This document shows positions 1 to 64,000 of a stretch of 64,000 nucleotides of DNA, in pieces. Positions within the stretch are counted from its first letter, which is position 1. Every line of letters begins with the position of its first letter. The translations under genes were made by a program, and so were the position numbers. Below the pieces are notes generated by a model. The model saw only the letters and a program-made list of their open reading frames with translations, was not told the origin of the DNA and did no database searches. Source of the DNA: a virus (taxonomy: Duplodnaviria; Heunggongvirae; Uroviricota; Caudoviricetes); the IMG/VR virus record IMGVR_UViG_2513237141_000003, positions 64,001 through 128,000 of that record. One strand, given 5' to 3'.

Positions 1-56
1 CGCCTAGATATCCGTCGCATCCTGCAGCGCGCCGGCGCCAGATAAGGCTCATCCCC

Positions 57-245
57 ATGATGTTCACGATCGTCGTGCTCGCGCTCGTCGCTGCGCTCCT
101 TCTGGTCACAACCCAGATCGACGTCATGTTCCGTCGTCGCGCTAATGGCGATGGCCTCTGGATGGAGTTCTTCATGCTGATCGGCCTCATCAGCGCAGTC
201 ATCGTCTCAGGCAAGGCGCTGTTCGGATTGATCAGCGGCTTCTAG
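57..245 (+). CDS. Small two-TM membrane protein (phage)
   Basis: 62 aa ORF with two hydrophobic stretches. Confidence 0.65.
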   Translation: MMFTIVVLALVAALLLVTTQIDVMFRRRANGDGLWMEFFMLIGLISAVIVSGKALFGLISGF

Positions 246-278
246 TTCTCCCCACCCCCAACGAGAGCGGTATCCCCA

Positions 279-779
279 ATGCCACATCATCTGCACATCT
301 CCGGCTTTGCGATGTTTTTGTTCGTGATGGCCCTCGGCTTCGCGCTTTGGTTCATTGTTTCGATGCGCCGTTCACGGCTTGAGGCTGAGCTTGAGCGCGA
401 ACGCATCAAGGCCGACGCGAACCGGCCGGTCGTCAACGGCACCAGTTACGCTGATCGATCGGGCTACACGCGATCTGGTTTCACCGCGGCGCCTTCAGCG
501 CCGCCGGCTGGTCCAGCCTATCTCGTGCCTCCTGTGGCCGCGCAATCGCCCGTCTACGTCAACAATGGCAACGGCTCCGGCGACTTCCTGACCGGCATGC
601 TGGTCGGAGAAGCTCTTGGTGGCGGGTTCGGCCATCACGGCACGACCATTGTCGAGAACAACACCTTCATCGACTCCGGCCCCTCTTATGTCGATAGCAG
701 CCCGAGCTTCGACAGCGGCATCTCGTTGGACAGTGGCGGCGGCTGTGACACCGGCGGCGGCATCGACATCAGCTGGTAA
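279..779 (+). CDS. Membrane-anchored Gly/Ser/Asp-rich hypothetical protein
   Basis: N-terminal TM (FAMFLFVMALGFALWFIV), low-complexity tail ending DSGGGCDTGGGIDISW; stop overlaps next ATG (TAATG). Confidence 0.75.
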   Translation: MPHHLHISGFAMFLFVMALGFALWFIVSMRRSRLEAELERERIKADANRPVVNGTSYADRSGYTRSGFTAAPSAPPAGPAYLVPPVAAQSPVYVNNGNGSGDFLTGMLVGEALGGGFGHHGTTIVENNTFIDSGPSYVDSSPSFDSGISLDSGGGCDTGGGIDISW

Positions 780-1153
780 TGGGCACGCTCTCCAAGAAGT
801 TGCGATCGGCCAGCGGAGCGGACGGCTCTCGTTCGCTCGTGCATTGGTGTCCAGGCTGCGAGGAGGTGCATCGCATTCCGATTGCGGCCCCCTCGGGACC
901 GCTCTGGCGGTTCAACGGCAACCACGACAGCCCGACCTTCGAGCCGTCGGTCCTGCTCTTCGTCACCGAGACGGAAGATGACGATGAGATGCCCTTGCCG
1001 GCACCTCGTCAGACGACGCTCTGCCACTACTTCATCCGCAACGGGCGGATCGAGTTCTGTGGCGACAGTCCCCACAAGCTCTCGGGTCAGACGGTAGATC
1101 TGCCGGATTGGCCTTACCAAGAGGGCGCATACGGCGGTATCGATGGCGCTTAA
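779..1153 (+). CDS. DUF6527-like Cys/His (putative Zn-binding) phage protein
   Basis: Motifs HWCPGC..H, WRFNG...PTFEPSVL, CHYFIRNGRIEFCGD. Confidence 0.75.
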   Translation: MGTLSKKLRSASGADGSRSLVHWCPGCEEVHRIPIAAPSGPLWRFNGNHDSPTFEPSVLLFVTETEDDDEMPLPAPRQTTLCHYFIRNGRIEFCGDSPHKLSGQTVDLPDWPYQEGAYGGIDGA

Positions 1154-1664
1154 GAAGATTGAGCGCGCGCCCCTCAAGGGCGCCGGTGGTGGTCTGAAGA
1201 AGATCGACCGCGGCGGTATCGAGAAGATGCGCGCAGCCGCGCGCGCCCTCGACTTCGTCGAACGTCAGGACGACGTCCTCGACGACATGCCGGACGACCT
1301 GTCGCCCGAGGAAGAGAACGCTGAGCAGATGCGCCGCCTCGACGTGGCGCTCAACGGCGACAAGGCCACCACCAACGGGTCGACAATCAAGGCCGACCTG
1401 AAGCGTCAGAGCGACGCCTTCAAGAACCAAGGCTCCGGCGACTACTACTGCGTGATCTGCTTCGTCGACAACGAGGCCGTGACCTCGTTTCTCAAGCAGG
1501 CCGAGTATCCCGAAGAGGACGCGGTCTTCATCGACGGATATCTTTTGGCGAAGGGACTCGGCTTCGAGTTGCCAAAACCAAATTTCAAGCTACAGAAGAT
1601 TCGCCCGCCTGTTCGCAATCTCGAACGGCTGGTGACGGCATTCCCGAGCAAAGGCAAATCCTGA
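1143..1664 (+). CDS. Hypothetical phage protein
   Basis: 173 aa ORF with phage-like codon usage, overlapping the upstream gene. Confidence 0.7.
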   Translation: MALKKIERAPLKGAGGGLKKIDRGGIEKMRAAARALDFVERQDDVLDDMPDDLSPEEENAEQMRRLDVALNGDKATTNGSTIKADLKRQSDAFKNQGSGDYYCVICFVDNEAVTSFLKQAEYPEEDAVFIDGYLLAKGLGFELPKPNFKLQKIRPPVRNLERLVTAFPSKGKS

Positions 1665-1736
1665 CGCCGCTCTCGGTAGTGTCGAGGCGTAGCGTCGGCG
1701 CCTTCCCCGACGCATTTTCCTGGAAGGAGAGCCATC

Positions 1737-1817
1737 ATGGCTAAAAAGGCGAAGAAGGCGACCAAGAAGACGGCCAAGAAGTCCAAGCGCAAGAACAACA
1801 GCAAGCCCAAGAGCTAA
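1737..1817 (+). CDS. 26-aa Lys-rich (histone H1-like) peptide MAKKAKKATKKTAKKSKRKNNSKPKS
   Basis: Read directly from the sequence (below the ORF-track cutoff); strong RBS GGAAGGAG upstream of ATG 1737; 13 of 26 residues are K/R. Confidence 0.65.
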   Translation: MAKKAKKATKKTAKKSKRKNNSKPKS

Positions 1818-1902
1818 GCGTCAGCCGACGCAGAGTCTCCCTGACCTGACAAGAGGTCGCTTCCTGATGAGGGAAGCGACCTCTTCTTTTTGAGTGATCC
1901 CA

Positions 1903-2388
1903 ATGCCCCGCAAGAAAGGCGATCCCAAAGTCGGCGAGAAAGGTCTCGACCGTGATCGCAGGCTGCGCAGAGGAAAGCGCACCACCAAGACCTCAACGAC
2001 CTCCCCACGCTCGATCGAGTTTCGCAAGAAGGCGGCCGAGGCCCTCGAATATCGCAAGATGGGCTACACCTTCGAGAAGATCGGCGAGGAGATGGGCTTC
2101 GACGGCTCATACGCCTACCGCCTGATCAAATGGTCCATGGACAACATGGTCGCCGAGCCCCTCGAGGACCTGCGCAAGATGATGCGCGTCCGCATCGAGG
2201 AGATGATGGTCGGCGTGCTCGACAAGGCCTTCGCCGGCGACGTCGAGGCCCAGGAGCAGGTCCGTCGCAACATGGAATTGCAGGCCAAGCTCGACGGCCT
2301 GTTCGCACCGAACAAGGTTGAGCACTCCGGAGAAGTTGGAGGCGGCAACCCCGTCTTCATCCTCTCCCCGGCAGATGCAAAACTCTAA
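1903..2388 (+). CDS. Terminase small subunit (HTH)
   Basis: Directly upstream of TerL; HTH-like segment ALEYRKMGYTFEKIGEEMG; start taken at ATG 1903. Confidence 0.8.
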   Translation: MPRKKGDPKVGEKGLDRDRRLRRGKRTTKTSTTSPRSIEFRKKAAEALEYRKMGYTFEKIGEEMGFDGSYAYRLIKWSMDNMVAEPLEDLRKMMRVRIEEMMVGVLDKAFAGDVEAQEQVRRNMELQAKLDGLFAPNKVEHSGEVGGGNPVFILSPADAKL

Positions 2389-4120
2389 GAAACGACGGCG
2401 GCGCTCCCCGCCGCGCGGCACGGCGAAGTTCGAAGTCCAAGAGATCGGCGCGCCCGCCAAGATCGGTGACAACGGCGGACCGCCGATCGCCACATGGGCG
2501 GACAAGGGCTGGGGCAAGGATGGCCCCAACCCGGCGCAGGTGGTCGCAACCGAACTCCTTGGCAATCAGCGCCACACCTGCCTCGTAGGCGGCGCCCGCT
2601 CGGGCAAGACCACCACCATCATCCGCGCGATATGTCTGCGCGCACAGCGCTTCCCCAAGTCGCGGCATGTCGTGCTGCGAAACCGCGCCGTCTATGCCGA
2701 CGCCTCGGTCGGGCTCGACACCCTTCCCAAGGTGATGTCGATGTTCTTCCCCGGGGTGAAGTACAAGCACATCCGCGCGCCCCACAACATCGTCCGCTTC
2801 CCCAACGGGAGCGAGATCTGGATCGGCGGCCTCGATGACGCCGCCCGCGTCGACAAGATCCTCGGCGCCGAATACTGCACCGTCTTCCTCAACGAGTGCA
2901 GCCAGATCAGCTGGTACGCAGCCAAGCTCGTCCGCTCGCGCCTCGCGCAGGTGATCGAGGGCTGCACCCAGCGGATGTTCTACGACATCAACCCGGTCGG
3001 CAAGTCGCATTGGACCAACCTGCTATTCGGCGACAAGGTCGATCCGGACGACAAGAAGGCGATCGCCGATCCCAATTCCTACGCCCGGATGTTCATCAAT
3101 CCGGCCGACAACATCAAAAACCTCTCCGCCGAGTACGTCGCGGAGCTTGAGAACTCCACCGGCAACTACCGCAAGCGCTTCTACGAAGGCGTCTATATCG
3201 ACGAGAACCCAAACTCGTTGTGGACCGCGGCGCTGATCGAGGCCTGCCGCGCGCGGCCAGGGTCCGCCGCCGATGGCGGCGACGAGCCGGAATACATCCA
3301 GACGGTGGTCGCAATCGACCCGTCCGGCGCCGGCATCGAGGGCGACAAGACCGACGTCGAGCAGAAGCCGCTCAACGACGAGATCGGCATCATCGTCGCT
3401 TCTCTTGGCAAGGACCAGAAAGTCTACCTGCGGGCGGACCTGTCCTTGGTGGCGCCTCCGATCGGAGTAGGCGAAGACGAGAACGGCAACAAGAAGCTCG
3501 GCTGGGCCGAGGTCGCGGTTGCCGCCTATCACGCCTACGGCGCCGATCACATCCTGGCCGAGATCAACTACGGCGGCGGCATGGTCGAGGCCGTGATCCG
3601 CGCCAAGGACGGCAACGTCCCGGTGAAGACCGTTCGCGCCAACCCGGGCAACGGCAAGCACGTCCGTGCCGAGCCGATCTCGACGCTCTATCACCGTGAC
3701 GGCGTGCGCCACGTCGGCCGCTTCGAGCATCTCGAGGATCAGCTTTGCGCCTTCACCTCACTCGGATACGGCGGGCCGAAATCGCCCGACCGTGCTGATG
3801 CGTGGATCTGGGCCGTGACCGACATCGCGTTGCAGGACGGCGCCAACAGCTGGATCGAGTACTACCGCCGCCTCAACGAGGCCGCCGGCACGCTTCCCGA
3901 GCAGCAGGGCGAGCCGAAGAAGCCGGAGTTCGGCTTCGAGATCTCAGCCCCGAGCAAGAGCGCAAAGGAACGCGTCCTTGTGCCCGAGGGCACCTCGTCA
4001 CTCTACCTGATCGACGGCACGAACATGCTCGTGCCGTCGGATCGCATCGTCACCGTCTCCAAGGAAGACGCGGCCGCTTTCGGCCTGCGTGGCTGGGAGC
4101 GGCTCGGCGCTGCCACCTAA
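2375..4120 (+). CDS. terL: Terminase large subunit
   Basis: Walker A GGARSGKT, Walker B-like VFLNEC, nuclease motifs VAIDP...DEIGII and PDRADA; start uncertain (2318 or 2375). Confidence 0.93.
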   Translation: MQNSKKRRRRSPPRGTAKFEVQEIGAPAKIGDNGGPPIATWADKGWGKDGPNPAQVVATELLGNQRHTCLVGGARSGKTTTIIRAICLRAQRFPKSRHVVLRNRAVYADASVGLDTLPKVMSMFFPGVKYKHIRAPHNIVRFPNGSEIWIGGLDDAARVDKILGAEYCTVFLNECSQISWYAAKLVRSRLAQVIEGCTQRMFYDINPVGKSHWTNLLFGDKVDPDDKKAIADPNSYARMFINPADNIKNLSAEYVAELENSTGNYRKRFYEGVYIDENPNSLWTAALIEACRARPGSAADGGDEPEYIQTVVAIDPSGAGIEGDKTDVEQKPLNDEIGIIVASLGKDQKVYLRADLSLVAPPIGVGEDENGNKKLGWAEVAVAAYHAYGADHILAEINYGGGMVEAVIRAKDGNVPVKTVRANPGNGKHVRAEPISTLYHRDGVRHVGRFEHLEDQLCAFTSLGYGGPKSPDRADAWIWAVTDIALQDGANSWIEYYRRLNEAAGTLPEQQGEPKKPEFGFEISAPSKSAKERVLVPEGTSSLYLIDGTNMLVPSDRIVTVSKEDAAAFGLRGWERLGAAT

Positions 4121-4138
4121 CCATCAAAGGGATGTTTC

Positions 4139-4429
4139 ATGAGCGCGTCTGCCAAAGATCCCTTTATGGGAACCTCCACCGAGCCGCTCACCGCGGCCCG
4201 TCACGCCGAAGCGGTCACACCCAGCGACACGATCGACCTCAGCCACGTCACCAGTGCGATCTACGTCGGCGGCGCCGGCGACCTCACTGTGCTGATGGCC
4301 AATGACATCCTCGACACCCAGACCGTGACCTTCAAGGCGGTCCCAGTCGGCACCGTTCTCCAGCTCCAGGCCCGCCGCATCCTCGCAACCGGCACCACGG
4401 CGACCAACGTCGTCGCCATGTGGAGCTGA
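4139..4429 (+). CDS. Head spike base protein (RcGTA Rcc01079-like)
   Basis: Motif AVTPSD..L...SAIYVGGAGDL.V...TF..VP.GT.L....RI.ATGTTAT. Confidence 0.8.
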   Translation: MSASAKDPFMGTSTEPLTAARHAEAVTPSDTIDLSHVTSAIYVGGAGDLTVLMANDILDTQTVTFKAVPVGTVLQLQARRILATGTTATNVVAMWS

Positions 4430-4441
4430 GGGTCTTAGCCG

Positions 4442-6151
4442 GTGGTGGATACTCCTGACGACGACGTCGAGAAGGTCGCAACGCCGCGAGGCGATGGCGC
4501 GCGCAGCATGACCCAGCTGACGCCCGGCGCCCCGTTCGGCTACGACCTGACCGTCAATGGCGCGCGCCCTGCACAGCCCGGCGTCAATTTCTCCTATGGC
4601 GGCGCCGACTGGTTCGGTCCGCTGCCGCCAATGCAGCCGATCGCGCCGCCCGAAGTGGCTGGCCGCACGTGGGACTTCGTCCCCGGCTACAACCTCGCGA
4701 CCAACCCTCGCGCCTACGAGCAGGTGTCCTTTCAGGCGCTGCGCTCTCTCGCCGACACCTACGATCCGGTCCGCCTGATCATTGAGCGGCGCAAGGATCA
4801 GATGACGCGCCTGCCGTGGACCATCCGCGTCAAGCACGACGATCTGAAGAAGAAGCGTCCGACGCTCGCCGATCTTCCGGCCGCCAAGCGCAAACGCATC
4901 AAGGATATCACCGACTTCTTCAAGCGCCCGGACCGGGAGCTCGACTTCCGCACCTGGCTGCGCGGCGTCATCGAGGACATCCTCGTGATTGACGCCCCCT
5001 CGCTCTATTGCGAGCGCAACCTCGGCGGCGACCTCATTGGCCTCGTGCAGGTCGATGGCGCGCAGGTCAAGCGCGTGATCGATGATTGGGGCCGCACGCC
5101 CAAGCCGGTCGTCTGGACCGGTGAGCCGTTCATCTGGAACGGCGAGGTGGTCAACCTCGAGAACCATCAGGCCTTCGGCTTCAAGCTCGTGCCGGGTGCA
5201 GCGATCGCGCACCAGCTGCCGATCGGCACCGAGGTGCCCGACCAGGCCATGCTGCCGCCGGCCTATCAGCACATCATGAAGGGCTTGCCCGCGGTCAACT
5301 ACACGACCTGGGACCTGGTCTATCGTCCGCTCAATCGTCGTCCCGGCAGGGCCTACGGCTATTCGCCGGTCGAACAGGTCATGATGACCGTATCGATCGC
5401 ATTCCGCCGCTCGGTCTCCCAGCTCGAATACTTCAAGGAGGGCAACCAGCCCGACGCCGTGTTCGGCTTGCCTGAGAACTGGACGCCGGATCAGACCATG
5501 CGGTTCCAGGAGTATTGGGACAGCCTGTTCTCCGGCAATCTCGGCGCGCGGCGCCGCATGAAGTTCATCCCGACCGGCACCTCGAACTCGTATCAGGCGC
5601 TCAAGGAGCCGCCGCTCAAGAGCGAGTTCGACGAGTGGCTGGTCCGCATCGTCTGCTTCGCATTCTCCTATCCGCCGGCCGCCTTCGTCTCGCTCTCCAA
5701 TCGCTCGATCGCCGAGCAGCACGAGAAGCAGGCGGAGGAGGAGGGTATCGAGCCCTTGAAGCAGTGGTGCGCCGACACGTTCAACGAGATCCTCGCCAGC
5801 GAGTTTCCGGACGATGAGGTCGAGTTCGCCTGGTCCGAGGAAGAGGAGATCGACCCGGAGAAGCAGTCGACGATCCTGCGCGGCTATGCCGAAGACGGCA
5901 TCCTCACCATCAATCAGGTCCGCGAGAAGATCGGCGAGGAGCAGGACCCTAACCCTGCCGCCAACCAGCTCATGGTCAAGACGGCGACCGGCTACGTCAA
6001 CATCGACTCCGGTCAGCTCGACAACAAGGTCGCGGAAGCCAAGGCCCTGGCCGAGGCCGTTCCGCCTCCACCGGTCGCGGCTCCCGCAAAACCGGCCACC
6101 CCGAAGTCCGCATCCCCCACCAAGACCTCCAAGTCCCCAAAGGAGAAATGA
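4442..6151 (+). CDS. Portal protein (HK97-like)
   Basis: 569 aa; YGYSPVEQ, YFKEGNQPDAVF, GILTINQVREKIG motifs; position after TerL. Confidence 0.92.
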   Translation: MVDTPDDDVEKVATPRGDGARSMTQLTPGAPFGYDLTVNGARPAQPGVNFSYGGADWFGPLPPMQPIAPPEVAGRTWDFVPGYNLATNPRAYEQVSFQALRSLADTYDPVRLIIERRKDQMTRLPWTIRVKHDDLKKKRPTLADLPAAKRKRIKDITDFFKRPDRELDFRTWLRGVIEDILVIDAPSLYCERNLGGDLIGLVQVDGAQVKRVIDDWGRTPKPVVWTGEPFIWNGEVVNLENHQAFGFKLVPGAAIAHQLPIGTEVPDQAMLPPAYQHIMKGLPAVNYTTWDLVYRPLNRRPGRAYGYSPVEQVMMTVSIAFRRSVSQLEYFKEGNQPDAVFGLPENWTPDQTMRFQEYWDSLFSGNLGARRRMKFIPTGTSNSYQALKEPPLKSEFDEWLVRIVCFAFSYPPAAFVSLSNRSIAEQHEKQAEEEGIEPLKQWCADTFNEILASEFPDDEVEFAWSEEEEIDPEKQSTILRGYAEDGILTINQVREKIGEEQDPNPAANQLMVKTATGYVNIDSGQLDNKVAEAKALAEAVPPPPVAAPAKPATPKSASPTKTSKSPKEK

Positions 6152-6154
6152 CGC

Positions 6155-6439
6155 ATGAGCCACGCCCGTACCCTCAACCGATCGATCGATGCCGACCTCG
6201 TTGAGCGCATCGAGTCGAGTGGGCGCCCCAAGGTCGAAGCGAAGCCCGCCACCAAGACCGGCGAGACGGCTCGCCCGCTGGGCTCATATCGCTGCGCCCG
6301 TCGCAATGAAGCACGCAACGCCCGCAAGCTCAGCAAGGACGGCAAGCGGGTGTCGATGGTCACCTTTGCCGAAGTCCTTCGTATCAACGCGATGGCGAAA
6401 GCAAACCGCCAGCGCGAACAGCACATCCAAGGGGGATAA
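6155..6439 (+). CDS. Basic hypothetical phage protein
   Basis: 94 aa ORF with RBS AAGGAG, tight operon packing. Confidence 0.65.
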   Translation: MSHARTLNRSIDADLVERIESSGRPKVEAKPATKTGETARPLGSYRCARRNEARNARKLSKDGKRVSMVTFAEVLRINAMAKANRQREQHIQGG

Positions 6440-6739
6440 ATGACCGCGCCTCTCACCCACCGCCTGATCCCGCCCGCCAAGGGCTCCAAGATCACCGTTC
6501 ACGGCCGCACCTACGATCCGGCGGCTGGCGCGCAGGACGTCAGCGAGTTCGATGCCGTTCGACTCCAGGCCAACGGCTGGATCTATCTTGCGCCCTCGGG
6601 CCCGACCACCCAGCGCCCGACCAGCGCCGTCGGCGTCTATCCGCTGCTGCCTGGCGTCAAGTTCTGGGACACCACGCTCTCTCACATGGTGATCTGGGAC
6701 GGCGCCAACTGGCGCAATGAGGCGGGCTCCGTCTCGTAA
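6440..6739 (+). CDS. Putative head decoration protein
   Basis: C-terminal GPTTQRPT...FWDTTL...IWDGANWRN motif typical of virion appendage proteins. Confidence 0.65.
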   Translation: MTAPLTHRLIPPAKGSKITVHGRTYDPAAGAQDVSEFDAVRLQANGWIYLAPSGPTTQRPTSAVGVYPLLPGVKFWDTTLSHMVIWDGANWRNEAGSVS

Positions 6740-6741
6740 AG

Positions 6742-6978
6742 ATGATCGACCTAGAGCTCGCGCGCCAGCTCGACGATCAGTGGCGGACGCCATCCAGCGT
6801 CCGCCGCCACGCCAGACGCTACGACTACACGGCGACTGAGATCGTCAACGCGCTGCGCGCGCTCGCAAACAGCGATCGCATCGAGCGCAAGCTGATCGAC
6901 ACCGGCATCACGCGGGTCGCCAATCACAGGCTCGGGCCCACCGTCGTGGTCGAGTATTTCCGAAGAAATCAATTGTAA
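6742..6978 (+). CDS. Hypothetical protein (possible winged HTH)
   Basis: 78 aa ORF in the operon. Confidence 0.55.
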   Translation: MIDLELARQLDDQWRTPSSVRRHARRYDYTATEIVNALRALANSDRIERKLIDTGITRVANHRLGPTVVVEYFRRNQL

Positions 6979-6992
6979 CGGGGATCGCTTCG

Positions 6993-7196
6993 ATGGAAAT
7001 GATCGTGCCTGCCGGCATGTACGGTACGCTGCAGTGCTCTGGCTCTGGCCTGAACTACATCAACATCTATCCAGGCGCGACCATCAACGTCGATCCGGCT
7101 GATGTGAACGACCTGATCAATCTCGGCTTCACACCGGGTGCTGCGACGACCGACTACCCGACGCAGCCGGACCCGGCTGAGTTCGTCGAATCGTGA
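6993..7196 (+). CDS. Hypothetical phage protein
   Basis: 67 aa; stop overlaps the next start (GTGA). Confidence 0.6.
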   Translation: MEMIVPAGMYGTLQCSGSGLNYINIYPGATINVDPADVNDLINLGFTPGAATTDYPTQPDPAEFVES

Positions 7197-9877
7197 GCAC
7201 CTTCGCCGCGCCGGAGTCCGCCACCAGCGGTCTGCAGGGATACGACCTCGAAGGCGCCAAGCAGTCTCGTTCGTTCTACCGCTACGGCGGCAAGATCACG
7301 CTGTCGCCCGAGAAGTGCGATGGCGGTGAGATCGAGAAGGCCGCCATCCGCGCCGCCGGCATCGCGCTCGTGACCGATGATGGCAAGATGCTCTTCGTCA
7401 AGCGCGCCGAAGGTGGCGACCATGCCGGCGAGTGGGGCATCCCGGCCGGCAAGATCGAGGCGGGCGAGACCGCGGAGCAAGCCGCCATCCGCGAGACGAT
7501 GGAAGAAGTCGGCTACACGATCAAGGAGACTGACGAACGCGTCCAGCTCTCCCAGATCGCCAATTCCGACGTCGAGTTCACGACCTTCTTCCACCGTCTC
7601 GAAGGCGAGTTCGAACCCAAGCTCAATGCCGAACATGTCGGTCACCGCTGGGCATCCCTCGATCAACCACCAGAGCCGCTGCACCCTGGCCTGCGGGCAG
7701 CGCTGCCGCTCATCATCTCTCAGGCCATCGATACAACGATGAAATCCAACCAGGCCGTCGTCACGAAGCGCGGCGCAGGAGAAGGCGAAATGGAAAATCT
7801 CTCCTTGTTTGTGCAGCTGTGCAAAGTCGATGCCAAGCAGCGTATTGTCTATGGCACGGCCGTTGCCGAGGTTGCCGACCGCTCCGGCGAGATCTTTGAC
7901 TATGCGACCTCGAAGCCCGAGTTCGAGAAGTGGTCGGGTGACATCGAGAAGTCGACCGATGGCAAGTCCAAGGGCAATGTGCGCTCTATGCACGGCAAGA
8001 TCGCAGCCGGCAAGCTCACCGACATTGCCTTCGACGATACCCGCAAGGCCATCGACGTCGCAGCCAAGATCGTGGACGAGGACGAGTGGAAGAAGGTCGA
8101 GGAGGGTGTTTACACCGGATTTTCGATCGGCGGCCAGTATCTCAAGCGCTGGCAGGACGGTGGCTTGAAGCGCTACACCGCGCGCCCCGCCGAGGTCTCG
8201 CTCGTGGACCTGCCGTGCGTTCCGACCGCCACCTTCTCCATGGTCAAGGCTGACGGTACCGAAGAGATGCGCAAGTTCGCAACTCCCGCGGAGCCCGAGG
8301 CTGAGGCCGTCACCCCGGAGACCACAGAGGTCGAGAAGGCGGCGCCCACCATCACCAACGAGATGGTGGCCGAGCGCGCCGAGGCCCTGGCCAAGGCCTC
8401 TGGTCAGCACTTCATCACCCACATCGAAGAGGCTCGCGCCCAGCTTGAGGATGAGCTTTCCAAGTCGGCCGAGGCGGATACGTCGGCGGCCACAACCGAG
8501 ACCGAAGCGACTGCCGAAGTCACTCCCGAGGCGGAAGTCGCCAAGGGCGCGGAAGGCGAGGTGACAGTCAACCTTGAAGTCGACGGCGAGAAGCTTGCCG
8601 AGGCCGTCAAGATCACCAGCGGCAACAGCTCGATCACCATGAAGGGTAACGGCGACATTGTGATCACGACTGGTGAGGCGGATATCGCCAAGACCACGCC
8701 ATCCGATGTGGCCCAGGTCTGGATCTCCGATCGCCTGCCTGGTCAGCACTTCACCAAGAAGGGCGACCTGCAGAAGGCGCTCGTCGATCTCGATGCCAAG
8801 GCTGCCGCGGATGCGGCCGCCGCGCCAGTGCTCGATGCCATCAAGGCAGCGATTGGCGAGAAGACCTCTCTGCCCGATGGAGAGGTCGAGAAGCGCGAGT
8901 TCTCCGCAAAGGAGCGCGAGAAGGACGCAAAGTCCGGCGCGGCCGAGAAGGACGGCTCGTACCCGATCGAGAACGGGACCGACCTCGAGAACGCCATCAA
9001 GGCCTACGGCGAGTCCAAGAACAAGGCCAAGACCAAGCGCCACATCATCGCGCGCGCCAAGGCGCTCGGCCTGACCGAGAAGCTTCCCGAGGGCTGGACC
9101 CACAAGGTGGCGGAGGGCGACCTCACCAAGGGGGCGAACCTCTACTCGATGCGCGAGCTGATGCACATGCTCGCCTGCGTCGAGCGCATGGAGGACATGG
9201 TCGAGGTCGATTACGGCACCCCGCTGCCAAAGGAACTGACCGACAGGTTCGGCTCCACGCTGGTTGCGCTCGGCGACGTCGTGGCCGACATCCTCGACAC
9301 CATCCTGGCCGCGATCGGCGAGGAGGAGGCGGCCGAGGCTGCCGGCTCCGTCACCAAGTCGCTGGAGCTGATCGAGCTGATCAAGCGCGGTGCACGCAAC
9401 TCGGCGTCCGACAAGGCGCTGATCAAGCAGGCGCACGACGCTCTGACCGCCCTCGACAAGGACTGCTGCGGCGGCATGGACAAATCCGCCGAGACTGGCG
9501 ACCTCGCCAAGGCGGACGTTCTCGCTGCGGAGAATGAGGCGCTCAAGACCACCATCATCGACATCAAGACCGTCGTGGTCGATGGTCTCGCCAAGAAAGA
9601 TGCCGACATTGCCGCCAAGGACGCCACGATCGCCGAGAAGGATGCGGAGATCGCCAAGCTCAAGGAGCGCAACGCCGAGCTCGAAAAGAGCGCCTTCGAC
9701 TTCGAGAAGTTGAACAAGACCATGCTCTCAATCCGCGCCATGCCGGCGGCCGCTCCCTATAGCGGCAACTTCCGCATCGCGGAGAAGGGCATGCAGCCGG
9801 AGGGGGCACCTGCCAGCGATGACGAGCTGCGGCAGCGTGCCAACGCTGCCCAGATGCGGCATCAGGTCCGCCAGTAA
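7193..9877 (+). CDS. NUDIX hydrolase - prohead protease - scaffold fusion
   Basis: Full Nudix box GKIEAGETAEQAAIRETMEEVG; protease motifs RSMHG, YTGFSIGG, EVSLVD.P; acidic/coiled-coil C-terminal region; internal RBS AGGAG plus in-frame ATG at 7790. Confidence 0.88.
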   Translation: MSTFAAPESATSGLQGYDLEGAKQSRSFYRYGGKITLSPEKCDGGEIEKAAIRAAGIALVTDDGKMLFVKRAEGGDHAGEWGIPAGKIEAGETAEQAAIRETMEEVGYTIKETDERVQLSQIANSDVEFTTFFHRLEGEFEPKLNAEHVGHRWASLDQPPEPLHPGLRAALPLIISQAIDTTMKSNQAVVTKRGAGEGEMENLSLFVQLCKVDAKQRIVYGTAVAEVADRSGEIFDYATSKPEFEKWSGDIEKSTDGKSKGNVRSMHGKIAAGKLTDIAFDDTRKAIDVAAKIVDEDEWKKVEEGVYTGFSIGGQYLKRWQDGGLKRYTARPAEVSLVDLPCVPTATFSMVKADGTEEMRKFATPAEPEAEAVTPETTEVEKAAPTITNEMVAERAEALAKASGQHFITHIEEARAQLEDELSKSAEADTSAATTETEATAEVTPEAEVAKGAEGEVTVNLEVDGEKLAEAVKITSGNSSITMKGNGDIVITTGEADIAKTTPSDVAQVWISDRLPGQHFTKKGDLQKALVDLDAKAAADAAAAPVLDAIKAAIGEKTSLPDGEVEKREFSAKEREKDAKSGAAEKDGSYPIENGTDLENAIKAYGESKNKAKTKRHIIARAKALGLTEKLPEGWTHKVAEGDLTKGANLYSMRELMHMLACVERMEDMVEVDYGTPLPKELTDRFGSTLVALGDVVADILDTILAAIGEEEAAEAAGSVTKSLELIELIKRGARNSASDKALIKQAHDALTALDKDCCGGMDKSAETGDLAKADVLAAENEALKTTIIDIKTVVVDGLAKKDADIAAKDATIAEKDAEIAKLKERNAELEKSAFDFEKLNKTMLSIRAMPAAAPYSGNFRIAEKGMQPEGAPASDDELRQRANAAQMRHQVRQ

Positions 9878-10326
9878 TGGTCGCCTCCAAGCAGGTCTTT
9901 GGGCAGAACCCCAAAGACCTCGTCGGGGTGAAGAAGGTCGATCTTTCCCTCTTCCCCAGCATCGCCCATGCCCATGGCGCTCACGCATTCATGGACGGAG
10001 CCCGGAAGTACGGCCCGTACAACTGGCGTGAGAATGCCGTCCTTGCGCGGATCTACCTCGCTGCTGCCAAGCGTCATCTCGACTACTGGGAAGCAGGCGA
10101 AGAGACCGCCAAGGACTCGGGCGTTCATCATCTCGGCCATGCCATGGCCTGCCTTGCCATCCTTCTGGACGCGCAGGCGACCGGCAACCTGATCGACAAT
10201 CGGCCGAAATCGCCAGACCTGATCAAGGCCTTTGATGCCCTCAACGATGCCGTCAAGGCTGCTCAAGAGGCGCTGGCGAAGGCGAGTGCGCCGCAGGCTC
10301 AGCCTGTCGCTCAACCGGCTGTCTGA
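9877..10326 (+). CDS. dATP/dGTP diphosphohydrolase-like protein (DUF5664 type)
   Basis: Motifs K..LSL.P, GARKYGPYNWR, AAKRHL..W..GE..A.DSGVHHLGHAMAC. Confidence 0.82.
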   Translation: MVASKQVFGQNPKDLVGVKKVDLSLFPSIAHAHGAHAFMDGARKYGPYNWRENAVLARIYLAAAKRHLDYWEAGEETAKDSGVHHLGHAMACLAILLDAQATGNLIDNRPKSPDLIKAFDALNDAVKAAQEALAKASAPQAQPVAQPAV

Positions 10327-10447
10327 CGCGGCCATCGACTACGCCATCTCGATCATGGTCCTCATCACATTGATTGCGCTCGCAGCCTCTTGCGTGCGCC
10401 GCAAGCGCTCCGACAGCTCAAAGTCGTAGAGCCAGCGCCAAACGAAA

Positions 10448-10600
10448 TTCTCGCTGACCTCTCCGGGGACGGGGAGCGAGGCGAAATGCCCGCGCGCGAT
10501 GTCACGCGCTCCCGCTCCGGGGACGGAGCCAATGGGAGTTGCGACCACCTCGCTGCACCAAAGACGCGCTTTCCGCCGGGGACGGCGATCCCGCGCGCAA
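10448..10600 (+). ncRNA. Structured RNA element upstream of the capsid gene: three hairpins, each capped by a GGGGAC loop
   Basis: CCGGGGACGG at 10463-72, 10517-26 and 10576-85, with different but complementary stems (CTCTCC/GGGGAG, GCTCC/GGAGC, CGCC/GGCG). Confidence 0.6.
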
Positions 10601-10636
10601 CCACCCATCCATCCATTCCAATTTTGGAGAACGAAG

Positions 10637-12250
10637 ATGAACGCCACCGTGCGTGACATCAAGTTCGGCGACGCGACTCCTCTGGATCTCCAGAAGTCCT
10701 GGGCGCCGATCTATTCGCAGCCCGGCGTGATCGACCGCGCCCAGATCGCTTCCGAAGTCGCAAGCTTCCTTGCGGCCATGCAGAAGTCGCTCGCCACCAA
10801 CGAGTTCGTGCCCGAGGGTGAAAAGCTCTGGAAGAGCACCTTCAGCCAGGCCGGCTCCGCCACCTCGGGTCTGACCTACTACGATCTCGAGCTGGGTGCG
10901 AAGTTCCTGTACCCGGTGCTGACCCCGCTGCGCAATGAAACGCCCCGCGTCTCCGGCCGTGGCGGTATTCAGGCCAACTGGCGCGCCGTGACCGGCGTCA
11001 ACACCGGCGCTCTGCGCATCGGTGTCTCGGCCGGCAACCGTGGCGGCGTGCAGTCCGTCTCGACCCAGGACTACACCGCGGCCTATCGCGGCTTCGGTCT
11101 GGAAACCAACGTCGACTTCGAGGCCGAGTACGCTGGCCGTGGCTTCGACGACATCCGGGCGATCGCGGCCAAGGTCGGCCTCGAGGCCACCATGATCGGC
11201 GAAGAGATGCTGATCCTGGGCGGCAACACCTCGATGAACCTCGGCACCACGCCGACACCGTCTGCGACCGGCGCGATCACCGGCGGTTCGCTGGCGGCTG
11301 CGACCTATTCGGTGATCTGCGTCGCGCTCTCGTTCGACGCTATGGTCAACGGCTCGGTCGCTGGCGGCATCCAGGCCTCGATTACCCGCACCAACGCTGA
11401 CGGCTCGTCCGACACGTTCGGTGGCGGCGCGGCCCGCAAGTCCGGTAGCGGCACCGCTACCGTCGCTTCCGGTACCGCCGGCTCGATCACCGCCTCCGTG
11501 ACCCCGGTCGCCGGCGCGTGCGGCTATGCTTGGTTCTGGGGCGCGGCCGGCTCGGAATTGCTGGGTGCGATCACCTCGATCAACTCGGTTGCGATCACCG
11601 GCACCGCGACCGGCACCCAGACGGCGACCTCGCTGCCTGCTGCCGACAACTCCACCAACAGCCTCGTGTTCGATGGCATCCTGACCCAGATCCTCAAGTC
11701 TGGCTCTAATGCCTACGTCAACGCGCTCGCCACCGGCACCGCCGGCGTCGGCACCCCGCTGACCTCGGACGGCTCCGGCGGCATCGCCGAGATCGACGCG
11801 GCTCTGAAGGATCGTTGGGACAACTACCGCCTGTCGCCCGACACCATCTGGGTGAACTCGCAGGAGGCGCTCAACATCTCGAAGAAGATCCTGCAGGGCA
11901 ACAGCAATGCGGCCCAGCGCTTCGTCTTCGACAGCCGTCAGGACTCGCTCGGTGGTGGCGTCATGGTGCGTTCGTACCTGAATCGCTTCTCCATGGGCGG
12001 CGCCAAGACCCTGGACATCCGCATCCATCCGAACATGCCGGCCGGCACGATCATGATGACCTCACGGTCGCTGCCGTACCCCGTCTCGGGTGTCGCGAAC
12101 GTCCTGCAGATGCGTATGCGCCAGGACTACTACCAGATCGAATGGCCGCTGCGCTCCCGCAAGTACGAGAGCGGCGTCTACGCCGACGGCGTGCTGCAGT
12201 GCTACTTCCCGCCCGCGTTTGCTGTCATCAACAACATCGCGAACGGCTAA
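10637..12250 (+). CDS. Major capsid protein with an inserted beta-rich domain
   Basis: 537 aa from ATG 10637 (RBS GGAGA); YPVLTPLRNETPRV motif, Gly/Thr/Ala-rich insertion, C-terminal YADGVLQCYFPPAFAVINNI; highly biased codon usage. Confidence 0.88.
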   Translation: MNATVRDIKFGDATPLDLQKSWAPIYSQPGVIDRAQIASEVASFLAAMQKSLATNEFVPEGEKLWKSTFSQAGSATSGLTYYDLELGAKFLYPVLTPLRNETPRVSGRGGIQANWRAVTGVNTGALRIGVSAGNRGGVQSVSTQDYTAAYRGFGLETNVDFEAEYAGRGFDDIRAIAAKVGLEATMIGEEMLILGGNTSMNLGTTPTPSATGAITGGSLAAATYSVICVALSFDAMVNGSVAGGIQASITRTNADGSSDTFGGGAARKSGSGTATVASGTAGSITASVTPVAGACGYAWFWGAAGSELLGAITSINSVAITGTATGTQTATSLPAADNSTNSLVFDGILTQILKSGSNAYVNALATGTAGVGTPLTSDGSGGIAEIDAALKDRWDNYRLSPDTIWVNSQEALNISKKILQGNSNAAQRFVFDSRQDSLGGGVMVRSYLNRFSMGGAKTLDIRIHPNMPAGTIMMTSRSLPYPVSGVANVLQMRMRQDYYQIEWPLRSRKYESGVYADGVLQCYFPPAFAVINNIANG

Positions 12251-12259
12251 TAGCCAACC

Positions 12260-12283
12260 GAGGGGAGCGTTCGCGCTCCCCTC
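12260..12283 (+). other. Strong hairpin after the capsid gene (mRNA stabiliser or attenuator)
   Basis: GAGGGGAGCG-TTCG-CGCTCCCCTC, perfect 10-bp stem with UUCG loop, no U-tract. Confidence 0.65.
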
Positions 12284-12328
12284 TCTCCCCCGCCTCATCC
12301 CCCGCATTTTTCCTTCGGAGCACCAATC

Positions 12329-12670
12329 ATGGTTCGCCTCGTCGCGCCAGATGGCGTCACGCATTTTTCCCACAACGGTCACGAGTTCGAAGTCGGCGAG
12401 GACGGTCATGTCGAAGTCGCCGACCACATCGCGCCGCATCTTCTGCCGCACGGCTTCCGGACGCCGGATACCGTGATCGCCGACACCACGCCTGTCCATG
12501 GCGTCACCCGCAAGGACTTGATCGACGTGCTCGAGTTGTTCGGCGTTGGCGTCAACGGAGCGATGCGCTCCGAGAAGCTGATTGCCGTCTTCCGCGAGAC
12601 CGTCAAGGCCAAGACCACCAAGCCGGTCAAGACCGCTGAAAAGGCCGTCGAGAAGCAGGCCGCGAAGTAA
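12329..12670 (+). CDS. Small head-associated protein
   Basis: 113 aa, RBS GGAG, follows the capsid gene. Confidence 0.7.
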   Translation: MVRLVAPDGVTHFSHNGHEFEVGEDGHVEVADHIAPHLLPHGFRTPDTVIADTTPVHGVTRKDLIDVLELFGVGVNGAMRSEKLIAVFRETVKAKTTKPVKTAEKAVEKQAAK

Positions 12671-12694
12671 CCCATACCCAAAGGGGCAGTCGAG

Positions 12695-12880
12695 ATGACC
12701 GCACGCACAGTTGTCGTTCCGGCCGCCCCTCGCGCCCCACAGGTTCCGGCGACGGCGAAGGTTGTCGCGGAGCCGCAGGTCCCGGTCGGTACGGCGCACA
12801 TCCAGCATCAACATCCGCTCAATATCTGCCCGTGCCCCGATTGTCGGGGTCTCGTTAGCTCATCGAATGGTTGCCTCTGA
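12695..12880 (+). CDS. Hypothetical small protein
   Basis: 61 aa Pro/Val-rich ORF; stop overlaps the next ATG. Confidence 0.45.
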   Translation: MTARTVVVPAAPRAPQVPATAKVVAEPQVPVGTAHIQHQHPLNICPCPDCRGLVSSSNGCL

Positions 12881-13779
12881 TGCTCGCATGGACTGAAGGC
12901 AAGACCCCGGGCGAGGACCGCAGCTTCCCCCTCGACTGGACCGTCAAGCTCGCCGGCGACACCATCACGACATCGACATGGGCTGTCATCGGCGGCGATG
13001 CGCCGGCCGCCGGCACGCTCGCCATCAACTCGTCGAGCCACACCAACACGGGATCTACCGTCGTGCTGTCCGCCGGCAATGTCGGCATCCTCTACACCCT
13101 TGCCAACACGATCACGACCGCGGCTGGCCAGACCTTCGTCGAGTCGGTGCAGCTCCAGGTCAATAGCCAGCTCGCGTCGGCAGGTCTCACCACGCTCGAC
13201 AACGCGCTCGGCTATCTCGGCGCAGCCAACGACGACAACGGCAACATCGCCCGCCTGATCAGTGTCCTATCGACCCAGATCGAGAACTGGCTCGGCTATT
13301 CGCTCGCGCAAGGCTCGCGCACGCGCACCTTCAACGGGCAGGGTACCCGCCGCTTCTTCGTTCCAGACTTGCCGCTGGTCTCCGTGCAGTCGCTGACCGT
13401 GAACGGCCAGACGATCCAGCAGGGCGCATGGTCGGGCGCCACGCAGCTGCCGGGATTCTACAACGACGCCCGTTCGATCTTTCTGGTTGGCTACGAATTT
13501 CGCCACGGCTTCCAGAACATCTCGATGACCTACACCTCCGGCTACTCGCCGATCCCGTTTGACGTCGAGCAGGCCTGTCTCGACTGGATGAAGATCGTCT
13601 ATTCGACGGCGGGCTCGACGCCGTTCGGATCGAACGTGATCCGTGTGCAGGCCGGCGACTCCTCCTTTGATTTCGGCGGCGATGGCTCCGTCACCTCCAC
13701 CAAGACAATCCCGATGCCGGCATCGGTCTTTGCCGTGCTGAACAATTACCGGCGCGTAGCCATGGTGAGCGGGTTCTGA
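12880..13779 (+). CDS. Head-tail connector fused to an N-terminal fibre-adaptor-like domain
   Basis: N-terminal KTPGEDRSFPLDW..KLAGDTITTSTW beta domain; C-terminal gp6/gp15-like LTTLDNALGYL...YTSGYSPIPFDVEQAC. Confidence 0.78.
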   Translation: MLAWTEGKTPGEDRSFPLDWTVKLAGDTITTSTWAVIGGDAPAAGTLAINSSSHTNTGSTVVLSAGNVGILYTLANTITTAAGQTFVESVQLQVNSQLASAGLTTLDNALGYLGAANDDNGNIARLISVLSTQIENWLGYSLAQGSRTRTFNGQGTRRFFVPDLPLVSVQSLTVNGQTIQQGAWSGATQLPGFYNDARSIFLVGYEFRHGFQNISMTYTSGYSPIPFDVEQACLDWMKIVYSTAGSTPFGSNVIRVQAGDSSFDFGGDGSVTSTKTIPMPASVFAVLNNYRRVAMVSGF

Positions 13780-13780
13780 C

Positions 13781-13936
13781 ATGAGGACGAAGAAGCTTAC
13801 CAGGGAAGAGGCACACGTGCAGGCGCGCGCCCGCGAGACCGCAGCAGCCAAAATCGAGCGCATCAACACCTACGCGCGGTCCTTCTCCGACATGAGTATC
13901 CGCGTGCTCTACCCTGACGCAGAAGGCGACGAGTGA
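13781..13936 (+). CDS. 51-aa hypothetical protein
   Basis: Read by hand (MRTKKLTREE...); fills the gap exactly and its stop overlaps the next GTG. Confidence 0.5.
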   Translation: MRTKKLTREEAHVQARARETAAAKIERINTYARSFSDMSIRVLYPDAEGDE

Positions 13937-14325
13937 GCGGGCTCTATCCGCGCACGGTCGAGATCCACCGCCCAAAGACGGTGGCCGCCGCATCCGGCGC
14001 GGCCGACACTATCGGCTTGACCGGATATTCCGGCATGACCGTCGATACGAGCTCGTCCGATCCGCAAGGAGAGACCGTGCTCTTCACCGGGGTGCCGGCG
14101 AGCATTCAAGCCGCCGCCACGGGGCGCAAGCGCGACAGCGCGCTGCCGCAGGACGCCGTCTCCAATCCGACGTGGAATGTGTTCATCCCGGCCATGGCCG
14201 TTCCCAACGGCTCGATCCGCGACCGCGACATCATCATTGACGACGAGCAGTATCGCTACGAGGTCGGCCAGGCCTATTGGAATATGCTCGGCTACAAGTG
14301 CATGTGTATTCGTCTGGAGGCGTGA
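13933..14325 (+). CDS. Head closure / stopper protein
   Basis: 130 aa; IRDRDIIIDDEQYRYEV motif; neck-region position. Confidence 0.72.
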   Translation: MSGLYPRTVEIHRPKTVAAASGAADTIGLTGYSGMTVDTSSSDPQGETVLFTGVPASIQAAATGRKRDSALPQDAVSNPTWNVFIPAMAVPNGSIRDRDIIIDDEQYRYEVGQAYWNMLGYKCMCIRLEA

Positions 14326-14326
14326 C

Positions 14327-15277
14327 GTGGCAGATTTGTCGGACGTCACCGCCTATCTGGCGCAACAAGCCTTCATTGCCGTCTATCCAAACGGGACAGG
14401 CTCGGCATCCGTCGCCGGCATGGATTGCCGCATCTTCGAGGGCTGGCCGCTTCCCGACCAGCTCGACAACGACCTGACCGGCTTCATGATGGAGAACGGC
14501 GACAAGGTCAAACGTCCTGGCGGCGTCTGCGCCAACGTCTCGATCTTCCCGATGCTGGGGCAGGGCGCGCCGGTCCCTCAGATCCAGAACAAGACCCGCA
14601 CGATCAGCCAGCCCACCTATGGGCTCACCTTCACGGTCGTCGGCAACACGCTTACGGTGTCCGGCCAGCCGGCCGCGGGCGAGTATCTGACCATCATCGC
14701 CGACGACGAGTACGTGTTCTCGCGCGGTGGCGCCACCACGCAGGCAATACTGGCTGCGCTCCTGGCCGATGCGCAGGCGGCATACCCGCAGGCGAGCGCA
14801 ACCTCGACCTCGCTCACCGTTCCCGGCACGCACATTCTCGTCGTGCGGCAGGGCGGCGTCGGCAAGGTGGGAAGGGTTATCCACCGCCAGAAGAACTCGA
14901 TCATGGTCACGGTGTGGGCGCCGAATCAAATCGCCCGCGCCGCCTTTGCCAAGGCCATCGACGTCCAGATCAAGCAGACCATCGTCACGACGTTGTCTGA
15001 CACGTCGCAGATCAAGGTCACCTACAACCGCACCAATACGATCGACGAAGAGCAGTCCAAGGGCATCTATCGCCGCGACCTGGTGTTCGATGTCGAGTAT
15101 GCGACCCTCGAGATATTCGACGCCTACGTGATCACCTCGACGCAAGTGTCGATCATCAACCTTGCCGACACGACAACAATCGCAACGGCCGTGACGGGCG
15201 GCGACCCCGTCAACGTCGTCAACCCATCGCTCGATTTCAGCGATCCCGACGACTCCCAGTACATACCTGAAATCTAA
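14327..15277 (+). CDS. Tail terminator / completion protein with an inserted domain
   Basis: Start at GTG 14327 (RBS GGAGG); RIFEGWP..DQL and YRRDLVFDVEYAT motifs; lies between the neck and sheath genes. Confidence 0.72.
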   Translation: MADLSDVTAYLAQQAFIAVYPNGTGSASVAGMDCRIFEGWPLPDQLDNDLTGFMMENGDKVKRPGGVCANVSIFPMLGQGAPVPQIQNKTRTISQPTYGLTFTVVGNTLTVSGQPAAGEYLTIIADDEYVFSRGGATTQAILAALLADAQAAYPQASATSTSLTVPGTHILVVRQGGVGKVGRVIHRQKNSIMVTVWAPNQIARAAFAKAIDVQIKQTIVTTLSDTSQIKVTYNRTNTIDEEQSKGIYRRDLVFDVEYATLEIFDAYVITSTQVSIINLADTTTIATAVTGGDPVNVVNPSLDFSDPDDSQYIPEI

Positions 15278-15292
15278 CGACGGGGCACGCCA

Positions 15293-15487
15293 GTGAGCTT
15301 CCATCTGACCTGCATTCACGAGTTCGGAAAATACACCAAGGGCCAGCGCATCACCGATCCTGATGAGGTGCGGATGCTCATGAAGGATCGCGATCATCAC
15401 TTCGTGCGTACCAACGCGCCCAAGGAGGTGAAGGAGGAGATCGTGGCTCCAACGTCAGCTCCGCCTGATCCTTCGACGCTGCTCTGA
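15293..15487 (+). CDS. Small protein preceding the sheath gene
   Basis: 64 aa ORF. Confidence 0.62.
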   Translation: MSFHLTCIHEFGKYTKGQRITDPDEVRMLMKDRDHHFVRTNAPKEVKEEIVAPTSAPPDPSTLL

Positions 15488-15515
15488 GCCGCAAAACCTC
15501 AATCCTTCTCTTCGT

Positions 15516-15543
15516 AAACCCGCCCGCCAAGGCGGGTTTTTTA
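15516..15543 (+). terminator. Intrinsic terminator-like hairpin
   Basis: AAACCCGCC-cgccaa-GGCGGGTTT followed by TTT. Confidence 0.72.
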
Positions 15544-15556
15544 TTTGGAGCAACCC

Positions 15557-17518
15557 ATGCCTCAGACCTTCCTTGACGGTCAGGAGAATCTCGCCGCGCT
15601 GACCGTGCCGGGCGAATACACCGACATCATTCTGCCTCAACCGCAAATCGTCGGCACGCCGACCAACATCGAGGGTCTCGTCGGCGTCGGCAGCTGGGGC
15701 ATCGTGGGCGCTCAGATCCCCGGCTCCACACCCAACGACGTGGCGCTTTCGGTGGGCCCGCCCGTCGTGCGCGCCTACGACCTCGCCTCCTACGTGGCGG
15801 CCTCGAGTCAGGTCGGCGGATCGATCGGATACATCATGATCCGCGTCTCCGACGGCACGGACACGGCCGCGAGCGCCACCCTCGGTGGCGTCCTGCTGAC
15901 CGCCAAATGCACCGGCATCCTTGGCAACCAGATCAGGGCATCGATCCAGAACGCGTCGCTCGCCAACTCCTACATGGGCGTAGTCTCGTTCCCTGGCAAG
16001 CAGCCCGAGCAGTTCAACAATGTGCTCGGCCCCGTGCCAGCGAGTGCGACGGCGACCTTTACCGGTCAGCCGGCAGCAAACGACACTTTGACCATCGGCG
16101 GCACGGCCATCACTTTCGTGACCAGTGCGCCGACCGGAACGCAAGTGCAGATCGGCACATCCGTGCCCGTCACGCTGTCGAACCTGCTGAGCTTCTGCCT
16201 GTCGTCGCAGGACACCAATCTGATCAAGTTCACCTATTCGGTCGCTGGCGGCTCCAACGCGCTGACGATCACGGCGAACCAGTTCGTCAATTCTGGCGCA
16301 CAGTCCGGCGTTGGCGGCAACGCACTGACGCTGGCCAAGACATCGACCAACATCACAGTCTCTGGAGCGACGCTTTCGGGCGGTAGCGGCACCTGGCAGA
16401 CCTTCTGGAATAACCTCGCCAACGTCATCAACTCGGGCAACTTCTACTCGCCGGGTCCGAGCTCTTGCGTGGTTGCGACCGCCCAGACCTCGACCTTGCC
16501 GCCGACATTGTCCTCGCCCGTGACGCTGACCGGCGGCACCGACGGCGCCTCCGGCGTGACTGATGCGACCCTGATTGGCCAGGATATCTCGCCCCGCAAG
16601 GGCATGTATATGCTGCGCTCTTCGGGCTGCGACAGCTTCACGCTGTGCGACCTTGTGACCTCGTCCTACTACTCCGCCATCGTGTCCTTCGGCCTGTCCG
16701 AGAACATGCTGCCGATCGTGGGCACGGTCTCCGGAGATACCATCTCGAACGCGACCGCGACCCGCATCAACTCCGGCGTCGACAGCCCCTGGCTGTGGCT
16801 GATCATGGGCGACTACCCGTCGTTCTATGACAACTACAATCAGGTCACGCGCGTCATCAACCCGGCTGCGTTTGGCATTGGCATCGCCGGCAACCTGTCG
16901 CCGCAGGAATCGCCGCTCAACAAGCAGCTGCTTGGTGTCACGGCCACCCAGCGCGTGAGCCTCGGTCAGCCCTATAGCATGACCGAGTTGTCGCTGATCA
17001 ACACCGGCGGCATTGACGCCATCCTCGGCCCGGCCCAGTCGCCAGGCGGGAACTACTTCTCGTTCGCCTCTGGTCGCAACGTCTCGTCCAACAATTCAGC
17101 GAACGGCGTCGAATACACGCGCATGACCAACTGGCTCGCGCGCGCGGCGCAGTCGAAGGCGGCAGGCTCCTTCATCGGTCAGTTGCAGTCGATCCAGCCC
17201 AACGACCAGACGCGCGAAAACGCCAAGGCGCTGTTCGATGGTTTCTCGGCCCAGCTCGCAAGTCCGCAGGTTGGGCTCGGCATCGGCGGTCAGGGCATGA
17301 TCGATGCTCCGTGGAAGGTGATCTGCGATTCCAGCAACAACCCGGCGCCCATGCAGGCCCGCGGTTACCTCTTCCTCTACTGGGAAGTCCGCTACCTGAA
17401 CGTGGTCCGCTATTTCGTCGTCAAGTTCATGGGCGGCGGAAACGTCGTGGTGACCTCGTCGAGCACCTCGTTCAGCGATGCCGCCGCGCTGAACGCGCAG
17501 ACAACCATCAGCAGCTAA
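15557..17518 (+). CDS. Tail sheath protein
   Basis: ~653 aa; PG.YTDII, LTGGTDG, C-terminal EVRYLNVVRYFVVK; followed by the tube gene. Confidence 0.9.
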   Translation: MPQTFLDGQENLAALTVPGEYTDIILPQPQIVGTPTNIEGLVGVGSWGIVGAQIPGSTPNDVALSVGPPVVRAYDLASYVAASSQVGGSIGYIMIRVSDGTDTAASATLGGVLLTAKCTGILGNQIRASIQNASLANSYMGVVSFPGKQPEQFNNVLGPVPASATATFTGQPAANDTLTIGGTAITFVTSAPTGTQVQIGTSVPVTLSNLLSFCLSSQDTNLIKFTYSVAGGSNALTITANQFVNSGAQSGVGGNALTLAKTSTNITVSGATLSGGSGTWQTFWNNLANVINSGNFYSPGPSSCVVATAQTSTLPPTLSSPVTLTGGTDGASGVTDATLIGQDISPRKGMYMLRSSGCDSFTLCDLVTSSYYSAIVSFGLSENMLPIVGTVSGDTISNATATRINSGVDSPWLWLIMGDYPSFYDNYNQVTRVINPAAFGIGIAGNLSPQESPLNKQLLGVTATQRVSLGQPYSMTELSLINTGGIDAILGPAQSPGGNYFSFASGRNVSSNNSANGVEYTRMTNWLARAAQSKAAGSFIGQLQSIQPNDQTRENAKALFDGFSAQLASPQVGLGIGGQGMIDAPWKVICDSSNNPAPMQARGYLFLYWEVRYLNVVRYFVVKFMGGGNVVVTSSSTSFSDAAALNAQTTISS

Positions 17519-17548
17519 CGCCGCTTCCGTCATCTCTAGCCCGATCTC

Positions 17549-17574
17549 AACCCGCCCTTCGAGGCGGGTTTTTT
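17549..17574 (+). terminator. Intrinsic terminator-like hairpin
   Basis: AACCCGCC-cttcga-GGCGGGTT followed by TTTT. Confidence 0.72.
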
Positions 17575-17587
17575 ATTGGAGAGCCCA

Positions 17588-18025
17588 ATGCCCTTGAACG
17601 GGATGAACACTGGCGTCGACTACGCGCTGTCGTACTACGATGCGACCAGCGGGACGCTGATCGACCTTGGTGACGTGCAGGACGTCACCATCACGGCGAT
17701 GAAGCACGACATCAAGAGCCAGCCCTACAACAACGTGCCGCGCTACGCCTTCGTTCCCGACGGCTACGACGTCAACTTCAACATCACTCGCACCGACTCG
17801 ACGTTGGAAGATTTGATGGTGACGCTGGCGCAGAACTTCCAGTCGGGCAAGGTGCAGTCGCCAGGCTACCTCAACCAGACCATCAGAAATCCGGATGGTT
17901 CGGTTTCGCGCTACCAGTACACCAACTTCGTGGTGTTCCTGACCGATCACGGCAACATCAGCCGTGACAAGACGACGACCCTGAAGCTCACCGGCCGCGC
18001 CAGCGACAAGGTCCAGCTCGCTTAA
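17588..18025 (+). CDS. Tail tube protein
   Basis: ~145 aa beta-rich protein immediately after the sheath gene. Confidence 0.85.
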   Translation: MPLNGMNTGVDYALSYYDATSGTLIDLGDVQDVTITAMKHDIKSQPYNNVPRYAFVPDGYDVNFNITRTDSTLEDLMVTLAQNFQSGKVQSPGYLNQTIRNPDGSVSRYQYTNFVVFLTDHGNISRDKTTTLKLTGRASDKVQLA

Positions 18026-18042
18026 CGCATGATTCGCCAATG

Positions 18043-18070
18043 AGGCCCGTCCGCAAGGCGGGCCTTTTCT
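18043..18070 (+). terminator. Terminator-like hairpin after the tube gene
   Basis: AGGCCCGTCC-GCAA-GGCGGGCCT then TTTCT. Confidence 0.6.
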
Positions 18071-18115
18071 TTCCGCGTCATTTCATCCCCATCCCCAACC
18101 GATATGAGAACAGAC

Positions 18116-18508
18116 ATGCAGCTCACCGAAAGCGAAATCCGCCTGCAGCGCTACAAGCAGGTCGAGCGCGAGGCCGATGCCTGGGGCCGCGTCATCGGCG
18201 TCCGTCGCCTCAAGCCATCCGAGCAGACCAAGGCTGCCAGCTTCACCGCTGACGTCACCGGCTATGACGAGGTGACCACCGAGCAAGGCCTCAAGCTTGC
18301 CATCCCCCATCGCACGCCCCTGATGGTGGTTGCATCGGTGTGCGAGATCGATGGCGCCCAGATCCCGTTCCCCAGGAGCCGCGCCGAGCTCGATGCGATG
18401 TACGATCGGCTTGATGAGGAGGGCCTCGCCGCCGCCAGCCGGGCGGTCGCGAAGCTGCAGGCCGATGCGCTCAGTGCCGGCGACGTCAAGGAAGAAGCAA
18501 AAAACTAG
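18116..18508 (+). CDS. Tail assembly chaperone (G)
   Basis: Follows the tube gene; ends GCA AAA AAC TAG containing the slippery heptamer A AAA AAC. Confidence 0.8.
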   Translation: MQLTESEIRLQRYKQVEREADAWGRVIGVRRLKPSEQTKAASFTADVTGYDEVTTEQGLKLAIPHRTPLMVVASVCEIDGAQIPFPRSRAELDAMYDRLDEEGLAAASRAVAKLQADALSAGDVKEEAKN

Positions 18509-18681
18509 CCGAGGACCCCATTTTTAGCTGGCAGTGCTTTGCCATCAAAAACGGGGTCCCGTTCGACGTCGCCCTTGCGATGCAGGAATATGAGTTGATC
18601 GCTTTCTGCATCACCTTCGCCCGTCTTGAGCACGGCAAGACATGGGACTGGGACAATATGAAGTTCATCGACCGAGGCTAA
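18499..18681 (+). CDS. -1 frameshift extension of the tail chaperone (GT)
   Basis: The -1 frame from the heptamer at 18499-18505 is open: KKLAEDPIFSWQCFAIKNGVPFDVALAMQ...WDWDNMKFIDRG, stop at 18679-81. Confidence 0.78.
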   Translation, partial: KKLAEDPIFSWQCFAIKNGVPFDVALAMQEYELIAFCITFARLEHGKTWDWDNMKFIDRG

Positions 18682-18685
18682 CGCG

Positions 18686-19924
18686 ATGCAGATCGGCCTG
18701 ATCACCATCGACGGTCGGGCAATCGGCATCATTTCGCTCGAGCACGGCACCCACGAGCGCCCCAATTACGTGCCGCCAGCACCATCTCTCCTTCATGACG
18801 CCTCGCTCATGACGGAAGAGGGGGTGGGTTCGGCCGGTCCGCGCCACGCGCCAGGCTACGGCTCACCCAGCCACGGCGGCGACCGTTACACCTCAAGGCA
18901 AGTCGACGGCGCGCCATCGCCCGTCGTCGGCAACCGCGTCTACGGCCGCCTCGCGGATGCGCGCGACCGCGCGCGTGAAGAGCTCAAGGCCCATCCTGAG
19001 CTCAACGAAAAGGCCATGCACATCTTTGCCGGCGAGAACCCGGACCCGGACGCCTCTACCGCGCTCTGGGAGGAGACCATCAACCGCATGGCGGTTCGTG
19101 GCACGACGCTGGATAAGGAACTGCGCAGGACGAATGAGGGTGGCTATTACGAGGGCTGGCGCGACGAGGTCTCGACCGCCACACGCAAGACCCTCGAAGC
19201 GAGCCGCGACCGCGCGCTCAACTACTCCAACGTCTCGAATTATGCGACCGACAACTCCTCCGGCGGCCTTGCCCGACGCGACCGAGAGAGCGGCAATTTC
19301 ACCGAGAAGCAGGTCTACAACGGCGAGCACTTCTTCGGGCCTGACAACCGCATCGCCGCCCATCAGCGCGCCTATAACGATCTCGTCAATGAGAGCGAGT
19401 CCATGGCGCGGGAGACGGGCGGCAGGGCGGTCAGCGCGCCATCGTCGACACCGACCAGCTCGATGACCGCACCCAACGGTCAAGCCCCTCAAGCCTTCAT
19501 CTTCCATCACACCGGCGGCGGTGGCGGTCCGGAAGGCGTGCGCGACACGCTAGAAGGGCGCCACCTTGGCGTCGAGTACATCATGGATCGGGAAGGCAAC
19601 ATCGTTCCCGGCGGCGGCAACATGCGGTCGCACATGCTTCCGGGATGGGGCAAGGGCGAGGGACTCTCCAACAACAACACGGTTGGCATGGAGGTCATCG
19701 CCAGAGACAACAAGGACGTCACGCCAGCCCAGGTCGCGGCCGCAAGGGCCTTCATCGCCAAGAACTACCCGAACACTCCGGTCTACGGCCATGGCGAGGT
19801 CAATCCGGGACACAAGGAAGCGGACGAGGGCGCTGCCATCGTCAACGCCATCCGATCTGACCGGGCCAGTCAGGCCGCGCAGGCCAAGCCGCCAGAGACT
19901 AAGCCGGACGACGGGAAGATCTGA
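18686..19924 (+). CDS. Putative virion-associated peptidoglycan hydrolase (C-terminal Amidase_2 domain)
   Basis: FIFHHTGG, VEYIMDREGNI, NNNTVGMEV, VYGHGEV zinc-amidase motifs; central ETINR...ATDN region resembles a second cell-wall hydrolase. Confidence 0.75.
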   Translation: MQIGLITIDGRAIGIISLEHGTHERPNYVPPAPSLLHDASLMTEEGVGSAGPRHAPGYGSPSHGGDRYTSRQVDGAPSPVVGNRVYGRLADARDRAREELKAHPELNEKAMHIFAGENPDPDASTALWEETINRMAVRGTTLDKELRRTNEGGYYEGWRDEVSTATRKTLEASRDRALNYSNVSNYATDNSSGGLARRDRESGNFTEKQVYNGEHFFGPDNRIAAHQRAYNDLVNESESMARETGGRAVSAPSSTPTSSMTAPNGQAPQAFIFHHTGGGGGPEGVRDTLEGRHLGVEYIMDREGNIVPGGGNMRSHMLPGWGKGEGLSNNNTVGMEVIARDNKDVTPAQVAAARAFIAKNYPNTPVYGHGEVNPGHKEADEGAAIVNAIRSDRASQAAQAKPPETKPDDGKI

Positions 19925-20376
19925 TGACCAAGGAACTGAGCCTCTTGGGTGCGGTGGAATTGTTCTCCACCATGCAGCTCGAGATGGAGCACGAGAACCA
20001 TGTGGCGCTGGAGCGCTGCGGCAAGCTCGTCACCAAAGAGGTCTACCGCGTCGTCGGAACGTATGATTATGGATGGAAGCCTCTGGCGCCGTCCACGCAG
20101 GATCAGCGCGAGAGTCTCGGCTTCGAGCCTGATGAGCCCCTCTTGCGTACGGGATCGATGCGGGACTCGGTCTGGTACAAGGCCGACCACCACGAATGTC
20201 AGATCGGCACCGACAACCAGATCGCAGTCTGGCAGGAGCTTGGCACCTCCAAGATCCCGCCGCGGCCATTCCTTGAGGGGGCGCTGAAGGAAAAGACGCC
20301 GGAGGTCCTCGACATCATCGGCCATCAGATCGTCGGAGCGCTGTCCGGCGAGGCGCGCGAGGTGGATGAGCTCTAG
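19924..20376 (+). CDS. HK97 gp10-like / virion morphogenesis protein
   Basis: PLLRTGSMRDSV and ELGTSKIPPRPFL motifs. Confidence 0.8.
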   Translation: MTKELSLLGAVELFSTMQLEMEHENHVALERCGKLVTKEVYRVVGTYDYGWKPLAPSTQDQRESLGFEPDEPLLRTGSMRDSVWYKADHHECQIGTDNQIAVWQELGTSKIPPRPFLEGALKEKTPEVLDIIGHQIVGALSGEAREVDEL

Positions 20377-21005
20377 GAGCCGCCCTTCGCGATGAAAGCG
20401 ATCACTAGCACGACGCTAAAAACCACGACGCCGATAACGCTGTAGGCCACAGCCGCGGCCGGATAGCGCAGGTACCACGGCAGGCCAGCCAGGATACCCC
20501 ATCGCCGTCGCGCCTTCCTGGCGCCAACGTCTGCCGCGGGATCGGGCTGTCTGGCGAGCAAGAGAATATGCGGCACCATCTCGGGTGCCACCTGCTGGAT
20601 CGGAAAGCCGAGCCGCTGGGCCGCCTCGTAGACGGCGCCGATGGCGATCGAAGCCGGGACCCGAAACCACTCGTCGCCGCCGTTCGGGATCTTCTGCTGC
20701 TCTAGCAGCGCGTGCGCGGCGCGCTCGATCCGCACGTAGGTCATCTCCGGCGCCACACCCACAAAGGCGAAGCTCAACTGCTCCGCCGATCCCGTCTGCA
20801 GCTGCGCGCGGCGCGCAATCGGGTCGATGGCGGAGCCGATCTTATGCCGCCCGCTCTCGTCGGCCAGCACATAAACGAAACCTCCGGTCATCTGGCCGGA
20901 GGAGGAGACTTGGCTGGAGCTTGAGAGCTTTCGGAAGTCTTCCGGGCCGAAACTGATGCCCGGCCGAAGGCCCGCGATGCGCGGGCCACTAAAGAAAAAT
21001 CGCAT
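20373..21005 (-). CDS. T5orf172/GIY-YIG-like domain protein with a C-terminal TM (moron)
   Basis: GFVYVL...KIG.A.DP..R.AQLQTG...IER..H...EWF motif; C-terminal hydrophobic helix; antisense to the tail operon. Confidence 0.75.
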   Translation of the reverse strand: MRFFFSGPRIAGLRPGISFGPEDFRKLSSSSQVSSSGQMTGGFVYVLADESGRHKIGSAIDPIARRAQLQTGSAEQLSFAFVGVAPEMTYVRIERAAHALLEQQKIPNGGDEWFRVPASIAIGAVYEAAQRLGFPIQQVAPEMVPHILLLARQPDPAADVGARKARRRWGILAGLPWYLRYPAAAVAYSVIGVVVFSVVLVIAFIAKGGS

Positions 21006-21034
21006 CTTTTCAATGCCTTAAACGAGGTGGCGAC

Positions 21035-22864
21035 GTGGACGTCTACAAGATTGGCGTATCGATTGTACTCGCCAACGGCGTCTCGCCGGTCCTTGCGATC
21101 ATAGGTCGAGACCTGCTCGGCCTCCATACCTCAGTCGACAAGATCAATAAGAATTTTGGGGGCTGGACGGCGGCTCTCGTCGGGGTCGGTGGCCTCCTTG
21201 GCGGCTCCATGATCCTTGGCGCCATGACCAAGCTCGCCGAGAAGGCGGGCGAGTTTCAGGATGCGATGATCAAGGTCTCGCAGCTGAACCCGAAGGTCGC
21301 TCAGGTGGTCCAGAGCGGCGAGCTGCGCAAGGAAGCCTTCGAGATCGGCGCCAGGTTTGGCATGAAGGCAGAAGACGTCGTCAATATCTACGGCGGCATC
21401 TTCGGCGCCATTCAGGACGTCGGCGAATCGAAGGAGATCCTTCCCTACGCATCCGCCTATGCGCGGCTGATGGAGTCGCGTCACCCGGGAAGCCACCCGG
21501 AAGAAAGCATCAGGACGCTCATCAGGGCAGGCGAACTCTCGGGCCGCCTGTACGACGACAAGGGCAAGATCGACCCAGCCAAGGTCAAGGACTGGTTCGA
21601 CATGGCGGCCATTGCCGAGGCTGCCACCCACGGCCAGGTCAATGCGCAGACCTTGTACGGCATGGCGCAGCAGGCCGGGCCCGGCTCGCTCCGCGGCCTC
21701 TCCCGAGAGGGCTACGAGCACATGATGATCCTCTCCCAGGAAATGGGAGGTCAGCGTGCCGGCACCGCGCTGTTGTCACTGCGTGGACAGATGACCGGCG
21801 CCATGCTCGCACGCAGCGCAGATGCGATGGCGCACTACGGTGTGCTTCGCGCCGGCGAGTACGAGATCGGCAAGGGCGATCATGTCCACATGACGCCGGA
21901 GGGGAGCAAGCGCCTGCTTGGCCTCCTCAACGACGATCCGGTGAAGTTCGTCGACATGATGGTCGAGCAGCTTGAAAAGAAGGGCATCACCAACAAAGAC
22001 GACCAGATGCGCGCCATCACCGAGATGATCGGCCGCCAGACATCTCAGCGGCTCGTCTCCGACATCGTCGCCCAGCGCCAGCAGATCGACCGGGAAACCC
22101 AAGGCCTCAACCAAGGCGCGACCGTCGAGCAGGGGTTGCATCAGTACGCCGACGAAAGCGTCAACTACAACCTGCACAACATGCATGCCGCATGGGACCG
22201 GCTGATGGTCGCCATCGGCGGCCCGCAGGGCGAGCACTTCATCTCCGTGCTCAAGGGCATCACGGGCGCCTTGGACTGGGCGACCAAGCTGAGCTCCGAG
22301 CACCCCCAGATGATCAAGCTGATCGGCGAGGCGCTGATCGGTGTTGCGGGTGGCCTGATCGCCATCGGCGCCGCCTCCCTTCTCGCCCTCTTCGGCACCG
22401 GCGGTGTGATCTTCGCCATCGTTGCATCCGTCGGAGCCCTGGTCGCCGCGAACTGGGGCTATGTTGCCAACGGCTTCAGGGAGCTCGGCGACATCATCTG
22501 GAAGGACTGGACCGAGAAATTCCGCGCCATCACCAGTGGTCTTGCGGCGTTCTGGGACTTCATCGTCTCGATGTACGACAAGGTGAAGCTATTCGTTGCT
22601 CCACCACAGTCTCCATCGGATCAGAAGAGCGCCGACGACCTCGTCAACGGGTTGAAGAGCGGCATCCAGCTGCAGAGCTTCCATCCCGGCTCCGACGACC
22701 GGCGCCACGGAAATCTTACGCTCTCGCTCAATATCGACGGGCGCACGCTCGCGCAGACGGTCAGCGACCAATTGCAAGCGCTCACCGAGTTCTCGATGGG
22801 CGGCCCGGCCGCGGACGGCATCGGCCGTTACTCCTCCGGCGACCACAATTTCGGAAGCGTCTAG
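21035..22864 (+). CDS. Tape measure protein
   Basis: 609 aa, alpha-helical Ala/Gly-rich with W/F-spaced repeats; located between the chaperone and baseplate genes. Confidence 0.87.
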   Translation: MDVYKIGVSIVLANGVSPVLAIIGRDLLGLHTSVDKINKNFGGWTAALVGVGGLLGGSMILGAMTKLAEKAGEFQDAMIKVSQLNPKVAQVVQSGELRKEAFEIGARFGMKAEDVVNIYGGIFGAIQDVGESKEILPYASAYARLMESRHPGSHPEESIRTLIRAGELSGRLYDDKGKIDPAKVKDWFDMAAIAEAATHGQVNAQTLYGMAQQAGPGSLRGLSREGYEHMMILSQEMGGQRAGTALLSLRGQMTGAMLARSADAMAHYGVLRAGEYEIGKGDHVHMTPEGSKRLLGLLNDDPVKFVDMMVEQLEKKGITNKDDQMRAITEMIGRQTSQRLVSDIVAQRQQIDRETQGLNQGATVEQGLHQYADESVNYNLHNMHAAWDRLMVAIGGPQGEHFISVLKGITGALDWATKLSSEHPQMIKLIGEALIGVAGGLIAIGAASLLALFGTGGVIFAIVASVGALVAANWGYVANGFRELGDIIWKDWTEKFRAITSGLAAFWDFIVSMYDKVKLFVAPPQSPSDQKSADDLVNGLKSGIQLQSFHPGSDDRRHGNLTLSLNIDGRTLAQTVSDQLQALTEFSMGGPAADGIGRYSSGDHNFGSV

Positions 22865-22867
22865 CCC

Positions 22868-23365
22868 ATGGCATTCGATATCCCTGCCGACGTCCTCTCT
22901 CTCGGAGGCTTCGTCTTCACGGACTATTCGCCGCCATCGGAGATGCCTGCCGGCGGCCGTCAGGCGATGGTCATTCACAAGCTGCCCGGCGGCGCCCGCG
23001 TCATTGATACGCTAGGGCCAGACGATGCCGACATCCAATGGAACGGCTTCTTCTACGGCTCCGACGCCTATCAGAACGCCCTGCAACTCGACGCCATGCG
23101 CGCGGACGGCCAGGTCCTGGCGCTAACCTGGGGTGGGCAGTACCGCTCGGTCATCATCAGCGACTTCAAATACTCCATTCGCCGCATGCCGGTATGGGTG
23201 ATCTATTCGATCTCCTGCACCGTTGTGCAAAACCCGATGCAGGGCGACCTGTCTCAGTCAACATCGTCGGTCGATGATCTGGTCAGCTCCGACCTGTCGA
23301 GCGCCTTGGCCGCAACAAGCGACCAGGGCACCGCGATCGGCGGCGCCGGAGGGAGTGGGCTGTGA
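22868..23365 (+). CDS. Tail tube initiator / baseplate hub-associated protein
   Basis: LSLGGFVF...HKLPGGARVIDTLGPDD.DIQW.G motif following the TMP. Confidence 0.72.
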   Translation: MAFDIPADVLSLGGFVFTDYSPPSEMPAGGRQAMVIHKLPGGARVIDTLGPDDADIQWNGFFYGSDAYQNALQLDAMRADGQVLALTWGGQYRSVIISDFKYSIRRMPVWVIYSISCTVVQNPMQGDLSQSTSSVDDLVSSDLSSALAATSDQGTAIGGAGGSGL

Positions 23366-23676
23366 GCATTCCATCCAACATCATCAACGAACTGACCTCG
23401 CTGCAGAAGCAGGTCGTTGCCGCCAAGCCGCTCCAGCAGGCGTCGCGCGCCACCATCGTGGCGCTCCAGCTCAACGCAGCGCAACTCGTTAGCGACATCG
23501 AGACCGCGCTCACTGCGCCAAACAATCTGCTCGACACATGGTCGGCATCGATCGATCCAGGCGCGATCGTTAGTGGCCTATTGTCGGTGGTCTCGACAGC
23601 GCAGGACCAGTCCACCCTGTCGTTCATGCGCGGTGTCACCGGCCGCGCCGCCTCGAATCTCAATCAGCTCACCTGA
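23362..23676 (+). CDS. Hypothetical baseplate-region protein
   Basis: 104 aa helical ORF with coupled start and stop. Confidence 0.6.
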   Translation: MSIPSNIINELTSLQKQVVAAKPLQQASRATIVALQLNAAQLVSDIETALTAPNNLLDTWSASIDPGAIVSGLLSVVSTAQDQSTLSFMRGVTGRAASNLNQLT

Positions 23677-23677
23677 C

Positions 23678-24034
23678 ATGGCAAACACCGCAGGCTACAT
23701 CGCGGCGACCATTCCCGCGAAGAAAATCCGCGCGTCCGGAACAACCTTGTTCCACGTCGCCATGATGCAGACGGGCGACCCGCTGCAGTGGGTTGCCATC
23801 GCCGAGCTCAACGGCATCTCCGATCCATGGATCGATGGCGAGATGGAGATCCTGATCCCTCCGGTATTCCCGAGTGGGCAGCAGGACGGAATCCTCGATG
23901 CGATCAGGCTGTCCAACGCCGGCGTCGTCACTCCGCTCGCTCCAGCGCAGCAGGCGCCAGCATCGACAACGGCTTCGCCGGCGATGCTCTCGTTCGATCA
24001 GTCGCAAGACTCTCAATACCTGCCCCTCATCTAG
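23678..24034 (+). CDS. LysM / tail-X-like baseplate protein
   Basis: TLFHVA...GDPLQWVAIAELNGISDP; start ATG 23678. Confidence 0.75.
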   Translation: MANTAGYIAATIPAKKIRASGTTLFHVAMMQTGDPLQWVAIAELNGISDPWIDGEMEILIPPVFPSGQQDGILDAIRLSNAGVVTPLAPAQQAPASTTASPAMLSFDQSQDSQYLPLI

Positions 24035-24046
24035 AAAAAGCAGCGC

Positions 24047-25072
24047 ATGGCAATCACTTCCGGAGCCGGCCCGCACAAGGCCTGGCTCAACGTCGATGGC
24101 GAGACGCTCGCCATCGAGAACGGCAGCGTGACCCAGAGCGCCAAGCGCAAGACGTCTTCGTTCTCATGCGCGATACCGATGAGCGTGAAGGGCGCCTACG
24201 AGACGCTTGCCGGTCTCGGTGACAACAATGCGACCATCACGGTCCTGACCCGCGGCACGACGGGGACGCTGATCACCGGTGAGGTCGATCGGGTCAGCAT
24301 CGATTACATCGGGCGAACCATCAGGGTTACCGGGCGAGACGGCTCCGCCAAACTCCACGACAACAAGTCGAGCGAGAAGTGGCTCAACAAGATGCCGAGC
24401 GACATCGTGTCCGATCTGATCGGGCGCGTCGGGCTTTCCGGCAACGTGACCTCGTCGGCGCTGATGGCCGGCAAGAAGGTCTCCTCCGACTTCGTCAAGC
24501 TCTCCGACAACGTCTCGTTTGCCTACATCATCCACAAGCTGGCGCAGCTCGATAACGCCAAATGGTGGGTCGATCCGAGCGGAAAATTCCACTACGTGCC
24601 GATCGGAAGCCCGGCCGGGACCTACTCGATCTTCATCAATCAGGACCAAGAGCCGATCGTCTCGGACTGTCTTGATCTGAACATCACCCGCAACGTGCAG
24701 GCCGGAAAGGGAATTTCAGCCACGGTCAAGAGCTGGCACCCGAAGCTGAAGCAGACCTTTCAGTATCAGTCGAACGTCGAGGGCAGGGGCGGACCGGTCC
24801 AGTACCAGTACCACATCCCGAACCTGACGCAGGACCACGCGACGAAGTACGCGCAGTCAATGGCGAGCGAGAAGGCGCGTCATGAGCTGACTGTGTCGGC
24901 GACCGTCGTCGGTGATCCTACCGTCTATGCCGGCATGGGGCTGAAGCTCTCCGGCACCAAGTTGTTCGACCAGACTTACGACATCGATACCGTTCACCAC
25001 AATTTCGGCATGCCGGGTCACCGAACCCACATCACCGCGCGCGGTGCAGGCGAGGGGAGGTCGGCATCATGA
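24047..25072 (+). CDS. Baseplate hub protein (P2 gpD / Mu gp44-like)
   Basis: 341 aa; ITGEVD, GRD..AKL, WWVDPSGKFHY motifs. Confidence 0.82.
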   Translation: MAITSGAGPHKAWLNVDGETLAIENGSVTQSAKRKTSSFSCAIPMSVKGAYETLAGLGDNNATITVLTRGTTGTLITGEVDRVSIDYIGRTIRVTGRDGSAKLHDNKSSEKWLNKMPSDIVSDLIGRVGLSGNVTSSALMAGKKVSSDFVKLSDNVSFAYIIHKLAQLDNAKWWVDPSGKFHYVPIGSPAGTYSIFINQDQEPIVSDCLDLNITRNVQAGKGISATVKSWHPKLKQTFQYQSNVEGRGGPVQYQYHIPNLTQDHATKYAQSMASEKARHELTVSATVVGDPTVYAGMGLKLSGTKLFDQTYDIDTVHHNFGMPGHRTHITARGAGEGRSAS

Positions 25073-25830
25073 TGGGCGACGGCGATCTCGAGAACATCAT
25101 CCTGCACACCGTGGAGCGGTGGTGGTCTGGCCGCTACAGCGAGAAGCACGGCATCGTCACGAGCTACGATCCCGTTAAGTATCTCGCCAAGGTGAAATTC
25201 CAGCCGGGCGGACAGGAGTCCGACTGGCTCCCGATCGAGACCGGCCACATCGGCAATCAATACGGCATCGCTGTCGGCCTGCAGCCCGGAGATGGCCAGA
25301 CGACCGGCGACCAGGTCGTGGTCCGCTACCAAGAGGGCGATGTCGAGGCCGGCAAGATCGTCCAGCGCGTCCACTCCGACAATGACAAGCCGCCGACCGT
25401 GCAGTCAGGCGAGCTCGTCGTCTGGACAAGGTTTCAGAAGTCGGATGGCGGCAAGGAGTCGGCGCAGGGCGGTCAAGGCGGCACCGGACAGCAGATTTAT
25501 TTCAAGAACGACGGCTCGGCCACCATCACCGATGGCAACGGCGCAACGTTGGTCATGGACGGCAACGGCAACGTCAAGCTGACCTGCAACAACCTGACGA
25601 TCACCGTGAACGGCAACTGGATTTCCGACATCGCCAAAATTGTAACGATGGTGGCCGGCGGAGACATCGGTCTTGGCGCTGGCGGCAACGCTGAGATCTC
25701 GGCAGGAAAAATCACAGGCCTCACCGGCGGTGCCTCCGTCAATATCCAGGGTGGCGGCAGCGTCTCAGATGGATCTGTCACTCCAGCGAGTGGCGGTTCG
25801 ATGCAACCTCCGACGACAGTGACGCCGTAA
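25069..25830 (+). CDS. Baseplate central spike (gpV-like)
   Basis: GIVTSYDP..Y.AKVKFQP...SDWLPI OB-fold; C-terminal beta-helix repeats. Confidence 0.85.
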   Translation: MMGDGDLENIILHTVERWWSGRYSEKHGIVTSYDPVKYLAKVKFQPGGQESDWLPIETGHIGNQYGIAVGLQPGDGQTTGDQVVVRYQEGDVEAGKIVQRVHSDNDKPPTVQSGELVVWTRFQKSDGGKESAQGGQGGTGQQIYFKNDGSATITDGNGATLVMDGNGNVKLTCNNLTITVNGNWISDIAKIVTMVAGGDIGLGAGGNAEISAGKITGLTGGASVNIQGGGSVSDGSVTPASGGSMQPPTTVTP

Positions 25831-26729
25831 TGACCCAGCTCGCCGATTTCAGCTTCGTCATCAACAATGCCTTGCAGACGATCCACGTCGGCGCCATCTT
25901 GGCGCCGCTTACGACAAACACCTTGGCCGCGAACGTTAGCCTTGTGCAGTTCGATGGCGCTACCGGTGTCGGTCAGATCACCTACAACGACCGGCAACCG
26001 CTGCCGGAAGCCTTCTCCGACCCCTCGCCATATCAGACCTACGTCAACCAATGGATCACCGCCTTGGCGTCCGGGAGTCCGGCGCTCACGCTTTCGCAGG
26101 CGCAGGCGATCAAGTGTTCGCTCGTGAATGCGATCTACGCCGTCAAGCGTCAGGCCGCGGTCAGCATCCACGTGACCGCGGGGACCTATTCATGGGACGC
26201 GACCGACAGCACCGTGGAGCGCGTGCTCGCGCCGCTCTGTGGGCTGCTCTATGTCGATCCGGTCAATACTGTTATCGGAGAAGTCAACACGCTGATTACC
26301 GAAATAGATACGACGTTAAGCACGCTCAACAGCACATGGGCGACCAACTTCAACACGCTAAACAGCAATTGGCCTTCCCAAATTCAGGCTGCCCTCAATA
26401 ATCTGGTGAGCGAGATCAATGCCTCGCTGCCGTTCCAGAGCGGCGGCGCAACCATAGCAGGCGTAACCGGACCTTCGGCGGTGACGTTTGATAGCGGCCT
26501 CTCCGGTTTTTCTGGAAACTCTACGCTGACGGCACCGTCCATCAGCCTGATCCCAGTCGGGCAAACGACGCCTGTAACCCTGTCACCGACAGACCTGCAG
26601 GCGATCGTGGTCGCCATCAACGCTCAGAATGCATCGAAGCAGTCGACCAGCCTGTCCAAGCAGGCTGCGATCAACGCTCTCACCTCGATCACCTCGGTGG
26701 TCTCCTACGACGCCACGACCGGATGGTGA
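25830..26729 (+). CDS. Fibre/spike-associated protein (DUF4376-like segment and coiled coil)
   Basis: QFDGATGVGQITY, YSWDAT motifs; heptad-like EVNTLITEIDTTLSTLN. Confidence 0.6.
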   Translation: MTQLADFSFVINNALQTIHVGAILAPLTTNTLAANVSLVQFDGATGVGQITYNDRQPLPEAFSDPSPYQTYVNQWITALASGSPALTLSQAQAIKCSLVNAIYAVKRQAAVSIHVTAGTYSWDATDSTVERVLAPLCGLLYVDPVNTVIGEVNTLITEIDTTLSTLNSTWATNFNTLNSNWPSQIQAALNNLVSEINASLPFQSGGATIAGVTGPSAVTFDSGLSGFSGNSTLTAPSISLIPVGQTTPVTLSPTDLQAIVVAINAQNASKQSTSLSKQAAINALTSITSVVSYDATTGW

Positions 26730-26730
26730 C

Positions 26731-27096
26731 ATGGCTGATTGTGATCTTGAGTGGGGCGGCGACTTCGGTGTCGACGCCACCGGCGACCTGTTGCTGGTCG
26801 ATGGCGACGACGAGGTGCGCCAGCGCCTCGAGCGTCGTCTCTTCACCGCGGCGAAAGGCGGCTACGTCTGGCATCCAGAGTATGGCGCGGGCCTGCCCCA
26901 AAAGATCGGCAGCGTGCTGTCGCAATCCGAGATCCAGTCGATCGTCTCTTCGCAAATCGCGATGGAGGCATCGGTCGCCCCAAACCCACCGGCGCAGCTC
27001 ACCGTCGACAAGCAGGTCGGCGGCACCGTCACGATCAGCATCAAGTATTGGGACGCTCGGACCGGCGAGTCGGTGTCCTTTTCCATTACGGCATAA
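26731..27096 (+). CDS. Baseplate wedge protein (gp25/gpW-like)
   Basis: MADCDLEWGGDF...GDLLLVDG..EVRQRLERRL.T...YVWHPEYGAGL. Confidence 0.85.
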   Translation: MADCDLEWGGDFGVDATGDLLLVDGDDEVRQRLERRLFTAAKGGYVWHPEYGAGLPQKIGSVLSQSEIQSIVSSQIAMEASVAPNPPAQLTVDKQVGGTVTISIKYWDARTGESVSFSITA

Positions 27097-27105
27097 GGGG
27101 CGCGA

Positions 27106-28353
27106 ATGGCTACGCTGCCGACCCAATCGTTTCAGACGATCGTCACCAACACCGTTTCCGGCATCCAGGGTCGCTCGTCCAAGCTTATCAATTTCGCGAT
27201 CGGATCGACCCTGCGGGCGATCGCGGAAGGCTTTGCGGGCGTCTTCCTCTGGTTTCAGGGGATGGTGTTGCAGCTGTTGGCGGCGTGCCGGCTATCGACC
27301 GCGAGTGGCGTCGATGTCGACACCTTCACGGCCGATTTCATGCCGACAGTCGGCATCTCCAACGGCGTAGCGTCGCCGCGACTTGGCCCGCAGTTCGCAA
27401 GCGGACAGGTGACGTTCGCGCGCTTCACGGCCGCGCCCACGACCTGTTTCATCCCGGCCGCAAGCGCGGTGGATGCGAGCGGCTCCATCACCAATGCGGG
27501 GACGAACAACGCTACAACGATGAAATCGAGCGATGGCTCGCAGTCATTCGTTGTGATGGCTGACACGACCAACCCCAACTACTCGGCCACGCTCGGTGGC
27601 TACACTTTGGCTTCGTCTGTCGCCTCGATCACGGTGGCGGCGCAGGCACAGTTCCCGGGCAGCGCCGGCAATGTCGTGGCCGGCGCGATCGCTGTGATGA
27701 CGTCACCTATCACCGGCATCGACACCGTCAACAACGTGGCCGCCTTCACCAATGGCGCCGATCAGGAAAGCGACAGCGCGCTGAAGCGGCGCTTTGCCGC
27801 CTACATCCTCGGATTGTCGCGCGGCGACTATTACGGCCTGAACGCCTCGATCGAGGGGGCGTCCGTCACGGTGCAATGGACGCTGACTGAGTTCTACAAT
27901 TACGATGGCAGCTACCATCCGGCTTACTTCTTTGTCGTCGCCGATGATGGGAGCGGCAACCCGTCGGCAGCGTTCCTCGACGTCATCCGCACCGCTGCAG
28001 AGGCCGTGCGGCCGCTCGGCAATCAGTGCACGGTGTTTCCGCCCGTCATCATGACGGCGAACGTCTCGATGACGATCACGAGCGCGCCTGGCTACACCCA
28101 CACGGTTGTGGTGGCGCAGGTCGCGGCCCTGATTGCCACCAACATCAACTCGCTCGGTCTCGGCAATTCCCTGCCGTGGTCGCAGCTTGCGGCGTGGGCC
28201 TATTCTGTTCCGGGCGTGACCGGCGTGTCCGGCGTGCTGCTCAACGGCGCGGGTGGCGATGCCGCCTCGCTCGCCACCACCAAGAAGACTCAGGACGGTC
28301 AGGGGACGATCTCCTACGCAACCATCAAATCCGGGACCATGACGATCGCATGA
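27106..28353 (+). CDS. Baseplate J-like protein
   Basis: GSTLRAIAE, GSAGNV, NGADQESDSALKRRF motifs. Confidence 0.9.
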   Translation: MATLPTQSFQTIVTNTVSGIQGRSSKLINFAIGSTLRAIAEGFAGVFLWFQGMVLQLLAACRLSTASGVDVDTFTADFMPTVGISNGVASPRLGPQFASGQVTFARFTAAPTTCFIPAASAVDASGSITNAGTNNATTMKSSDGSQSFVVMADTTNPNYSATLGGYTLASSVASITVAAQAQFPGSAGNVVAGAIAVMTSPITGIDTVNNVAAFTNGADQESDSALKRRFAAYILGLSRGDYYGLNASIEGASVTVQWTLTEFYNYDGSYHPAYFFVVADDGSGNPSAAFLDVIRTAAEAVRPLGNQCTVFPPVIMTANVSMTITSAPGYTHTVVVAQVAALIATNINSLGLGNSLPWSQLAAWAYSVPGVTGVSGVLLNGAGGDAASLATTKKTQDGQGTISYATIKSGTMTIA

Positions 28354-29114
28354 GCATAACCGGCAGCTCGTCCAATATCTCCGAACGCGTTTTTCGGGTC
28401 CTTCCCAAGGGGTGGTTCAAGTGGGCCGCACCGATCCGCAATGCGATCGTCGGCGGTCTCTCGGATGCCGCTTCATGGTGCTATGGCCTGATCGGCTACG
28501 CACGCGCGCAGACGCGCCTTTCGACCGCGTACGGCGTCTGGCTCGACGTCTGGGCGTTCGACTTTCTCGGGCGCTACCTCGTCAGAAACGGCGCGCCCGA
28601 TGCCGCCTTCCGGGCGCTGATCAAGGCGACAGTTCTGCAAGAACGGGTCACCCGCAAGGGCATGATCAACGCTATCACGGCCCTGACCGGTAAGGCGCCG
28701 ATCATCTTCGAACCATGGAATACTTACGACACTGGCGGATATTCGAACGCCAAGGCCGGTCAGGTATGTGGCCAATTCGGCTACGGCGTCGGCCAGGGCG
28801 GCTACGGCAGCATGGTGCTGCCAGCGCAGACCTTCATTCAGGTTGACCCAGGCGTCGGCGCCGGCATTCCAGATGTCGGCGGATACGGCACGGGCATCAT
28901 GGGCTACGGCGTCGGCGCGTCCGAATATGCCGGACCAACCATCGAAGAGTCCGGCGTCACGCCGGCAATGATCTACGACCTCATCAACAAGACCAAGCCG
29001 ACCGGCTCCACCTGCTGGGTGCTGATCTCGAGCATCTCACAGGGCAGCCTGATCATGTCCGAAGGCGGCGCCAACATAACTGCCGATAATGGCTCTCAAC
29101 TCATTGCAGGGTGA
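28350..29114 (+). CDS. Baseplate wedge protein (gpI-like)
   Basis: ATG 28350; QTRLSTAYGVWLDVWAFDFLG; Gly/Tyr-rich loops. Confidence 0.82.
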   Translation: MSITGSSSNISERVFRVLPKGWFKWAAPIRNAIVGGLSDAASWCYGLIGYARAQTRLSTAYGVWLDVWAFDFLGRYLVRNGAPDAAFRALIKATVLQERVTRKGMINAITALTGKAPIIFEPWNTYDTGGYSNAKAGQVCGQFGYGVGQGGYGSMVLPAQTFIQVDPGVGAGIPDVGGYGTGIMGYGVGASEYAGPTIEESGVTPAMIYDLINKTKPTGSTCWVLISSISQGSLIMSEGGANITADNGSQLIAG

Positions 29115-29116
29115 CG

Positions 29117-30283
29117 ATGCTGAAAATCTCGCGACTCTCGATGCTGCTTGCCGCTGTTTTCTTTGGCGCGTCCGCGCCCGCGCTCGCACAGACCACGGAA
29201 ACCTACACAGCCTACATTCTCGGCTTGCAGTCCGTCGGCGCGCTCGTCGGCAACGAGCGCATCGGAGCGGTGCAGGGTGGCACGTCGAAAGCGACATCTC
29301 CGCAACAGATCCTCGGCATGATCAACGGGGACTGCTCCTTCTCTGCATCCATCATCTGCACCAAGACCAACGGCGTTGCGTTTGCGCCGTCGGCGACGAT
29401 CAATGCTCTCAACGCCGGAAACATCAATGCAGGCGTGCTCGGGTCCACCTATGGCGGTGCGGGCACCGTCAACGGCGCACTCAAGGGCGACGGCACCGGC
29501 AACGTCTCGAAGGCGGGGTGCAGCGATCTAGCGGGAGTAGCTCCGTCCTGCGGGACTGACGCGACCAACGCCAGCAATATCAACACCGGCTTTCTCAATT
29601 TGTCACGGCTTGCCGCTCCACTCACGAGCCCAACCGTCAGCGGCAACACATCCCAGCTTGCAACGGTCGCGACGGGGACCAAGACGGCCAATCATGCCGC
29701 AACGTGGGATGTGAACGGCAACATCCAGGATGGTGGCGTGTCGTCCGGCACGGTCACCGAGCAGAAGAACACGGCTGGCGCTGGTCTTGTAACGTCCGGC
29801 AACTGCGATAACACCAGCACCAACGCATCGAGTCCTTGCCAGTTTGCTGTAACGGCCGGACAGGTCCCAGGCACGGCGACAAATGACAATGCCAGTTCTG
29901 GCAATGTTGGGGAGATCATCCAGTGCAACAACACCGTGAGCGGCATGAGCTCTGGTGTTCCATTCAACTTCTGCTCGATCGTCTTGACGCCCGGCGATTG
30001 GGACGTCTCCGGTCTCATGATGATGACGGGCTCACCGTGGACGGTGCAGGTCGTTGAGTTTGGCATCAGCACAACGTCTCTCACCATGCCGTCCACTACA
30101 GGCACGCTGGCGGCCTTCGCTGGTCCGTTCGTGCAATATTACAATGTATCACTGGCGATTACGCCTTATCGCATCACCGTCGCTACTAGCACCACCACCA
30201 CGATTTACGCCGTCGGCGACGTGACGTGGAACGCTGGCGGCGGAAGCATGGCTGCCCGCATCGAGGCGCGCCGTGTGAGGTGA
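29117..30283 (+). CDS. Signal-peptide-bearing fibre-like protein, 8 Cys
   Basis: MLKISRLSMLLAAVFFGASAPALA-Q signal; N-terminal fibre motif LVGNERIGAVQGGTSKATSPQQI; C-terminal LTPGDWDVSG...ARRVR domain. Confidence 0.75.
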   Translation: MLKISRLSMLLAAVFFGASAPALAQTTETYTAYILGLQSVGALVGNERIGAVQGGTSKATSPQQILGMINGDCSFSASIICTKTNGVAFAPSATINALNAGNINAGVLGSTYGGAGTVNGALKGDGTGNVSKAGCSDLAGVAPSCGTDATNASNINTGFLNLSRLAAPLTSPTVSGNTSQLATVATGTKTANHAATWDVNGNIQDGGVSSGTVTEQKNTAGAGLVTSGNCDNTSTNASSPCQFAVTAGQVPGTATNDNASSGNVGEIIQCNNTVSGMSSGVPFNFCSIVLTPGDWDVSGLMMMTGSPWTVQVVEFGISTTSLTMPSTTGTLAAFAGPFVQYYNVSLAITPYRITVATSTTTTIYAVGDVTWNAGGGSMAARIEARRVR

Positions 30284-30348
30284 GCCAGACCTTCTTGATG
30301 CACGCGCCTAAGACAGTCTGACGCCAACTACCCGCCAATCACATCAGC

Positions 30349-30374
30349 AAACCCGCCCTCGAGGCGGGTTTTTT
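30349..30374 (+). terminator. Intrinsic terminator-like hairpin
   Basis: AAACCCGCC-ctcga-GGCGGGTTT then TTT. Confidence 0.72.
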
Positions 30375-30397
30375 GTTGTCCAAAGGAAACAGCCTTC

Positions 30398-32452
30398 ATG
30401 GATCGCGTCATCGTTTATCCCGGTGCCCTCCCGCAGGATACCGACCTCCTCAACACCAACCTGTTCGCGCTCATCAATGGCGGCTTCAAGAACTCCGCCA
30501 TCTTCGGAACGTCGAACGCGGTGTCGGGTCTTGCCTGCACACCGACGGCGCCGGCATCTCTGCAGGTCAATGTCGGCGTCGGCTCGATCTTCGAGATGGA
30601 TGAGATCGACGCGTCCGCATACGGCAGCCTTGGCAGCAACACCCAGAACATCATGAAGCAGGGCATTCTGCCGACCGCGCAGACCCTGACCCTCACGCCT
30701 CCCGGCACGACAGGCTTTTCACAGGTCTATCTCGTCCAAGCAGCGCTTGAGGATATCGACGCCGGCGCAATGGTGCTGAGCTATTATAACTCGGCCAATC
30801 CCTTAAAGCCGTTTTCCGGCCCCAACAACTCCGGCTCGTCCAACTACACGATCCGCACCTGCCGCTGCGTGATCCAGCTGAAGGCCGGCGTGCCCGCCAC
30901 CACCGGAACGCAGGTCGCTCCGTCGGCAGATGCCGGGTGGGTCGGTCTCTACACCATCACGATCGCCAACGCCACCACGCAGATCACCTCCGGCATGATC
31001 GCGCAGCTTGCAAGCGCGCCGTTCTTCCGGACCTTGCCGCAGGTGCCGTATGACGTCCAGCAGGGCTACTACGTCTATGGTGGCACCGATACGGGTACGG
31101 CCAACAACTATGTCGTCACCTTCCAGGCCGGTCAGCCGATCCCGGCGGGCTACACCACCGGCATGGAGGTCGAGTTCAAGGCGCTGAACACCTCGACCGG
31201 CTCGTCTCAGGTCAATGTGCAGGGACTTGGCAATGTCACCATTCGCCGCGCCAACGGCGTGGCGACCGCTGCGAATGACATCACGTCCGGCCAGATCGTT
31301 CGCCTCAAGTATGACGGCACCTTTTTCCAGATCCAGAACTACACCGGCTCCGGTGCCAACACCAACACCTCCACCGTCGTCGACATCCCTTATGTCGCAG
31401 ACTCCGGCACGCAGAACGCGATCGTTGCGACCTTCAGCCCGTCAATCGGCTCGCTTACCGATGGCATATATGTCTCGGTCAAACTCGCCAATGCGATCAC
31501 CGGTGCGGCGACGTTGAACGCGAACGGCCTCGGCGCAAAGCCTGTGGTTCTAGGTGACGGCACCAACCCGCCCTACAACGTGTTTGTCGCCAACATGGAT
31601 GTCCTCTTCGTCTATTCGACGGCGATGGCTTCATGGCAGATTGCCAACACGTCCGCGGGCATGTTCTATCGCCGGCCGACGTCGAATTATAATATCTACG
31701 TCAACACCTCGACCGGAAGCGACACGCTCTACGATGGCACATCGGCCACCGTCGGGACCGGGACCTCTGGACCGGTCAAGACGATCAGCAAGGCGATACT
31801 GATCGCTTTCGGCTACGCACCGAGCCAGTTCAGCATCACCATTCAGGTAGCGAACGGCACCTATAGCGAGAACGTGCAGACACCGGGCTACGCCGGGCCG
31901 AACGTCATCATCCAGGGCGCTTCCACAGCGGGTGTCATCATCAACGGCGGCAACAACACGGCCGTGGATGTCGGTGGACCAAACACGCTCACCGTCAACA
32001 ACGTCACCGTGCAGACCTCTGGCGCAAATGCCAATGGCTTCTCCGCCACCAACGGCGCGACGTTGACTACGAACAACACGGCGAGCAATGGCGTAGGTGG
32101 CGCCGTGTTTGCCGGTTATCAGGGCGCCACGATCAACCCAGGCAACCACACATTCAACGGCAGCTGCGCGACGTGCTTTGCCGGCTACTTCGGCGGCTTC
32201 TGCAACATCGCCCAGTTCACCTATACGTTCTCGACGCCGATCTCCGTGATCGACGGTACCGTTCTCGCCTATGGCGGGCAGGTCGAAGTCAGCAATGGAA
32301 CGCCGCCGTCGTTCGTCAACGCGAGCTACGTCAACGGCCAGAAGTTTCAGTCGCAGCTCAATGGCCTGATCACCTGCTACACGCTGGGCCTGAACTTCCT
32401 GCCCGGAACGCAGCCGGGCATCCTCACGTTCGGCGGCCAGTATCTGCCGTAA
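30398..32452 (+). CDS. Main tail fibre / receptor-binding protein (C-terminal beta-helix-like)
   Basis: N-terminal MDRVIVYPGALPQDTD baseplate anchor; GTDTGTANNY and ADSGTQNA repeats; IYVNTSTGSD...PVKTISKAI pectin-lyase-like start; no signal peptide. Confidence 0.85.
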   Translation: MDRVIVYPGALPQDTDLLNTNLFALINGGFKNSAIFGTSNAVSGLACTPTAPASLQVNVGVGSIFEMDEIDASAYGSLGSNTQNIMKQGILPTAQTLTLTPPGTTGFSQVYLVQAALEDIDAGAMVLSYYNSANPLKPFSGPNNSGSSNYTIRTCRCVIQLKAGVPATTGTQVAPSADAGWVGLYTITIANATTQITSGMIAQLASAPFFRTLPQVPYDVQQGYYVYGGTDTGTANNYVVTFQAGQPIPAGYTTGMEVEFKALNTSTGSSQVNVQGLGNVTIRRANGVATAANDITSGQIVRLKYDGTFFQIQNYTGSGANTNTSTVVDIPYVADSGTQNAIVATFSPSIGSLTDGIYVSVKLANAITGAATLNANGLGAKPVVLGDGTNPPYNVFVANMDVLFVYSTAMASWQIANTSAGMFYRRPTSNYNIYVNTSTGSDTLYDGTSATVGTGTSGPVKTISKAILIAFGYAPSQFSITIQVANGTYSENVQTPGYAGPNVIIQGASTAGVIINGGNNTAVDVGGPNTLTVNNVTVQTSGANANGFSATNGATLTTNNTASNGVGGAVFAGYQGATINPGNHTFNGSCATCFAGYFGGFCNIAQFTYTFSTPISVIDGTVLAYGGQVEVSNGTPPSFVNASYVNGQKFQSQLNGLITCYTLGLNFLPGTQPGILTFGGQYLP

Positions 32453-32462
32453 CCACCCACGA

Positions 32463-32483
32463 GGCCGCCTTCGGGCGGCTTTT
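32463..32483 (+). terminator. Terminator between the fibre and endolysin genes
   Basis: GGCCGCC-TTCG-GGCGGCT then TTT. Confidence 0.65.
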
Positions 32484-32498
32484 CATTTGGAGCATCGC

Positions 32499-33134
32499 AT
32501 GTTCGACTCCGCGAGGTTCGAAGCCGCGCTGATGCAGCTATGGCCGCACGGCGACGACAAGATCCCGGGCCTGCGTCCCGCCATGGTGTCGCAGGCACCG
32601 GCGCTCTTTGCCAAGTACGGTCTCGTGACGCCGATGGCGATCGCCAACTTCATGGGAGAGTGCACGGAGGAGTGCGGCGGCGGCATCGAGGTCGAGGAGA
32701 ACCTCAACTATCGGGCAAGCGTGCTGTGCTCGCAGTGGCCGCGCCACTTCACGGCGGCGCAGGCGCTCGCCATGCAGCACCACCCGCAGCTGATCGCCAA
32801 TCAGGCCTACAACGGCCGCATGGGCAACCGTATCGGCACCGACGACGGCTGGAGTTATCGCGGCCGCGGCCCATCGCAGACCACCGGGCGAGATGCCTAC
32901 GCGCAGCTTGGTCAGCTGATGGGGCTCGATCTCGTCACCCATCCCGAGCTGATCAACGCGCCCGAGCATTTCCTGGAGGCCGGGCTGATCGACTTCGTCA
33001 CCATCTGCAAGTGCCTGCCTTACGCGGAGCGGGACGACGAGGTGAACGAGACGCGTCACCTCAACGGAGGGCTGATCGGCCTGCAGCAGCGGCAGGCCTC
33101 TATCGGGCTCTGGAAACATGCACTCGGAGCGTGA
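32499..33134 (+). CDS. Endolysin, glycoside hydrolase family 19
   Basis: EENLNY, IANQAYNGRMGN, DGWSYRGRG.SQTTGRDAY, NGG.IGL..R motifs. Confidence 0.9.
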   Translation: MFDSARFEAALMQLWPHGDDKIPGLRPAMVSQAPALFAKYGLVTPMAIANFMGECTEECGGGIEVEENLNYRASVLCSQWPRHFTAAQALAMQHHPQLIANQAYNGRMGNRIGTDDGWSYRGRGPSQTTGRDAYAQLGQLMGLDLVTHPELINAPEHFLEAGLIDFVTICKCLPYAERDDEVNETRHLNGGLIGLQQRQASIGLWKHALGA

Positions 33135-33148
33135 TCACTGTGACCATC

Positions 33149-33343
33149 ATGACACAATCAATCGTCAAAGCTGCGCTCGACCGAGCTTTCGATGAGCATA
33201 TTGGGAAAATCTTTTCCGTCCTCGTCCAGAACGTCATCGCGAACGATCACGAAGCTCTCGATCACTTCGCCAATGGAGTGGAGGCCGGACTGGCCGCGCA
33301 TGCGGACGCATCGGCCCTCATTGACAAGCTGGTGAAAGCATGA
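33149..33343 (+). CDS. Small helical hypothetical protein in the lysis region
   Basis: 64 aa; ATGA overlap with the lipase gene. Confidence 0.55.
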   Translation: MTQSIVKAALDRAFDEHIGKIFSVLVQNVIANDHEALDHFANGVEAGLAAHADASALIDKLVKA

Positions 33344-34014
33344 CGCCGACCGCGGGCGATCTCGTCAAGCTCTGCGCCCAGATATATCAGCCGAACGCCG
33401 CCGTTTCCGGCTTCGATTATTTCGATGCCGGCATGGACGACGGCGTCTGCTGGGCCATCAAGCGCCTCGATGGCTGCGACGTTGTCGTCTTCCGCGGCTC
33501 CGTGACGATGCAGGACTGGGCGCGGGACATCCTGGCGCTGGCGCTGCCGAGTCGCATTGGCCACGTCCACACCGGCTTCTACGCTGGTATGGAGCATATG
33601 TGGTCGGACTGCCAGAAGATGGTCACCCAGCCGGTCGCGGTGACGGGCCACTCCTTGGGTGCGGCCCGTGCCGACGTGATGGCAGCGATGATGAGCACCG
33701 ACGGGCAAGACCCGGTCTTGCGTGTGGTGTTCGGTGAGCCGAAGCCCGGCCTAATTGATTTCACCTCGCGCATCGCCCGCATCCCCGGCGGTAGCTACCG
33801 CAACGGCGACGGCTTTCACCACGATCTCATCACGGACGTCCCCTTCAGTTTCCCACCGGAAGAGTATGTACGCCCGACGCCGATCATCCGGGTGTGCGCC
33901 GCGCCGCCGGCGGACGATCGTTGGGGCGCGTTTTCCTGGCACCACATCGAACTTTACGAGGCGGCGATCGCGGCCGCTGAGACGAAAGCTGCTGATCCCC
34001 AGCGGCTCAACTGA
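33340..34014 (+). CDS. Class-3 lipase (alpha/beta hydrolase)
   Basis: VVFRGS...DW, VHTGF, nucleophile elbow TGHSLGAA, FGEPKPG, DLITDVP, C-terminal WHH. Confidence 0.85.
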   Translation: MTPTAGDLVKLCAQIYQPNAAVSGFDYFDAGMDDGVCWAIKRLDGCDVVVFRGSVTMQDWARDILALALPSRIGHVHTGFYAGMEHMWSDCQKMVTQPVAVTGHSLGAARADVMAAMMSTDGQDPVLRVVFGEPKPGLIDFTSRIARIPGGSYRNGDGFHHDLITDVPFSFPPEEYVRPTPIIRVCAAPPADDRWGAFSWHHIELYEAAIAAAETKAADPQRLN

Positions 34015-34036
34015 GAGACCAAGGAGACCAATCCCC

Positions 34037-34978
34037 ATGAAGCGTTTTCTGTTCGCCTTCGGCCTGTGGACGAACTTCCTGTCCCTGTTCGCGCTGGGCA
34101 CGCTCAAGCTGACCGGCGTAGCGCCGGACTGGGTCCCCGTGATCAAGGACTGGGCTTTCAACCTCGTCGTCATCAACACCATGATCATGACGGCGGTGCA
34201 GGGCTATCCCGCGCTCCCCGACATCAAGCTGCCGGACGGCATCAAGAAGGCTTTGCCGGCGGTATTGATTGTGGTGATCTCGCTGGTTGGCTTGGCGAGC
34301 ACCGTCCGTGCGGCGGACCTCCCCACCAAGGCCAAGCTCTCCAACCCTTTTGCGCAGCCTTACGACCTGACCAGGTGCGGGGCCTATTTCGGCTTCAACG
34401 CCATCGGCTCGACCTCCAGCGTTGCGGGAAATGTGCAGCCCGGCACGCAGGTGGTGCAGGGCGGTCTCGGTGGCACGGTCGGCTACGGCTGTCCGATCAA
34501 CGCCCAGAACGGCTCATTCTGGTTCGTCGAGGCGATGGCGGACATCACCAACATCAACGGCGCCACCAACGGCCTGTCGCTCTCTGGTCCCGCATCCTTC
34601 ACCGAACGTTTTGGCGCCGGTACGCCGCTCAACAGCGTGATCGGATCGATCCTGCCGGCAGGCTCGGCCTCGCCGGCGGTCCCGAGCCTGCCGTTGCTGC
34701 CCACCGGCATCACATCCGGCCCCGGCGCACCGTACGCCTTTGTCGCCCTGCATCAGGACGATATCTCGCTGTCCAACGGCATCTCACAGAACCGAGAGTG
34801 GCTGTTGTCTTGGGGCATCGGTCTCGGCCTTCGCTACCGCCTCTCCAACGGAGTCGTGGCCGACACCTTCGCTGAATACAAGGCCGCGACCCAATCGATC
34901 TGCGTCGGCGCGATCGGTAACGCTGCCTGCATCAAACCAGATCAAGGTGCCCGCGTCGGCATCAGCTTCCTTTACTAA
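34037..34978 (+). CDS. Fusion of an N-terminal TM (holin-like) domain with a rhizobial outer-membrane beta-barrel protein
   Basis: RBS AAGGAG; two hydrophobic segments, then KK-ALPAVLIVVISLVGLASTVRA-ADLPTKA (signal plus the typical rhizobial OMP start); C-terminal GARVGISFLY beta-signal. Confidence 0.7.
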   Translation: MKRFLFAFGLWTNFLSLFALGTLKLTGVAPDWVPVIKDWAFNLVVINTMIMTAVQGYPALPDIKLPDGIKKALPAVLIVVISLVGLASTVRAADLPTKAKLSNPFAQPYDLTRCGAYFGFNAIGSTSSVAGNVQPGTQVVQGGLGGTVGYGCPINAQNGSFWFVEAMADITNINGATNGLSLSGPASFTERFGAGTPLNSVIGSILPAGSASPAVPSLPLLPTGITSGPGAPYAFVALHQDDISLSNGISQNREWLLSWGIGLGLRYRLSNGVVADTFAEYKAATQSICVGAIGNAACIKPDQGARVGISFLY

Positions 34979-35043
34979 CGCCCGCTCAATCCGGCGGGCG
35001 GGTGCACGTCGGCTGCCCGCCGATGCTTCCAAAAGGAAAGACC

Positions 35044-35238
35044 ATGCGGATGCACCACGATTACATCGTCAACCTCCCGCTCTCCGTCGTCCTGATGACG
35101 TCGGAGAGCTGGCTCAAGCTGTTTGTGGATGGATCGTGGTTCTTCGGCACGCTTCTCCCGTACGTCGGCTTCGCAGTCGGCGCCCTGCAGCTGTTCTTCC
35201 TGGCTCGCAAGTTTTGGAACTGGCTGAAGAACGACTAA
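35044..35238 (+). CDS. Putative holin with Met-Arg-Met dual start
   Basis: 64 aa, hydrophobic segments, basic C-terminus ARKFWNWLKND; ATG CGG ATG after RBS AAGGA. Confidence 0.62.
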   Translation: MRMHHDYIVNLPLSVVLMTSESWLKLFVDGSWFFGTLLPYVGFAVGALQLFFLARKFWNWLKND

Positions 35239-35254
35239 CCCCCAAGAGGCTTAA

Positions 35255-35914
35255 ATGGCTCCCCATGTACTCATCGTCGGCGCGGACAAGGGAGGCGTTG
35301 GCAAGACCACCGTTTCCCGCACCTTCGTCGACTACTTCGAGACCCGCGGCATCACGGTTCGCTCCTTCGATACCGAGCACCCGGAAGGCGTCCTGGCGCG
35401 CTTCCATCCCACCAAGACCAAGATCATCAATCTCGAAGATCCGGCCGACCAGATGCTGGTGTTCGACAATCTGAACGCCGCGCAGGTGACGCTGATCGAC
35501 ATTCGCGCAGGGCTTCTCTCCAAGACGCTGGCGACCCTGACCGAGGTCGGCCTTCTCGGGGGCGCGCAGGCCGACCGCATGCGGACCTCCGTGGTCCATG
35601 TCATCGGCTCGAACAAGGCCTCTTTCGACGAGATCGACAAGACGGCGTCGGCCCTGGCCGGCGCAAGACACCACATCCTGCTCAACCACATCAACAAGTC
35701 GAAGTTTGCAGGCCTGCCGGACTCGGTGCGCGATCCGATCATCGTCGGCCAGCTCAACGAGATGGCAGCCGACACCGTCGATCGCCTCAGCATGGGCTTC
35801 AAGGCCTTCTGGAACGACGAGGCGAACCAGTCCGGCGTGCTGCGCGGCTACGTCGATGCGTGGCTCAACCGCACCTTCAAGGCCTACGACGACCACGCGT
35901 TCAACGTCCTCTAG
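35255..35914 (+). CDS. ParA/MinD-like P-loop ATPase
   Basis: Deviant Walker A GADKGGVGKTT, FDTE, Walker B TLIDIRAG. Confidence 0.82.
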   Translation: MAPHVLIVGADKGGVGKTTVSRTFVDYFETRGITVRSFDTEHPEGVLARFHPTKTKIINLEDPADQMLVFDNLNAAQVTLIDIRAGLLSKTLATLTEVGLLGGAQADRMRTSVVHVIGSNKASFDEIDKTASALAGARHHILLNHINKSKFAGLPDSVRDPIIVGQLNEMAADTVDRLSMGFKAFWNDEANQSGVLRGYVDAWLNRTFKAYDDHAFNVL

Positions 35915-36000
35915 ATCCGACCTCTCCGCATAGTTCTCGAGCCGCCATGGCAAGCGCCGTGGCGGCTTTGTCATGTCAAGTCCTGCGTGAAGGAGATCCG

Positions 36001-37236
36001 ATGCCGGCGAATCCTCTTTCTGACGAAACGCTCCGAGCAACGGTTCAGGCCTATTACGACAACAACAAAAGCTGGATGGGTGCAGCAAAGACCCTCGGCA
36101 TCGCTGACCGCTCCGTCGGAGACCGCCTCAAGCAGGCGGCCAAGCGCGGCCTGATGCTCAACGGCGGCGGCCCGGAGGCTATGCCGGGCTTCGAGGTCAC
36201 CAAGGTCGCCACGGACGGTGAGGGCAACCCGACCCACATCACCCAGCAGCAAGAGCCGGGCGCCGTCTTCGAGATGCCGAAGACGCACTTCCTCGGCAAG
36301 ATGACCGTCAATCGCGACGCCTCTGGCCGCATCATTCAAGACTGGATCAGGGCCGAGGTCGATGTCCAGCAGCGCGAGGCGGCCATCCAGGCCGTCGTCG
36401 CGGGCTTCTGCAGCGAGCTGCCGCGCGCCGAGCCGGTCAACACCCACATCGTCGGCAACGCCGACCTCGTCAACCAATATACGATCACGGACTACCACTT
36501 TGGGCTCTTGTCATGGAGGCCTGAGACCGGCGCGGACTGGGATCTGAAGATCGCCGAGAAGCTCTGGATGGACTGGTTCGCGGCCGCCGTGCGGCTCGCG
36601 CCAGACGCTCACACCGCGATCCTGGCCCAGCTCGGCGACCTCCTGCACTTCGACAGCCTCTCGGCTGTCACGCCCACCAGCGGCCACGTACTGGACGCCG
36701 ACAGCCGCTTCGCCAAGGTGGTCAGGGTGGTCATTCGCTGCATGCGATATGCGGTGCGGCTTCTGCTCGAGAAACACGAGAACGTTCACCTCATCATGGC
36801 GGACGCCAACCACGATCCGGCATCCGAGATCTGGTTGCGCGAGATGTTCGCAGCCCACTACGAGGACGAACCGCGGGTCTCGATCGACCTGTCGCCCGGG
36901 ACCTACTACGCCTTCGAGTGGGGCCTGGTCTCACTGTTCTATCACCACGGCCACAAGAAGAAGATCAAGCAGGTGGACGATGTGTTCGTCGCCACCCATC
37001 GCGAGCTCTACGGCAAGACCAGGTTCTCCTACGGGCACACCGGCCACCTGCACTCGGACGAGCTTTTTTCATCGAACCTGATGAAGGTGGAGCGCCACGA
37101 GACGCTGGCGGCGGCCTCTTCCTACGAGGCCAATGGCGGCTGGCGGAGCGGCCGCTCGTCCAAGGTCATCACCTATCACAAGAACTACGGCGAGGTCGGT
37201 CGCATCACGCTCACGCCCGAGATGGTGATGTCGTGA
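36001..37236 (+). CDS. HTH plus calcineurin-like metallophosphoesterase
   Basis: TDYHFG, LGDLLHFD, ANHD, HHGH, HTGHLH motifs; start ATG 36001 (RBS AAGGAG). Confidence 0.85.
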   Translation: MPANPLSDETLRATVQAYYDNNKSWMGAAKTLGIADRSVGDRLKQAAKRGLMLNGGGPEAMPGFEVTKVATDGEGNPTHITQQQEPGAVFEMPKTHFLGKMTVNRDASGRIIQDWIRAEVDVQQREAAIQAVVAGFCSELPRAEPVNTHIVGNADLVNQYTITDYHFGLLSWRPETGADWDLKIAEKLWMDWFAAAVRLAPDAHTAILAQLGDLLHFDSLSAVTPTSGHVLDADSRFAKVVRVVIRCMRYAVRLLLEKHENVHLIMADANHDPASEIWLREMFAAHYEDEPRVSIDLSPGTYYAFEWGLVSLFYHHGHKKKIKQVDDVFVATHRELYGKTRFSYGHTGHLHSDELFSSNLMKVERHETLAAASSYEANGGWRSGRSSKVITYHKNYGEVGRITLTPEMVMS

Positions 37237-37592
37237 CGAGGACCGCGCGCACGGTTGAAGCCTGCATTGCGGACCTTCCCAAGACCATCAAGATCGGGGC
37301 GTACGACTGGCAGGTCGTGGCGCTGGATGATGCCTCGGAGAATTACGGCCAGGCCGACTTCGACACCAGCGCCATCCGCATCTGGCCGAAGAACATCGCC
37401 ACCGCCGAAAAGGTCGTCGGGATCTTTCTGCACGAGTGCTACCACGTCATGTTCGACAATCATGGCCTCGGGCAACTCAAGCGCGACAAGGAAGATCGCG
37501 AAGAGCAGATCGTACTCGCCTTCGAGGCCGGCATGGTCTCTCTGCTCCGCGACAACCCCAAGCTCCTCATGTGGATGAAGAAGTACCTATGA
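37233..37592 (+). CDS. Small zincin-like metalloprotein (HExxH)
   Basis: FLHECYH motif; start GTG 37233 overlaps the upstream stop. Confidence 0.7.
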   Translation: MTRTARTVEACIADLPKTIKIGAYDWQVVALDDASENYGQADFDTSAIRIWPKNIATAEKVVGIFLHECYHVMFDNHGLGQLKRDKEDREEQIVLAFEAGMVSLLRDNPKLLMWMKKYL

Positions 37593-38029
37593 GCTATTTC
37601 GTGCGCGAAATCGACGGCATGGAGTGCTCCGACATCCTGCACACCATGAACGCGTTCGATCCGTCGTTCCCGGCGCTTGCGAGCAAGCACTTCTCGCATG
37701 GATATTGGTGGATCGCCCAGGAGCACGACACCAACATTGCGGTCGCCTTCGCGGCCCTGGTGCCGTTCTTCGGTCCAAAGGACGGTGTAGGCTACTTCAA
37801 ACGAGCCTACGTGCTGCCGGAGTACCGCGGGCAGGGGCTGCAACTCTCGTTCATGCGCCTGCGCGAGGACAAGGCGCGCCAGCTGGGCTGGCGCATGCTG
37901 GTCTCCGAGTGCAGCGGCGACAACGTCCATTCCGCCAGCAACTTCAGCAAGGCTGGATTTTCCGAGTTCATTCCGGAGCAACCGTGGGGCGCCCCGGGAT
38001 CGATCTACTTCGCCAAGATCCTTTTCTAG
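37589..38029 (+). CDS. GNAT acetyltransferase
   Basis: RAYVLPEYRGQGLQ acetyl-CoA motif A; NVHSASNFSKAGF motif B. Confidence 0.85.
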   Translation: MSYFVREIDGMECSDILHTMNAFDPSFPALASKHFSHGYWWIAQEHDTNIAVAFAALVPFFGPKDGVGYFKRAYVLPEYRGQGLQLSFMRLREDKARQLGWRMLVSECSGDNVHSASNFSKAGFSEFIPEQPWGAPGSIYFAKILF

Positions 38030-38062
38030 CGACCCACTCCAAAACAAAAGGGGCTGACCACC

Positions 38063-38977
38063 ATGCGTCTCCAACGCGTGATCCTTCCGACTTTGCTTCT
38101 CATCGCCGCTGTATTCGTCGGAAGTCGGGCGTTCGCCGACTATCAGATCAAGGACGGCACCGGCACTCTGCAGACCGTCCTATCCTTCGTGTGTCAGACC
38201 ACAAAGATATGCCCGGCGCAGGTGCTGATCGACTCGTCCGGTTCAGAGAAGGCGACGGCGTCGAACCCGCTGCGCACCGACCCAACCGGGACGACCGCGC
38301 AGCCTGTCTCCGGCGCTTCATCGAATGCGTCTTCGGCGGTGACGACATCATCCGCGAATCTCCCTGCGATCGCGTACCTCTATGGCTTCAACGGCACGAC
38401 CTGGGACCAGATCCAGGTTGATGGGTCGAAGAACCTGAAGGTCAACTGCGTTACCGGGTGCGGCGCGGGTGGCGGTGGCGCGGTCACGGTCGCCAACGGC
38501 GCCGACACGGTGGAAGGCACGATCACCACCGCGCACGGCTGCTCTGTGGCTGGCTATACGGTTATCGGCTGCCTTGGGCAGATTGACGATGACATCAAGG
38601 GACCTCTTCCGACCGGTACAAACTATGCCGCTCAATTCGGTCTGTGGGCGTCGGTCTCGAGCTACGTGAACGGCACGACTGCCGCCATGACCGCAACGAC
38701 CAGCACGCAGGTCATCGCTGCCGTCGCGTCGAAAAGCATCTACGTGACCGAGGTCTCCTGCGGCAACAGCAGCTCGACCGGCACCTTCGTGAACATTCAA
38801 GACGGCAGCGGCGGCGCGACGCTTAGGACGCTGACTTGCGGTCCAACCTTTGGCGGTCATGTCGAGCAGGCTGGCGGCACTCCGATGTTCCACACCACCT
38901 CGGGCAACGGCCTCTATGCGGTGGATGTCACGACCGGCGCGAACGTAATCGTCAACGCTTCTGGTTGGGCTCAGTAA
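38063..38977 (+). CDS. Signal-peptide-bearing fibre/spike-like protein, 8 Cys
   Basis: MRLQRVILPTLLLIAAVFVGSRAFA-D; Thr/Gly-rich shaft; C-terminal beta-sandwich VIAAVASKSIYVTEVSCGN. Confidence 0.78.
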   Translation: MRLQRVILPTLLLIAAVFVGSRAFADYQIKDGTGTLQTVLSFVCQTTKICPAQVLIDSSGSEKATASNPLRTDPTGTTAQPVSGASSNASSAVTTSSANLPAIAYLYGFNGTTWDQIQVDGSKNLKVNCVTGCGAGGGGAVTVANGADTVEGTITTAHGCSVAGYTVIGCLGQIDDDIKGPLPTGTNYAAQFGLWASVSSYVNGTTAAMTATTSTQVIAAVASKSIYVTEVSCGNSSSTGTFVNIQDGSGGATLRTLTCGPTFGGHVEQAGGTPMFHTTSGNGLYAVDVTTGANVIVNASGWAQ

Positions 38978-38987
38978 GGAGACGCGA

Positions 38988-39185
38988 ATGGCTTTGCATC
39001 GATCTCTACAAAAGGCCGTCCGCGTAGCCCTCGCGCTTTGGCTGGCCATATCCCCTGCAGGTGCCACGAACATGCTCCTCACGGGGGTGGGGAGTTCGAG
39101 TGGGGGAGCAACCACCAACTGCATTCTCGTCCAGACCGGCTCCAAACTTCTCGCCAACACTGGCTCATGCCTGCTTTTCCAATGA
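38988..39185 (+). CDS. Small signal-peptide protein, 2 Cys
   Basis: MALHRSLQKAVRVALALWLAISPAGA-T; mature part TNMLLTGVG...CILVQTGSKLLANTGSCLLFQ; RBS AAGGAG. Confidence 0.65.
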   Translation: MALHRSLQKAVRVALALWLAISPAGATNMLLTGVGSSSGGATTNCILVQTGSKLLANTGSCLLFQ

Positions 39186-39193
39186 GGTTCGCA

Positions 39194-39991
39194 ATGAAGA
39201 AGCTCCTACTGATCGCGTTGCTTTTGCTTGCGCCAGCAACCGCGTACGCTGATCAGACCATTAACACGCTCGGCGCCGGCAGCGCGGTCAGCAACACCGA
39301 CCTGTTCCCAGCCTATCAAGGCGCCAATCCTGCGACCACGCCAACCGCAGCCCAGGTCAAGGCATACTCGAATATTTCGCCAGGCTATGTTGCCAGCAAT
39401 TGGTATGTGCCAATCAACGAAGCTGCGTCCTCTATCGGCCAAGGTGTTACGTCCAGCACAATCTATTGCAAATTCGGAATCATTAATCAGAAGGTCACGA
39501 TCAGTGCGCTTGCGATCGGGATCAATACGGCCGGGTCAAGCAATGTGCAGCTTGCGGTCTATTCGTCGGTAAATGGCAAACCCGGGTCGCTACTCAGCAA
39601 CACAGCCAACATCGCCAACAATGTGACTGGCGCAGTGAGCGGGGCGCTCGGTGCCAACAAACAGGTCGGTCCCGGAGGGGCCAACGGCGACGCCGCTTTA
39701 TGGTTCTGCGCGAACACCAACGATAGCACGATGACCCCGGTCATAAGCGGCTTCAATGCGTTGAGCGGGGCGGCCTATGTTGGAAGCTCAACTTTGTCAG
39801 ACATCTTGAACGGTACTGGTGGGACCAGCATAGGCGGCGTCTCTTGCTCTGGAGCAAATTGCAACGGGGGCTCCAGCACCTTCAACACGTGGCCCGCCTC
39901 TCTGGCCGGCTCGACCTGGACAATCATCAATTCCAACACGACAGGAAATCCCGTCCCGATCGTCGGGTTTAAAGTGCAGTCCGTTCCGTAA
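39194..39991 (+). CDS. Signal-peptide-bearing fibre-like protein, 4 Cys
   Basis: MKKLLLIALLLLAPATAYA-D; N-terminal fibre motif INTLGAGSAVSNTDLFPAYQGANPATTPTAAQV; NVQLAVYSSVNGKPGSLL beta domain. Confidence 0.78.
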   Translation: MKKLLLIALLLLAPATAYADQTINTLGAGSAVSNTDLFPAYQGANPATTPTAAQVKAYSNISPGYVASNWYVPINEAASSIGQGVTSSTIYCKFGIINQKVTISALAIGINTAGSSNVQLAVYSSVNGKPGSLLSNTANIANNVTGAVSGALGANKQVGPGGANGDAALWFCANTNDSTMTPVISGFNALSGAAYVGSSTLSDILNGTGGTSIGGVSCSGANCNGGSSTFNTWPASLAGSTWTIINSNTTGNPVPIVGFKVQSVP

Positions 39992-39996
39992 TTGGG

Positions 39997-42789
39997 GTGC
40001 TATCCGTGAAAAGATTTTTAGCCGTTCTACTCTCGGCGCTACTGATTTCTGAGCCCAGTCATGCCTGGCCCATTAAGGCGTCGGCAGCAGGCGTGGCGCC
40101 TAATGGCGCCACCCTGAATATCGGCGGCGGGGATCTCGCGCTCGGAAATTTCGTCGACATCATGCATGTGATGCAGGCGGGGTTTTCGGGAGGGGCCACG
40201 CCAAATTCGGCCGGGCTGGACTCGAACGGCTATCCGACCAAAAGCTTTTCGGGGACCATATCTTTTACAGAGCCGCTGACCGGTGGCAGCGGGTTCTACA
40301 ATGTCCCTTATGTCGCGGTTGTGCCGGCCGGGACCAAGCTTGCATTCACCAGCACGGGAGGCACGCAAGCTAGCAGTTGTTCCGTGCTTTCCGGGACGGC
40401 GGGCAGCTACACCGGATGCCTCGGCGGAAATGTCACCATCACCTTCGACGGCACTGGCGCTGCTGCAGTTCAGTTCACCCCGACAGGGCAGTTCACGATC
40501 AACTTCAGCGGGGCATCGTCATACGGCGCTGCAGGAACCGCCAATCTCGCCATTGTCAGGGCGACGGACTACGCGAACTATCTTGCTTATGGCAACACCG
40601 ATGCGCGCGGGATCTTCACGCCGGAATATCTGTCCCTTCAAGCGGGTACAAACGCCAAAAACATCAGGCCCATGGGTTGGGTTGATAGTGGCGGAAACAA
40701 TCTCTCAAGCGATACCGCGTGGAATTATCGGACTCCAGTAAGCGCACTGAGCTGGAACACTGGTGTTTTCCCGACCACTGTTTGGTCGAGCAGCATTACC
40801 TATGCTGCGACTGGCAACGGAAGCTGCACGACAGTTGGAGGTTCACAGGAAGTCTACACGGCTAGTGCCACGACCGACACGGCCGGCGCTCCGGTTGACG
40901 GATCGGTAATCCAAGGGGTCATCCCGACAACCAACACGACGGCGCAGCCCTATCTGTGCGTCGGTGGCGCACAATATCCAGTTGTCACTCCAGACGGTTT
41001 GACCACCGGCGCTGGAATTGTTTCGTCCGGTCAGGGCACTTTTATCTTCGACGGGATTACGCATCGTTGGCTGAACATTGCCTACATCGTCGGCGGCAGC
41101 AATCCTGATGGCGGCCTGACGGCTACGCTACCCATTGAAGCTCAGGTCCTCCTTGCGAATTACCTGAATCGTAATTTGTGGATCACCATCCCCGCGATGG
41201 CCAATTCCAATTACGTGACTCAGCAGGCGACCGCTGCGCTCAATCTCAAGACGGGTCTCTACGGCATCTTTGAGTACAGCAACGAGATCTGGAATTTTTC
41301 CTTTCCGCAGACCCAGTGGGCAAACCAGCGAGGGCTGGCTCTGGGCTTCCCGCAGGCCAACAACGAGCCGGCGAGCGGCTGGTACGGCCTGCGCATCGCG
41401 CAGTATCTCGGAAGCACCGTTCCATCGGTGTGGGCCGGGCGCACTTCCAATCTGCGCCGTTACCTTGGCTATCAGGCTTTCGGCGATCCCGCGGCGACCA
41501 AAACCTACCGGATGAAGGGCGCCGACCTTGCCAACAACGTCAGCTACTCAAACCCGGTTTCAATCTCCGTAGCCTCGCCCGCCGTTCTCTCTGGCTGGTT
41601 CGGGCACGGCTTGCAGTCCGGATGGCCAGTCGTTATGTCCACGACAGGGTCTCTGCCGACGGGCTTGATTGCCGGAACGACGTATTACGTTCTCAACCCA
41701 AATTCAAACAACGGCACGCTCCAGCTTTCGGCCACGCCAGGTGGCGCGGCGATCAACACAAGCGGGACGCAATCGGGCACGCAGACCGCGACCTACACCA
41801 ATCCATACTATGCCTCGATCATTGGCGTCGCCTACAACGCGAAGCCAAATCGGCCTGTCGATTTTATCGAGAGCAAGGGCTATGCGCCGTACACCGCCGG
41901 CACCAACTTCTCCGACCAGGGCGTAAACGGTGGCACCGCTGTCACCAGCATCAATGCCCCGTTCCTGCAGACGCTGGCCACGGCCCTCAACTCCAACCCG
42001 AACGATCCGACTTCGATAGCATCGCTTGACAACGACTTCCGGCAGGGCACAGCCTCGACGCTGACCTATAACTCGGGCACCTCGACGACCTTTAGCTGCC
42101 CGACCGGGACCACGTTCTCGACCTCTGCCGCGCATGGGTTTTCGAACACCAATCCCGGCAATAACAACATGGTCGCCATCTTCACGGCGACCGGGGGAAC
42201 TGTCTGCAATGGTCTGACTGCGGGGAAGGGCTATTGCTTTATCAACGTCACATCCACGACCTTCCAGATCGCCGCGTTCAATTCGGATGGGACGTGCGGC
42301 AGCACACCGATCGGTGTGTCGCCTGGCACTGGGACGACATCCGTTGGGCCAGCAAACGACACGACGCTCGCTGCATTGACCGCTCACATGTATCCGCAAT
42401 GGGAAGCCGTTGCGGCGGCCTTCGATAGCGACAGGCCGGCGGGGATGTCGGCGCTGCGTGTCGAGTGGTACGAGGGGGCTCCAGAGCCTTTGGCGCCTCC
42501 GGCTACGGGCGCGAACTCGTTAACCAGCGTCGGTGTGACGGTCGCCGGATCGGCGGCGACCGCAAACGCCGCCCTGCAGGCGGGATTGACCAGTTGGAAG
42601 AACAACGCTGACGCCAGCGCGTTGATCTTAGCCTACTACAACGCGTTCATGGCGCTGACCCACTCCAAGACGCCATCGCATCTCGTTCTGCCGGGTGGTG
42701 GTCAATATTCGCTGACATCTGGCACTCTCCCGACATCAGCGAAATATCAGCTCTACAACGGCTTTGCGTCGTTCGTGGGTGTGCCTTAA
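39997..42789 (+). CDS. Large signal-peptide protein with a clan GH-A-like TIM barrel and inserted beta domains, 8 Cys
   Basis: KRFLAVLLSALLISEPSHA-W; LWITIP, EYSNEIWN (acid/base), WYEG (nucleophile); two LPTGL..GTTYYV...LQLS-type inserts; start may be GTG 40006. Confidence 0.8.
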   Translation: MLSVKRFLAVLLSALLISEPSHAWPIKASAAGVAPNGATLNIGGGDLALGNFVDIMHVMQAGFSGGATPNSAGLDSNGYPTKSFSGTISFTEPLTGGSGFYNVPYVAVVPAGTKLAFTSTGGTQASSCSVLSGTAGSYTGCLGGNVTITFDGTGAAAVQFTPTGQFTINFSGASSYGAAGTANLAIVRATDYANYLAYGNTDARGIFTPEYLSLQAGTNAKNIRPMGWVDSGGNNLSSDTAWNYRTPVSALSWNTGVFPTTVWSSSITYAATGNGSCTTVGGSQEVYTASATTDTAGAPVDGSVIQGVIPTTNTTAQPYLCVGGAQYPVVTPDGLTTGAGIVSSGQGTFIFDGITHRWLNIAYIVGGSNPDGGLTATLPIEAQVLLANYLNRNLWITIPAMANSNYVTQQATAALNLKTGLYGIFEYSNEIWNFSFPQTQWANQRGLALGFPQANNEPASGWYGLRIAQYLGSTVPSVWAGRTSNLRRYLGYQAFGDPAATKTYRMKGADLANNVSYSNPVSISVASPAVLSGWFGHGLQSGWPVVMSTTGSLPTGLIAGTTYYVLNPNSNNGTLQLSATPGGAAINTSGTQSGTQTATYTNPYYASIIGVAYNAKPNRPVDFIESKGYAPYTAGTNFSDQGVNGGTAVTSINAPFLQTLATALNSNPNDPTSIASLDNDFRQGTASTLTYNSGTSTTFSCPTGTTFSTSAAHGFSNTNPGNNNMVAIFTATGGTVCNGLTAGKGYCFINVTSTTFQIAAFNSDGTCGSTPIGVSPGTGTTSVGPANDTTLAALTAHMYPQWEAVAAAFDSDRPAGMSALRVEWYEGAPEPLAPPATGANSLTSVGVTVAGSAATANAALQAGLTSWKNNADASALILAYYNAFMALTHSKTPSHLVLPGGGQYSLTSGTLPTSAKYQLYNGFASFVGVP

Positions 42790-43625
42790 CTCAGCACCCT
42801 CGCATGCACCCTGATCGAGTCGTATTTCGCACTGTTTGGGGCGAGCATCGTCCGAAGCAGCAGGGGCCATCCAGCGCGCACCAAGTTTAATTCGGCCCGC
42901 CATTTCGGCATAAACTGCCGAGTGTACCCAGTGTAAAAAACGTCTGTAACTTGCAATCCAGTTCTTTCGAGCAAAAGTCGAAGTGATCTTTCGGTAAAGA
43001 AAGAAAGATGGCGCGGGATATCTGTCCATGGCCATGCATCCTTGAACCAGCGAAAGCCAGTGGCGGCGTTATTTGGCACCTCGATAACAATGACGCCGTC
43101 GTTCGCGAGAATCGATTTTGCGTTTGTCAGGGCTCGAATTGGATCAATGCAGTGCTCTAAAACGTGAGACATGAGCACGACATCAAATTTGCCAACTGGC
43201 GGCAGGTGTTCTGCGGTGCCATCGTAGGTTGGACACACATCGTTTGCGATGTGGCGGGCACGTTGATCAGGCTCGATGCCAACAATGCTGTAGCCCGCGG
43301 ATCGCAATTTTCGGAGCAAATCGCCATTCCCGCAGCCGATATCGCAAGCTGTTTTGCCGGCGGGAAGTTCGCTCGGATCGAAATCTTTGCCGCCGTCCAA
43401 TTTGAACGCGCTGTGAATTAGCAGCCTTTCGAGAGGCGACGGCTTGCGCGACTCATCCTTCGCTATTGAGTGGGTATAGTAGGATGCCGGATAGAAGCTG
43501 GAAACCTGCTCTGGGGTGAAGTCTCCAGCCAGGCGACCGAATGAACATTGGTTGCACCAACGCAAATCGAAATGAGAAGTTTGAAATAGCCGATTGGTTT
43601 CGGCGTCGCAAATTAAGCAATTCAT
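42786..43625 (-). CDS. SAM-dependent methyltransferase with N-terminal CxxC pairs (glycan-modifying type; moron)
   Basis: CLIC...CNQC; CDIGCGNG motif I; FDVVLMSHVLEH; VIEVPN; more AT-rich than the flanking genes. Confidence 0.85.
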   Translation of the reverse strand: MNCLICDAETNRLFQTSHFDLRWCNQCSFGRLAGDFTPEQVSSFYPASYYTHSIAKDESRKPSPLERLLIHSAFKLDGGKDFDPSELPAGKTACDIGCGNGDLLRKLRSAGYSIVGIEPDQRARHIANDVCPTYDGTAEHLPPVGKFDVVLMSHVLEHCIDPIRALTNAKSILANDGVIVIEVPNNAATGFRWFKDAWPWTDIPRHLSFFTERSLRLLLERTGLQVTDVFYTGYTRQFMPKWRAELNLVRAGWPLLLRTMLAPNSAKYDSIRVHARVLS

Positions 43626-43647
43626 AAGTGCAAGACGACCTCTAGTT

Positions 43648-43676
43648 GTTATAAATGTCAGTGGGATTGAACACAA
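43648..43676 (-). promoter_or_regulatory. Putative sigma70 promoter of the methyltransferase moron
   Basis: On the - strand TTGTGT-N17-TATAAC, upstream of ATG 43625. Confidence 0.55.
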
Positions 43677-43729
43677 CCCGTGCTTGTGGCCTACAATTGG
43701 TCGCGGATCGGCTCCCGACCGCTCACTGT

Positions 43730-43903
43730 TTAAGAACGGCTGCGAAGGACCGCATACGCGGCGGCTATAGTCGCGCCGGCCAATGCACGCTGATGTGCTC
43801 GGTCGTCAGCCAATTTCTGATCACGTACCTCCTGCCGTGTCACCGCGCGGTACTCCGCCTCGGTGCGGGCTATGTGCTCCTCAGTCATTTCATCTTCAAA
43901 CAT
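43730..43903 (-). CDS. Small phage protein
   Basis: MFEDEMTEEH..., RBS GGAG. Confidence 0.55.
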   Translation of the reverse strand: MFEDEMTEEHIARTEAEYRAVTRQEVRDQKLADDRAHQRALAGATIAAAYAVLRSRS

Positions 43904-43923
43904 TGTTGTCTCCCGGTTGCTGC

Positions 43924-44244
43924 TCAGGATTGCCGGGGAGCAGTCGGCCAGCCATGATGCCAACAGAAAGCAGCATAGGCGGCAACATCGCGCGGATCAC
44001 CCTTCGCCAAATGTTCGGCTAGGTGCTTCTGGCATTCTGCCTCCCAATTGTCGCGCATCCAATCATTGTTGTAGCCGTACTTCTTCTCGGCCGTGCGTAG
44101 CTTTTCAAGCAATGCTGCCGAGAACTTGGAGACTAGCGCCTCCAGCGGATCGCGGTTCTTCTCAAAAACCCGCTTTTGGAGTTTGAGCTTTTCATCCGCC
44201 ATCGCTAGCGCCTCTTTCATGATCGGTTCATAGGGATCGCTCAT
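43924..44244 (-). CDS. Phage hypothetical protein
   Basis: HLAKGDPRDVAAYAAFCWHHGWPT motif seen in phage early genes. Confidence 0.7.
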   Translation of the reverse strand: MSDPYEPIMKEALAMADEKLKLQKRVFEKNRDPLEALVSKFSAALLEKLRTAEKKYGYNNDWMRDNWEAECQKHLAEHLAKGDPRDVAAYAAFCWHHGWPTAPRQS

Positions 44245-44278
44245 TGTTTCCTCGCTGTCAGTCTTCGGTCAAAAGCGG

Positions 44279-44461
44279 TTACGCAGCCGCCAGTAGTATT
44301 TTGCGCGCAGCCTCTACAGCCTTCGCGCAGCGCGGATTGTAGACGTCCGGATCGGTCGATTCTGCGCAGTCGAGGATCGATCCGTTGTATTCATAGCCCC
44401 ATTCCAGCAGGTAAGCCCTTGCTGCCTTTTCAAGCCTATCGCGGCTGATCTTCTTGCTCAC
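44279..44461 (-). CDS. Small phage protein
   Basis: 60 aa, overlapping start and stop. Confidence 0.6.
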   Translation of the reverse strand: MSKKISRDRLEKAARAYLLEWGYEYNGSILDCAESTDPDVYNPRCAKAVEAARKILLAAA

Positions 44462-44649
44462 TGTCCCTCGCCATTCGCGATCGGCGTTCTGGCGACGAAG
44501 TAGTTGATACCGCGTTCGCCAACGTCAAAATGGGTGATGCGCTCGCCGGATTTAAGCTCGCCACTCCGCTTGAATAGTTCCTCCGCCAACCGCTTCCAGC
44601 TTATGAAGCTGGCCGTGGATGACTCCTCGAATGTGATTTTTATCTGCAT
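44458..44649 (-). CDS. Small phage protein
   Basis: 63 aa ORF. Confidence 0.6.
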   Translation of the reverse strand: MQIKITFEESSTASFISWKRLAEELFKRSGELKSGERITHFDVGERGINYFVARTPIANGEGQ

Positions 44650-44700
44650 GGCGTTTCCTACTAAAAGTCGCCTCTAAACCAGCTGATCTTACCAACCATC

Positions 44701-44733
44701 GCGCCCGCTCCCGCAGTGGAGCGGGCGCTTTTT
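44701..44733 (+). terminator. Terminator oriented on + inside the leftward operon
   Basis: GCGCCCGCTCC-cgcagt-GGAGCGGGCGC then TTTTT. Confidence 0.7.
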
Positions 44734-44748
44734 GCGTTTTCGAGGGTG

Positions 44749-44937
44749 CTACGCGAGAGCGCCGGAAGTATCCGCGACCTGCTTCCGCACCATCCCGTTA
44801 ATTGCCTTCACTTTAAGCTCCTTGCGCTCGGCAAGGCGTTCAGCGGCCCGGATGGCGGTCAGGCCATTCGTGAACCACCGTGTCACGTAGCGCTTGCCGT
44901 CAGTGGTGACGACGACGCAGCGGATGTTCTTGCTCAT
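44749..44937 (-). CDS. Small phage protein
   Basis: 62 aa basic ORF. Confidence 0.55.
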   Translation of the reverse strand: MSKNIRCVVVTTDGKRYVTRWFTNGLTAIRAAERLAERKELKVKAINGMVRKQVADTSGALA

Positions 44938-44947
44938 GGCGCAGCTC

Positions 44948-45190
44948 TCAGTGCGTCGGCCAAAGGCATACCGCCAAGGGGCCGTCCACGACGTCCTCTT
45001 CCGAATACCCCTGTTCCTCGTCTTCGTCCGTCAGCTCATCGAGACCGAAGCGGCTGTCACCGGCGTCGTACCGGCCTATGTGGGCACCTGATGTCCGCAT
45101 GAACCCATTGCCTTCCGGATCTATCGCCTGGACGACGACGGCGTCCTGCGGCAGCGCCTGCAGCGCCAAAATCAATTCTGCTACTTTCAT
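44948..45190 (-). CDS. Small phage protein
   Basis: MKVAELILALQALPQDAVVV...DPEGN motif common in phages. Confidence 0.7.
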   Translation of the reverse strand: MKVAELILALQALPQDAVVVQAIDPEGNGFMRTSGAHIGRYDAGDSRFGLDELTDEDEEQGYSEEDVVDGPLAVCLWPTH

Positions 45191-45423
45191 ATGGTCATTC
45201 TCCCCTTGCGAAAGGTCTCGATGGTTGCCGTGCAGCGCTTGCAGTCGAAGGGCTCGCCCTTCTTGGCGACGAGCAGACGACTCTCATACTCATCCAAGAC
45301 CTCGACAATCGGCGGATCTTCTGGCTGCAGGCGACCAGGACGCAGCATGATGCCGCACGCCGTCTTGTTGCCGTGCTTGTCGGATGCGGGGACGAAGCGG
45401 TGGACGGTGCGAGGGTCGGTCAT
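45187..45423 (-). CDS. Small Zn-finger-like phage protein
   Basis: H...TACG...DCKRC. Confidence 0.6.
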   Translation of the reverse strand: MTDPRTVHRFVPASDKHGNKTACGIMLRPGRLQPEDPPIVEVLDEYESRLLVAKKGEPFDCKRCTATIETFRKGRMTI

Positions 45424-45707
45424 CGCTTGCGCCCATCCCTGAATTTAAGTTTGTCCCAGTTGGCGCGCACGTACGCGCCAACTTCCTTGCCAAGAGGGGT
45501 CCAGAACAGGCCGTCATGCTTCCCACGGACCTCGACCAGACCGAGCTTGGTCAGGCTACGCTCGACACCGAGCGCGGCTATGTGGGTCCATTTGCCAAGG
45601 CCGGTGTGGATGCGGCCACAACTGTCGTCTTCGTTCTTGCCGGCGTCCTTGACGTTGATGGCACCGATGATGGTGAGTCTGGAGGCGATCGCGGGAATGT
45701 CAGTCAT
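45420..45707 (-). CDS. Small phage protein (possible wHTH)
   Basis: Start ATG 45707 coupled to the upstream stop. Confidence 0.55.
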   Translation of the reverse strand: MTDIPAIASRLTIIGAINVKDAGKNEDDSCGRIHTGLGKWTHIAALGVERSLTKLGLVEVRGKHDGLFWTPLGKEVGAYVRANWDKLKFRDGRKR

Positions 45708-45877
45708 GTCTGTCTCCGATCCTGCGCGACTGCGTATGCCGTGTAGCGCGGGCACTCCTCCAGCGGCTCCCGCCAAGAAGCGGTTGAGCTTTTGCTCTGG
45801 TAGAGGTCGCACCCAACGCACCAGCGCCGATTAACGACCTCGATGAACTCATGCGCCCTCAAAAACAGATCCATCAT
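45704..45877 (-). CDS. Small Cys-containing phage protein
   Basis: MMDLFLRAHEF...WCVGCD..., read by hand. Confidence 0.5.
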   Translation of the reverse strand: MMDLFLRAHEFIEVVNRRWCVGCDLYQSKSSTASWREPLEECPRYTAYAVAQDRRQT

Positions 45878-46215
45878 TCGACTCCGTGGTGCTTGACCGG
45901 CGCCTCGCCATTCGGCGGCTCGCTCCAGTGGCCCGTCTTGTGCAGCACCTCCGTCCACACTCGCTTGATCTTGTCCGAGCAGTGCGCCATGGCGTCCGCC
46001 CATGTGGCGGGACGCCCGACCATGGCCTGGAAGCAGGTCTGGTAATAGATCTGCTGCACGTCGTGTGGGTCTTCGGGAGGGTGCTTGCGCGCGCAGACCA
46101 GACAGTGATCCTTTGGCGGCGGCACGAGTTTCCACGACATCGGCTTGATGGTCGCACGGCCGTCGGCGTCGACCTCGGTCACGGTGGAGGGGAGCTCCTT
46201 GATGATCTTGGGCAT
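45874..46215 (-). CDS. Phage protein with C/H motif
   Basis: CLVCARKHPPEDPHD...GRPATWADAMAHC. Confidence 0.65.
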   Translation of the reverse strand: MPKIIKELPSTVTEVDADGRATIKPMSWKLVPPPKDHCLVCARKHPPEDPHDVQQIYYQTCFQAMVGRPATWADAMAHCSDKIKRVWTEVLHKTGHWSEPPNGEAPVKHHGVE

Positions 46216-46397
46216 CAGACCAGCCCCTTTTCCTGGGCCAGCCAGAGCGGGAGGGTCCATGACCCGTCACCGTTGTTTTCGACCAGCGACTTCGCAACCC
46301 AGGCTCGCGTCTTGCCGTCGTACAGGCGGTAGGCGCGGTCGGTCTCCTGCAGTAGCTCGGCCTCAATGTCGGTGAGCTTCGATTCAATGGTGGGCAT
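46215..46397 (-). CDS. Small phage protein
   Basis: ETDRAYRLYDG...WVAKS..E...TLPLWLAQEKGL motif. Confidence 0.7.
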   Translation of the reverse strand: MPTIESKLTDIEAELLQETDRAYRLYDGKTRAWVAKSLVENNGDGSWTLPLWLAQEKGLV

Positions 46398-46708
46398 CAG
46401 AAGACCCTCTCGAAGCGACCGTCCAGAAACTCCTCGCGCATCCGGAACACGAGCTTGCCGCCGTTGATATTGCGGTAGGCGACCCAGTCCTGCGCTTCGA
46501 GGAGAGCGGACTTGTCGGCGGTCAGAGCTGAAATTTGTATCTCGGCATCGACTGACACGACCTCGTAGACGCCGCCTCGCTTTTTGTGCCGCCAGTGCTC
46601 GCCGACGGCGACCCCGAGCGGCGTCCGAGTCTCATCAGATTGTGGCGGTGCCGTACAACCTGCGGCCCCACAGAATGGGGTTCGTTTGTGTGGTGTGCAT
46701 ATACACAT
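46397..46708 (-). CDS. DUF1653-like protein
   Basis: WRHKKRGGVYEV...VAYR...VFRMREEFLDGRF; start ATG 46708 after RBS AAGGAG. Confidence 0.7.
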   Translation of the reverse strand: MCICTPHKRTPFCGAAGCTAPPQSDETRTPLGVAVGEHWRHKKRGGVYEVVSVDAEIQISALTADKSALLEAQDWVAYRNINGGKLVFRMREEFLDGRFERVF

Positions 46709-47093
46709 CGCTCTTGGTCTCCTTGGTTTTGGCTTCCAGCTGCGACCGGAAGAACGGATGGGCGATGATCTCATCACCGACTTGGTAGATAGCGGGGTCT
46801 CGCTTGAACTCCCCACCGAACCGCTTGATGAGCTTCTTGTGGATGCGCTTGGAGCGGTGCCTGCTGACCGGAAAGGTGCGGTCACCGTCCTTCGTTGCGT
46901 GGATCGAGAAGGCGATGGTCGGTGGTCTTGGTGGCGGGTTTAAGTCACGCATTGCCTGACGGATCTTCTCGAACGTCAGATCCTCCTGTGGTGGCGCCGG
47001 CACCGTTGACGTGAAGGTGTCGAGCATGATGGCACGCACGTTGGCATCCATCCTTGCGCGCATGTGCGCGATGAGGTCGTGGGCGATGCTCAT
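46635..47093 (-). CDS. Phage hypothetical protein
   Basis: MSIAHDL..., ATGA coupling to the nucleotidyltransferase gene. Confidence 0.6.
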   Translation of the reverse strand: MSIAHDLIAHMRARMDANVRAIMLDTFTSTVPAPPQEDLTFEKIRQAMRDLNPPPRPPTIAFSIHATKDGDRTFPVSRHRSKRIHKKLIKRFGGEFKRDPAIYQVGDEIIAHPFFRSQLEAKTKETKSDVYMHTTQTNPILWGRRLYGTATI

Positions 47094-48064
47094 AGAACCT
47101 CCGCCAAGTACACGCGATGCACGAAGTCCTCGATCCATTGATGATCCGGCTCGGCCGGCAGCGCCGACACGGCGGCTGCCGCCTCGACCTTCTCCAGGAA
47201 ATCCTCGATCTCTGCCGCAACCTCTTGGTAAGGAAGCTTTGCAGTCTTGATGTCCAATACATGCCGCGCGTTCGGTAGCGGGAAGGTGATGTGACCGGTC
47301 TTGAGCAGCTCCAGCGCCTCCGTCCCCACGCGCACGGCGTGGCTGAGCGCCTTCCAGTCGACGCCTTGCTGGGTCTCCGCCATCAGCGCACGCTGGCCGT
47401 ATTCGTCGACCATGCGCTGCATGACGCCATGGGCGTTCTTTATCGAGGCCGAGTATGGCATCTTGCGGCCGCAGACTTCCCAATGCGGCATGGGACGTCC
47501 GGTTGATGGGTTGTCGATGGTGATGACGGTCGTGTGCTCGTGCGCGACGATGAAGTCTTGGATGTCCGTCCCGATCAATTCCAGCTTCTGCGTCGTTCCG
47601 TACTTCTCCATCGCCAGCGTAAGGAGTGCGAGCGCCGCGCGCGATGATGCCACGCGCGAGCCCTTCACGCCGTACTTGTTTGCCTGGGTCCTTACATATC
47701 CTACGAACGACGCCGACTTCCTGGTGAGGAGGCGATGGCGATTGGCCATGATCTCCACCCACTCGCCCGACGGCGGCTCGACCATGGCCCATTCGGGCGC
47801 AAACAGCACGTCGAGCGCGACCGTCTGACCCTCGGAGGCCAGCTCCAGGAACCGCTGCAGGCTGTGCGCCTCCTCGTCAACCTCTCCAGCGTAGTTCTTC
47901 TCTCCCATGCCCTTGGGGCGCTTGTTGGAGATGGTCGACTTGACTCGCTGCAGGATGATGTCGCGCGCGGATGGAACGAACACCGACTTGTAATCGATGT
48001 CGGAGGCTGGCGTGGAGGTTCCGTAGAGGAAACTACCGAAATGTACGGTGACGATATTACGCAT
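47090..48064 (-). CDS. DNA pol-beta superfamily nucleotidyltransferase (Nuc-transf/RlaP type)
   Basis: HFGSFLYGTSTPASDIDY (GS...DxD) and DWKALSHAVRV motifs. Confidence 0.85.
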   Translation of the reverse strand: MRNIVTVHFGSFLYGTSTPASDIDYKSVFVPSARDIILQRVKSTISNKRPKGMGEKNYAGEVDEEAHSLQRFLELASEGQTVALDVLFAPEWAMVEPPSGEWVEIMANRHRLLTRKSASFVGYVRTQANKYGVKGSRVASSRAALALLTLAMEKYGTTQKLELIGTDIQDFIVAHEHTTVITIDNPSTGRPMPHWEVCGRKMPYSASIKNAHGVMQRMVDEYGQRALMAETQQGVDWKALSHAVRVGTEALELLKTGHITFPLPNARHVLDIKTAKLPYQEVAAEIEDFLEKVEAAAAVSALPAEPDHQWIEDFVHRVYLAEVL

Positions 48065-48578
48065 CGAGTTGCTTCTCCGCCTCCAATAGCCGCAGCCATG
48101 CCAGGGCGTGCAGGCCGGTATTTGCCCGCGTCAGCACGGTGAGCGCGGCACGTTTCTCCGGCAGGTACGTCCGCGCGAAATGCGGGTCGTGACGAACGAT
48201 GCTGGAGGTATTGCTGATAAGGTCGGCGCACTTGATCGACTGCGCATCGGCGCCAGCAGCCTCAAGCCGCGCCAGATCCATGGCCTTGCGCTGCTTGCGT
48301 GTCGGTCCGCCGGGGACCGCCGGCACGTCGGTTAGCTCGCGCACAATGCCGGCAATTTCGCGCCCGAACTCGCGCTCCAGATCCTGGTGGGTGACGGGCT
48401 GGTCTTCGACGGTGTCGTGCAAATAGGCCGCAGCGATCGCCGTCTTGCCAAGGCCAAACTGCCGGCACAGTTCCGCGACCTCATGCAGATGCACAAAGTA
48501 CTTTTCGCCGGTATACTTGCGCGCCTGGGTCGCGTGTGCGCGCTCGGCGAACTTGCGGGCCTTGTCGACGATGTTCAT
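48057..48578 (-). CDS. HD-domain hydrolase (SpoT/Mesh1-like small alarmone hydrolase)
   Basis: AH..Q.RKYTGEKYFVHL.EVA, AYLHDTVED, IKCADLISN. Confidence 0.85.
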   Translation of the reverse strand: MNIVDKARKFAERAHATQARKYTGEKYFVHLHEVAELCRQFGLGKTAIAAAYLHDTVEDQPVTHQDLEREFGREIAGIVRELTDVPAVPGGPTRKQRKAMDLARLEAAGADAQSIKCADLISNTSSIVRHDPHFARTYLPEKRAALTVLTRANTGLHALAWLRLLEAEKQLDA

Positions 48579-48632
48579 TGAAACGATCCCGAAGTGACGC
48601 CGGCCCCGCAGGGGAGCCGGCGCGATGCCTGA

Positions 48633-49028
48633 TTAGAGCTTGGCCAGTTCGGCCTGCAGGTCCTCCAGCGACTTACCCTTGAGCGCCTCGTCCTGCTTGT
48701 CGGCGATCAGTGCCATGATCTTCTGTTTCTGTTCGGCGCGATCGCGCTCCTTGGAGGCCTGACGGTTCTCCTCCAGCTTGGTGTCGATCACGAACTTGAC
48801 GATATCGAAGCGGAGCTGGACGGTCGGGTCGGAGGCCTTGTCGGCCTCCACGAACGAGATGTCCTCGCCGCTCTTAAGCTGCTTGTAGAGGGAGCGGGCG
48901 AGGTCATCGAGGTTGGTCTTGCCGGTCTTGGAGGCAAGCGGAAGATCGAACAGATCCTCCACGGCGAGCATGCCCTTGCCGGTGTCGAAACGGAGCTTGA
49001 TGCGCGCCGCCTTCTCAAACATATCCAT
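48633..49028 (-). CDS. Conserved phage coiled-coil protein
   Basis: FEKAARIKLRF...G.LAVEDLFDLPL motif; strong RBS. Confidence 0.75.
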   Translation of the reverse strand: MDMFEKAARIKLRFDTGKGMLAVEDLFDLPLASKTGKTNLDDLARSLYKQLKSGEDISFVEADKASDPTVQLRFDIVKFVIDTKLEENRQASKERDRAEQKQKIMALIADKQDEALKGKSLEDLQAELAKL

Positions 49029-49055
49029 GGTGGTCTCCTTGGTGGTGGGTCTGGA

Positions 49056-51092
49056 TTAAAACTGCACACGCACCGTGCGTGTGAAGCTGCCCTTGGCGCG
49101 AACCAAGAGCTCGTTCCTCTGGGTCGAGGAGAAGCCCAGACCCGAGAGCTGGTCGACCGTGGACTCGACCTTCGACTTGGCGCCCACGATCTCGATCACT
49201 TTGCGATGAGGCGATAGCTCATCGATCAGGAACTCGTTGAAGAAGCCTCGCGGGCGTTCTTCGTTGACGCAGCCGTCAAGCATGAAGAAATAGTGCTTGT
49301 TGCCGGTGCCGTTGCCCTCGGCCCAGTGGTTCGGCGAGAGCATGACCGTGGTGACGCGGTGGAAGTCCTGGGTCTTGATGCCCCACAGGGAACGAGAGAC
49401 CTGCGTGCTCGGCAGTGAGCGGATGATCTCGATGCCTTTGGCGCGGGTGTAGCGCAGGTGGGCGATCTCGGCTGAGCCAATCAGGGCCTTGTCGTAGTGG
49501 ATGTGCGTCACCTCGCCGAGCCAGTCGATCTCGATGTCGAAGCCGACGTTGTCTACCTCGCGCCGGGCGTACTGGTTGACGGAGAGGCGGTACTCTCCTT
49601 CCTTCATGGTGGCCCGGTTGGCGTAGAAGATGTTCTCGACCGGCTCCCGCGTGGTGCCGCGACCCGCGTTCATGTCGACATCGAGCCGTCCACCAGACGG
49701 CGAGACCGTACTCTTGGTGCCGAAGAAAATATGGTGCCCGCTCGGCTCCTTCATGTGCAAGTCGAGGTCGTCGTAGTTGAACCACGCCAATCGGCAGCAG
49801 AGGTCGCCACTGACGTTGCCGCCAGCGCGCTTGACCTTCTCCTTGATCGAGTCGGTGACCTCGCCGTTATAGGTCCATGAGAAGCCGTTGCCCCATTTGA
49901 ACAGGGGTTTGGCGCTCTTGTGCTGGGGTGCGATCAGGCTGACCAGATTGCCGGCGTGGCGGTTCTCCAACATCACCTCGATGCTATCGACCTTGGGCAG
50001 GATGTGCCGGACGAACTCCTCGACACCTACTGTCTCGACCTTGTCGAGACTCTGAGCCTTGGCAGGGGCCTTGACGACGACCTGATCGAATACGTCGCCG
50101 TTCATCACTTTCCGCGCGCTGCGGTCCGCGAACAGGATGTCGTTGACGGAGATGTCGGTCAGCCGCGCGTGGCGACGCTCCAGGGCGTCGCCGATGCCGA
50201 GCTTCACCACGGCCTCGCGGGCCTTCTCAACCATGGCCTTGGAGACCAGCGCGGTGGGGCGCTTGTAATTGGTCGGCGCCATCACGGCGTCGAACTTGCC
50301 GACCGCCTGTTCGAGTTCCATGTTTTCGGACAGGTTGATGAGCAGGGTGCCGATGGCGGTGTTGCGGACGCGCGCAACTGAGGGCGGCACCTTGTCGTAG
50401 TTGGCCCATGTGAACAGCACACGCGCTTCCCCCGCAGGCAAGAGGTCGTGAGCCTGCTTCAATTTCGCGAACTCGGTGACGACGAACTTGTGCTCCTCGC
50501 CGCGATACAGCGACTTATTGGCAATCAGCTCCAGCACGGTGTCGATCGCCTCCTGGCTCACCGTCTGCAGGGATCGCAAGAACACCTCTTGCGTTGTCTT
50601 CATCTCGCCGATCTTGGTCGGGATGTCCGCGGCCTGGCAGAAGAAGGTCTTACCCTCGTTCCGCCCCCAAGGGATGTCGGCATAGAAGTGATTGAAGGTG
50701 CGGACTGCGCCATCGACTTCGCCGTGGTTCTTGTCGGTGCCGACATGCTTTTCGCCATGCAGGAACGGCCGGTCGATCGCCTTCGACTTGACGAACTCCG
50801 ACATGGCGCCGGCAACGGCCGCATAGGCCGGCTCTTTGATCTTGACGTCCCACACGCTCTTGAGCTCGCCATCGACGATGGCGACAACCCCACCCAGGAC
50901 TTTCACGAAGCGTCGGCAGGACGAGCAGTCGTGCTCGGTGCGCTTGCGGAAGATGGGGTTTGTCCCCTCGGGGAAGCTGGCGAGGTAGTGCTCCCAGAGC
51001 GCGTCCCCATCCACGTCCACACAGAACAGGTCGTGTTTGGTCAGCCGCTTGAACTGCGCCTCGACGGGCGCCTTGAAGGCGTGGAAGTCCAT
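49056..51092 (-). CDS. Large conserved phage protein with a YfaP/DUF2135-like beta domain
   Basis: EHDCSSCRRF near the N-terminus; DDLDLHMKEP...GRLDVDMNAG...PVENI. Confidence 0.78.
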   Translation of the reverse strand: MDFHAFKAPVEAQFKRLTKHDLFCVDVDGDALWEHYLASFPEGTNPIFRKRTEHDCSSCRRFVKVLGGVVAIVDGELKSVWDVKIKEPAYAAVAGAMSEFVKSKAIDRPFLHGEKHVGTDKNHGEVDGAVRTFNHFYADIPWGRNEGKTFFCQAADIPTKIGEMKTTQEVFLRSLQTVSQEAIDTVLELIANKSLYRGEEHKFVVTEFAKLKQAHDLLPAGEARVLFTWANYDKVPPSVARVRNTAIGTLLINLSENMELEQAVGKFDAVMAPTNYKRPTALVSKAMVEKAREAVVKLGIGDALERRHARLTDISVNDILFADRSARKVMNGDVFDQVVVKAPAKAQSLDKVETVGVEEFVRHILPKVDSIEVMLENRHAGNLVSLIAPQHKSAKPLFKWGNGFSWTYNGEVTDSIKEKVKRAGGNVSGDLCCRLAWFNYDDLDLHMKEPSGHHIFFGTKSTVSPSGGRLDVDMNAGRGTTREPVENIFYANRATMKEGEYRLSVNQYARREVDNVGFDIEIDWLGEVTHIHYDKALIGSAEIAHLRYTRAKGIEIIRSLPSTQVSRSLWGIKTQDFHRVTTVMLSPNHWAEGNGTGNKHYFFMLDGCVNEERPRGFFNEFLIDELSPHRKVIEIVGAKSKVESTVDQLSGLGFSSTQRNELLVRAKGSFTRTVRVQF

Positions 51093-51145
51093 GTGGTCTC
51101 CTTGTTGACGATCCCCGCTGCGAACAGGGGCCTTGGGTGTGGTGA

Positions 51146-52486
51146 CTAGTCTTTCCAGGGGTCTTCGAGATCCTTGCCTGCCATGACCACGGCGAACGGC
51201 CGCAGCGTGTGCAGGACCTTAATCGTGCCGGCGTGCTCGGCGATCACCTCGGGTAGGCGACGGTAGGCCATGGGGCTCTCATCGAGGTCAGCGCCGATGA
51301 GCGTGACGCCGCGCTCGTGGAGCCAGCGGTCCATCTGCTTGCGCGTGAACGTCCTCTTGGCGGCGGTCCGGCTGAACAGGCGGCCGGCGCCGTGCACAGT
51401 CGAATAGAGCGAGGCCTTCGACTCTTCACTGTCGACGCCTTCGATGATCACGGCATCGTCGCCCATGGAGCCGCCGACAAAGCCCTTCTGGCCCGGGAAG
51501 GCAGGCGTTGCCCCCTTGCGCACGACCCAGAGATCCTTGCCGTTGTGGTTCTCGCGCCACGCATAATTGTGATGGTTGTGGATGGTCTCGGTGATGTTGC
51601 CGCCGATGATCTGGCGCACCCGATCCACGACCCACTCCCGGCCCGCATAAGCATAGCGGCCCGCCAGCTCCATGGCGGCGATGTAGCGCCGCCCAAGCTC
51701 AGAGTCCTCGTCGATCACGGCCGGCGGCACGTTCATGCCGTCCTTGCCGCCGGCCGCCTTGAGATAGCGCGTCGCCGAGGTATGGCCGAGGCCGCGGGAG
51801 CCGAAGTGAACGCCGACCCACACGTAACCGTCTTCGTCGCGCATCAGATCGACATAGTGGTTGCCCGAGCCAACGGTGCCGAGCTGGGAGACCGCCTTCT
51901 GGCGGTAGCCCTCCATGTCGCTCTCGACCCACGCGTGGCCATCGTCGAACAGCGCGTGCTCCACCTTCTCGGCATTGGTTCGACCCACACCGAAGGAGAT
52001 GATCCTGGCGATGTCGCGCGCAAGCAAGGGAGCTACGTCGCGGATCGCCTCATAGGGCGTGTCGAGGCGCGCGGCCATGTTGCCGCAGCCGATGTCAAAG
52101 CCGACACCCGAGATGGAAATCTGCCCTTCATAGGCGATGACACCCCCAACAGGCTGAGCATAACCAAGGTGGCCATCAGCGCAGATCACACCGCCCACGA
52201 CGTTGCCGACCGCCATGCAGTTGCGCATCTGCTCGATGGTGGCCTCGTCGTGCTGGCCGTGGACCTCCAGGGGCGCGTTCTGAAAGCGAGCCTCCTGCGG
52301 ACGCAGGGCCACAATCTCCGCACTGGCGGCCGCGGCTTCGCGGCCCAGGTGCTCTTTACGGGCAGCATCGCGATAGAGACACCACGCGGGTTGTCCGCGA
52401 CCTTCGCCGACGCGAGAGTCGGGATCAACGCCAGCAGCGACGCACAATTCTCGCGCTCGCTCCATGTAGGGATCAGATCGTCTCAA
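51146..52486 (-). CDS. rtcB: RtcB 3'-phosphate/2',3'-cyclic phosphate RNA ligase with an N-terminal extension
   Basis: DGHLGY..PVGGV, GFDIGCG, GSGNHY, HFGSRGLG, HNHHN, RKGATPA, HGAGR, DESPMAYR. Confidence 0.93.
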   Translation of the reverse strand: MRRSDPYMERARELCVAAGVDPDSRVGEGRGQPAWCLYRDAARKEHLGREAAAASAEIVALRPQEARFQNAPLEVHGQHDEATIEQMRNCMAVGNVVGGVICADGHLGYAQPVGGVIAYEGQISISGVGFDIGCGNMAARLDTPYEAIRDVAPLLARDIARIISFGVGRTNAEKVEHALFDDGHAWVESDMEGYRQKAVSQLGTVGSGNHYVDLMRDEDGYVWVGVHFGSRGLGHTSATRYLKAAGGKDGMNVPPAVIDEDSELGRRYIAAMELAGRYAYAGREWVVDRVRQIIGGNITETIHNHHNYAWRENHNGKDLWVVRKGATPAFPGQKGFVGGSMGDDAVIIEGVDSEESKASLYSTVHGAGRLFSRTAAKRTFTRKQMDRWLHERGVTLIGADLDESPMAYRRLPEVIAEHAGTIKVLHTLRPFAVVMAGKDLEDPWKD

Positions 52487-52509
52487 TGCTGGTCTCCTTG
52501 GGAAGGGGA

Positions 52510-53121
52510 TTAGACAATCCTTGGCAATCTCAAACCTCGTACGCGCTCCTGAAGCGCCTTCAGGCGGCTCAGGATCGCGTCCGGCTCGAAGCGACGGTAG
52601 AGGCCGTCAAGCGATGGCGGCTCACGGTCGCGGGTAAAGGTTAGTGTGGGCGTAAAGTCCGAAACCTTGTCCTCAAACTGGACCAGGCTAATGACGGTGT
52701 TGTTTTCCATCAGCCGAATGGTGTGGACTTCGTGATGCCGCATGGAATAGCGCCGTCCGGCCGAGCAGGAGTATTTCCGCACACAAGACAGGCGCGTTTC
52801 GCCAACCCACGTAAAGCCGTCGCCACCGAGTAGCGGCGTCTCATAGGCGAACCGCTGGAAAAGCTCCCCCGTACGGCTCTCGCTAAACCACATATTCTGC
52901 ACGCGCCCAGCGACGCAGAGCGTCGTGAAGTCATATCGGTGATCGTGCGGGTTCACGACCTCCGGCAGCTTCGAGACATCGCCATCGAAGAAATAGAGCT
53001 TGACCGTCTCCGACGGAGAGCGGCGCAGGCAGATGTAATCAAAGCCCTTGACGTGGAAGTCCCGATACGAGGTGGCGATCACCTCGTCCATGGGGACGTC
53101 GGGCAGGGTGGCGAATGACAA
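52510..53121 (-). CDS. Cupin-like phage protein
   Basis: PHDHRYDFTT..VAG and HHEVHTI resemble the two cupin metal motifs. Confidence 0.62.
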   Translation of the reverse strand: MSFATLPDVPMDEVIATSYRDFHVKGFDYICLRRSPSETVKLYFFDGDVSKLPEVVNPHDHRYDFTTLCVAGRVQNMWFSESRTGELFQRFAYETPLLGGDGFTWVGETRLSCVRKYSCSAGRRYSMRHHEVHTIRLMENNTVISLVQFEDKVSDFTPTLTFTRDREPPSLDGLYRRFEPDAILSRLKALQERVRGLRLPRIV

Positions 53122-53161
53122 TGTGGTCTCCTTGACCCGCTGCGAACGGGGACGTGCGATT

Positions 53162-53191
53162 CAATTTGCACCAAGTTGGTGCATTTGTAAA
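53162..53191 (-). promoter_or_regulatory. Putative early promoter containing an operator palindrome
   Basis: On the - strand TTTACA-N17-CAAATT; the spacer is covered by the inverted repeat TGCACCAA-G-TTGGTGCA (53167-53183). Confidence 0.55.
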
Positions 53192-53194
53192 GCG

Positions 53195-53380
53195 TCAATC
53201 TGCGATTGGTCCCATCATCTGCCGAAAATGTTCGTGGCAGACGTAGGCCGTCAGCGGGTGCCGTTGCGGGAGAGGGTCATCGTAAAAGACGGCCTCTTCG
53301 ACCTTGTGCTCGGCCGGGGCACCGCAGTGGCAGCGCTCGCCTTCGCAACAGCCGGAGATAAAGCGGGGTCTAGTCATCAC
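53195..53380 (-). CDS. Small Cys/His (Zn-binding) phage protein
   Basis: CCEGERCHCG...YVCHEHF; RBS GGAGG. Confidence 0.6.
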   Translation of the reverse strand: MMTRPRFISGCCEGERCHCGAPAEHKVEEAVFYDDPLPQRHPLTAYVCHEHFRQMMGPIAD

Positions 53381-53431
53381 CCCACCTCCAACTCAAAGCC
53401 CGGACTCAGCCGTAAACAAGACGAGAACAAC

Positions 53432-53452
53432 TGTGCCTGTTTTTGTGCCTGT
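53432..53452. repeat. Tandem direct repeat near att (candidate integrase arm sites)
   Basis: TGTGCCTGT-TTT-TGTGCCTGT, ~85 bp from the tRNA 3' end. Confidence 0.55.
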
Positions 53453-53535
53453 CGCGACCGCTGCTGTTCGCCGTATGTGCCGCTTATGCCGGGGCCGTCA
53501 AATCGCGAAAACGTAAGTAATTCAAGCGGTTTACT

Positions 53536-53610
53536 TGGTGCCGGCTGAGGGGATTGAACCCCCGACCTTCGGTTTACAAAACCGCTGCTCTACCGCTGAG
53601 CTAAGCCGGC
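53536..53610 (-). tRNA. tRNA-Thr(TGT), probable prophage attachment site
   Basis: GCCGGCTTAGCTCAGCGGTAGAGCAGCGGTTTTGTAAACCGAAGGTCGGGGGTTCAATCCCCTCAGCCGGCACCA. Confidence 0.96.
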
Positions 53611-53785
53611 GACAGGCGAAAAACCGCGCTTTCGATTGATCGCGCTCCCCGTGGACGGGGCGGACGGGCCGTCAGATAGCAGAGTTGGGCTGCCAGGGCT
53701 ACAGGCTGACGAGCCGCCTGGAGGCGTTTGTTGCAGTCCCCTGTGTGGTAGAATCGCGATCCGGAATCGGGGCGCGGGCACGCAC

Positions 53786-54079
53786 ATGACCAAAAGGCCT
53801 CTTGTCGGCATGGCCTTGGCTGTCGGCGCGCTGGCCCTCGCCGCCATCAGCGGGGCACGGGCGGCCGATCCCGCCTTCTGCCGGCAGTATTCGCAGGCAG
53901 CCCTGAAGCAGGTGCGCGGCGCGCTTGCCAATCCGCGCTGTGCGGCCGGCCTGCAGGGTTCACGCTGGTTGACGGATTTTTCCGTTCACTACCAATGATG
54001 CCTGGGCCTGTCCTACGCCGACGCGGGTGTCGAGCGTGATGCAAGGATCAGGTATCTGCGCGGTTGCGGCGAGGGTTGA
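53786..54079 (+). pseudogene. Secreted 4-Cys protein interrupted by an in-frame TGA at 53996-98
   Basis: Signal peptide ...GARA-ADPAFCRQY; the frame continues after HYQ* as CLGLSYADAGVERDARIRYLRGCGEG. Confidence 0.6.
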
Positions 54080-54325
54080 GGCCGCCGCGAGCATCGCCGC
54101 GCCAAGAACGCTGAGGTCTGCATTGGGGGCCTCTGTTGTGGTTGCGGCGTTAGCAACAAGCACGGGAGAGGTTGCGTTCCTCATCAGCCTTTCGCTTCAC
54201 ACGGCGTTGAGGCGCACAAAGGGGGTTGTGCGGCTCTGGCACGGGTGCTCAAGTTCCACGCGCCGTCACCTGCATCGAAGCGATCGTGGGAGCGGCGGCT
54301 TTTGTGGCGGGCGAGAAGCGGGCCG

Positions 54326-55018
54326 ATGTTTGCAATTTTAGGGTTGGGCTTCCTCCTGGGCATGCAGCATGCGCTGGAGGCCGATCACATTGCCGCGGTC
54401 TCGAGCATCGCCGCCCGGCGCAGCGAGGTCGCCGACATCGTCAAGCATGGCCTGACCTGGGGGTTCGGCCACACCGTGACGCTGTTCCTGTTTGCGGGGG
54501 CGGCGATCCTGCTCGGGCATGCCATTCCGAAGCACTGGTCGCAGCCGCTGGAGACCGCGGTCGGCATCATGCTGGTAGGTCTGGGAGCACATGTGCTGTG
54601 GCGGCTGTGGCATGACCGTGTGCATTTTCACGGTCACGCCCATGGCGATGGCAGGCTGCACTTCCATGCCCATAGCCATGCTGGCGAACGCGGGTCGCAT
54701 GACCGCGCGAGCCACGAGCACAGTCACGGCTTTCGCTGGCGCACGCTGTTGGTCGGGTTGATGCATGGCATGGCCGGATCGGCGGCGCTGTTGGTGCTCA
54801 CAGTGTCCCGGGCGCCGAATGCCGCGATCGGGCTCGGCTATGTCGCGCTGTTCGGCGTCGGCTCGATGATCGGGATGGGGGTGCTGTCGACCGTGATCGC
54901 GGTGCCGATCGCGATCTCTGCGCGCTGGCTCACCCTTGCCAATCGCGGCCTGCAGGGCGCTGTCGGGCTCGTCACCATGGCGATCGGGCTGCACACCATC
55001 GTCGCGACGGCGCTCTAA
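54326..55018 (+). CDS. UreH/NiCoT-like nickel-cobalt transporter
   Basis: LGMQHALEADHIAAV, WGFGHT, His-rich loop, GLMHGMAGSAAL. Confidence 0.88.
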   Translation: MFAILGLGFLLGMQHALEADHIAAVSSIAARRSEVADIVKHGLTWGFGHTVTLFLFAGAAILLGHAIPKHWSQPLETAVGIMLVGLGAHVLWRLWHDRVHFHGHAHGDGRLHFHAHSHAGERGSHDRASHEHSHGFRWRTLLVGLMHGMAGSAALLVLTVSRAPNAAIGLGYVALFGVGSMIGMGVLSTVIAVPIAISARWLTLANRGLQGAVGLVTMAIGLHTIVATAL

Positions 55019-55161
55019 ATTAACGCTTTGGTGTTGGGATAGCCGGCAATTGACCCCGGTAAATGCCTATCCCGTTAGGCTTACCGGACGTTTAGTGCGG
55101 CCCTTTAACACTTGCGATGCGGTCATTGGCTAAATTGCCGCTTCGAGTACCGGACCTTTCC

Positions 55162-55641
55162 ATGCGCCTTCAAGCGGCTTTGGCCATTCTGATCGGACTT
55201 GCGCCCGCGGCATACGCCTCGGACGGGTTCAATGTCGTCATCCCCGGCCGGCCCGGCGTCCCCGTGATCATCAACGGCGTGGATGCGTCCTTCGGTGTCG
55301 TGGAGGGCGAATTCGGCCTCGGCAAGGGCGTCAACAACCAGCCGACGGTGTATGGCGGCCACTACGTCGATGTGGTCCCCAATGTCGGTCATTATTATCC
55401 GAGCCTCGGGCAGCGGCCCGGCTATGGCCGGCTCGAGGTCGAGCCGCCGCCAAATCGTCCGCTGCCGAAGCCGGCCGAATCCTATCATGAATCATGGTCG
55501 GCGCACTCCATGCCGCTGCCGGCGACATCGCCGCAGGAGGTGCCGGCCTATCCGCCGCCGGTGATCGTGGCGCCGCCGATGGGCAATGATTTCCAACAGC
55601 GCAAGATGCGACCGCCAATGCCGAAGCATTTTCCGAACTAA
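55162..55641 (+). CDS. Secreted Pro-rich hypothetical protein
   Basis: Signal MRLQAALAILIGLAPAAYA; Pro-rich tail. Confidence 0.7.
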   Translation: MRLQAALAILIGLAPAAYASDGFNVVIPGRPGVPVIINGVDASFGVVEGEFGLGKGVNNQPTVYGGHYVDVVPNVGHYYPSLGQRPGYGRLEVEPPPNRPLPKPAESYHESWSAHSMPLPATSPQEVPAYPPPVIVAPPMGNDFQQRKMRPPMPKHFPN

Positions 55642-55685
55642 GTTTTTTTAAGCCAACGAAAACAGGCATAACAGGAGAGAGAGTA

Positions 55686-56171
55686 ATGCGTCAGACTTTG
55701 ACAGGAATGATGGCAGCCGTCGGCTTGATGACCGTCGGTGCCGCGCCGGCAATGGCGTGTGGCTGGGGTGGCTGCTGCGGCTTATATTCGCCTTGCGCCC
55801 AGACCTATGCAACGGCCTATACCTACGCGCCGGCCTATACTTACGGCTATTCGGGCTGCGGCGGCTGCGGCAATTTCGGTTATGCCGGTTGGGGCTTTGA
55901 GCGCCTCGCGGCTCCCACCACTCAATATTATTACGTGAACCAGGGCCCGACCTATACCGGCCCCGGCGCGTTCGCGCCCTATCCGGTCTATGAGGAGAAC
56001 GCGGTGCCTGTCGAGCATCCTGCTCGCTACGGTTACTATGAAGGCGCGGGCGTCGCAGCTCCGCCGGTCTACGGCTATCGCTACGGCTACGCGCGGCATC
56101 ACTACCGTCACTACACCTATCACTATGGCCCGTATTATAATGGCCGTCGTGTGCTGCGCCGCTATTACTGA
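55686..56171 (+). CDS. Secreted Tyr/Gly/Pro-rich hypothetical protein
   Basis: RBS AGGAGA; signal ...GAAPAMA-C; YYYVNQGPTY. Confidence 0.75.
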   Translation: MRQTLTGMMAAVGLMTVGAAPAMACGWGGCCGLYSPCAQTYATAYTYAPAYTYGYSGCGGCGNFGYAGWGFERLAAPTTQYYYVNQGPTYTGPGAFAPYPVYEENAVPVEHPARYGYYEGAGVAAPPVYGYRYGYARHHYRHYTYHYGPYYNGRRVLRRYY

Positions 56172-56227
56172 GCTTTAGATTTGTCCTGAGCTTCAACGCC
56201 TGTCCGCAGCCTGCGGGCAGGCGTTTC

Positions 56228-57064
56228 TCATTTCATCAGGTCAAGCCGGCTGGCGCCGATATAGAGCGCGAGCACCGCGGCATTGGAGACGTTGAGGCTC
56301 TTGATCTCGCCGGGCATGTCGAGCCGCGCGACCGCGCTGCAGGTCTCCCGGGTCAATTGCCGCAGACCCTTGCCCTCGGCGCCGAGCACCAGCGCAAGCG
56401 GCTCGCGCAATCCAATGGCCGAAAGATCTTCGCTGCCCTCGCTGTCGAGGCCGACGGTCTGAAACCCGCGCTCGTTCAACGCCGTGAGCGCGCGAGCGAG
56501 ATTTTGCACCGTCACCAGCGGCACGAGCTCGAGCGCGCCTGAGGCGGCTTTCGCCAGCACGCCCGTGGCCTCCGGGCTGTGCCGCGCGGTGGTGACGATG
56601 GCCTTCACGGCAAAGGCCGCTGCGGAGCGCAGGATCGCGCCGACATTGTGCGGATCGGTGATCTGGTCGAGCACCAGCACCAGACCTTTCGGCGCGAGCG
56701 TCTCGAGGTCCGGCGAGGGCAGGGGATCGGTCACGGCATAAAGCCCCTGATGCACCGCGTCAGCGGTGAGCAGCCGGTCGATGTCGTTGGGCCGCACGAT
56801 CTCCGGGGTGATCCGGGTCGGGACGTTCTCCTCGGCCAGCCGGTGTGCGGCATTCTCGGTGAGCAGGAGCTTGCGGAAGCGTCGTTCGGGGTTGGCGAGC
56901 GCCATGCTGACGGTGTGCCAGCCATAGAGGATGACCGGGCCGTCGGGGGACGCGTCACGGGCACGAAATGCGGGCCTCGGGCCAGATTTTCGCCCGAGGC
57001 TGCCCTTGACGTATGGCTTTCCCCCGCCGCGCCGAAACGGCGGCTTTCGGTCACGATTGGTCAT
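56228..57064 (-). CDS. rlmB: TrmH/SpoU-family rRNA methyltransferase (RlmB-like)
   Basis: LDQITDPHNVGAILRS, LVLGAEGKGLR, KSLNVSNAA; next to tRNA-Tyr. Confidence 0.88.
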   Translation of the reverse strand: MTNRDRKPPFRRGGGKPYVKGSLGRKSGPRPAFRARDASPDGPVILYGWHTVSMALANPERRFRKLLLTENAAHRLAEENVPTRITPEIVRPNDIDRLLTADAVHQGLYAVTDPLPSPDLETLAPKGLVLVLDQITDPHNVGAILRSAAAFAVKAIVTTARHSPEATGVLAKAASGALELVPLVTVQNLARALTALNERGFQTVGLDSEGSEDLSAIGLREPLALVLGAEGKGLRQLTRETCSAVARLDMPGEIKSLNVSNAAVLALYIGASRLDLMK

Positions 57065-57298
57065 TTGTGCCTTCTTTTCCGTGCGCCTTGTGTCATGGGT
57101 TCCGAAGAATGGCAATTTGACTGGCTTTAGCCCCTATTTTGCGGTCGCGGATTGGTTGACTTTGCCGCTTCCCATCCCCATAAACGCGCCCGGCCGCTTC
57201 GCCCATCATTGTGGAGACGCGGTTTTCACCACTCCATGGCCGCAGGTCCGGCGCCGCCGCTCAAAAAAGCGGATCAGCGGACCGCGACGCCGTCGAGC

Positions 57299-57384
57299 GG
57301 GGGAGTGTCCCGAGTGGCAAAGGGAGCTGACTGTAAATCAGCCGCCTCATGGCTTCGAAGGTTCGAGTCCTTCCTCCCCCACCA
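57299..57384 (+). tRNA. tRNA-Tyr(GTA)
   Basis: GGGGGAG acceptor stem, GCTGA-CT-GTA-AA-TCAGC anticodon arm, long variable arm, 3' CCA. Confidence 0.96.
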
Positions 57385-57663
57385 ACTTGAAATCTCTGGC
57401 AAGTCCAGAACGCAGCTCGGACAGCTGTAATCAATCCGCAAGCATCGCTGTAAGCAATCCGAATTTCCCGGTTTGTACGCTGCCTCGAGGGCTACATTTG
57501 GCGCCCCATATGCGTGACGATCGGGGGCTACTTTCCACGGTCGGATGGGATTCAAGTGCTCCACGGCATGTCTCCGGCCGTCTCTGGAACGGTCAGATGA
57601 CCTTCCGGACCCATATTTGCTACTGAGTCGCCAGACCCGAACTCACGGAATGAAAGGAGAAGC

Positions 57664-58074
57664 ATGAAGATTGGATTCACGGGAACGCGGCGCGGTATGA
57701 CAGACGCGCAGCGCAATAGCCTCCGCAAATTCCTTCAGACCGCCGCTGGCGAGTTTCATCACGGCGATTGCATCGGAGCCGATGAGCAAGCCCATGATAT
57801 CGCCGAAGCGGCCGGGTTCGAGATCCACATCCACCCGCCGCTCAATCCGACGAAGCGAGCCTTCAAGATCACCCATGTTTCGAGGATGAGGCCCGAGCTT
57901 CCTTATCTCGCGCGCAACAGGAACATCGTATTTGCGACCGACGAGCTGGTTGCCACTCCGGCAGAGCCAGAGGAGCAATTGCGGTCGGGGACGTGGTCAA
58001 CCGTTCGTTTTGCCAGAACGAGAAATCGGCCGATCACGATCATTTACCCGGATGCCTCATTCAATCACTGTTGA
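57664..58074 (+). CDS. SLOG-family (DprA/YspA-like) nucleotide-binding protein
   Basis: KIGFTGTR, HHGDCIGAD, YLARNRNIV, RSGTWSTVRFA. Confidence 0.8.
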   Translation: MKIGFTGTRRGMTDAQRNSLRKFLQTAAGEFHHGDCIGADEQAHDIAEAAGFEIHIHPPLNPTKRAFKITHVSRMRPELPYLARNRNIVFATDELVATPAEPEEQLRSGTWSTVRFARTRNRPITIIYPDASFNHC

Positions 58075-58301
58075 CCGAGGAGCGACGTTTCGGGGCATCT
58101 AGCGACATGGGTACCTAGAGAAACAATATCCCAGAGCCTTTCGGCGGAGCCATCGGGCCTGTCCGCCTCTGGAATTATCTACATTCCGCTCTCCGGCCGT
58201 GATCGCCGGCGCCATGCTCGCGCGCTTCGCAAGGCGAGCGGACCCATTCGCGCAATCAACGGCGAATGCCGAGTGAGCAAAACGATGGCACTCGCCCCCA
58301 A

Positions 58302-59216
58302 TCACTTGCGGCTCCAGCGATCGGTGACGTTCCGAGGGACCCCCAAATCGAAAGATGGATGGAATTCTCTTGGCTTCCACGCGAAGTCGGCTGCGGCAGC
58401 CGATTTGTCGAAAACCAAATCGGTCGCCATTCTAATACCCATCTCAGCCTTGATGCCCGGAAAATAGCGCTGAACTAAGCGAAATATCAGCAGCCACAAA
58501 GGCCGCGGGACCGGAACGATGAAGCGAGGTCGTTTCAAGCCATCGAAGATGCGGCCGATCATTTCGCGATATGTAACTGTGTCCCCACCCGGTAAATCGT
58601 AAATCTTGTTGGCGGCTCTTTCAGATTGCGCTGCACTGACGGCAGCCACCGCACAATCCTCAGCATGGACCGGTTGGCGCAAACCGCTCCCCCGTCCGCA
58701 CAATGGAAAAAAGCCGAACCTCGCGATGAAACGGGCCAGTCGCGTGAGGTTACGATCGTTGCCCTCATCGTAAATGATAGTCGGGCGGAGCACCGTCCAC
58801 GTCACACCAATTTTATTGCAGCAAGCGATCACGTCGTTTTCGGCCCTTGCATAGGCGTCGATCCCCGCTCGCACTTCGGGATCAGGCGAATTGGCTTTCG
58901 TGGAGATACTCGTGGTCGTGAAGAGGACAACACGCCTCAGGGAAGGTGTAGCTATATCTGGCAACGCGCCTGCGAAGAGCCTCGCGCTCGCCGTGCAATA
59001 TATGACCTCAACTTCCGGCCAAGAGATTCCTTCTGGATTTGCGAGATCGCCCTTGATCCATCGAGCACGAGCCTCGCTCTGTTCCGTTCGGGAGAGGCCA
59101 AATGGTGGTTTGCTCTCCGTAAACAACTGACAGACGATGTGAGAGCCGACCAAACCCGAAGCTCCGATCACAAGACTGGATTCGGCATTGCCTGAACATT
59201 GCTTCATGATGGTCAC
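58302..59216 (-). CDS. NAD-dependent epimerase/dehydratase
   Basis: VIGASGLVG, Y..AE, LRPTIIY, PVHAEDCA. Confidence 0.88.
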   Translation of the reverse strand: MTIMKQCSGNAESSLVIGASGLVGSHIVCQLFTESKPPFGLSRTEQSEARARWIKGDLANPEGISWPEVEVIYCTASARLFAGALPDIATPSLRRVVLFTTTSISTKANSPDPEVRAGIDAYARAENDVIACCNKIGVTWTVLRPTIIYDEGNDRNLTRLARFIARFGFFPLCGRGSGLRQPVHAEDCAVAAVSAAQSERAANKIYDLPGGDTVTYREMIGRIFDGLKRPRFIVPVPRPLWLLIFRLVQRYFPGIKAEMGIRMATDLVFDKSAAAADFAWKPREFHPSFDLGVPRNVTDRWSRK

Positions 59217-59445
59217 GCCTCATTGACAGAAGCAACCATGAGCTGCAGTTTGATCTTACTTCCCGTCCTTTGCGAACGAGCTTGACTGGGACCCAAAAGC
59301 CACAGCGGCAGGGGAAAATACAACGCACAAGTTGTGCATTTCTATGTCTTTCTGTTAAGTTTCCAAACATTGTCAATTCTGTTCGCGCGGCGCGTACCGA
59401 AAACGATGTCGAACGGCCAGAAGACCATTCTCGCGGCCGTCAAAC

Positions 59446-60480
59446 ATGTTGTTTAATCTGCAGATCCTGCGCGGTATCGCGGCTGTCGGTGTAGTTTTTT
59501 ACCATACCGGCTTCCTTCTTGGCGGCGACCACCACACTGAATTTTTCGGCGTTTCGACCTTCTTTGTCATTTCCGGCTTTATCATGTGCTGGATCACGCG
59601 CGACGATGCGGATCGTTTCTTGCGCAAGCGCTTCGAGCGCATCGTGCCATTTTATTGGGCTTGCACTTTCGCTCTGATATTTCTCACGTTCAAACTGCCC
59701 TTAGATCTAATGAGCTGGCAATTCGTGACCTATTTGGCGCGAAGCTTGCTGTTTCTGCCGTCACTAGATTTCCCAGTGCTCCATGTGGGCTGGACGCTCA
59801 ACTTCGAAATATACTTTTATTTGGTGTTCGCGGTAGCGCTTTGGATCAATCAACGGTTTGCACCTCTGATCGCAGCCACATTCATTTATGGCGTGCTCTT
59901 ACTCGACTCGGTCGGCATTGGCGGGTTCCTGGTGCATTACTACTCACACGATTACATCCGCTATTTTCTCTACGGCATCGCGGTGTACTACGGTTGGGTT
60001 GCCCTCTCGCGCTTTGCGCCACGTTGGCCGACAATCATCATTGGCATTACAGCCATTGTGATCTGCTATGGGTCGCAATTCGTTAAGCCCTGGGTGCCAG
60101 ACCTGACGCTGCTCGCGCATGCGCCGATCATCATCGTGACCAGCGCATTATTTTTGGAGAGCAGCGGCGTCGTTGTTAGATGGCGACCGTTGGTCCTGAT
60201 CGGCGATGCCTCCTATGCTATCTACTTAACGCACCTCATCTTCTTCACGATGGCCGAGAGCCACGCCATACGACACGGTGAGACGCTGCCGAAAAATAGC
60301 GTCCAAGTGATGCTGCTTTGGGTTGCCGCGAGTATCGCAATCGGCGTTTGCGTTCATCTTTACGTCGAGAAGCCAATGCTGCGTAGGATTCGAAACGGAA
60401 ACTGGACAACAAGAAGAAGCGGCGAAAGCAAGGTGGAACATTCGGAAACGACCGTGGCTTCCGCGATGACGAAAGGCTAG
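59446..60480 (+). CDS. Acyltransferase family 3 (OafA-like O-acyltransferase)
   Basis: LQILRGIAA..VVFYH, FFVISGFIM, RKRFERIVP, WTLNFE, GDASYAIYLTH; multi-TM. Confidence 0.9.
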   Translation: MLFNLQILRGIAAVGVVFYHTGFLLGGDHHTEFFGVSTFFVISGFIMCWITRDDADRFLRKRFERIVPFYWACTFALIFLTFKLPLDLMSWQFVTYLARSLLFLPSLDFPVLHVGWTLNFEIYFYLVFAVALWINQRFAPLIAATFIYGVLLLDSVGIGGFLVHYYSHDYIRYFLYGIAVYYGWVALSRFAPRWPTIIIGITAIVICYGSQFVKPWVPDLTLLAHAPIIIVTSALFLESSGVVVRWRPLVLIGDASYAIYLTHLIFFTMAESHAIRHGETLPKNSVQVMLLWVAASIAIGVCVHLYVEKPMLRRIRNGNWTTRRSGESKVEHSETTVASAMTKG

Positions 60481-60789
60481 CTCCCGCTTTATGGATAGCA
60501 CCGAGGGCGCAATTGCCGATCCTGCCGCGGATTGAGGGGCGAATTGGGCCCGCTCAGGCGGCGGTCCGGGCCTCTACGTTCGCCACCTCTGCTTTCGCTA
60601 CGGTGTGGACGCCGAAAGTTGAAGATGGATCGGCACGATCCGAACGCGGCAACCAACGTCGAGCCAGCTTGCGGCCTAGTCGATTAAAGCGCGTCCTCGA
60701 TGCAGATGTAGGTGACGGTCGATACCGCTATTGTCACGGCGGTGAGCAGGGCAAAAGTCGCGAGATAGCGGCCGAGCCGCATCGGAAAA

Positions 60790-60878
60790 CGAAGTGGACA
60801 CCGCTTCGCAGTGAAGAAAACGCGCCAAAACAAGAATCTGGAACTTCGGTTCTGATTCAGTCAAAACCGAAGCTCTAC
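60790..60878. repeat. Intergenic palindromic element (Bradyrhizobiaceae-type RIME/MITE-like)
   Basis: CTTCGGTTCTGA-ttcag-TCAAAACCGAAG inverted repeat preceded by GAAGAAAACGCG..AAAACAAGAATC; recognised from memory of such elements. Confidence 0.55.
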
Positions 60879-61276
60879 GATGGGATCAACGCCGAATCGT
60901 CTTGCGTTTGCGGAATGCCCTGCCCGGGAAGAAACAAGGCAATCGGACGAATCTCGTAGACCGCGCCGGGATTGGCGGTTCTGAGTTCGCGCGCGGCGGC
61001 GATGGCTTTGTCCTCGCTGTTGACATCGACGACGTAGAAACCGAGTAGCTGCTCCTTGGTCTCGGAGAACGGGCCGTCGAGCACGATGCCCGCGCCGGGC
61101 CCGCGCAACGTGAGAGCCTTTTGCGTTGCCCCGAGCCGCGCGGCGGGTCCGAGCTTGCTCGTCCGGTTGATGCGAGCATGAGCCTCGTTGAGACCGGCCA
61201 TCACGGCGGCGTCCTCCGCCGGCGTCCAGGACGTTACCTCGGTTTCGACGTGATAGGCGAGAATGGCGTAAAGCAT
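60875..61276 (-). CDS. YciI/DGPF-family protein
   Basis: DGPFSETKEQLLGFYVVD...EIRP. Confidence 0.88.
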   Translation of the reverse strand: MLYAILAYHVETEVTSWTPAEDAAVMAGLNEAHARINRTSKLGPAARLGATQKALTLRGPGAGIVLDGPFSETKEQLLGFYVVDVNSEDKAIAAARELRTANPGAVYEIRPIALFLPGQGIPQTQDDSALIPS

Positions 61277-61540
61277 GAGTTTCCCTTGTTCCGATTGGCC
61301 TGCACACCCTCAAGGACGTTCGGTGCCAGCCTATTCCGACACCGCCACGATCTCGTTCGGGAGGAGGCGCGAAACAATCCTGAAGCACGATCAGAGCCGG
61401 TGCCTCCCGAACGCGGCTCGCGCAGGAGGCGACTGACGCAGCATAACGAAGGCGACACGGAGGCCGGCTATCGACGAGCGTCGAGCCGGGCCGGGCGGTG
61501 ATTCCGGCGGGCGTTTCCCTGGGGTGACCGCGCAAAGTTC

Positions 61541-61572
61541 AAAAAGCGCGGCGGGAAGGTTCCCGCCGCGCT
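61541..61572 (-). terminator. Intrinsic terminator of a short leftward transcript
   Basis: 12-bp stem AGCGCGGCGGGA/TCCCGCCGCGCT followed by a T-run on the - strand. Confidence 0.75.
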
Positions 61573-61633
61573 CCAACTGTTGCAACTCGCTGGTCCAGGC
61601 GCCGAGGCGCCCCGTGCCAGCCGTCATGACGGC

Positions 61634-61678
61634 CTAGCGGGCGACCTCAGCGAGGTGACAGCGCTTGGGATAAGACAC
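61634..61678 (-). CDS. 14-aa sORF (MSYPKRCHLAEVAR) with a maximal Shine-Dalgarno
   Basis: GAAAGGAGGTGATCCA directly before GTG; flanked by a promoter and a terminator. Confidence 0.5.
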   Translation of the reverse strand: MSYPKRCHLAEVAR

Positions 61679-61712
61679 TGGATCACCTCCTTTCCTTGTT
61701 GATGGGACTCCC

Positions 61713-61740
61713 AATATAGGGCTTGGGCGGCCCGGGTCAA
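61713..61740 (-). promoter_or_regulatory. sigma70-like promoter divergent from tRNA-Gly
   Basis: TTGACC-N16-TATATT on the - strand. Confidence 0.6.
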
Positions 61741-61827
61741 AGCGTGTCCTGGCGGTGGAACGGGAGCGAGCGAAGGGCTCAGCCGGTTGAAGCCGCCCGC
61801 CCGGCCGTGCTAGGGGATCGTTGGCGC

Positions 61828-61901
61828 GCGGGTGTAGCTCAATGGTAGAGCAGCAGCCTTCCAAGCTGAATACGAGGGTTCGATTCCCTTCACCCGCTCC
61901 A
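61828..61901 (+). tRNA. tRNA-Gly(TCC)
   Basis: GCGGGTG acceptor stem, CAGC-CT-TCC-AA-GCTG, GGTTCGATTCC, 3' CCA. Confidence 0.96.
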
Positions 61902-61958
61902 ATGTTTTCAATGGTTTATCACGTCCTCCGTTTTCCTTTCGGACAAGGATGCTGGTGC

Positions 61959-62185
61959 TCATTCGGACAAATGTCCGTCTTTCCTTCGCGCCGCGCGCCG
62001 CTTCTTGGCGCCGGTGGCGATCTGTTTCGTGGCCCGCTTCACGTATTTCGGCAGCACCTTGACGATGGTGTGCCTGCTCTGCGCCAAGATCTCGGGTCAG
62101 TCAGCTCGGCGTCGTCAGTTTCGGTTAGGCCCACCATGTCGGAACGAGGCAAAGGATATCTCATCGCGCAAGCCGCCGTTCCTCG
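61959..62185 (-). pseudogene. Decayed tyrosine integrase C-terminus
   Basis: Reads GLRDEISFASFRHG, frameshift, LTETDDAELTD, frameshift, EILAQSRHTIVKVLPKYVKR...GAKKRR*; contains RH, H and Y catalytic-type residues; just downstream of the tRNA 3' end. Confidence 0.7.
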
Positions 62186-62198
62186 ATGGCTCTGACGT

Positions 62199-62265
62199 GA
62201 GTGATTATTTGGAGACCGAAGCCATCCGTCGGCTGGTAGCGATTGGGCTGAAGGTGAAGAAATAA
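62199..62265 (+). pseudogene. Remnant of a ribbon-helix-helix regulator C-terminus
   Basis: ETEAIRRLVAIGLKVKK* with no credible start. Confidence 0.4.
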
Positions 62266-62285
62266 GTCACTTTGGAGAAGTTCAA

Positions 62286-62618
62286 ATGCGCACCTTCATT
62301 TTTGCTTTGGCTGCCATCGTTCCTGCTTTTGCGAGTGATTGGGCCAGAGCCGACGACGTGCCCGAGTTCGATATCGCTCGAAACTGCAAGGCAGAAACGT
62401 CAGATGCGGGCATCGAGGGGCCCGCCCGCTGCACGAGTGACGAAACAGAAGCCAAGAATCAGCTGGCCAAACGCTGGTCTTCCTATAGCGCGTCACAGAA
62501 AAAGGAGTGCGTCGGCGAGAGCGTCATCGGGGGCGATAAGAGCTACGTCGAGCTTTTGACCTGCCTCGAAATGTCGGCCGGCGGCCAATTTAGGTCAGAT
62601 CCAAATCGTCTTCGCTAG
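62286..62618 (+). CDS. Secreted 4-Cys small protein
   Basis: Signal ...SDWARA-DDVPEFDIARNC; C...C...C...YVELLTCLEM. Confidence 0.75.
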   Translation: MRTFIFALAAIVPAFASDWARADDVPEFDIARNCKAETSDAGIEGPARCTSDETEAKNQLAKRWSSYSASQKKECVGESVIGGDKSYVELLTCLEMSAGGQFRSDPNRLR

Positions 62619-62725
62619 GGAGCGGCGTTAACACGCCCGCCAGGCCGCGCCTGCGCGTTATTCTGCAGTGGTCGTGGCAGACGGCGGGCAACAAAAACAC
62701 GCATCAGCGAGCCACTCTGGTGCAG

Positions 62726-62815
62726 CTACCACATCAAAGCCGCGACGCCGAACATAGCCACCCCGATCGCCACCATTGCGGCGAACAGCCACTCAGTCCG
62801 ATCCAAACGAACCAT
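62726..62815 (-). CDS. 29-aa single-TM peptide
   Basis: MVRLDRTEWLFAAMVAIGVAMFGVAALMW, read by hand; GAGAGG upstream. Confidence 0.4.
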   Translation of the reverse strand: MVRLDRTEWLFAAMVAIGVAMFGVAALMW

Positions 62816-63074
62816 GGGCAGCCTCTCGAAAATCGACCCGCCATTGGCGACGGGTCAGTCCAGGGAGGAAGTACCAAAACATAGCGTAATTCCCGGGCTC
62901 GTTGAGTGACACAATTCACACACGCGCTCGCAAACCGCTATTAGTCAACAATGATGTCCGTAGATCGGGACGGTCGCGCTTCAGGCGCAGCGCTCGTCAT
63001 AGCCAGGGCAGCTGGGGATATCCCCTTGCCCTCGCGCCCTAGTTGCGCTTGGATTGTGGCGGGTCTAGGGGGCA

Positions 63075-63467
63075 ATGTTCATGCGTAATCTGGGAATCGT
63101 GGCGCTATGCGCCGCACTGGGCGGCTGCGCGTCGTCCGCGGCTGATATTGCACCGGCATACGTCTCGCCGGTTGCCTACCAATCTTATACCTGTCAGCAA
63201 CTGGCGCTCGAAGCTCAATCGATCTCGACTAGGGCCGCCACACTTTCCGGCGCGCAAGACAGCCAGCGAACCAAGGATGCTTGGGCCACGGGCGCTGCGG
63301 TCGTTATCTTTTGGCCGGCCGCGTTTTTCGTTGGTGGTGATAAGCAGACGGCAGCTGAGCTTGCTCAGATGAAGGGCCAGATGGTTGCCGTCGAGCAAGC
63401 GTCCATCGCGAAGAAGTGCAACATTCAGTTTCAGGGCAAACCAGAAGGTAAGCCTGACGGCACCTGA
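63075..63467 (+). CDS. Lipoprotein
   Basis: Lipobox LGG-C; YVSPVAYQSYTCQQL and IFWPAAFF motifs. Confidence 0.8.
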   Translation: MFMRNLGIVALCAALGGCASSAADIAPAYVSPVAYQSYTCQQLALEAQSISTRAATLSGAQDSQRTKDAWATGAAVVIFWPAAFFVGGDKQTAAELAQMKGQMVAVEQASIAKKCNIQFQGKPEGKPDGT

Positions 63468-63628
63468 GGCTCATCAGCCGGCTGGTCGGGCTCGGGCTCA
63501 AGGCGAAGGGAGACCGCAGATACGCACGAATACCCCAGGATCGTGATCCGCATCACGGTGAAATTGAACCGCTGGCTTATTCTGGGAGGGACATCCTATC
63601 TCCCCCGAGCAAACCAGGAGAACCCGCC

Positions 63629-63784
63629 ATGAGCAGCACGACTGAACCTCGACAGGCACCAGACATCGAACGCGACATTCAGACCCTGCGAGATGACGAG
63701 CTTGACGCGGTTACCGGCGGCTCGTTTGACATAGGAAACATTGTCGGAAGTATTGCCAAAGTTTCGGTGCCTGTACTGCCGTGA
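63629..63784 (+). CDS. 51-aa peptide with a double-glycine leader
   Basis: RBS AGGAGA; ...TLRDDELDAVTGG-SFDIGNIVGSIAKVSVPVLP. Confidence 0.65.
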   Translation: MSSTTEPRQAPDIERDIQTLRDDELDAVTGGSFDIGNIVGSIAKVSVPVLP

Positions 63785-63864
63785 CGATCAGCGCAGCCGC
63801 GAGATTATGCTGATGTCGACGGCGTAGGACTTGGCGATTTCGGCCATGGCCTAGCTAAAGAATA

Positions 63865-63886
63865 AGGCCGCCTCAGTTGGCGGCCT
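63865..63886. repeat. Short palindromic hairpin
   Basis: AGGCCGCC-tcagtt-GGCGGCCT. Confidence 0.45.
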
Positions 63887-64000
63887 CATCCGTTGCGCTC
63901 GTGTCTAACGAGTCGGCCTATCGACACCGCTATCCGAGCCACCAACCAACCCGCCCCGAGGGCCGTACCAGCCGCCTGCGGGGGTGCCCACGGTGCTGCC

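Follow-up and report, generated by a model that had tools for sequence, protein, structure and literature searches.

Predicted exported, disulfide-paired fibre-type proteins of a soil-bacterial prophage and a possible two-compartment route of assembly

Gene Organization of the Locus

The window, a stretch of 64,000 nucleotides from a prophage whose host is a soil bacterium of Bradyrhizobium type, contained five open reading frames at the coordinates that an earlier sequence-only reading had assigned to them, all on the + strand and here called P1 to P5. P1 (29117–30283), a putative exported fibre of 388 aa with a predicted signal peptide at residues 1–24 (29117–29188) and 8 Cys, followed a gpI-like baseplate wedge gene (28350–29114, + strand), whose 254-aa product had no signal peptide and matched PHROG 26379 as well as baseplate PHROGs. 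Downstream of P1, a terminator-like hairpin (30349–30371, + strand; 9-bp stem with 6 GC, T-run), the sole strong hairpin within 26–44.5 kb, preceded the gene for the main tail fibre or spike (30398–32452, + strand; 684 aa). P1 was the protein previously placed between the baseplate wedge and the main fibre. The description of the main fibre as a protein with 7 Cys and no signal peptide also held, and it lacked the N-terminal fibre motif discussed below.

The other four genes lay together on the same strand: P2 (38063–38977), a predicted exported modular protein of 304 aa (signal peptide 1–25; 8 Cys); P3 (38988–39185), a predicted exported peptide of 65 aa (signal peptide 1–26) with a mature part of 39 aa and 2 Cys; P4 (39194–39991), a predicted exported fibre of 265 aa (signal peptide 1–19; 4 Cys); and P5 (39997–42789), a predicted exported protein of 930 aa (signal peptide 1–23; 8 Cys), the stop of which was overlapped by that of a convergent methyltransferase gene (42786–43676, − strand). 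P1 adjoined tail genes, but, as a correction to the earlier reading, P2–P5 were not beside tail genes and followed the lysis genes and a block of ParA-like, HTH, SprT-like, and GNAT genes, with gaps along the P2–P5 block of 33, 10, 8, and 5 bp. No promoter-like site was found ahead of P1 or P2. Pfam and PHROG searches with the five proteins gave no match, and no cultured phage was found with a homologue of the five. Their protein families, which had no Pfam or PHROG name, were almost wholly viral, and atlas neighbours were ca. 90–100% viral.

Signal Peptides and Cysteine Pairing

Sec-type signal peptides, as previously proposed, were recognized in all five proteins from n-region charge, a hydrophobic core, and a small-x-small site, by a crude rule (not SignalP) with ca. 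7% false positives, as 3 of 41 other window genes were flagged (the tape measure, a 78-aa membrane protein, and a methyltransferase with a doubtful start). Each of the five N-termini had 1–3 Lys/Arg and an uncharged hydrophobic core, the best Kyte–Doolittle 10-mer scoring 2.4–3.5, and cleavage was predicted at ALA-Q after residue 24 (P1), AFA-D after 25 (P2), AGA-T after 26 (P3), AYA-D after 19 (P4), and SHA-W after 23 (P5). A lipobox (L-x-x-C at the cleavage site) was present in 0 of the 5. The signal peptide was kept in 31/48 members of the P1 family, in 128 of the 150 P2 family members examined (from 1168 representative matches), in 45/50 members of the P4 family, and in most full-length relatives of P5. 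The host carries DsbA-like and signal peptidase I genes.

If these N-termini were not working signals but mis-called starts or membrane tethers, the proteins would be ordinary cytoplasmic fibres, which would agree with public gene calls in which P2 (294 aa) and P5 (898 aa) begin at downstream starts and lose their signal peptides. However, the longer P2 and P5 reading frames are correct because homologues retain the upstream signal peptides, and a Shine–Dalgarno-like AAGGGG stands before the long P2 start. The n-h-c regions and AxA sites were conserved in hundreds of homologues, the fibre motif begins at the cleavage site, and a strong bias toward even Cys counts occurred only alongside the signal, so that we consider this explanation barely credible.

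The even Cys counts claimed for the mature proteins were confirmed (8, 8, 2, 4, and 8 for P1 to P5), with no Cys inside any signal peptide; parity was unbiased in 41 other checked window genes (14 even, 16 odd, 11 zero). Among signal-bearing homologues, the mature Cys count was even in 203 of 215 (binomial p 6e-46, the homologues not being independent), and homologues lacking a signal gave 43 even, 22 odd, and 8 zero. The near-neighbour pairs also behaved as units, their members being gained or lost jointly across homologues of P1, P2, and P5. C73 and C81 of P1 occurred together in 21/21 homologues, and C230 and C241 were both present in 10, both absent in 8, and single in none; co-occurring pairs were C129–C133 and C160–C170 in P2, and C128–C141 and C747–C767 in P5. 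The four Cys of P4 were nearly invariant and lay in a C-terminal beta-sandwich head. As judged from these homologues, the predicted signal peptides and even Cys counts of the families are not due to chance. Because the signals were conserved, the Cys were paired, and the proteins were of phage-fibre type, the best reading was that they are exported and fold oxidatively outside the cytoplasm; as a prediction this is well supported, and the most likely folding site of the five would be the periplasm, away from the particle built in the cytoplasm.

The Fibre Motif and the Upstream Tag

The N-terminal fibre motif, attributed earlier to two of the proteins, occurred within the window in P1 and P4 only. 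It started directly at the predicted cleavage site, with mature residue 1 in P4, and aligned with residue 1 of the signal-less tail fibre of the cultured Stenotrophomonas phage StenR_269 (WQZ00992.1), which shares the motif L.qLP.A...G.L..VQGG. The cleavage site was separated from the invariant Gln of the motif by a median of 24 residues, and the distance from Met1 to this Gln in the StenR_269 fibre and in the signal-less fibre P0064 was equal to it. None of the solved structures searched contained the motif.

The genes directly upstream of P1 and P4 shared a second element, an ‘hLxxxxGx’ repeat tag found within the window in the gpI-like wedge protein and P3 only. In the wedge protein, which is cytoplasmic, the tag formed the last ca. 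22 residues (SLIMSEGGA-NITADNGS-QLIAG) and was conserved among four related prophages. In P3, predicted to be exported, the 39-residue mature part consisted of tag repeats only (..ILVQTGS-KLLANTGS-CLLFQ), making P3 an example of a tag that need not sit on a virion; P3-like peptides preceded P4-like fibres at loci L005, L009, L021, L026, and L027. The gene upstream of a motif-bearing fibre ended in the tag at 15 of 16 loci. At seven of the tag-motif loci, including the four related prophages, the tag protein lacked a signal and the fibre bore one; at six, both partners were predicted to be exported; and at one, that of StenR_269, neither partner had a signal. Two P4-like genes without the motif also had no upstream tag. 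In StenR_269, the upstream 107-aa protein WQZ00993.1 likewise ended in tag repeats (LRLTSEDG-YVLMLSGD-RIRLTNQG), but this phage differed from the proteins described here in that both partners lacked a signal, the fibre was nearly Cys-free, and the motif started at Met1. The C-terminus of the StenR_269 fibre was of S74 type, as was that of the P4-like gene product of L005. From gene adjacency, we infer that tag and motif are partners, and the position of the motif at the predicted cleavage site, together with its apparent link to an upstream tag, is what is new here.

P1 and the Baseplate

In contractile-tailed phages, fibres such as phage P2 gpH, Mu gp49, and the R-pyocin fibre are carried on a gpJ/gpI wedge. 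The order Baseplate_J, gpI-like, fibre was the same at the P1 locus, and P1, like these fibres, had a conserved N-part and a variable head: an N-domain with the fibre motif and an invariant GDC-x7-C-TKTNG loop was followed by shaft repeats and a C-terminal head that was not the same in the genome's two prophages. Four related prophages carried P1 as a core gene, in each case flanked by the gpI-like wedge gene and the main fibre gene, a placement kept in loci L001, L002, and L017; homologues of the wedge carried Pfam UCP028438. Unlike P1, the fibres of phage P2, Mu, and R-pyocin lack a signal peptide and are put together in the cytoplasm; P1 differed further in its conserved, predicted cleavable signal, its four Cys pairs, and its status as an additional gene lying between those for gpI and the main fibre. 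Those P1 homologues that had no signal were ordinary tail fibres with 0–1 Cys.

To our knowledge, no periplasmic export step of virion proteins is known for tailed phages. Virion proteins do pass through export before assembly in filamentous phages, where the coat proteins g3p and g8p are exported by Sec/YidC and g3p forms its disulfides in the periplasm before it becomes part of the particle; however, these phages are Inoviruses, assembled by extrusion at the membrane. A precedent for phage-type fibres folding after Sec export is provided by the mosaic adhesive trimer (MAT) fibres of Bdellovibrio bacteriovorus, phage-tail-fibre-like trimers, some with S74 chaperones, of which 21/21 had a signal peptide followed, as in the predicted exported fibres here, by a conserved N-domain (PMC10769870). 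MAT fibres differ in being encoded by chromosomal genes of a predatory bacterium and carried on its own surface, not in a phage virion operon, and they shared neither sequence similarity nor a tag-motif pair with the proteins of this study.

The P2–P5 Cassette

Neither the closest relatives of the prophage nor the 300 host-family genomes examined contained P2–P5, an absence which indicated that these proteins are dispensable for the particle. The same order recurred in unrelated myo-, podo-, and siphovirus-like contigs, in full in L005 and L009 and in part in L007, L008, L011, L013, L021, L026, and L027; judged by this distribution, P2–P5 is an accessory, horizontally mobile cassette and not a set of core virion genes. 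Homologues of the five proteins, P1 included, shared modules with signal-less fibres, with tail-fibre PHROGs 11393, 972, and 18186, and with Peptidase_S74, and signal-bearing relatives were among those matching the tail-fibre PHROGs and Peptidase_S74.

P2 was built of three modules: an N-terminal one with the pattern ADY..G.G...F.C..TK.C, one in the middle, and, at the C-terminus, a jelly-roll knob of 110 residues modeled with a pLDDT of 96–98. The knob fold matched viral turret/cement proteins, C1q/TNF, Ena, the tip of the MAT fibre Bd2133 (Z 6.3–6.6), and PBSX XepA/SPbeta YomS (PDB 6i56, 6i5o; Z 7.8), all at Z 6.3–8.7, within the generic jelly-roll range. XepA/YomS are encoded in prophage lysis cassettes, and 6i56 bears the title ‘PBSX exported protein XepA’, but they come from a Gram-positive host and have neither the signal-plus-Cys-pair pattern nor fibre modules.

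P5 was probably a split (beta/alpha)8 glycanase resembling clan GH-A, with inserted beta domains, as suggested by a poor model (pLDDT 58). The top 50 VIA rows were mostly (beta/alpha)8 glycosidases at Z ≤7.8, many of them, for this weak model, from clan GH-A (GH51, GH79, GH5, GH26, GH39), and the best Foldseek PDB match was GH51 (E 0.02). P5 contained the motifs EYSNEIWN (426–433) and YEG (825–827), with E426, N429, E430, and E826 invariant in 14 homologues; these would be candidates for the clan's Asn-Glu acid/base motif after strand 4 and its nucleophile Glu after strand 7, their barrel strands being assigned via the weak model. No Pfam match at E up to 1 was obtained for P5 and 13 homologues, and a PDB sequence search with the P5 profile gave no match. 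The inserted domain at 521–586 was a decoration domain of siphophage tail-tube-position proteins.

Like the signal-bearing CAZymes of soil prophages, P5 is prophage-borne, carries a predicted signal peptide, and probably cleaves glycans; unlike them, it has no named CAZy/Pfam family, includes virion decoration domains, and belongs to a conserved four-gene cassette of predicted exported proteins (PMC13507307). The published view of such CAZymes, some of them signal-bearing, would make P5, and perhaps the whole cassette, auxiliary metabolic genes, with a secreted CAZyme helping the host feed on soil polymers (PMC13507307), and the putative GH-A-like fold and motif of P5 would agree with this. 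Against such a role, which we regard as very improbable, P5 matched no CAZy-type Pfam family, its decoration domains are of virion type, and it travels with fibre-like partners in phage structural and lysis modules, coupled to late genes.

It is possible, though on balance rather unlikely, that all five proteins, or at least P2–P5, are not virion parts but accumulate in the periplasm and are released at lysis as free, robust, disulfide-stabilized lectins and a glycanase, stripping or occupying exopolysaccharide or LPS, which would keep progeny from being caught on debris and let them pass through the matrix. A soluble depolymerase responsible for plaque halos is an analogue. The likely resemblance of P5 to a clan GH-A glycanase would fit this, as would the proximity of the cassette to lysis genes in L005, L008, and L021, its dispensability in relatives, and the off-virion tag provided by P3; the cassette is transferred among phages of differing tail type and therefore needs no specific virion site. 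In addition, ca. 5% of prophage CAZymes bear signal peptides (PMC13507307). Release of free agents, however, leaves unexplained why P1 is fixed between wedge and fibre in four prophages, why the residue-1 motif of ordinary fibres is placed exactly at the predicted mature N-terminus, and why a signal-less tag protein stands beside a predicted exported fibre at seven loci.

T5 Llp and Cor are small exported lipoproteins, made early or in the lysogen and encoded beside receptor-binding genes, that block the receptor. The proteins described here are likewise phage proteins with predicted export, near receptor-binding genes, and could serve lysogenic conversion or superinfection exclusion if they were made in the lysogen and, acting in the periplasm or at the surface, masked or destroyed the receptor used by the phage. 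The polysaccharide-type methyltransferase convergent with P5 is consistent with this role, and the pairing recurred in L007, where a P5-like gene was followed by antisense Methyltransf_23 and hexapeptide acetyltransferase genes. Unlike Llp and Cor, however, the five proteins had no lipobox, lay on the late strand, and had the architecture of long fibres, relatives carrying an S74 chaperone. Most homologues occurred on apparently lytic phage contigs, and none turned up in the 300 host-family genomes. We thus hold exclusion to be improbable, and the secreted lysogen surface or adhesion system suggested by the sequence-only reading was not upheld, given the absence of a promoter-like site before P1 or P2 and the tight coupling of the genes (gaps of 5–33 bp) to the late strand.

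Proposed Assembly in Two Compartments

The explanation that we prefer, to which as a whole we give about an even chance, is that the five are Sec-exported, disulfide-folded proteins of fibre type or directed at glycans, and that P1 would plug onto the baseplate after the inner membrane is breached. Its comparative basis (predicted signal peptides, Cys pairing, viral fibre kinship, synteny, and tag-motif adjacency) is well supported; actual export, disulfides, docking, and timing we infer. Thus the earlier proposal stood as regards export and oxidative folding, with conserved signals and paired Cys, and the appendages, P1 above all, may clip onto virions at lysis, as it suggested.

All five proteins would be made late, exported by Sec, and cut by signal peptidase I, and their disulfide folding in the periplasm would run alongside head and tail building in the cytoplasm. 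Cleavage of P1, the putative baseplate fibre, would expose the docking motif that signal-less fibres carry at residue 1, and its likely partner would be the C-terminal repeat tag of the cytoplasmic gpI-like wedge protein. Docking of P1 onto the virion is suggested by its conserved place by the wedge, by a predicted mature N-terminus equivalent to fibre residue 1, and by the tag on the upstream wedge; the hairpin separating P1 from the main fibre counts against this explanation. P1 and the wedge would meet only once holin lesions connect cytoplasm with periplasm, and a large-hole holin would be expected because the endolysin is soluble. The meeting place would perhaps be inside the still-enclosing outer membrane, or outside after release; after lysis, docking would be inefficient through dilution unless done inside a still-closed outer membrane. 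In the literature, no description of such a post-breach plug-on route was found for tailed phages.

P2–P5 would be exported jointly, P2 being a lectin-like protein that ends in a knob, P3 a tag peptide on its own, P4 a fibre that bears the motif and is paired with P3, and P5 a large GH-A-like glycanase. They would become decorations of the virion or, alongside it, act on polysaccharide at the host surface. More tentatively, P3 may be a ‘surrogate tag’ that holds periplasmic fibres and is swapped for the gpI C-terminal tag after holin opening, with the outer membrane still closed; if so, tag exchange would resemble donor-strand exchange in chaperone-usher pili. If the proposal is true, tailed phages of soil bacteria have a two-compartment assembly line, and tag and motif form a plug-and-socket that serves phage fibres in general and can be carried from one tail type to another.

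Genomic setting and transcription

The window carried a GC-rich (about 62%) myovirus-type prophage, in which Pfam and PHROG searches identified a sheath-like protein, an amidase-containing tail protein, a gpV-like spike, Baseplate_J (27106-28353) and a gpI-like wedge protein (28350-29114). The wedge gene was followed by the first of five genes for predicted exported proteins, P1 (29117-30283, plus strand), and then by the main fibre gene (30398-32452), a GH19-like endolysin, a class-3 lipase, a membrane protein, a ParA-like ATPase, an HTH protein, a SprT-like protein and a GNAT protein. The remaining four, P2 (38063-38977), P3 (38988-39185), P4 (39194-39991) and P5 (39997-42789), came next, ahead of a convergent methyltransferase and the leftward early genes. 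This P2-P5 cassette lay on the strand of the tail genes yet did not adjoin them, and its gaps were 33, 10, 8 and 5 bp. There was no obvious spanin near the GH19 endolysin and lipase of this prophage.

P1 and the main fibre gene were separated by 114 bp that contained a strong terminator-like hairpin (30349-30371, plus strand) with a 9-bp stem and a T-run, the sole convincing one within 26-44.5 kb. Its presence implies either attenuation or a separate transcript for the fibre, lysis and cassette genes, and it may set the ratio of P1 to main fibre.

Signal peptides and cysteine pairing

The sequence-only reading had proposed that the five proteins begin with signal peptides and carry even numbers of cysteines, and the ORFs and their N-termini were borne out as first described. 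Cleavage was predicted at ALA-Q after residue 24 (P1), AFA-D after 25 (P2), AGA-T after 26 (P3), AYA-D after 19 (P4) and SHA-W after 23 (P5), leaving mature proteins with 8, 8, 2, 4 and 8 Cys; the main fibre, as had also been claimed, was without a signal peptide and had 7 Cys. Signal peptides were called by a simple sequence rule, which flagged 3 of the 41 other window genes checked, and Cys parity in those 41 was unbiased (14 even, 16 odd, 11 zero). In public annotation, P2 (294 aa, the start at 38063 lost) and P5 (898 aa, the start at 39997 lost) were given downstream starts that hid the signals. The long ORFs are right because homologues support the long forms, and this exported class may be systematically hidden by automated annotation.

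Both features extended to relatives. A signal peptide with the same N-domain was present in 31 of 48 relatives of P1, and a signal occurred in 45 of 50 relatives of P4. P2 had 1168 matches among 50%-identity representatives, with a signal in 128 of the best 150; a family of more than 1100 representative clusters is no rarity. Most full-length relatives of P5 were signal-bearing, with a conserved Trp directly after the cleavage site. Across families, 203 of 215 signal-bearing proteins had an even mature Cys count (p 6e-46, a value that overstates the case because relatives are not independent, the effect still being very large). Signal-less members, many of them truncated gene calls, divided into 43 even, 22 odd and 8 zero, and the signal-less relatives of P1 had 0-1 Cys and resembled ordinary tail fibres.

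Cysteines were also conserved as pairs. In P1, C73 and C81 were jointly present in 21 of 21 sequences, while C230 and C241 were both present in 10, both absent in 8 and never found singly. Neighbouring Cys columns likewise co-occurred in P2 (C129-C133, C160-C170) and P5 (C128-C141, C747-C767), and the four Cys of P4 were nearly invariant. Six loci for DsbA-like thioredoxins and three for signal peptidase I were present in the host genome. Taken together, these patterns make export and disulfide bonding of the five proteins very likely.

Architecture of P1, P2 and P4

Pfam and PHROG scans of P1-P5 gave no match for any of them, and the atlas neighbours of the families were about 90-100% viral. 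The nearest named relative of P1 was from Bradyrhizobium sp. PMVTL-01. After its signal peptide, P1 had a conserved N-domain with the fibre N-terminal motif and an invariant GDC-x7-C-TKTNG loop, followed by shaft repeats common to signal-less fibres (TNASNI.SG.L, SGNTS, WD..GN..DGG) and a variable head. The C-terminal 110 residues of P2 were confidently modelled as a jelly roll (pLDDT 96-98), with best matches to viral turret and cement proteins, XepA/YomS, C1q/TNF knobs, Ena pilins and a Bdellovibrio fibre tip; their Z scores of 6.3-8.7 establish the class of fold, not a family. The head of P4 was a beta-sandwich present in many viral clusters, and its longer relatives had extra Gly-rich shaft repeats, one of them with a Peptidase_S74 chaperone. 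The proteins are likely of fibre type.

A C-terminal tag paired with the fibre motif

The wedge protein ended in hLxxxxGx repeats (SLIMSEGGA-NITADNGS-QLIAG), which were conserved in its three relatives, and mature P3 consisted of such tag repeats only. When a regular expression for the tag was run on six-frame window ORFs, the sole real genes matched were those for the wedge and P3, which lay directly upstream of P1 and P4, the only motif-bearing genes of the window. In all, the upstream gene was tag-ended for 15 of 16 inspectable motif-bearing fibre genes: in the window (twice), in L017 (the contig's second prophage), in L001, L002, L005, L009, L021, L026, L027, L007, L003, L010 and L024, and in the cultured Stenotrophomonas phage StenR_269. 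The exception was L029, with a motif-bearing fibre gene without an upstream tag. The motif-less P4-like genes in L008 and L023 had no tag upstream.

Both partners were without a signal in StenR_269, where the annotated tail fibre had the motif from residue 1, and exported fibres had it beginning at the predicted cleavage site. Its invariant Gln was a median of 24 residues past the cleavage site, against 24-26 from Met1 in signal-less proteins. Judged from sequence, the signal is an addition before a module that needs a free N-terminus. An extra Cys pair inside the motif (C-VQ.G...K-C) was frequent in exported versions.

At seven loci, four of them related prophages, a signal-less tag protein was paired with a signal-bearing fibre. 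One of these tag proteins was a baseplate wedge protein, and another matched 'virion structural protein' PHROGs. PDB sequence searches with profiles of P1, P5 and the N-motif and with the StenR_269 proteins returned no informative match. Separately, a 66-aa protein in L013 (9774-9974) ended in SLDFSNPDNSQYQP, possibly another type of C-terminal tag.

Distribution of P1 and the P2-P5 cassette

P1 was a core gene, flanked by the gpI-like and main fibre genes, in the window, L017, L001 (Bradyrhizobium sp. PMVTL-01) and L002 (a metagenome contig), and its signal was present in all four. The tail module of L017 (G000:C8:48500-68400) lay ca. 135 kb upstream of the window and belonged to a second, related prophage, with the order J-like gene, tagged gpI-like gene, P1 paralogue (9794-10837), antisense HNH-like ORF (10847-11512) and main fibre. 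This paralogue was signal-bearing and differed from window P1 in its C-terminal head.

The P2-P5 cassette was accessory: neither L001 nor L002 had it, and a P2 query of 300 genomes of the host's family found no match. Its order was kept in L005, a viral contig of 65 kb (proteins of 365, 73, 441 [S74] and 871 aa, flanked by a GH25 endolysin and by a holin-like and lipoprotein pair), and in L009 (161, 72, 409 and 1138 aa, between an SU10-type portal and a capsid gene). Partial cassettes occurred in L007, L008, L011, L013, L021, L026 and L027. Cassette loci as a rule had three to six signal-bearing, even-Cys proteins in a row, and the large third partner was variable, as with receptor-binding or depolymerase modules. 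A locus search with a narrower P4 alignment yielded no more than 4 viral loci and 6 from metagenomes. A tblastn search of 50,697 cultured-phage records left P1 and P4 without a match and gave P2 a single weak, partial one; for P5 it retrieved only the 65-residue decoration domain. Elsewhere the cassette lay within the lysis module (L005, 12715-13414; L021, 3643-4050), comprising GH25 or lysozyme, a holin-like protein and a lipoprotein with a spanin-like lipobox.

Proposed maturation route and its significance

Tailed phages are held by the textbook view to assemble wholly in the reducing cytoplasm, and filamentous-phage coat proteins are a relevant precedent for export. Literature searches found no description of Sec-exported tailed-phage fibres or of the tag, and those on signal peptides or DsbA with tail fibres and on Bradyrhizobium phage virions found no exported tail fibres described. 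Tail fibres and depolymerases are known; the maturation route proposed for them here is undescribed. The MAT fibres of Bdellovibrio, phage-like and S74-bearing, all have a signal peptide (PMC10769870), and 5% of soil prophage CAZymes have signal peptides (PMC13507307).

The mechanism proposed here is based on sequence features, conservation, synteny and adjacency. The exported proteins would be expressed late, exported by Sec and cleaved, then folded in the periplasm in a DsbA-dependent manner, probably trimerising there. P3 might serve there to cap or organise P4. Once holin lesions joined the compartments, P1 would dock onto the gpI tag; as the endolysin is soluble, a large-hole holin is expected. 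Before the outer membrane broke, fibres and particles would be kept concentrated together. Virion docking of P1 is plausible, with the chances evenly balanced, while P2, P4 and P5 might either be joined to particles or act as free lectins and an enzyme on surface polysaccharide.

Should receptor-binding fibres routinely undergo export and oxidation, a large, mostly uncultured share of the soil virome recognises hosts by such proteins, which are mis-started by standard pipelines (2 of 5 here) and left unnamed. Efforts to predict or engineer host range would then need to take in the signal peptide, DsbA and lysis timing, and the interval from holin action to rupture of the outer membrane would count as a step of assembly. 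The tag and motif form a candidate socket for fibre attachment that is simple and testable.

P5 as a candidate glycanase

The model of P5 was poor (pLDDT 58), and a Foldseek search of the PDB with it gave no match below E 0.001. In an all-against-all structure search, most of the top 50 were (beta/alpha)8 glycosidases, at Z of at most 7.8 and from this weak model, many of them of clan GH-A (GH51, GH79, GH5, GH26, GH39). E426, N429 and E430 (EYSNEIWN) and E826 were invariant. No named GH family was backed by a sequence profile, and 14 homologues of P5 gave nothing useful in a Pfam scan.

Residues 521-586 (41557-41754) formed a small beta domain, with a possible second copy near 715-775. It was shared with the tail-tube-position protein of rhizobial siphophages, in Sinorhizobium phage phiLM21 (gp56) and in Rhizobium phages RHph_N28_2 and TM3_3_3, and also occurred in N-terminal regions of numerous metagenomic fibres. 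Its reading as a virion-docking domain was dropped because phiLM21 and RHph_N28_2 carry it in the C-terminal half, as a decoration domain; it is probably a decoration domain for glycan adhesion.

The methyltransferase gene convergent with P5 (42786-43676, minus strand) had a counterpart in L007 (12745-14264), where a P5-like gene was again followed by an antisense Methyltransf_23 gene. This recurrence suggests a linked glycan-modifying moron. A hexapeptide acetyltransferase lay beside the L007 pair, with an Acyl_transf_3 gene upstream.
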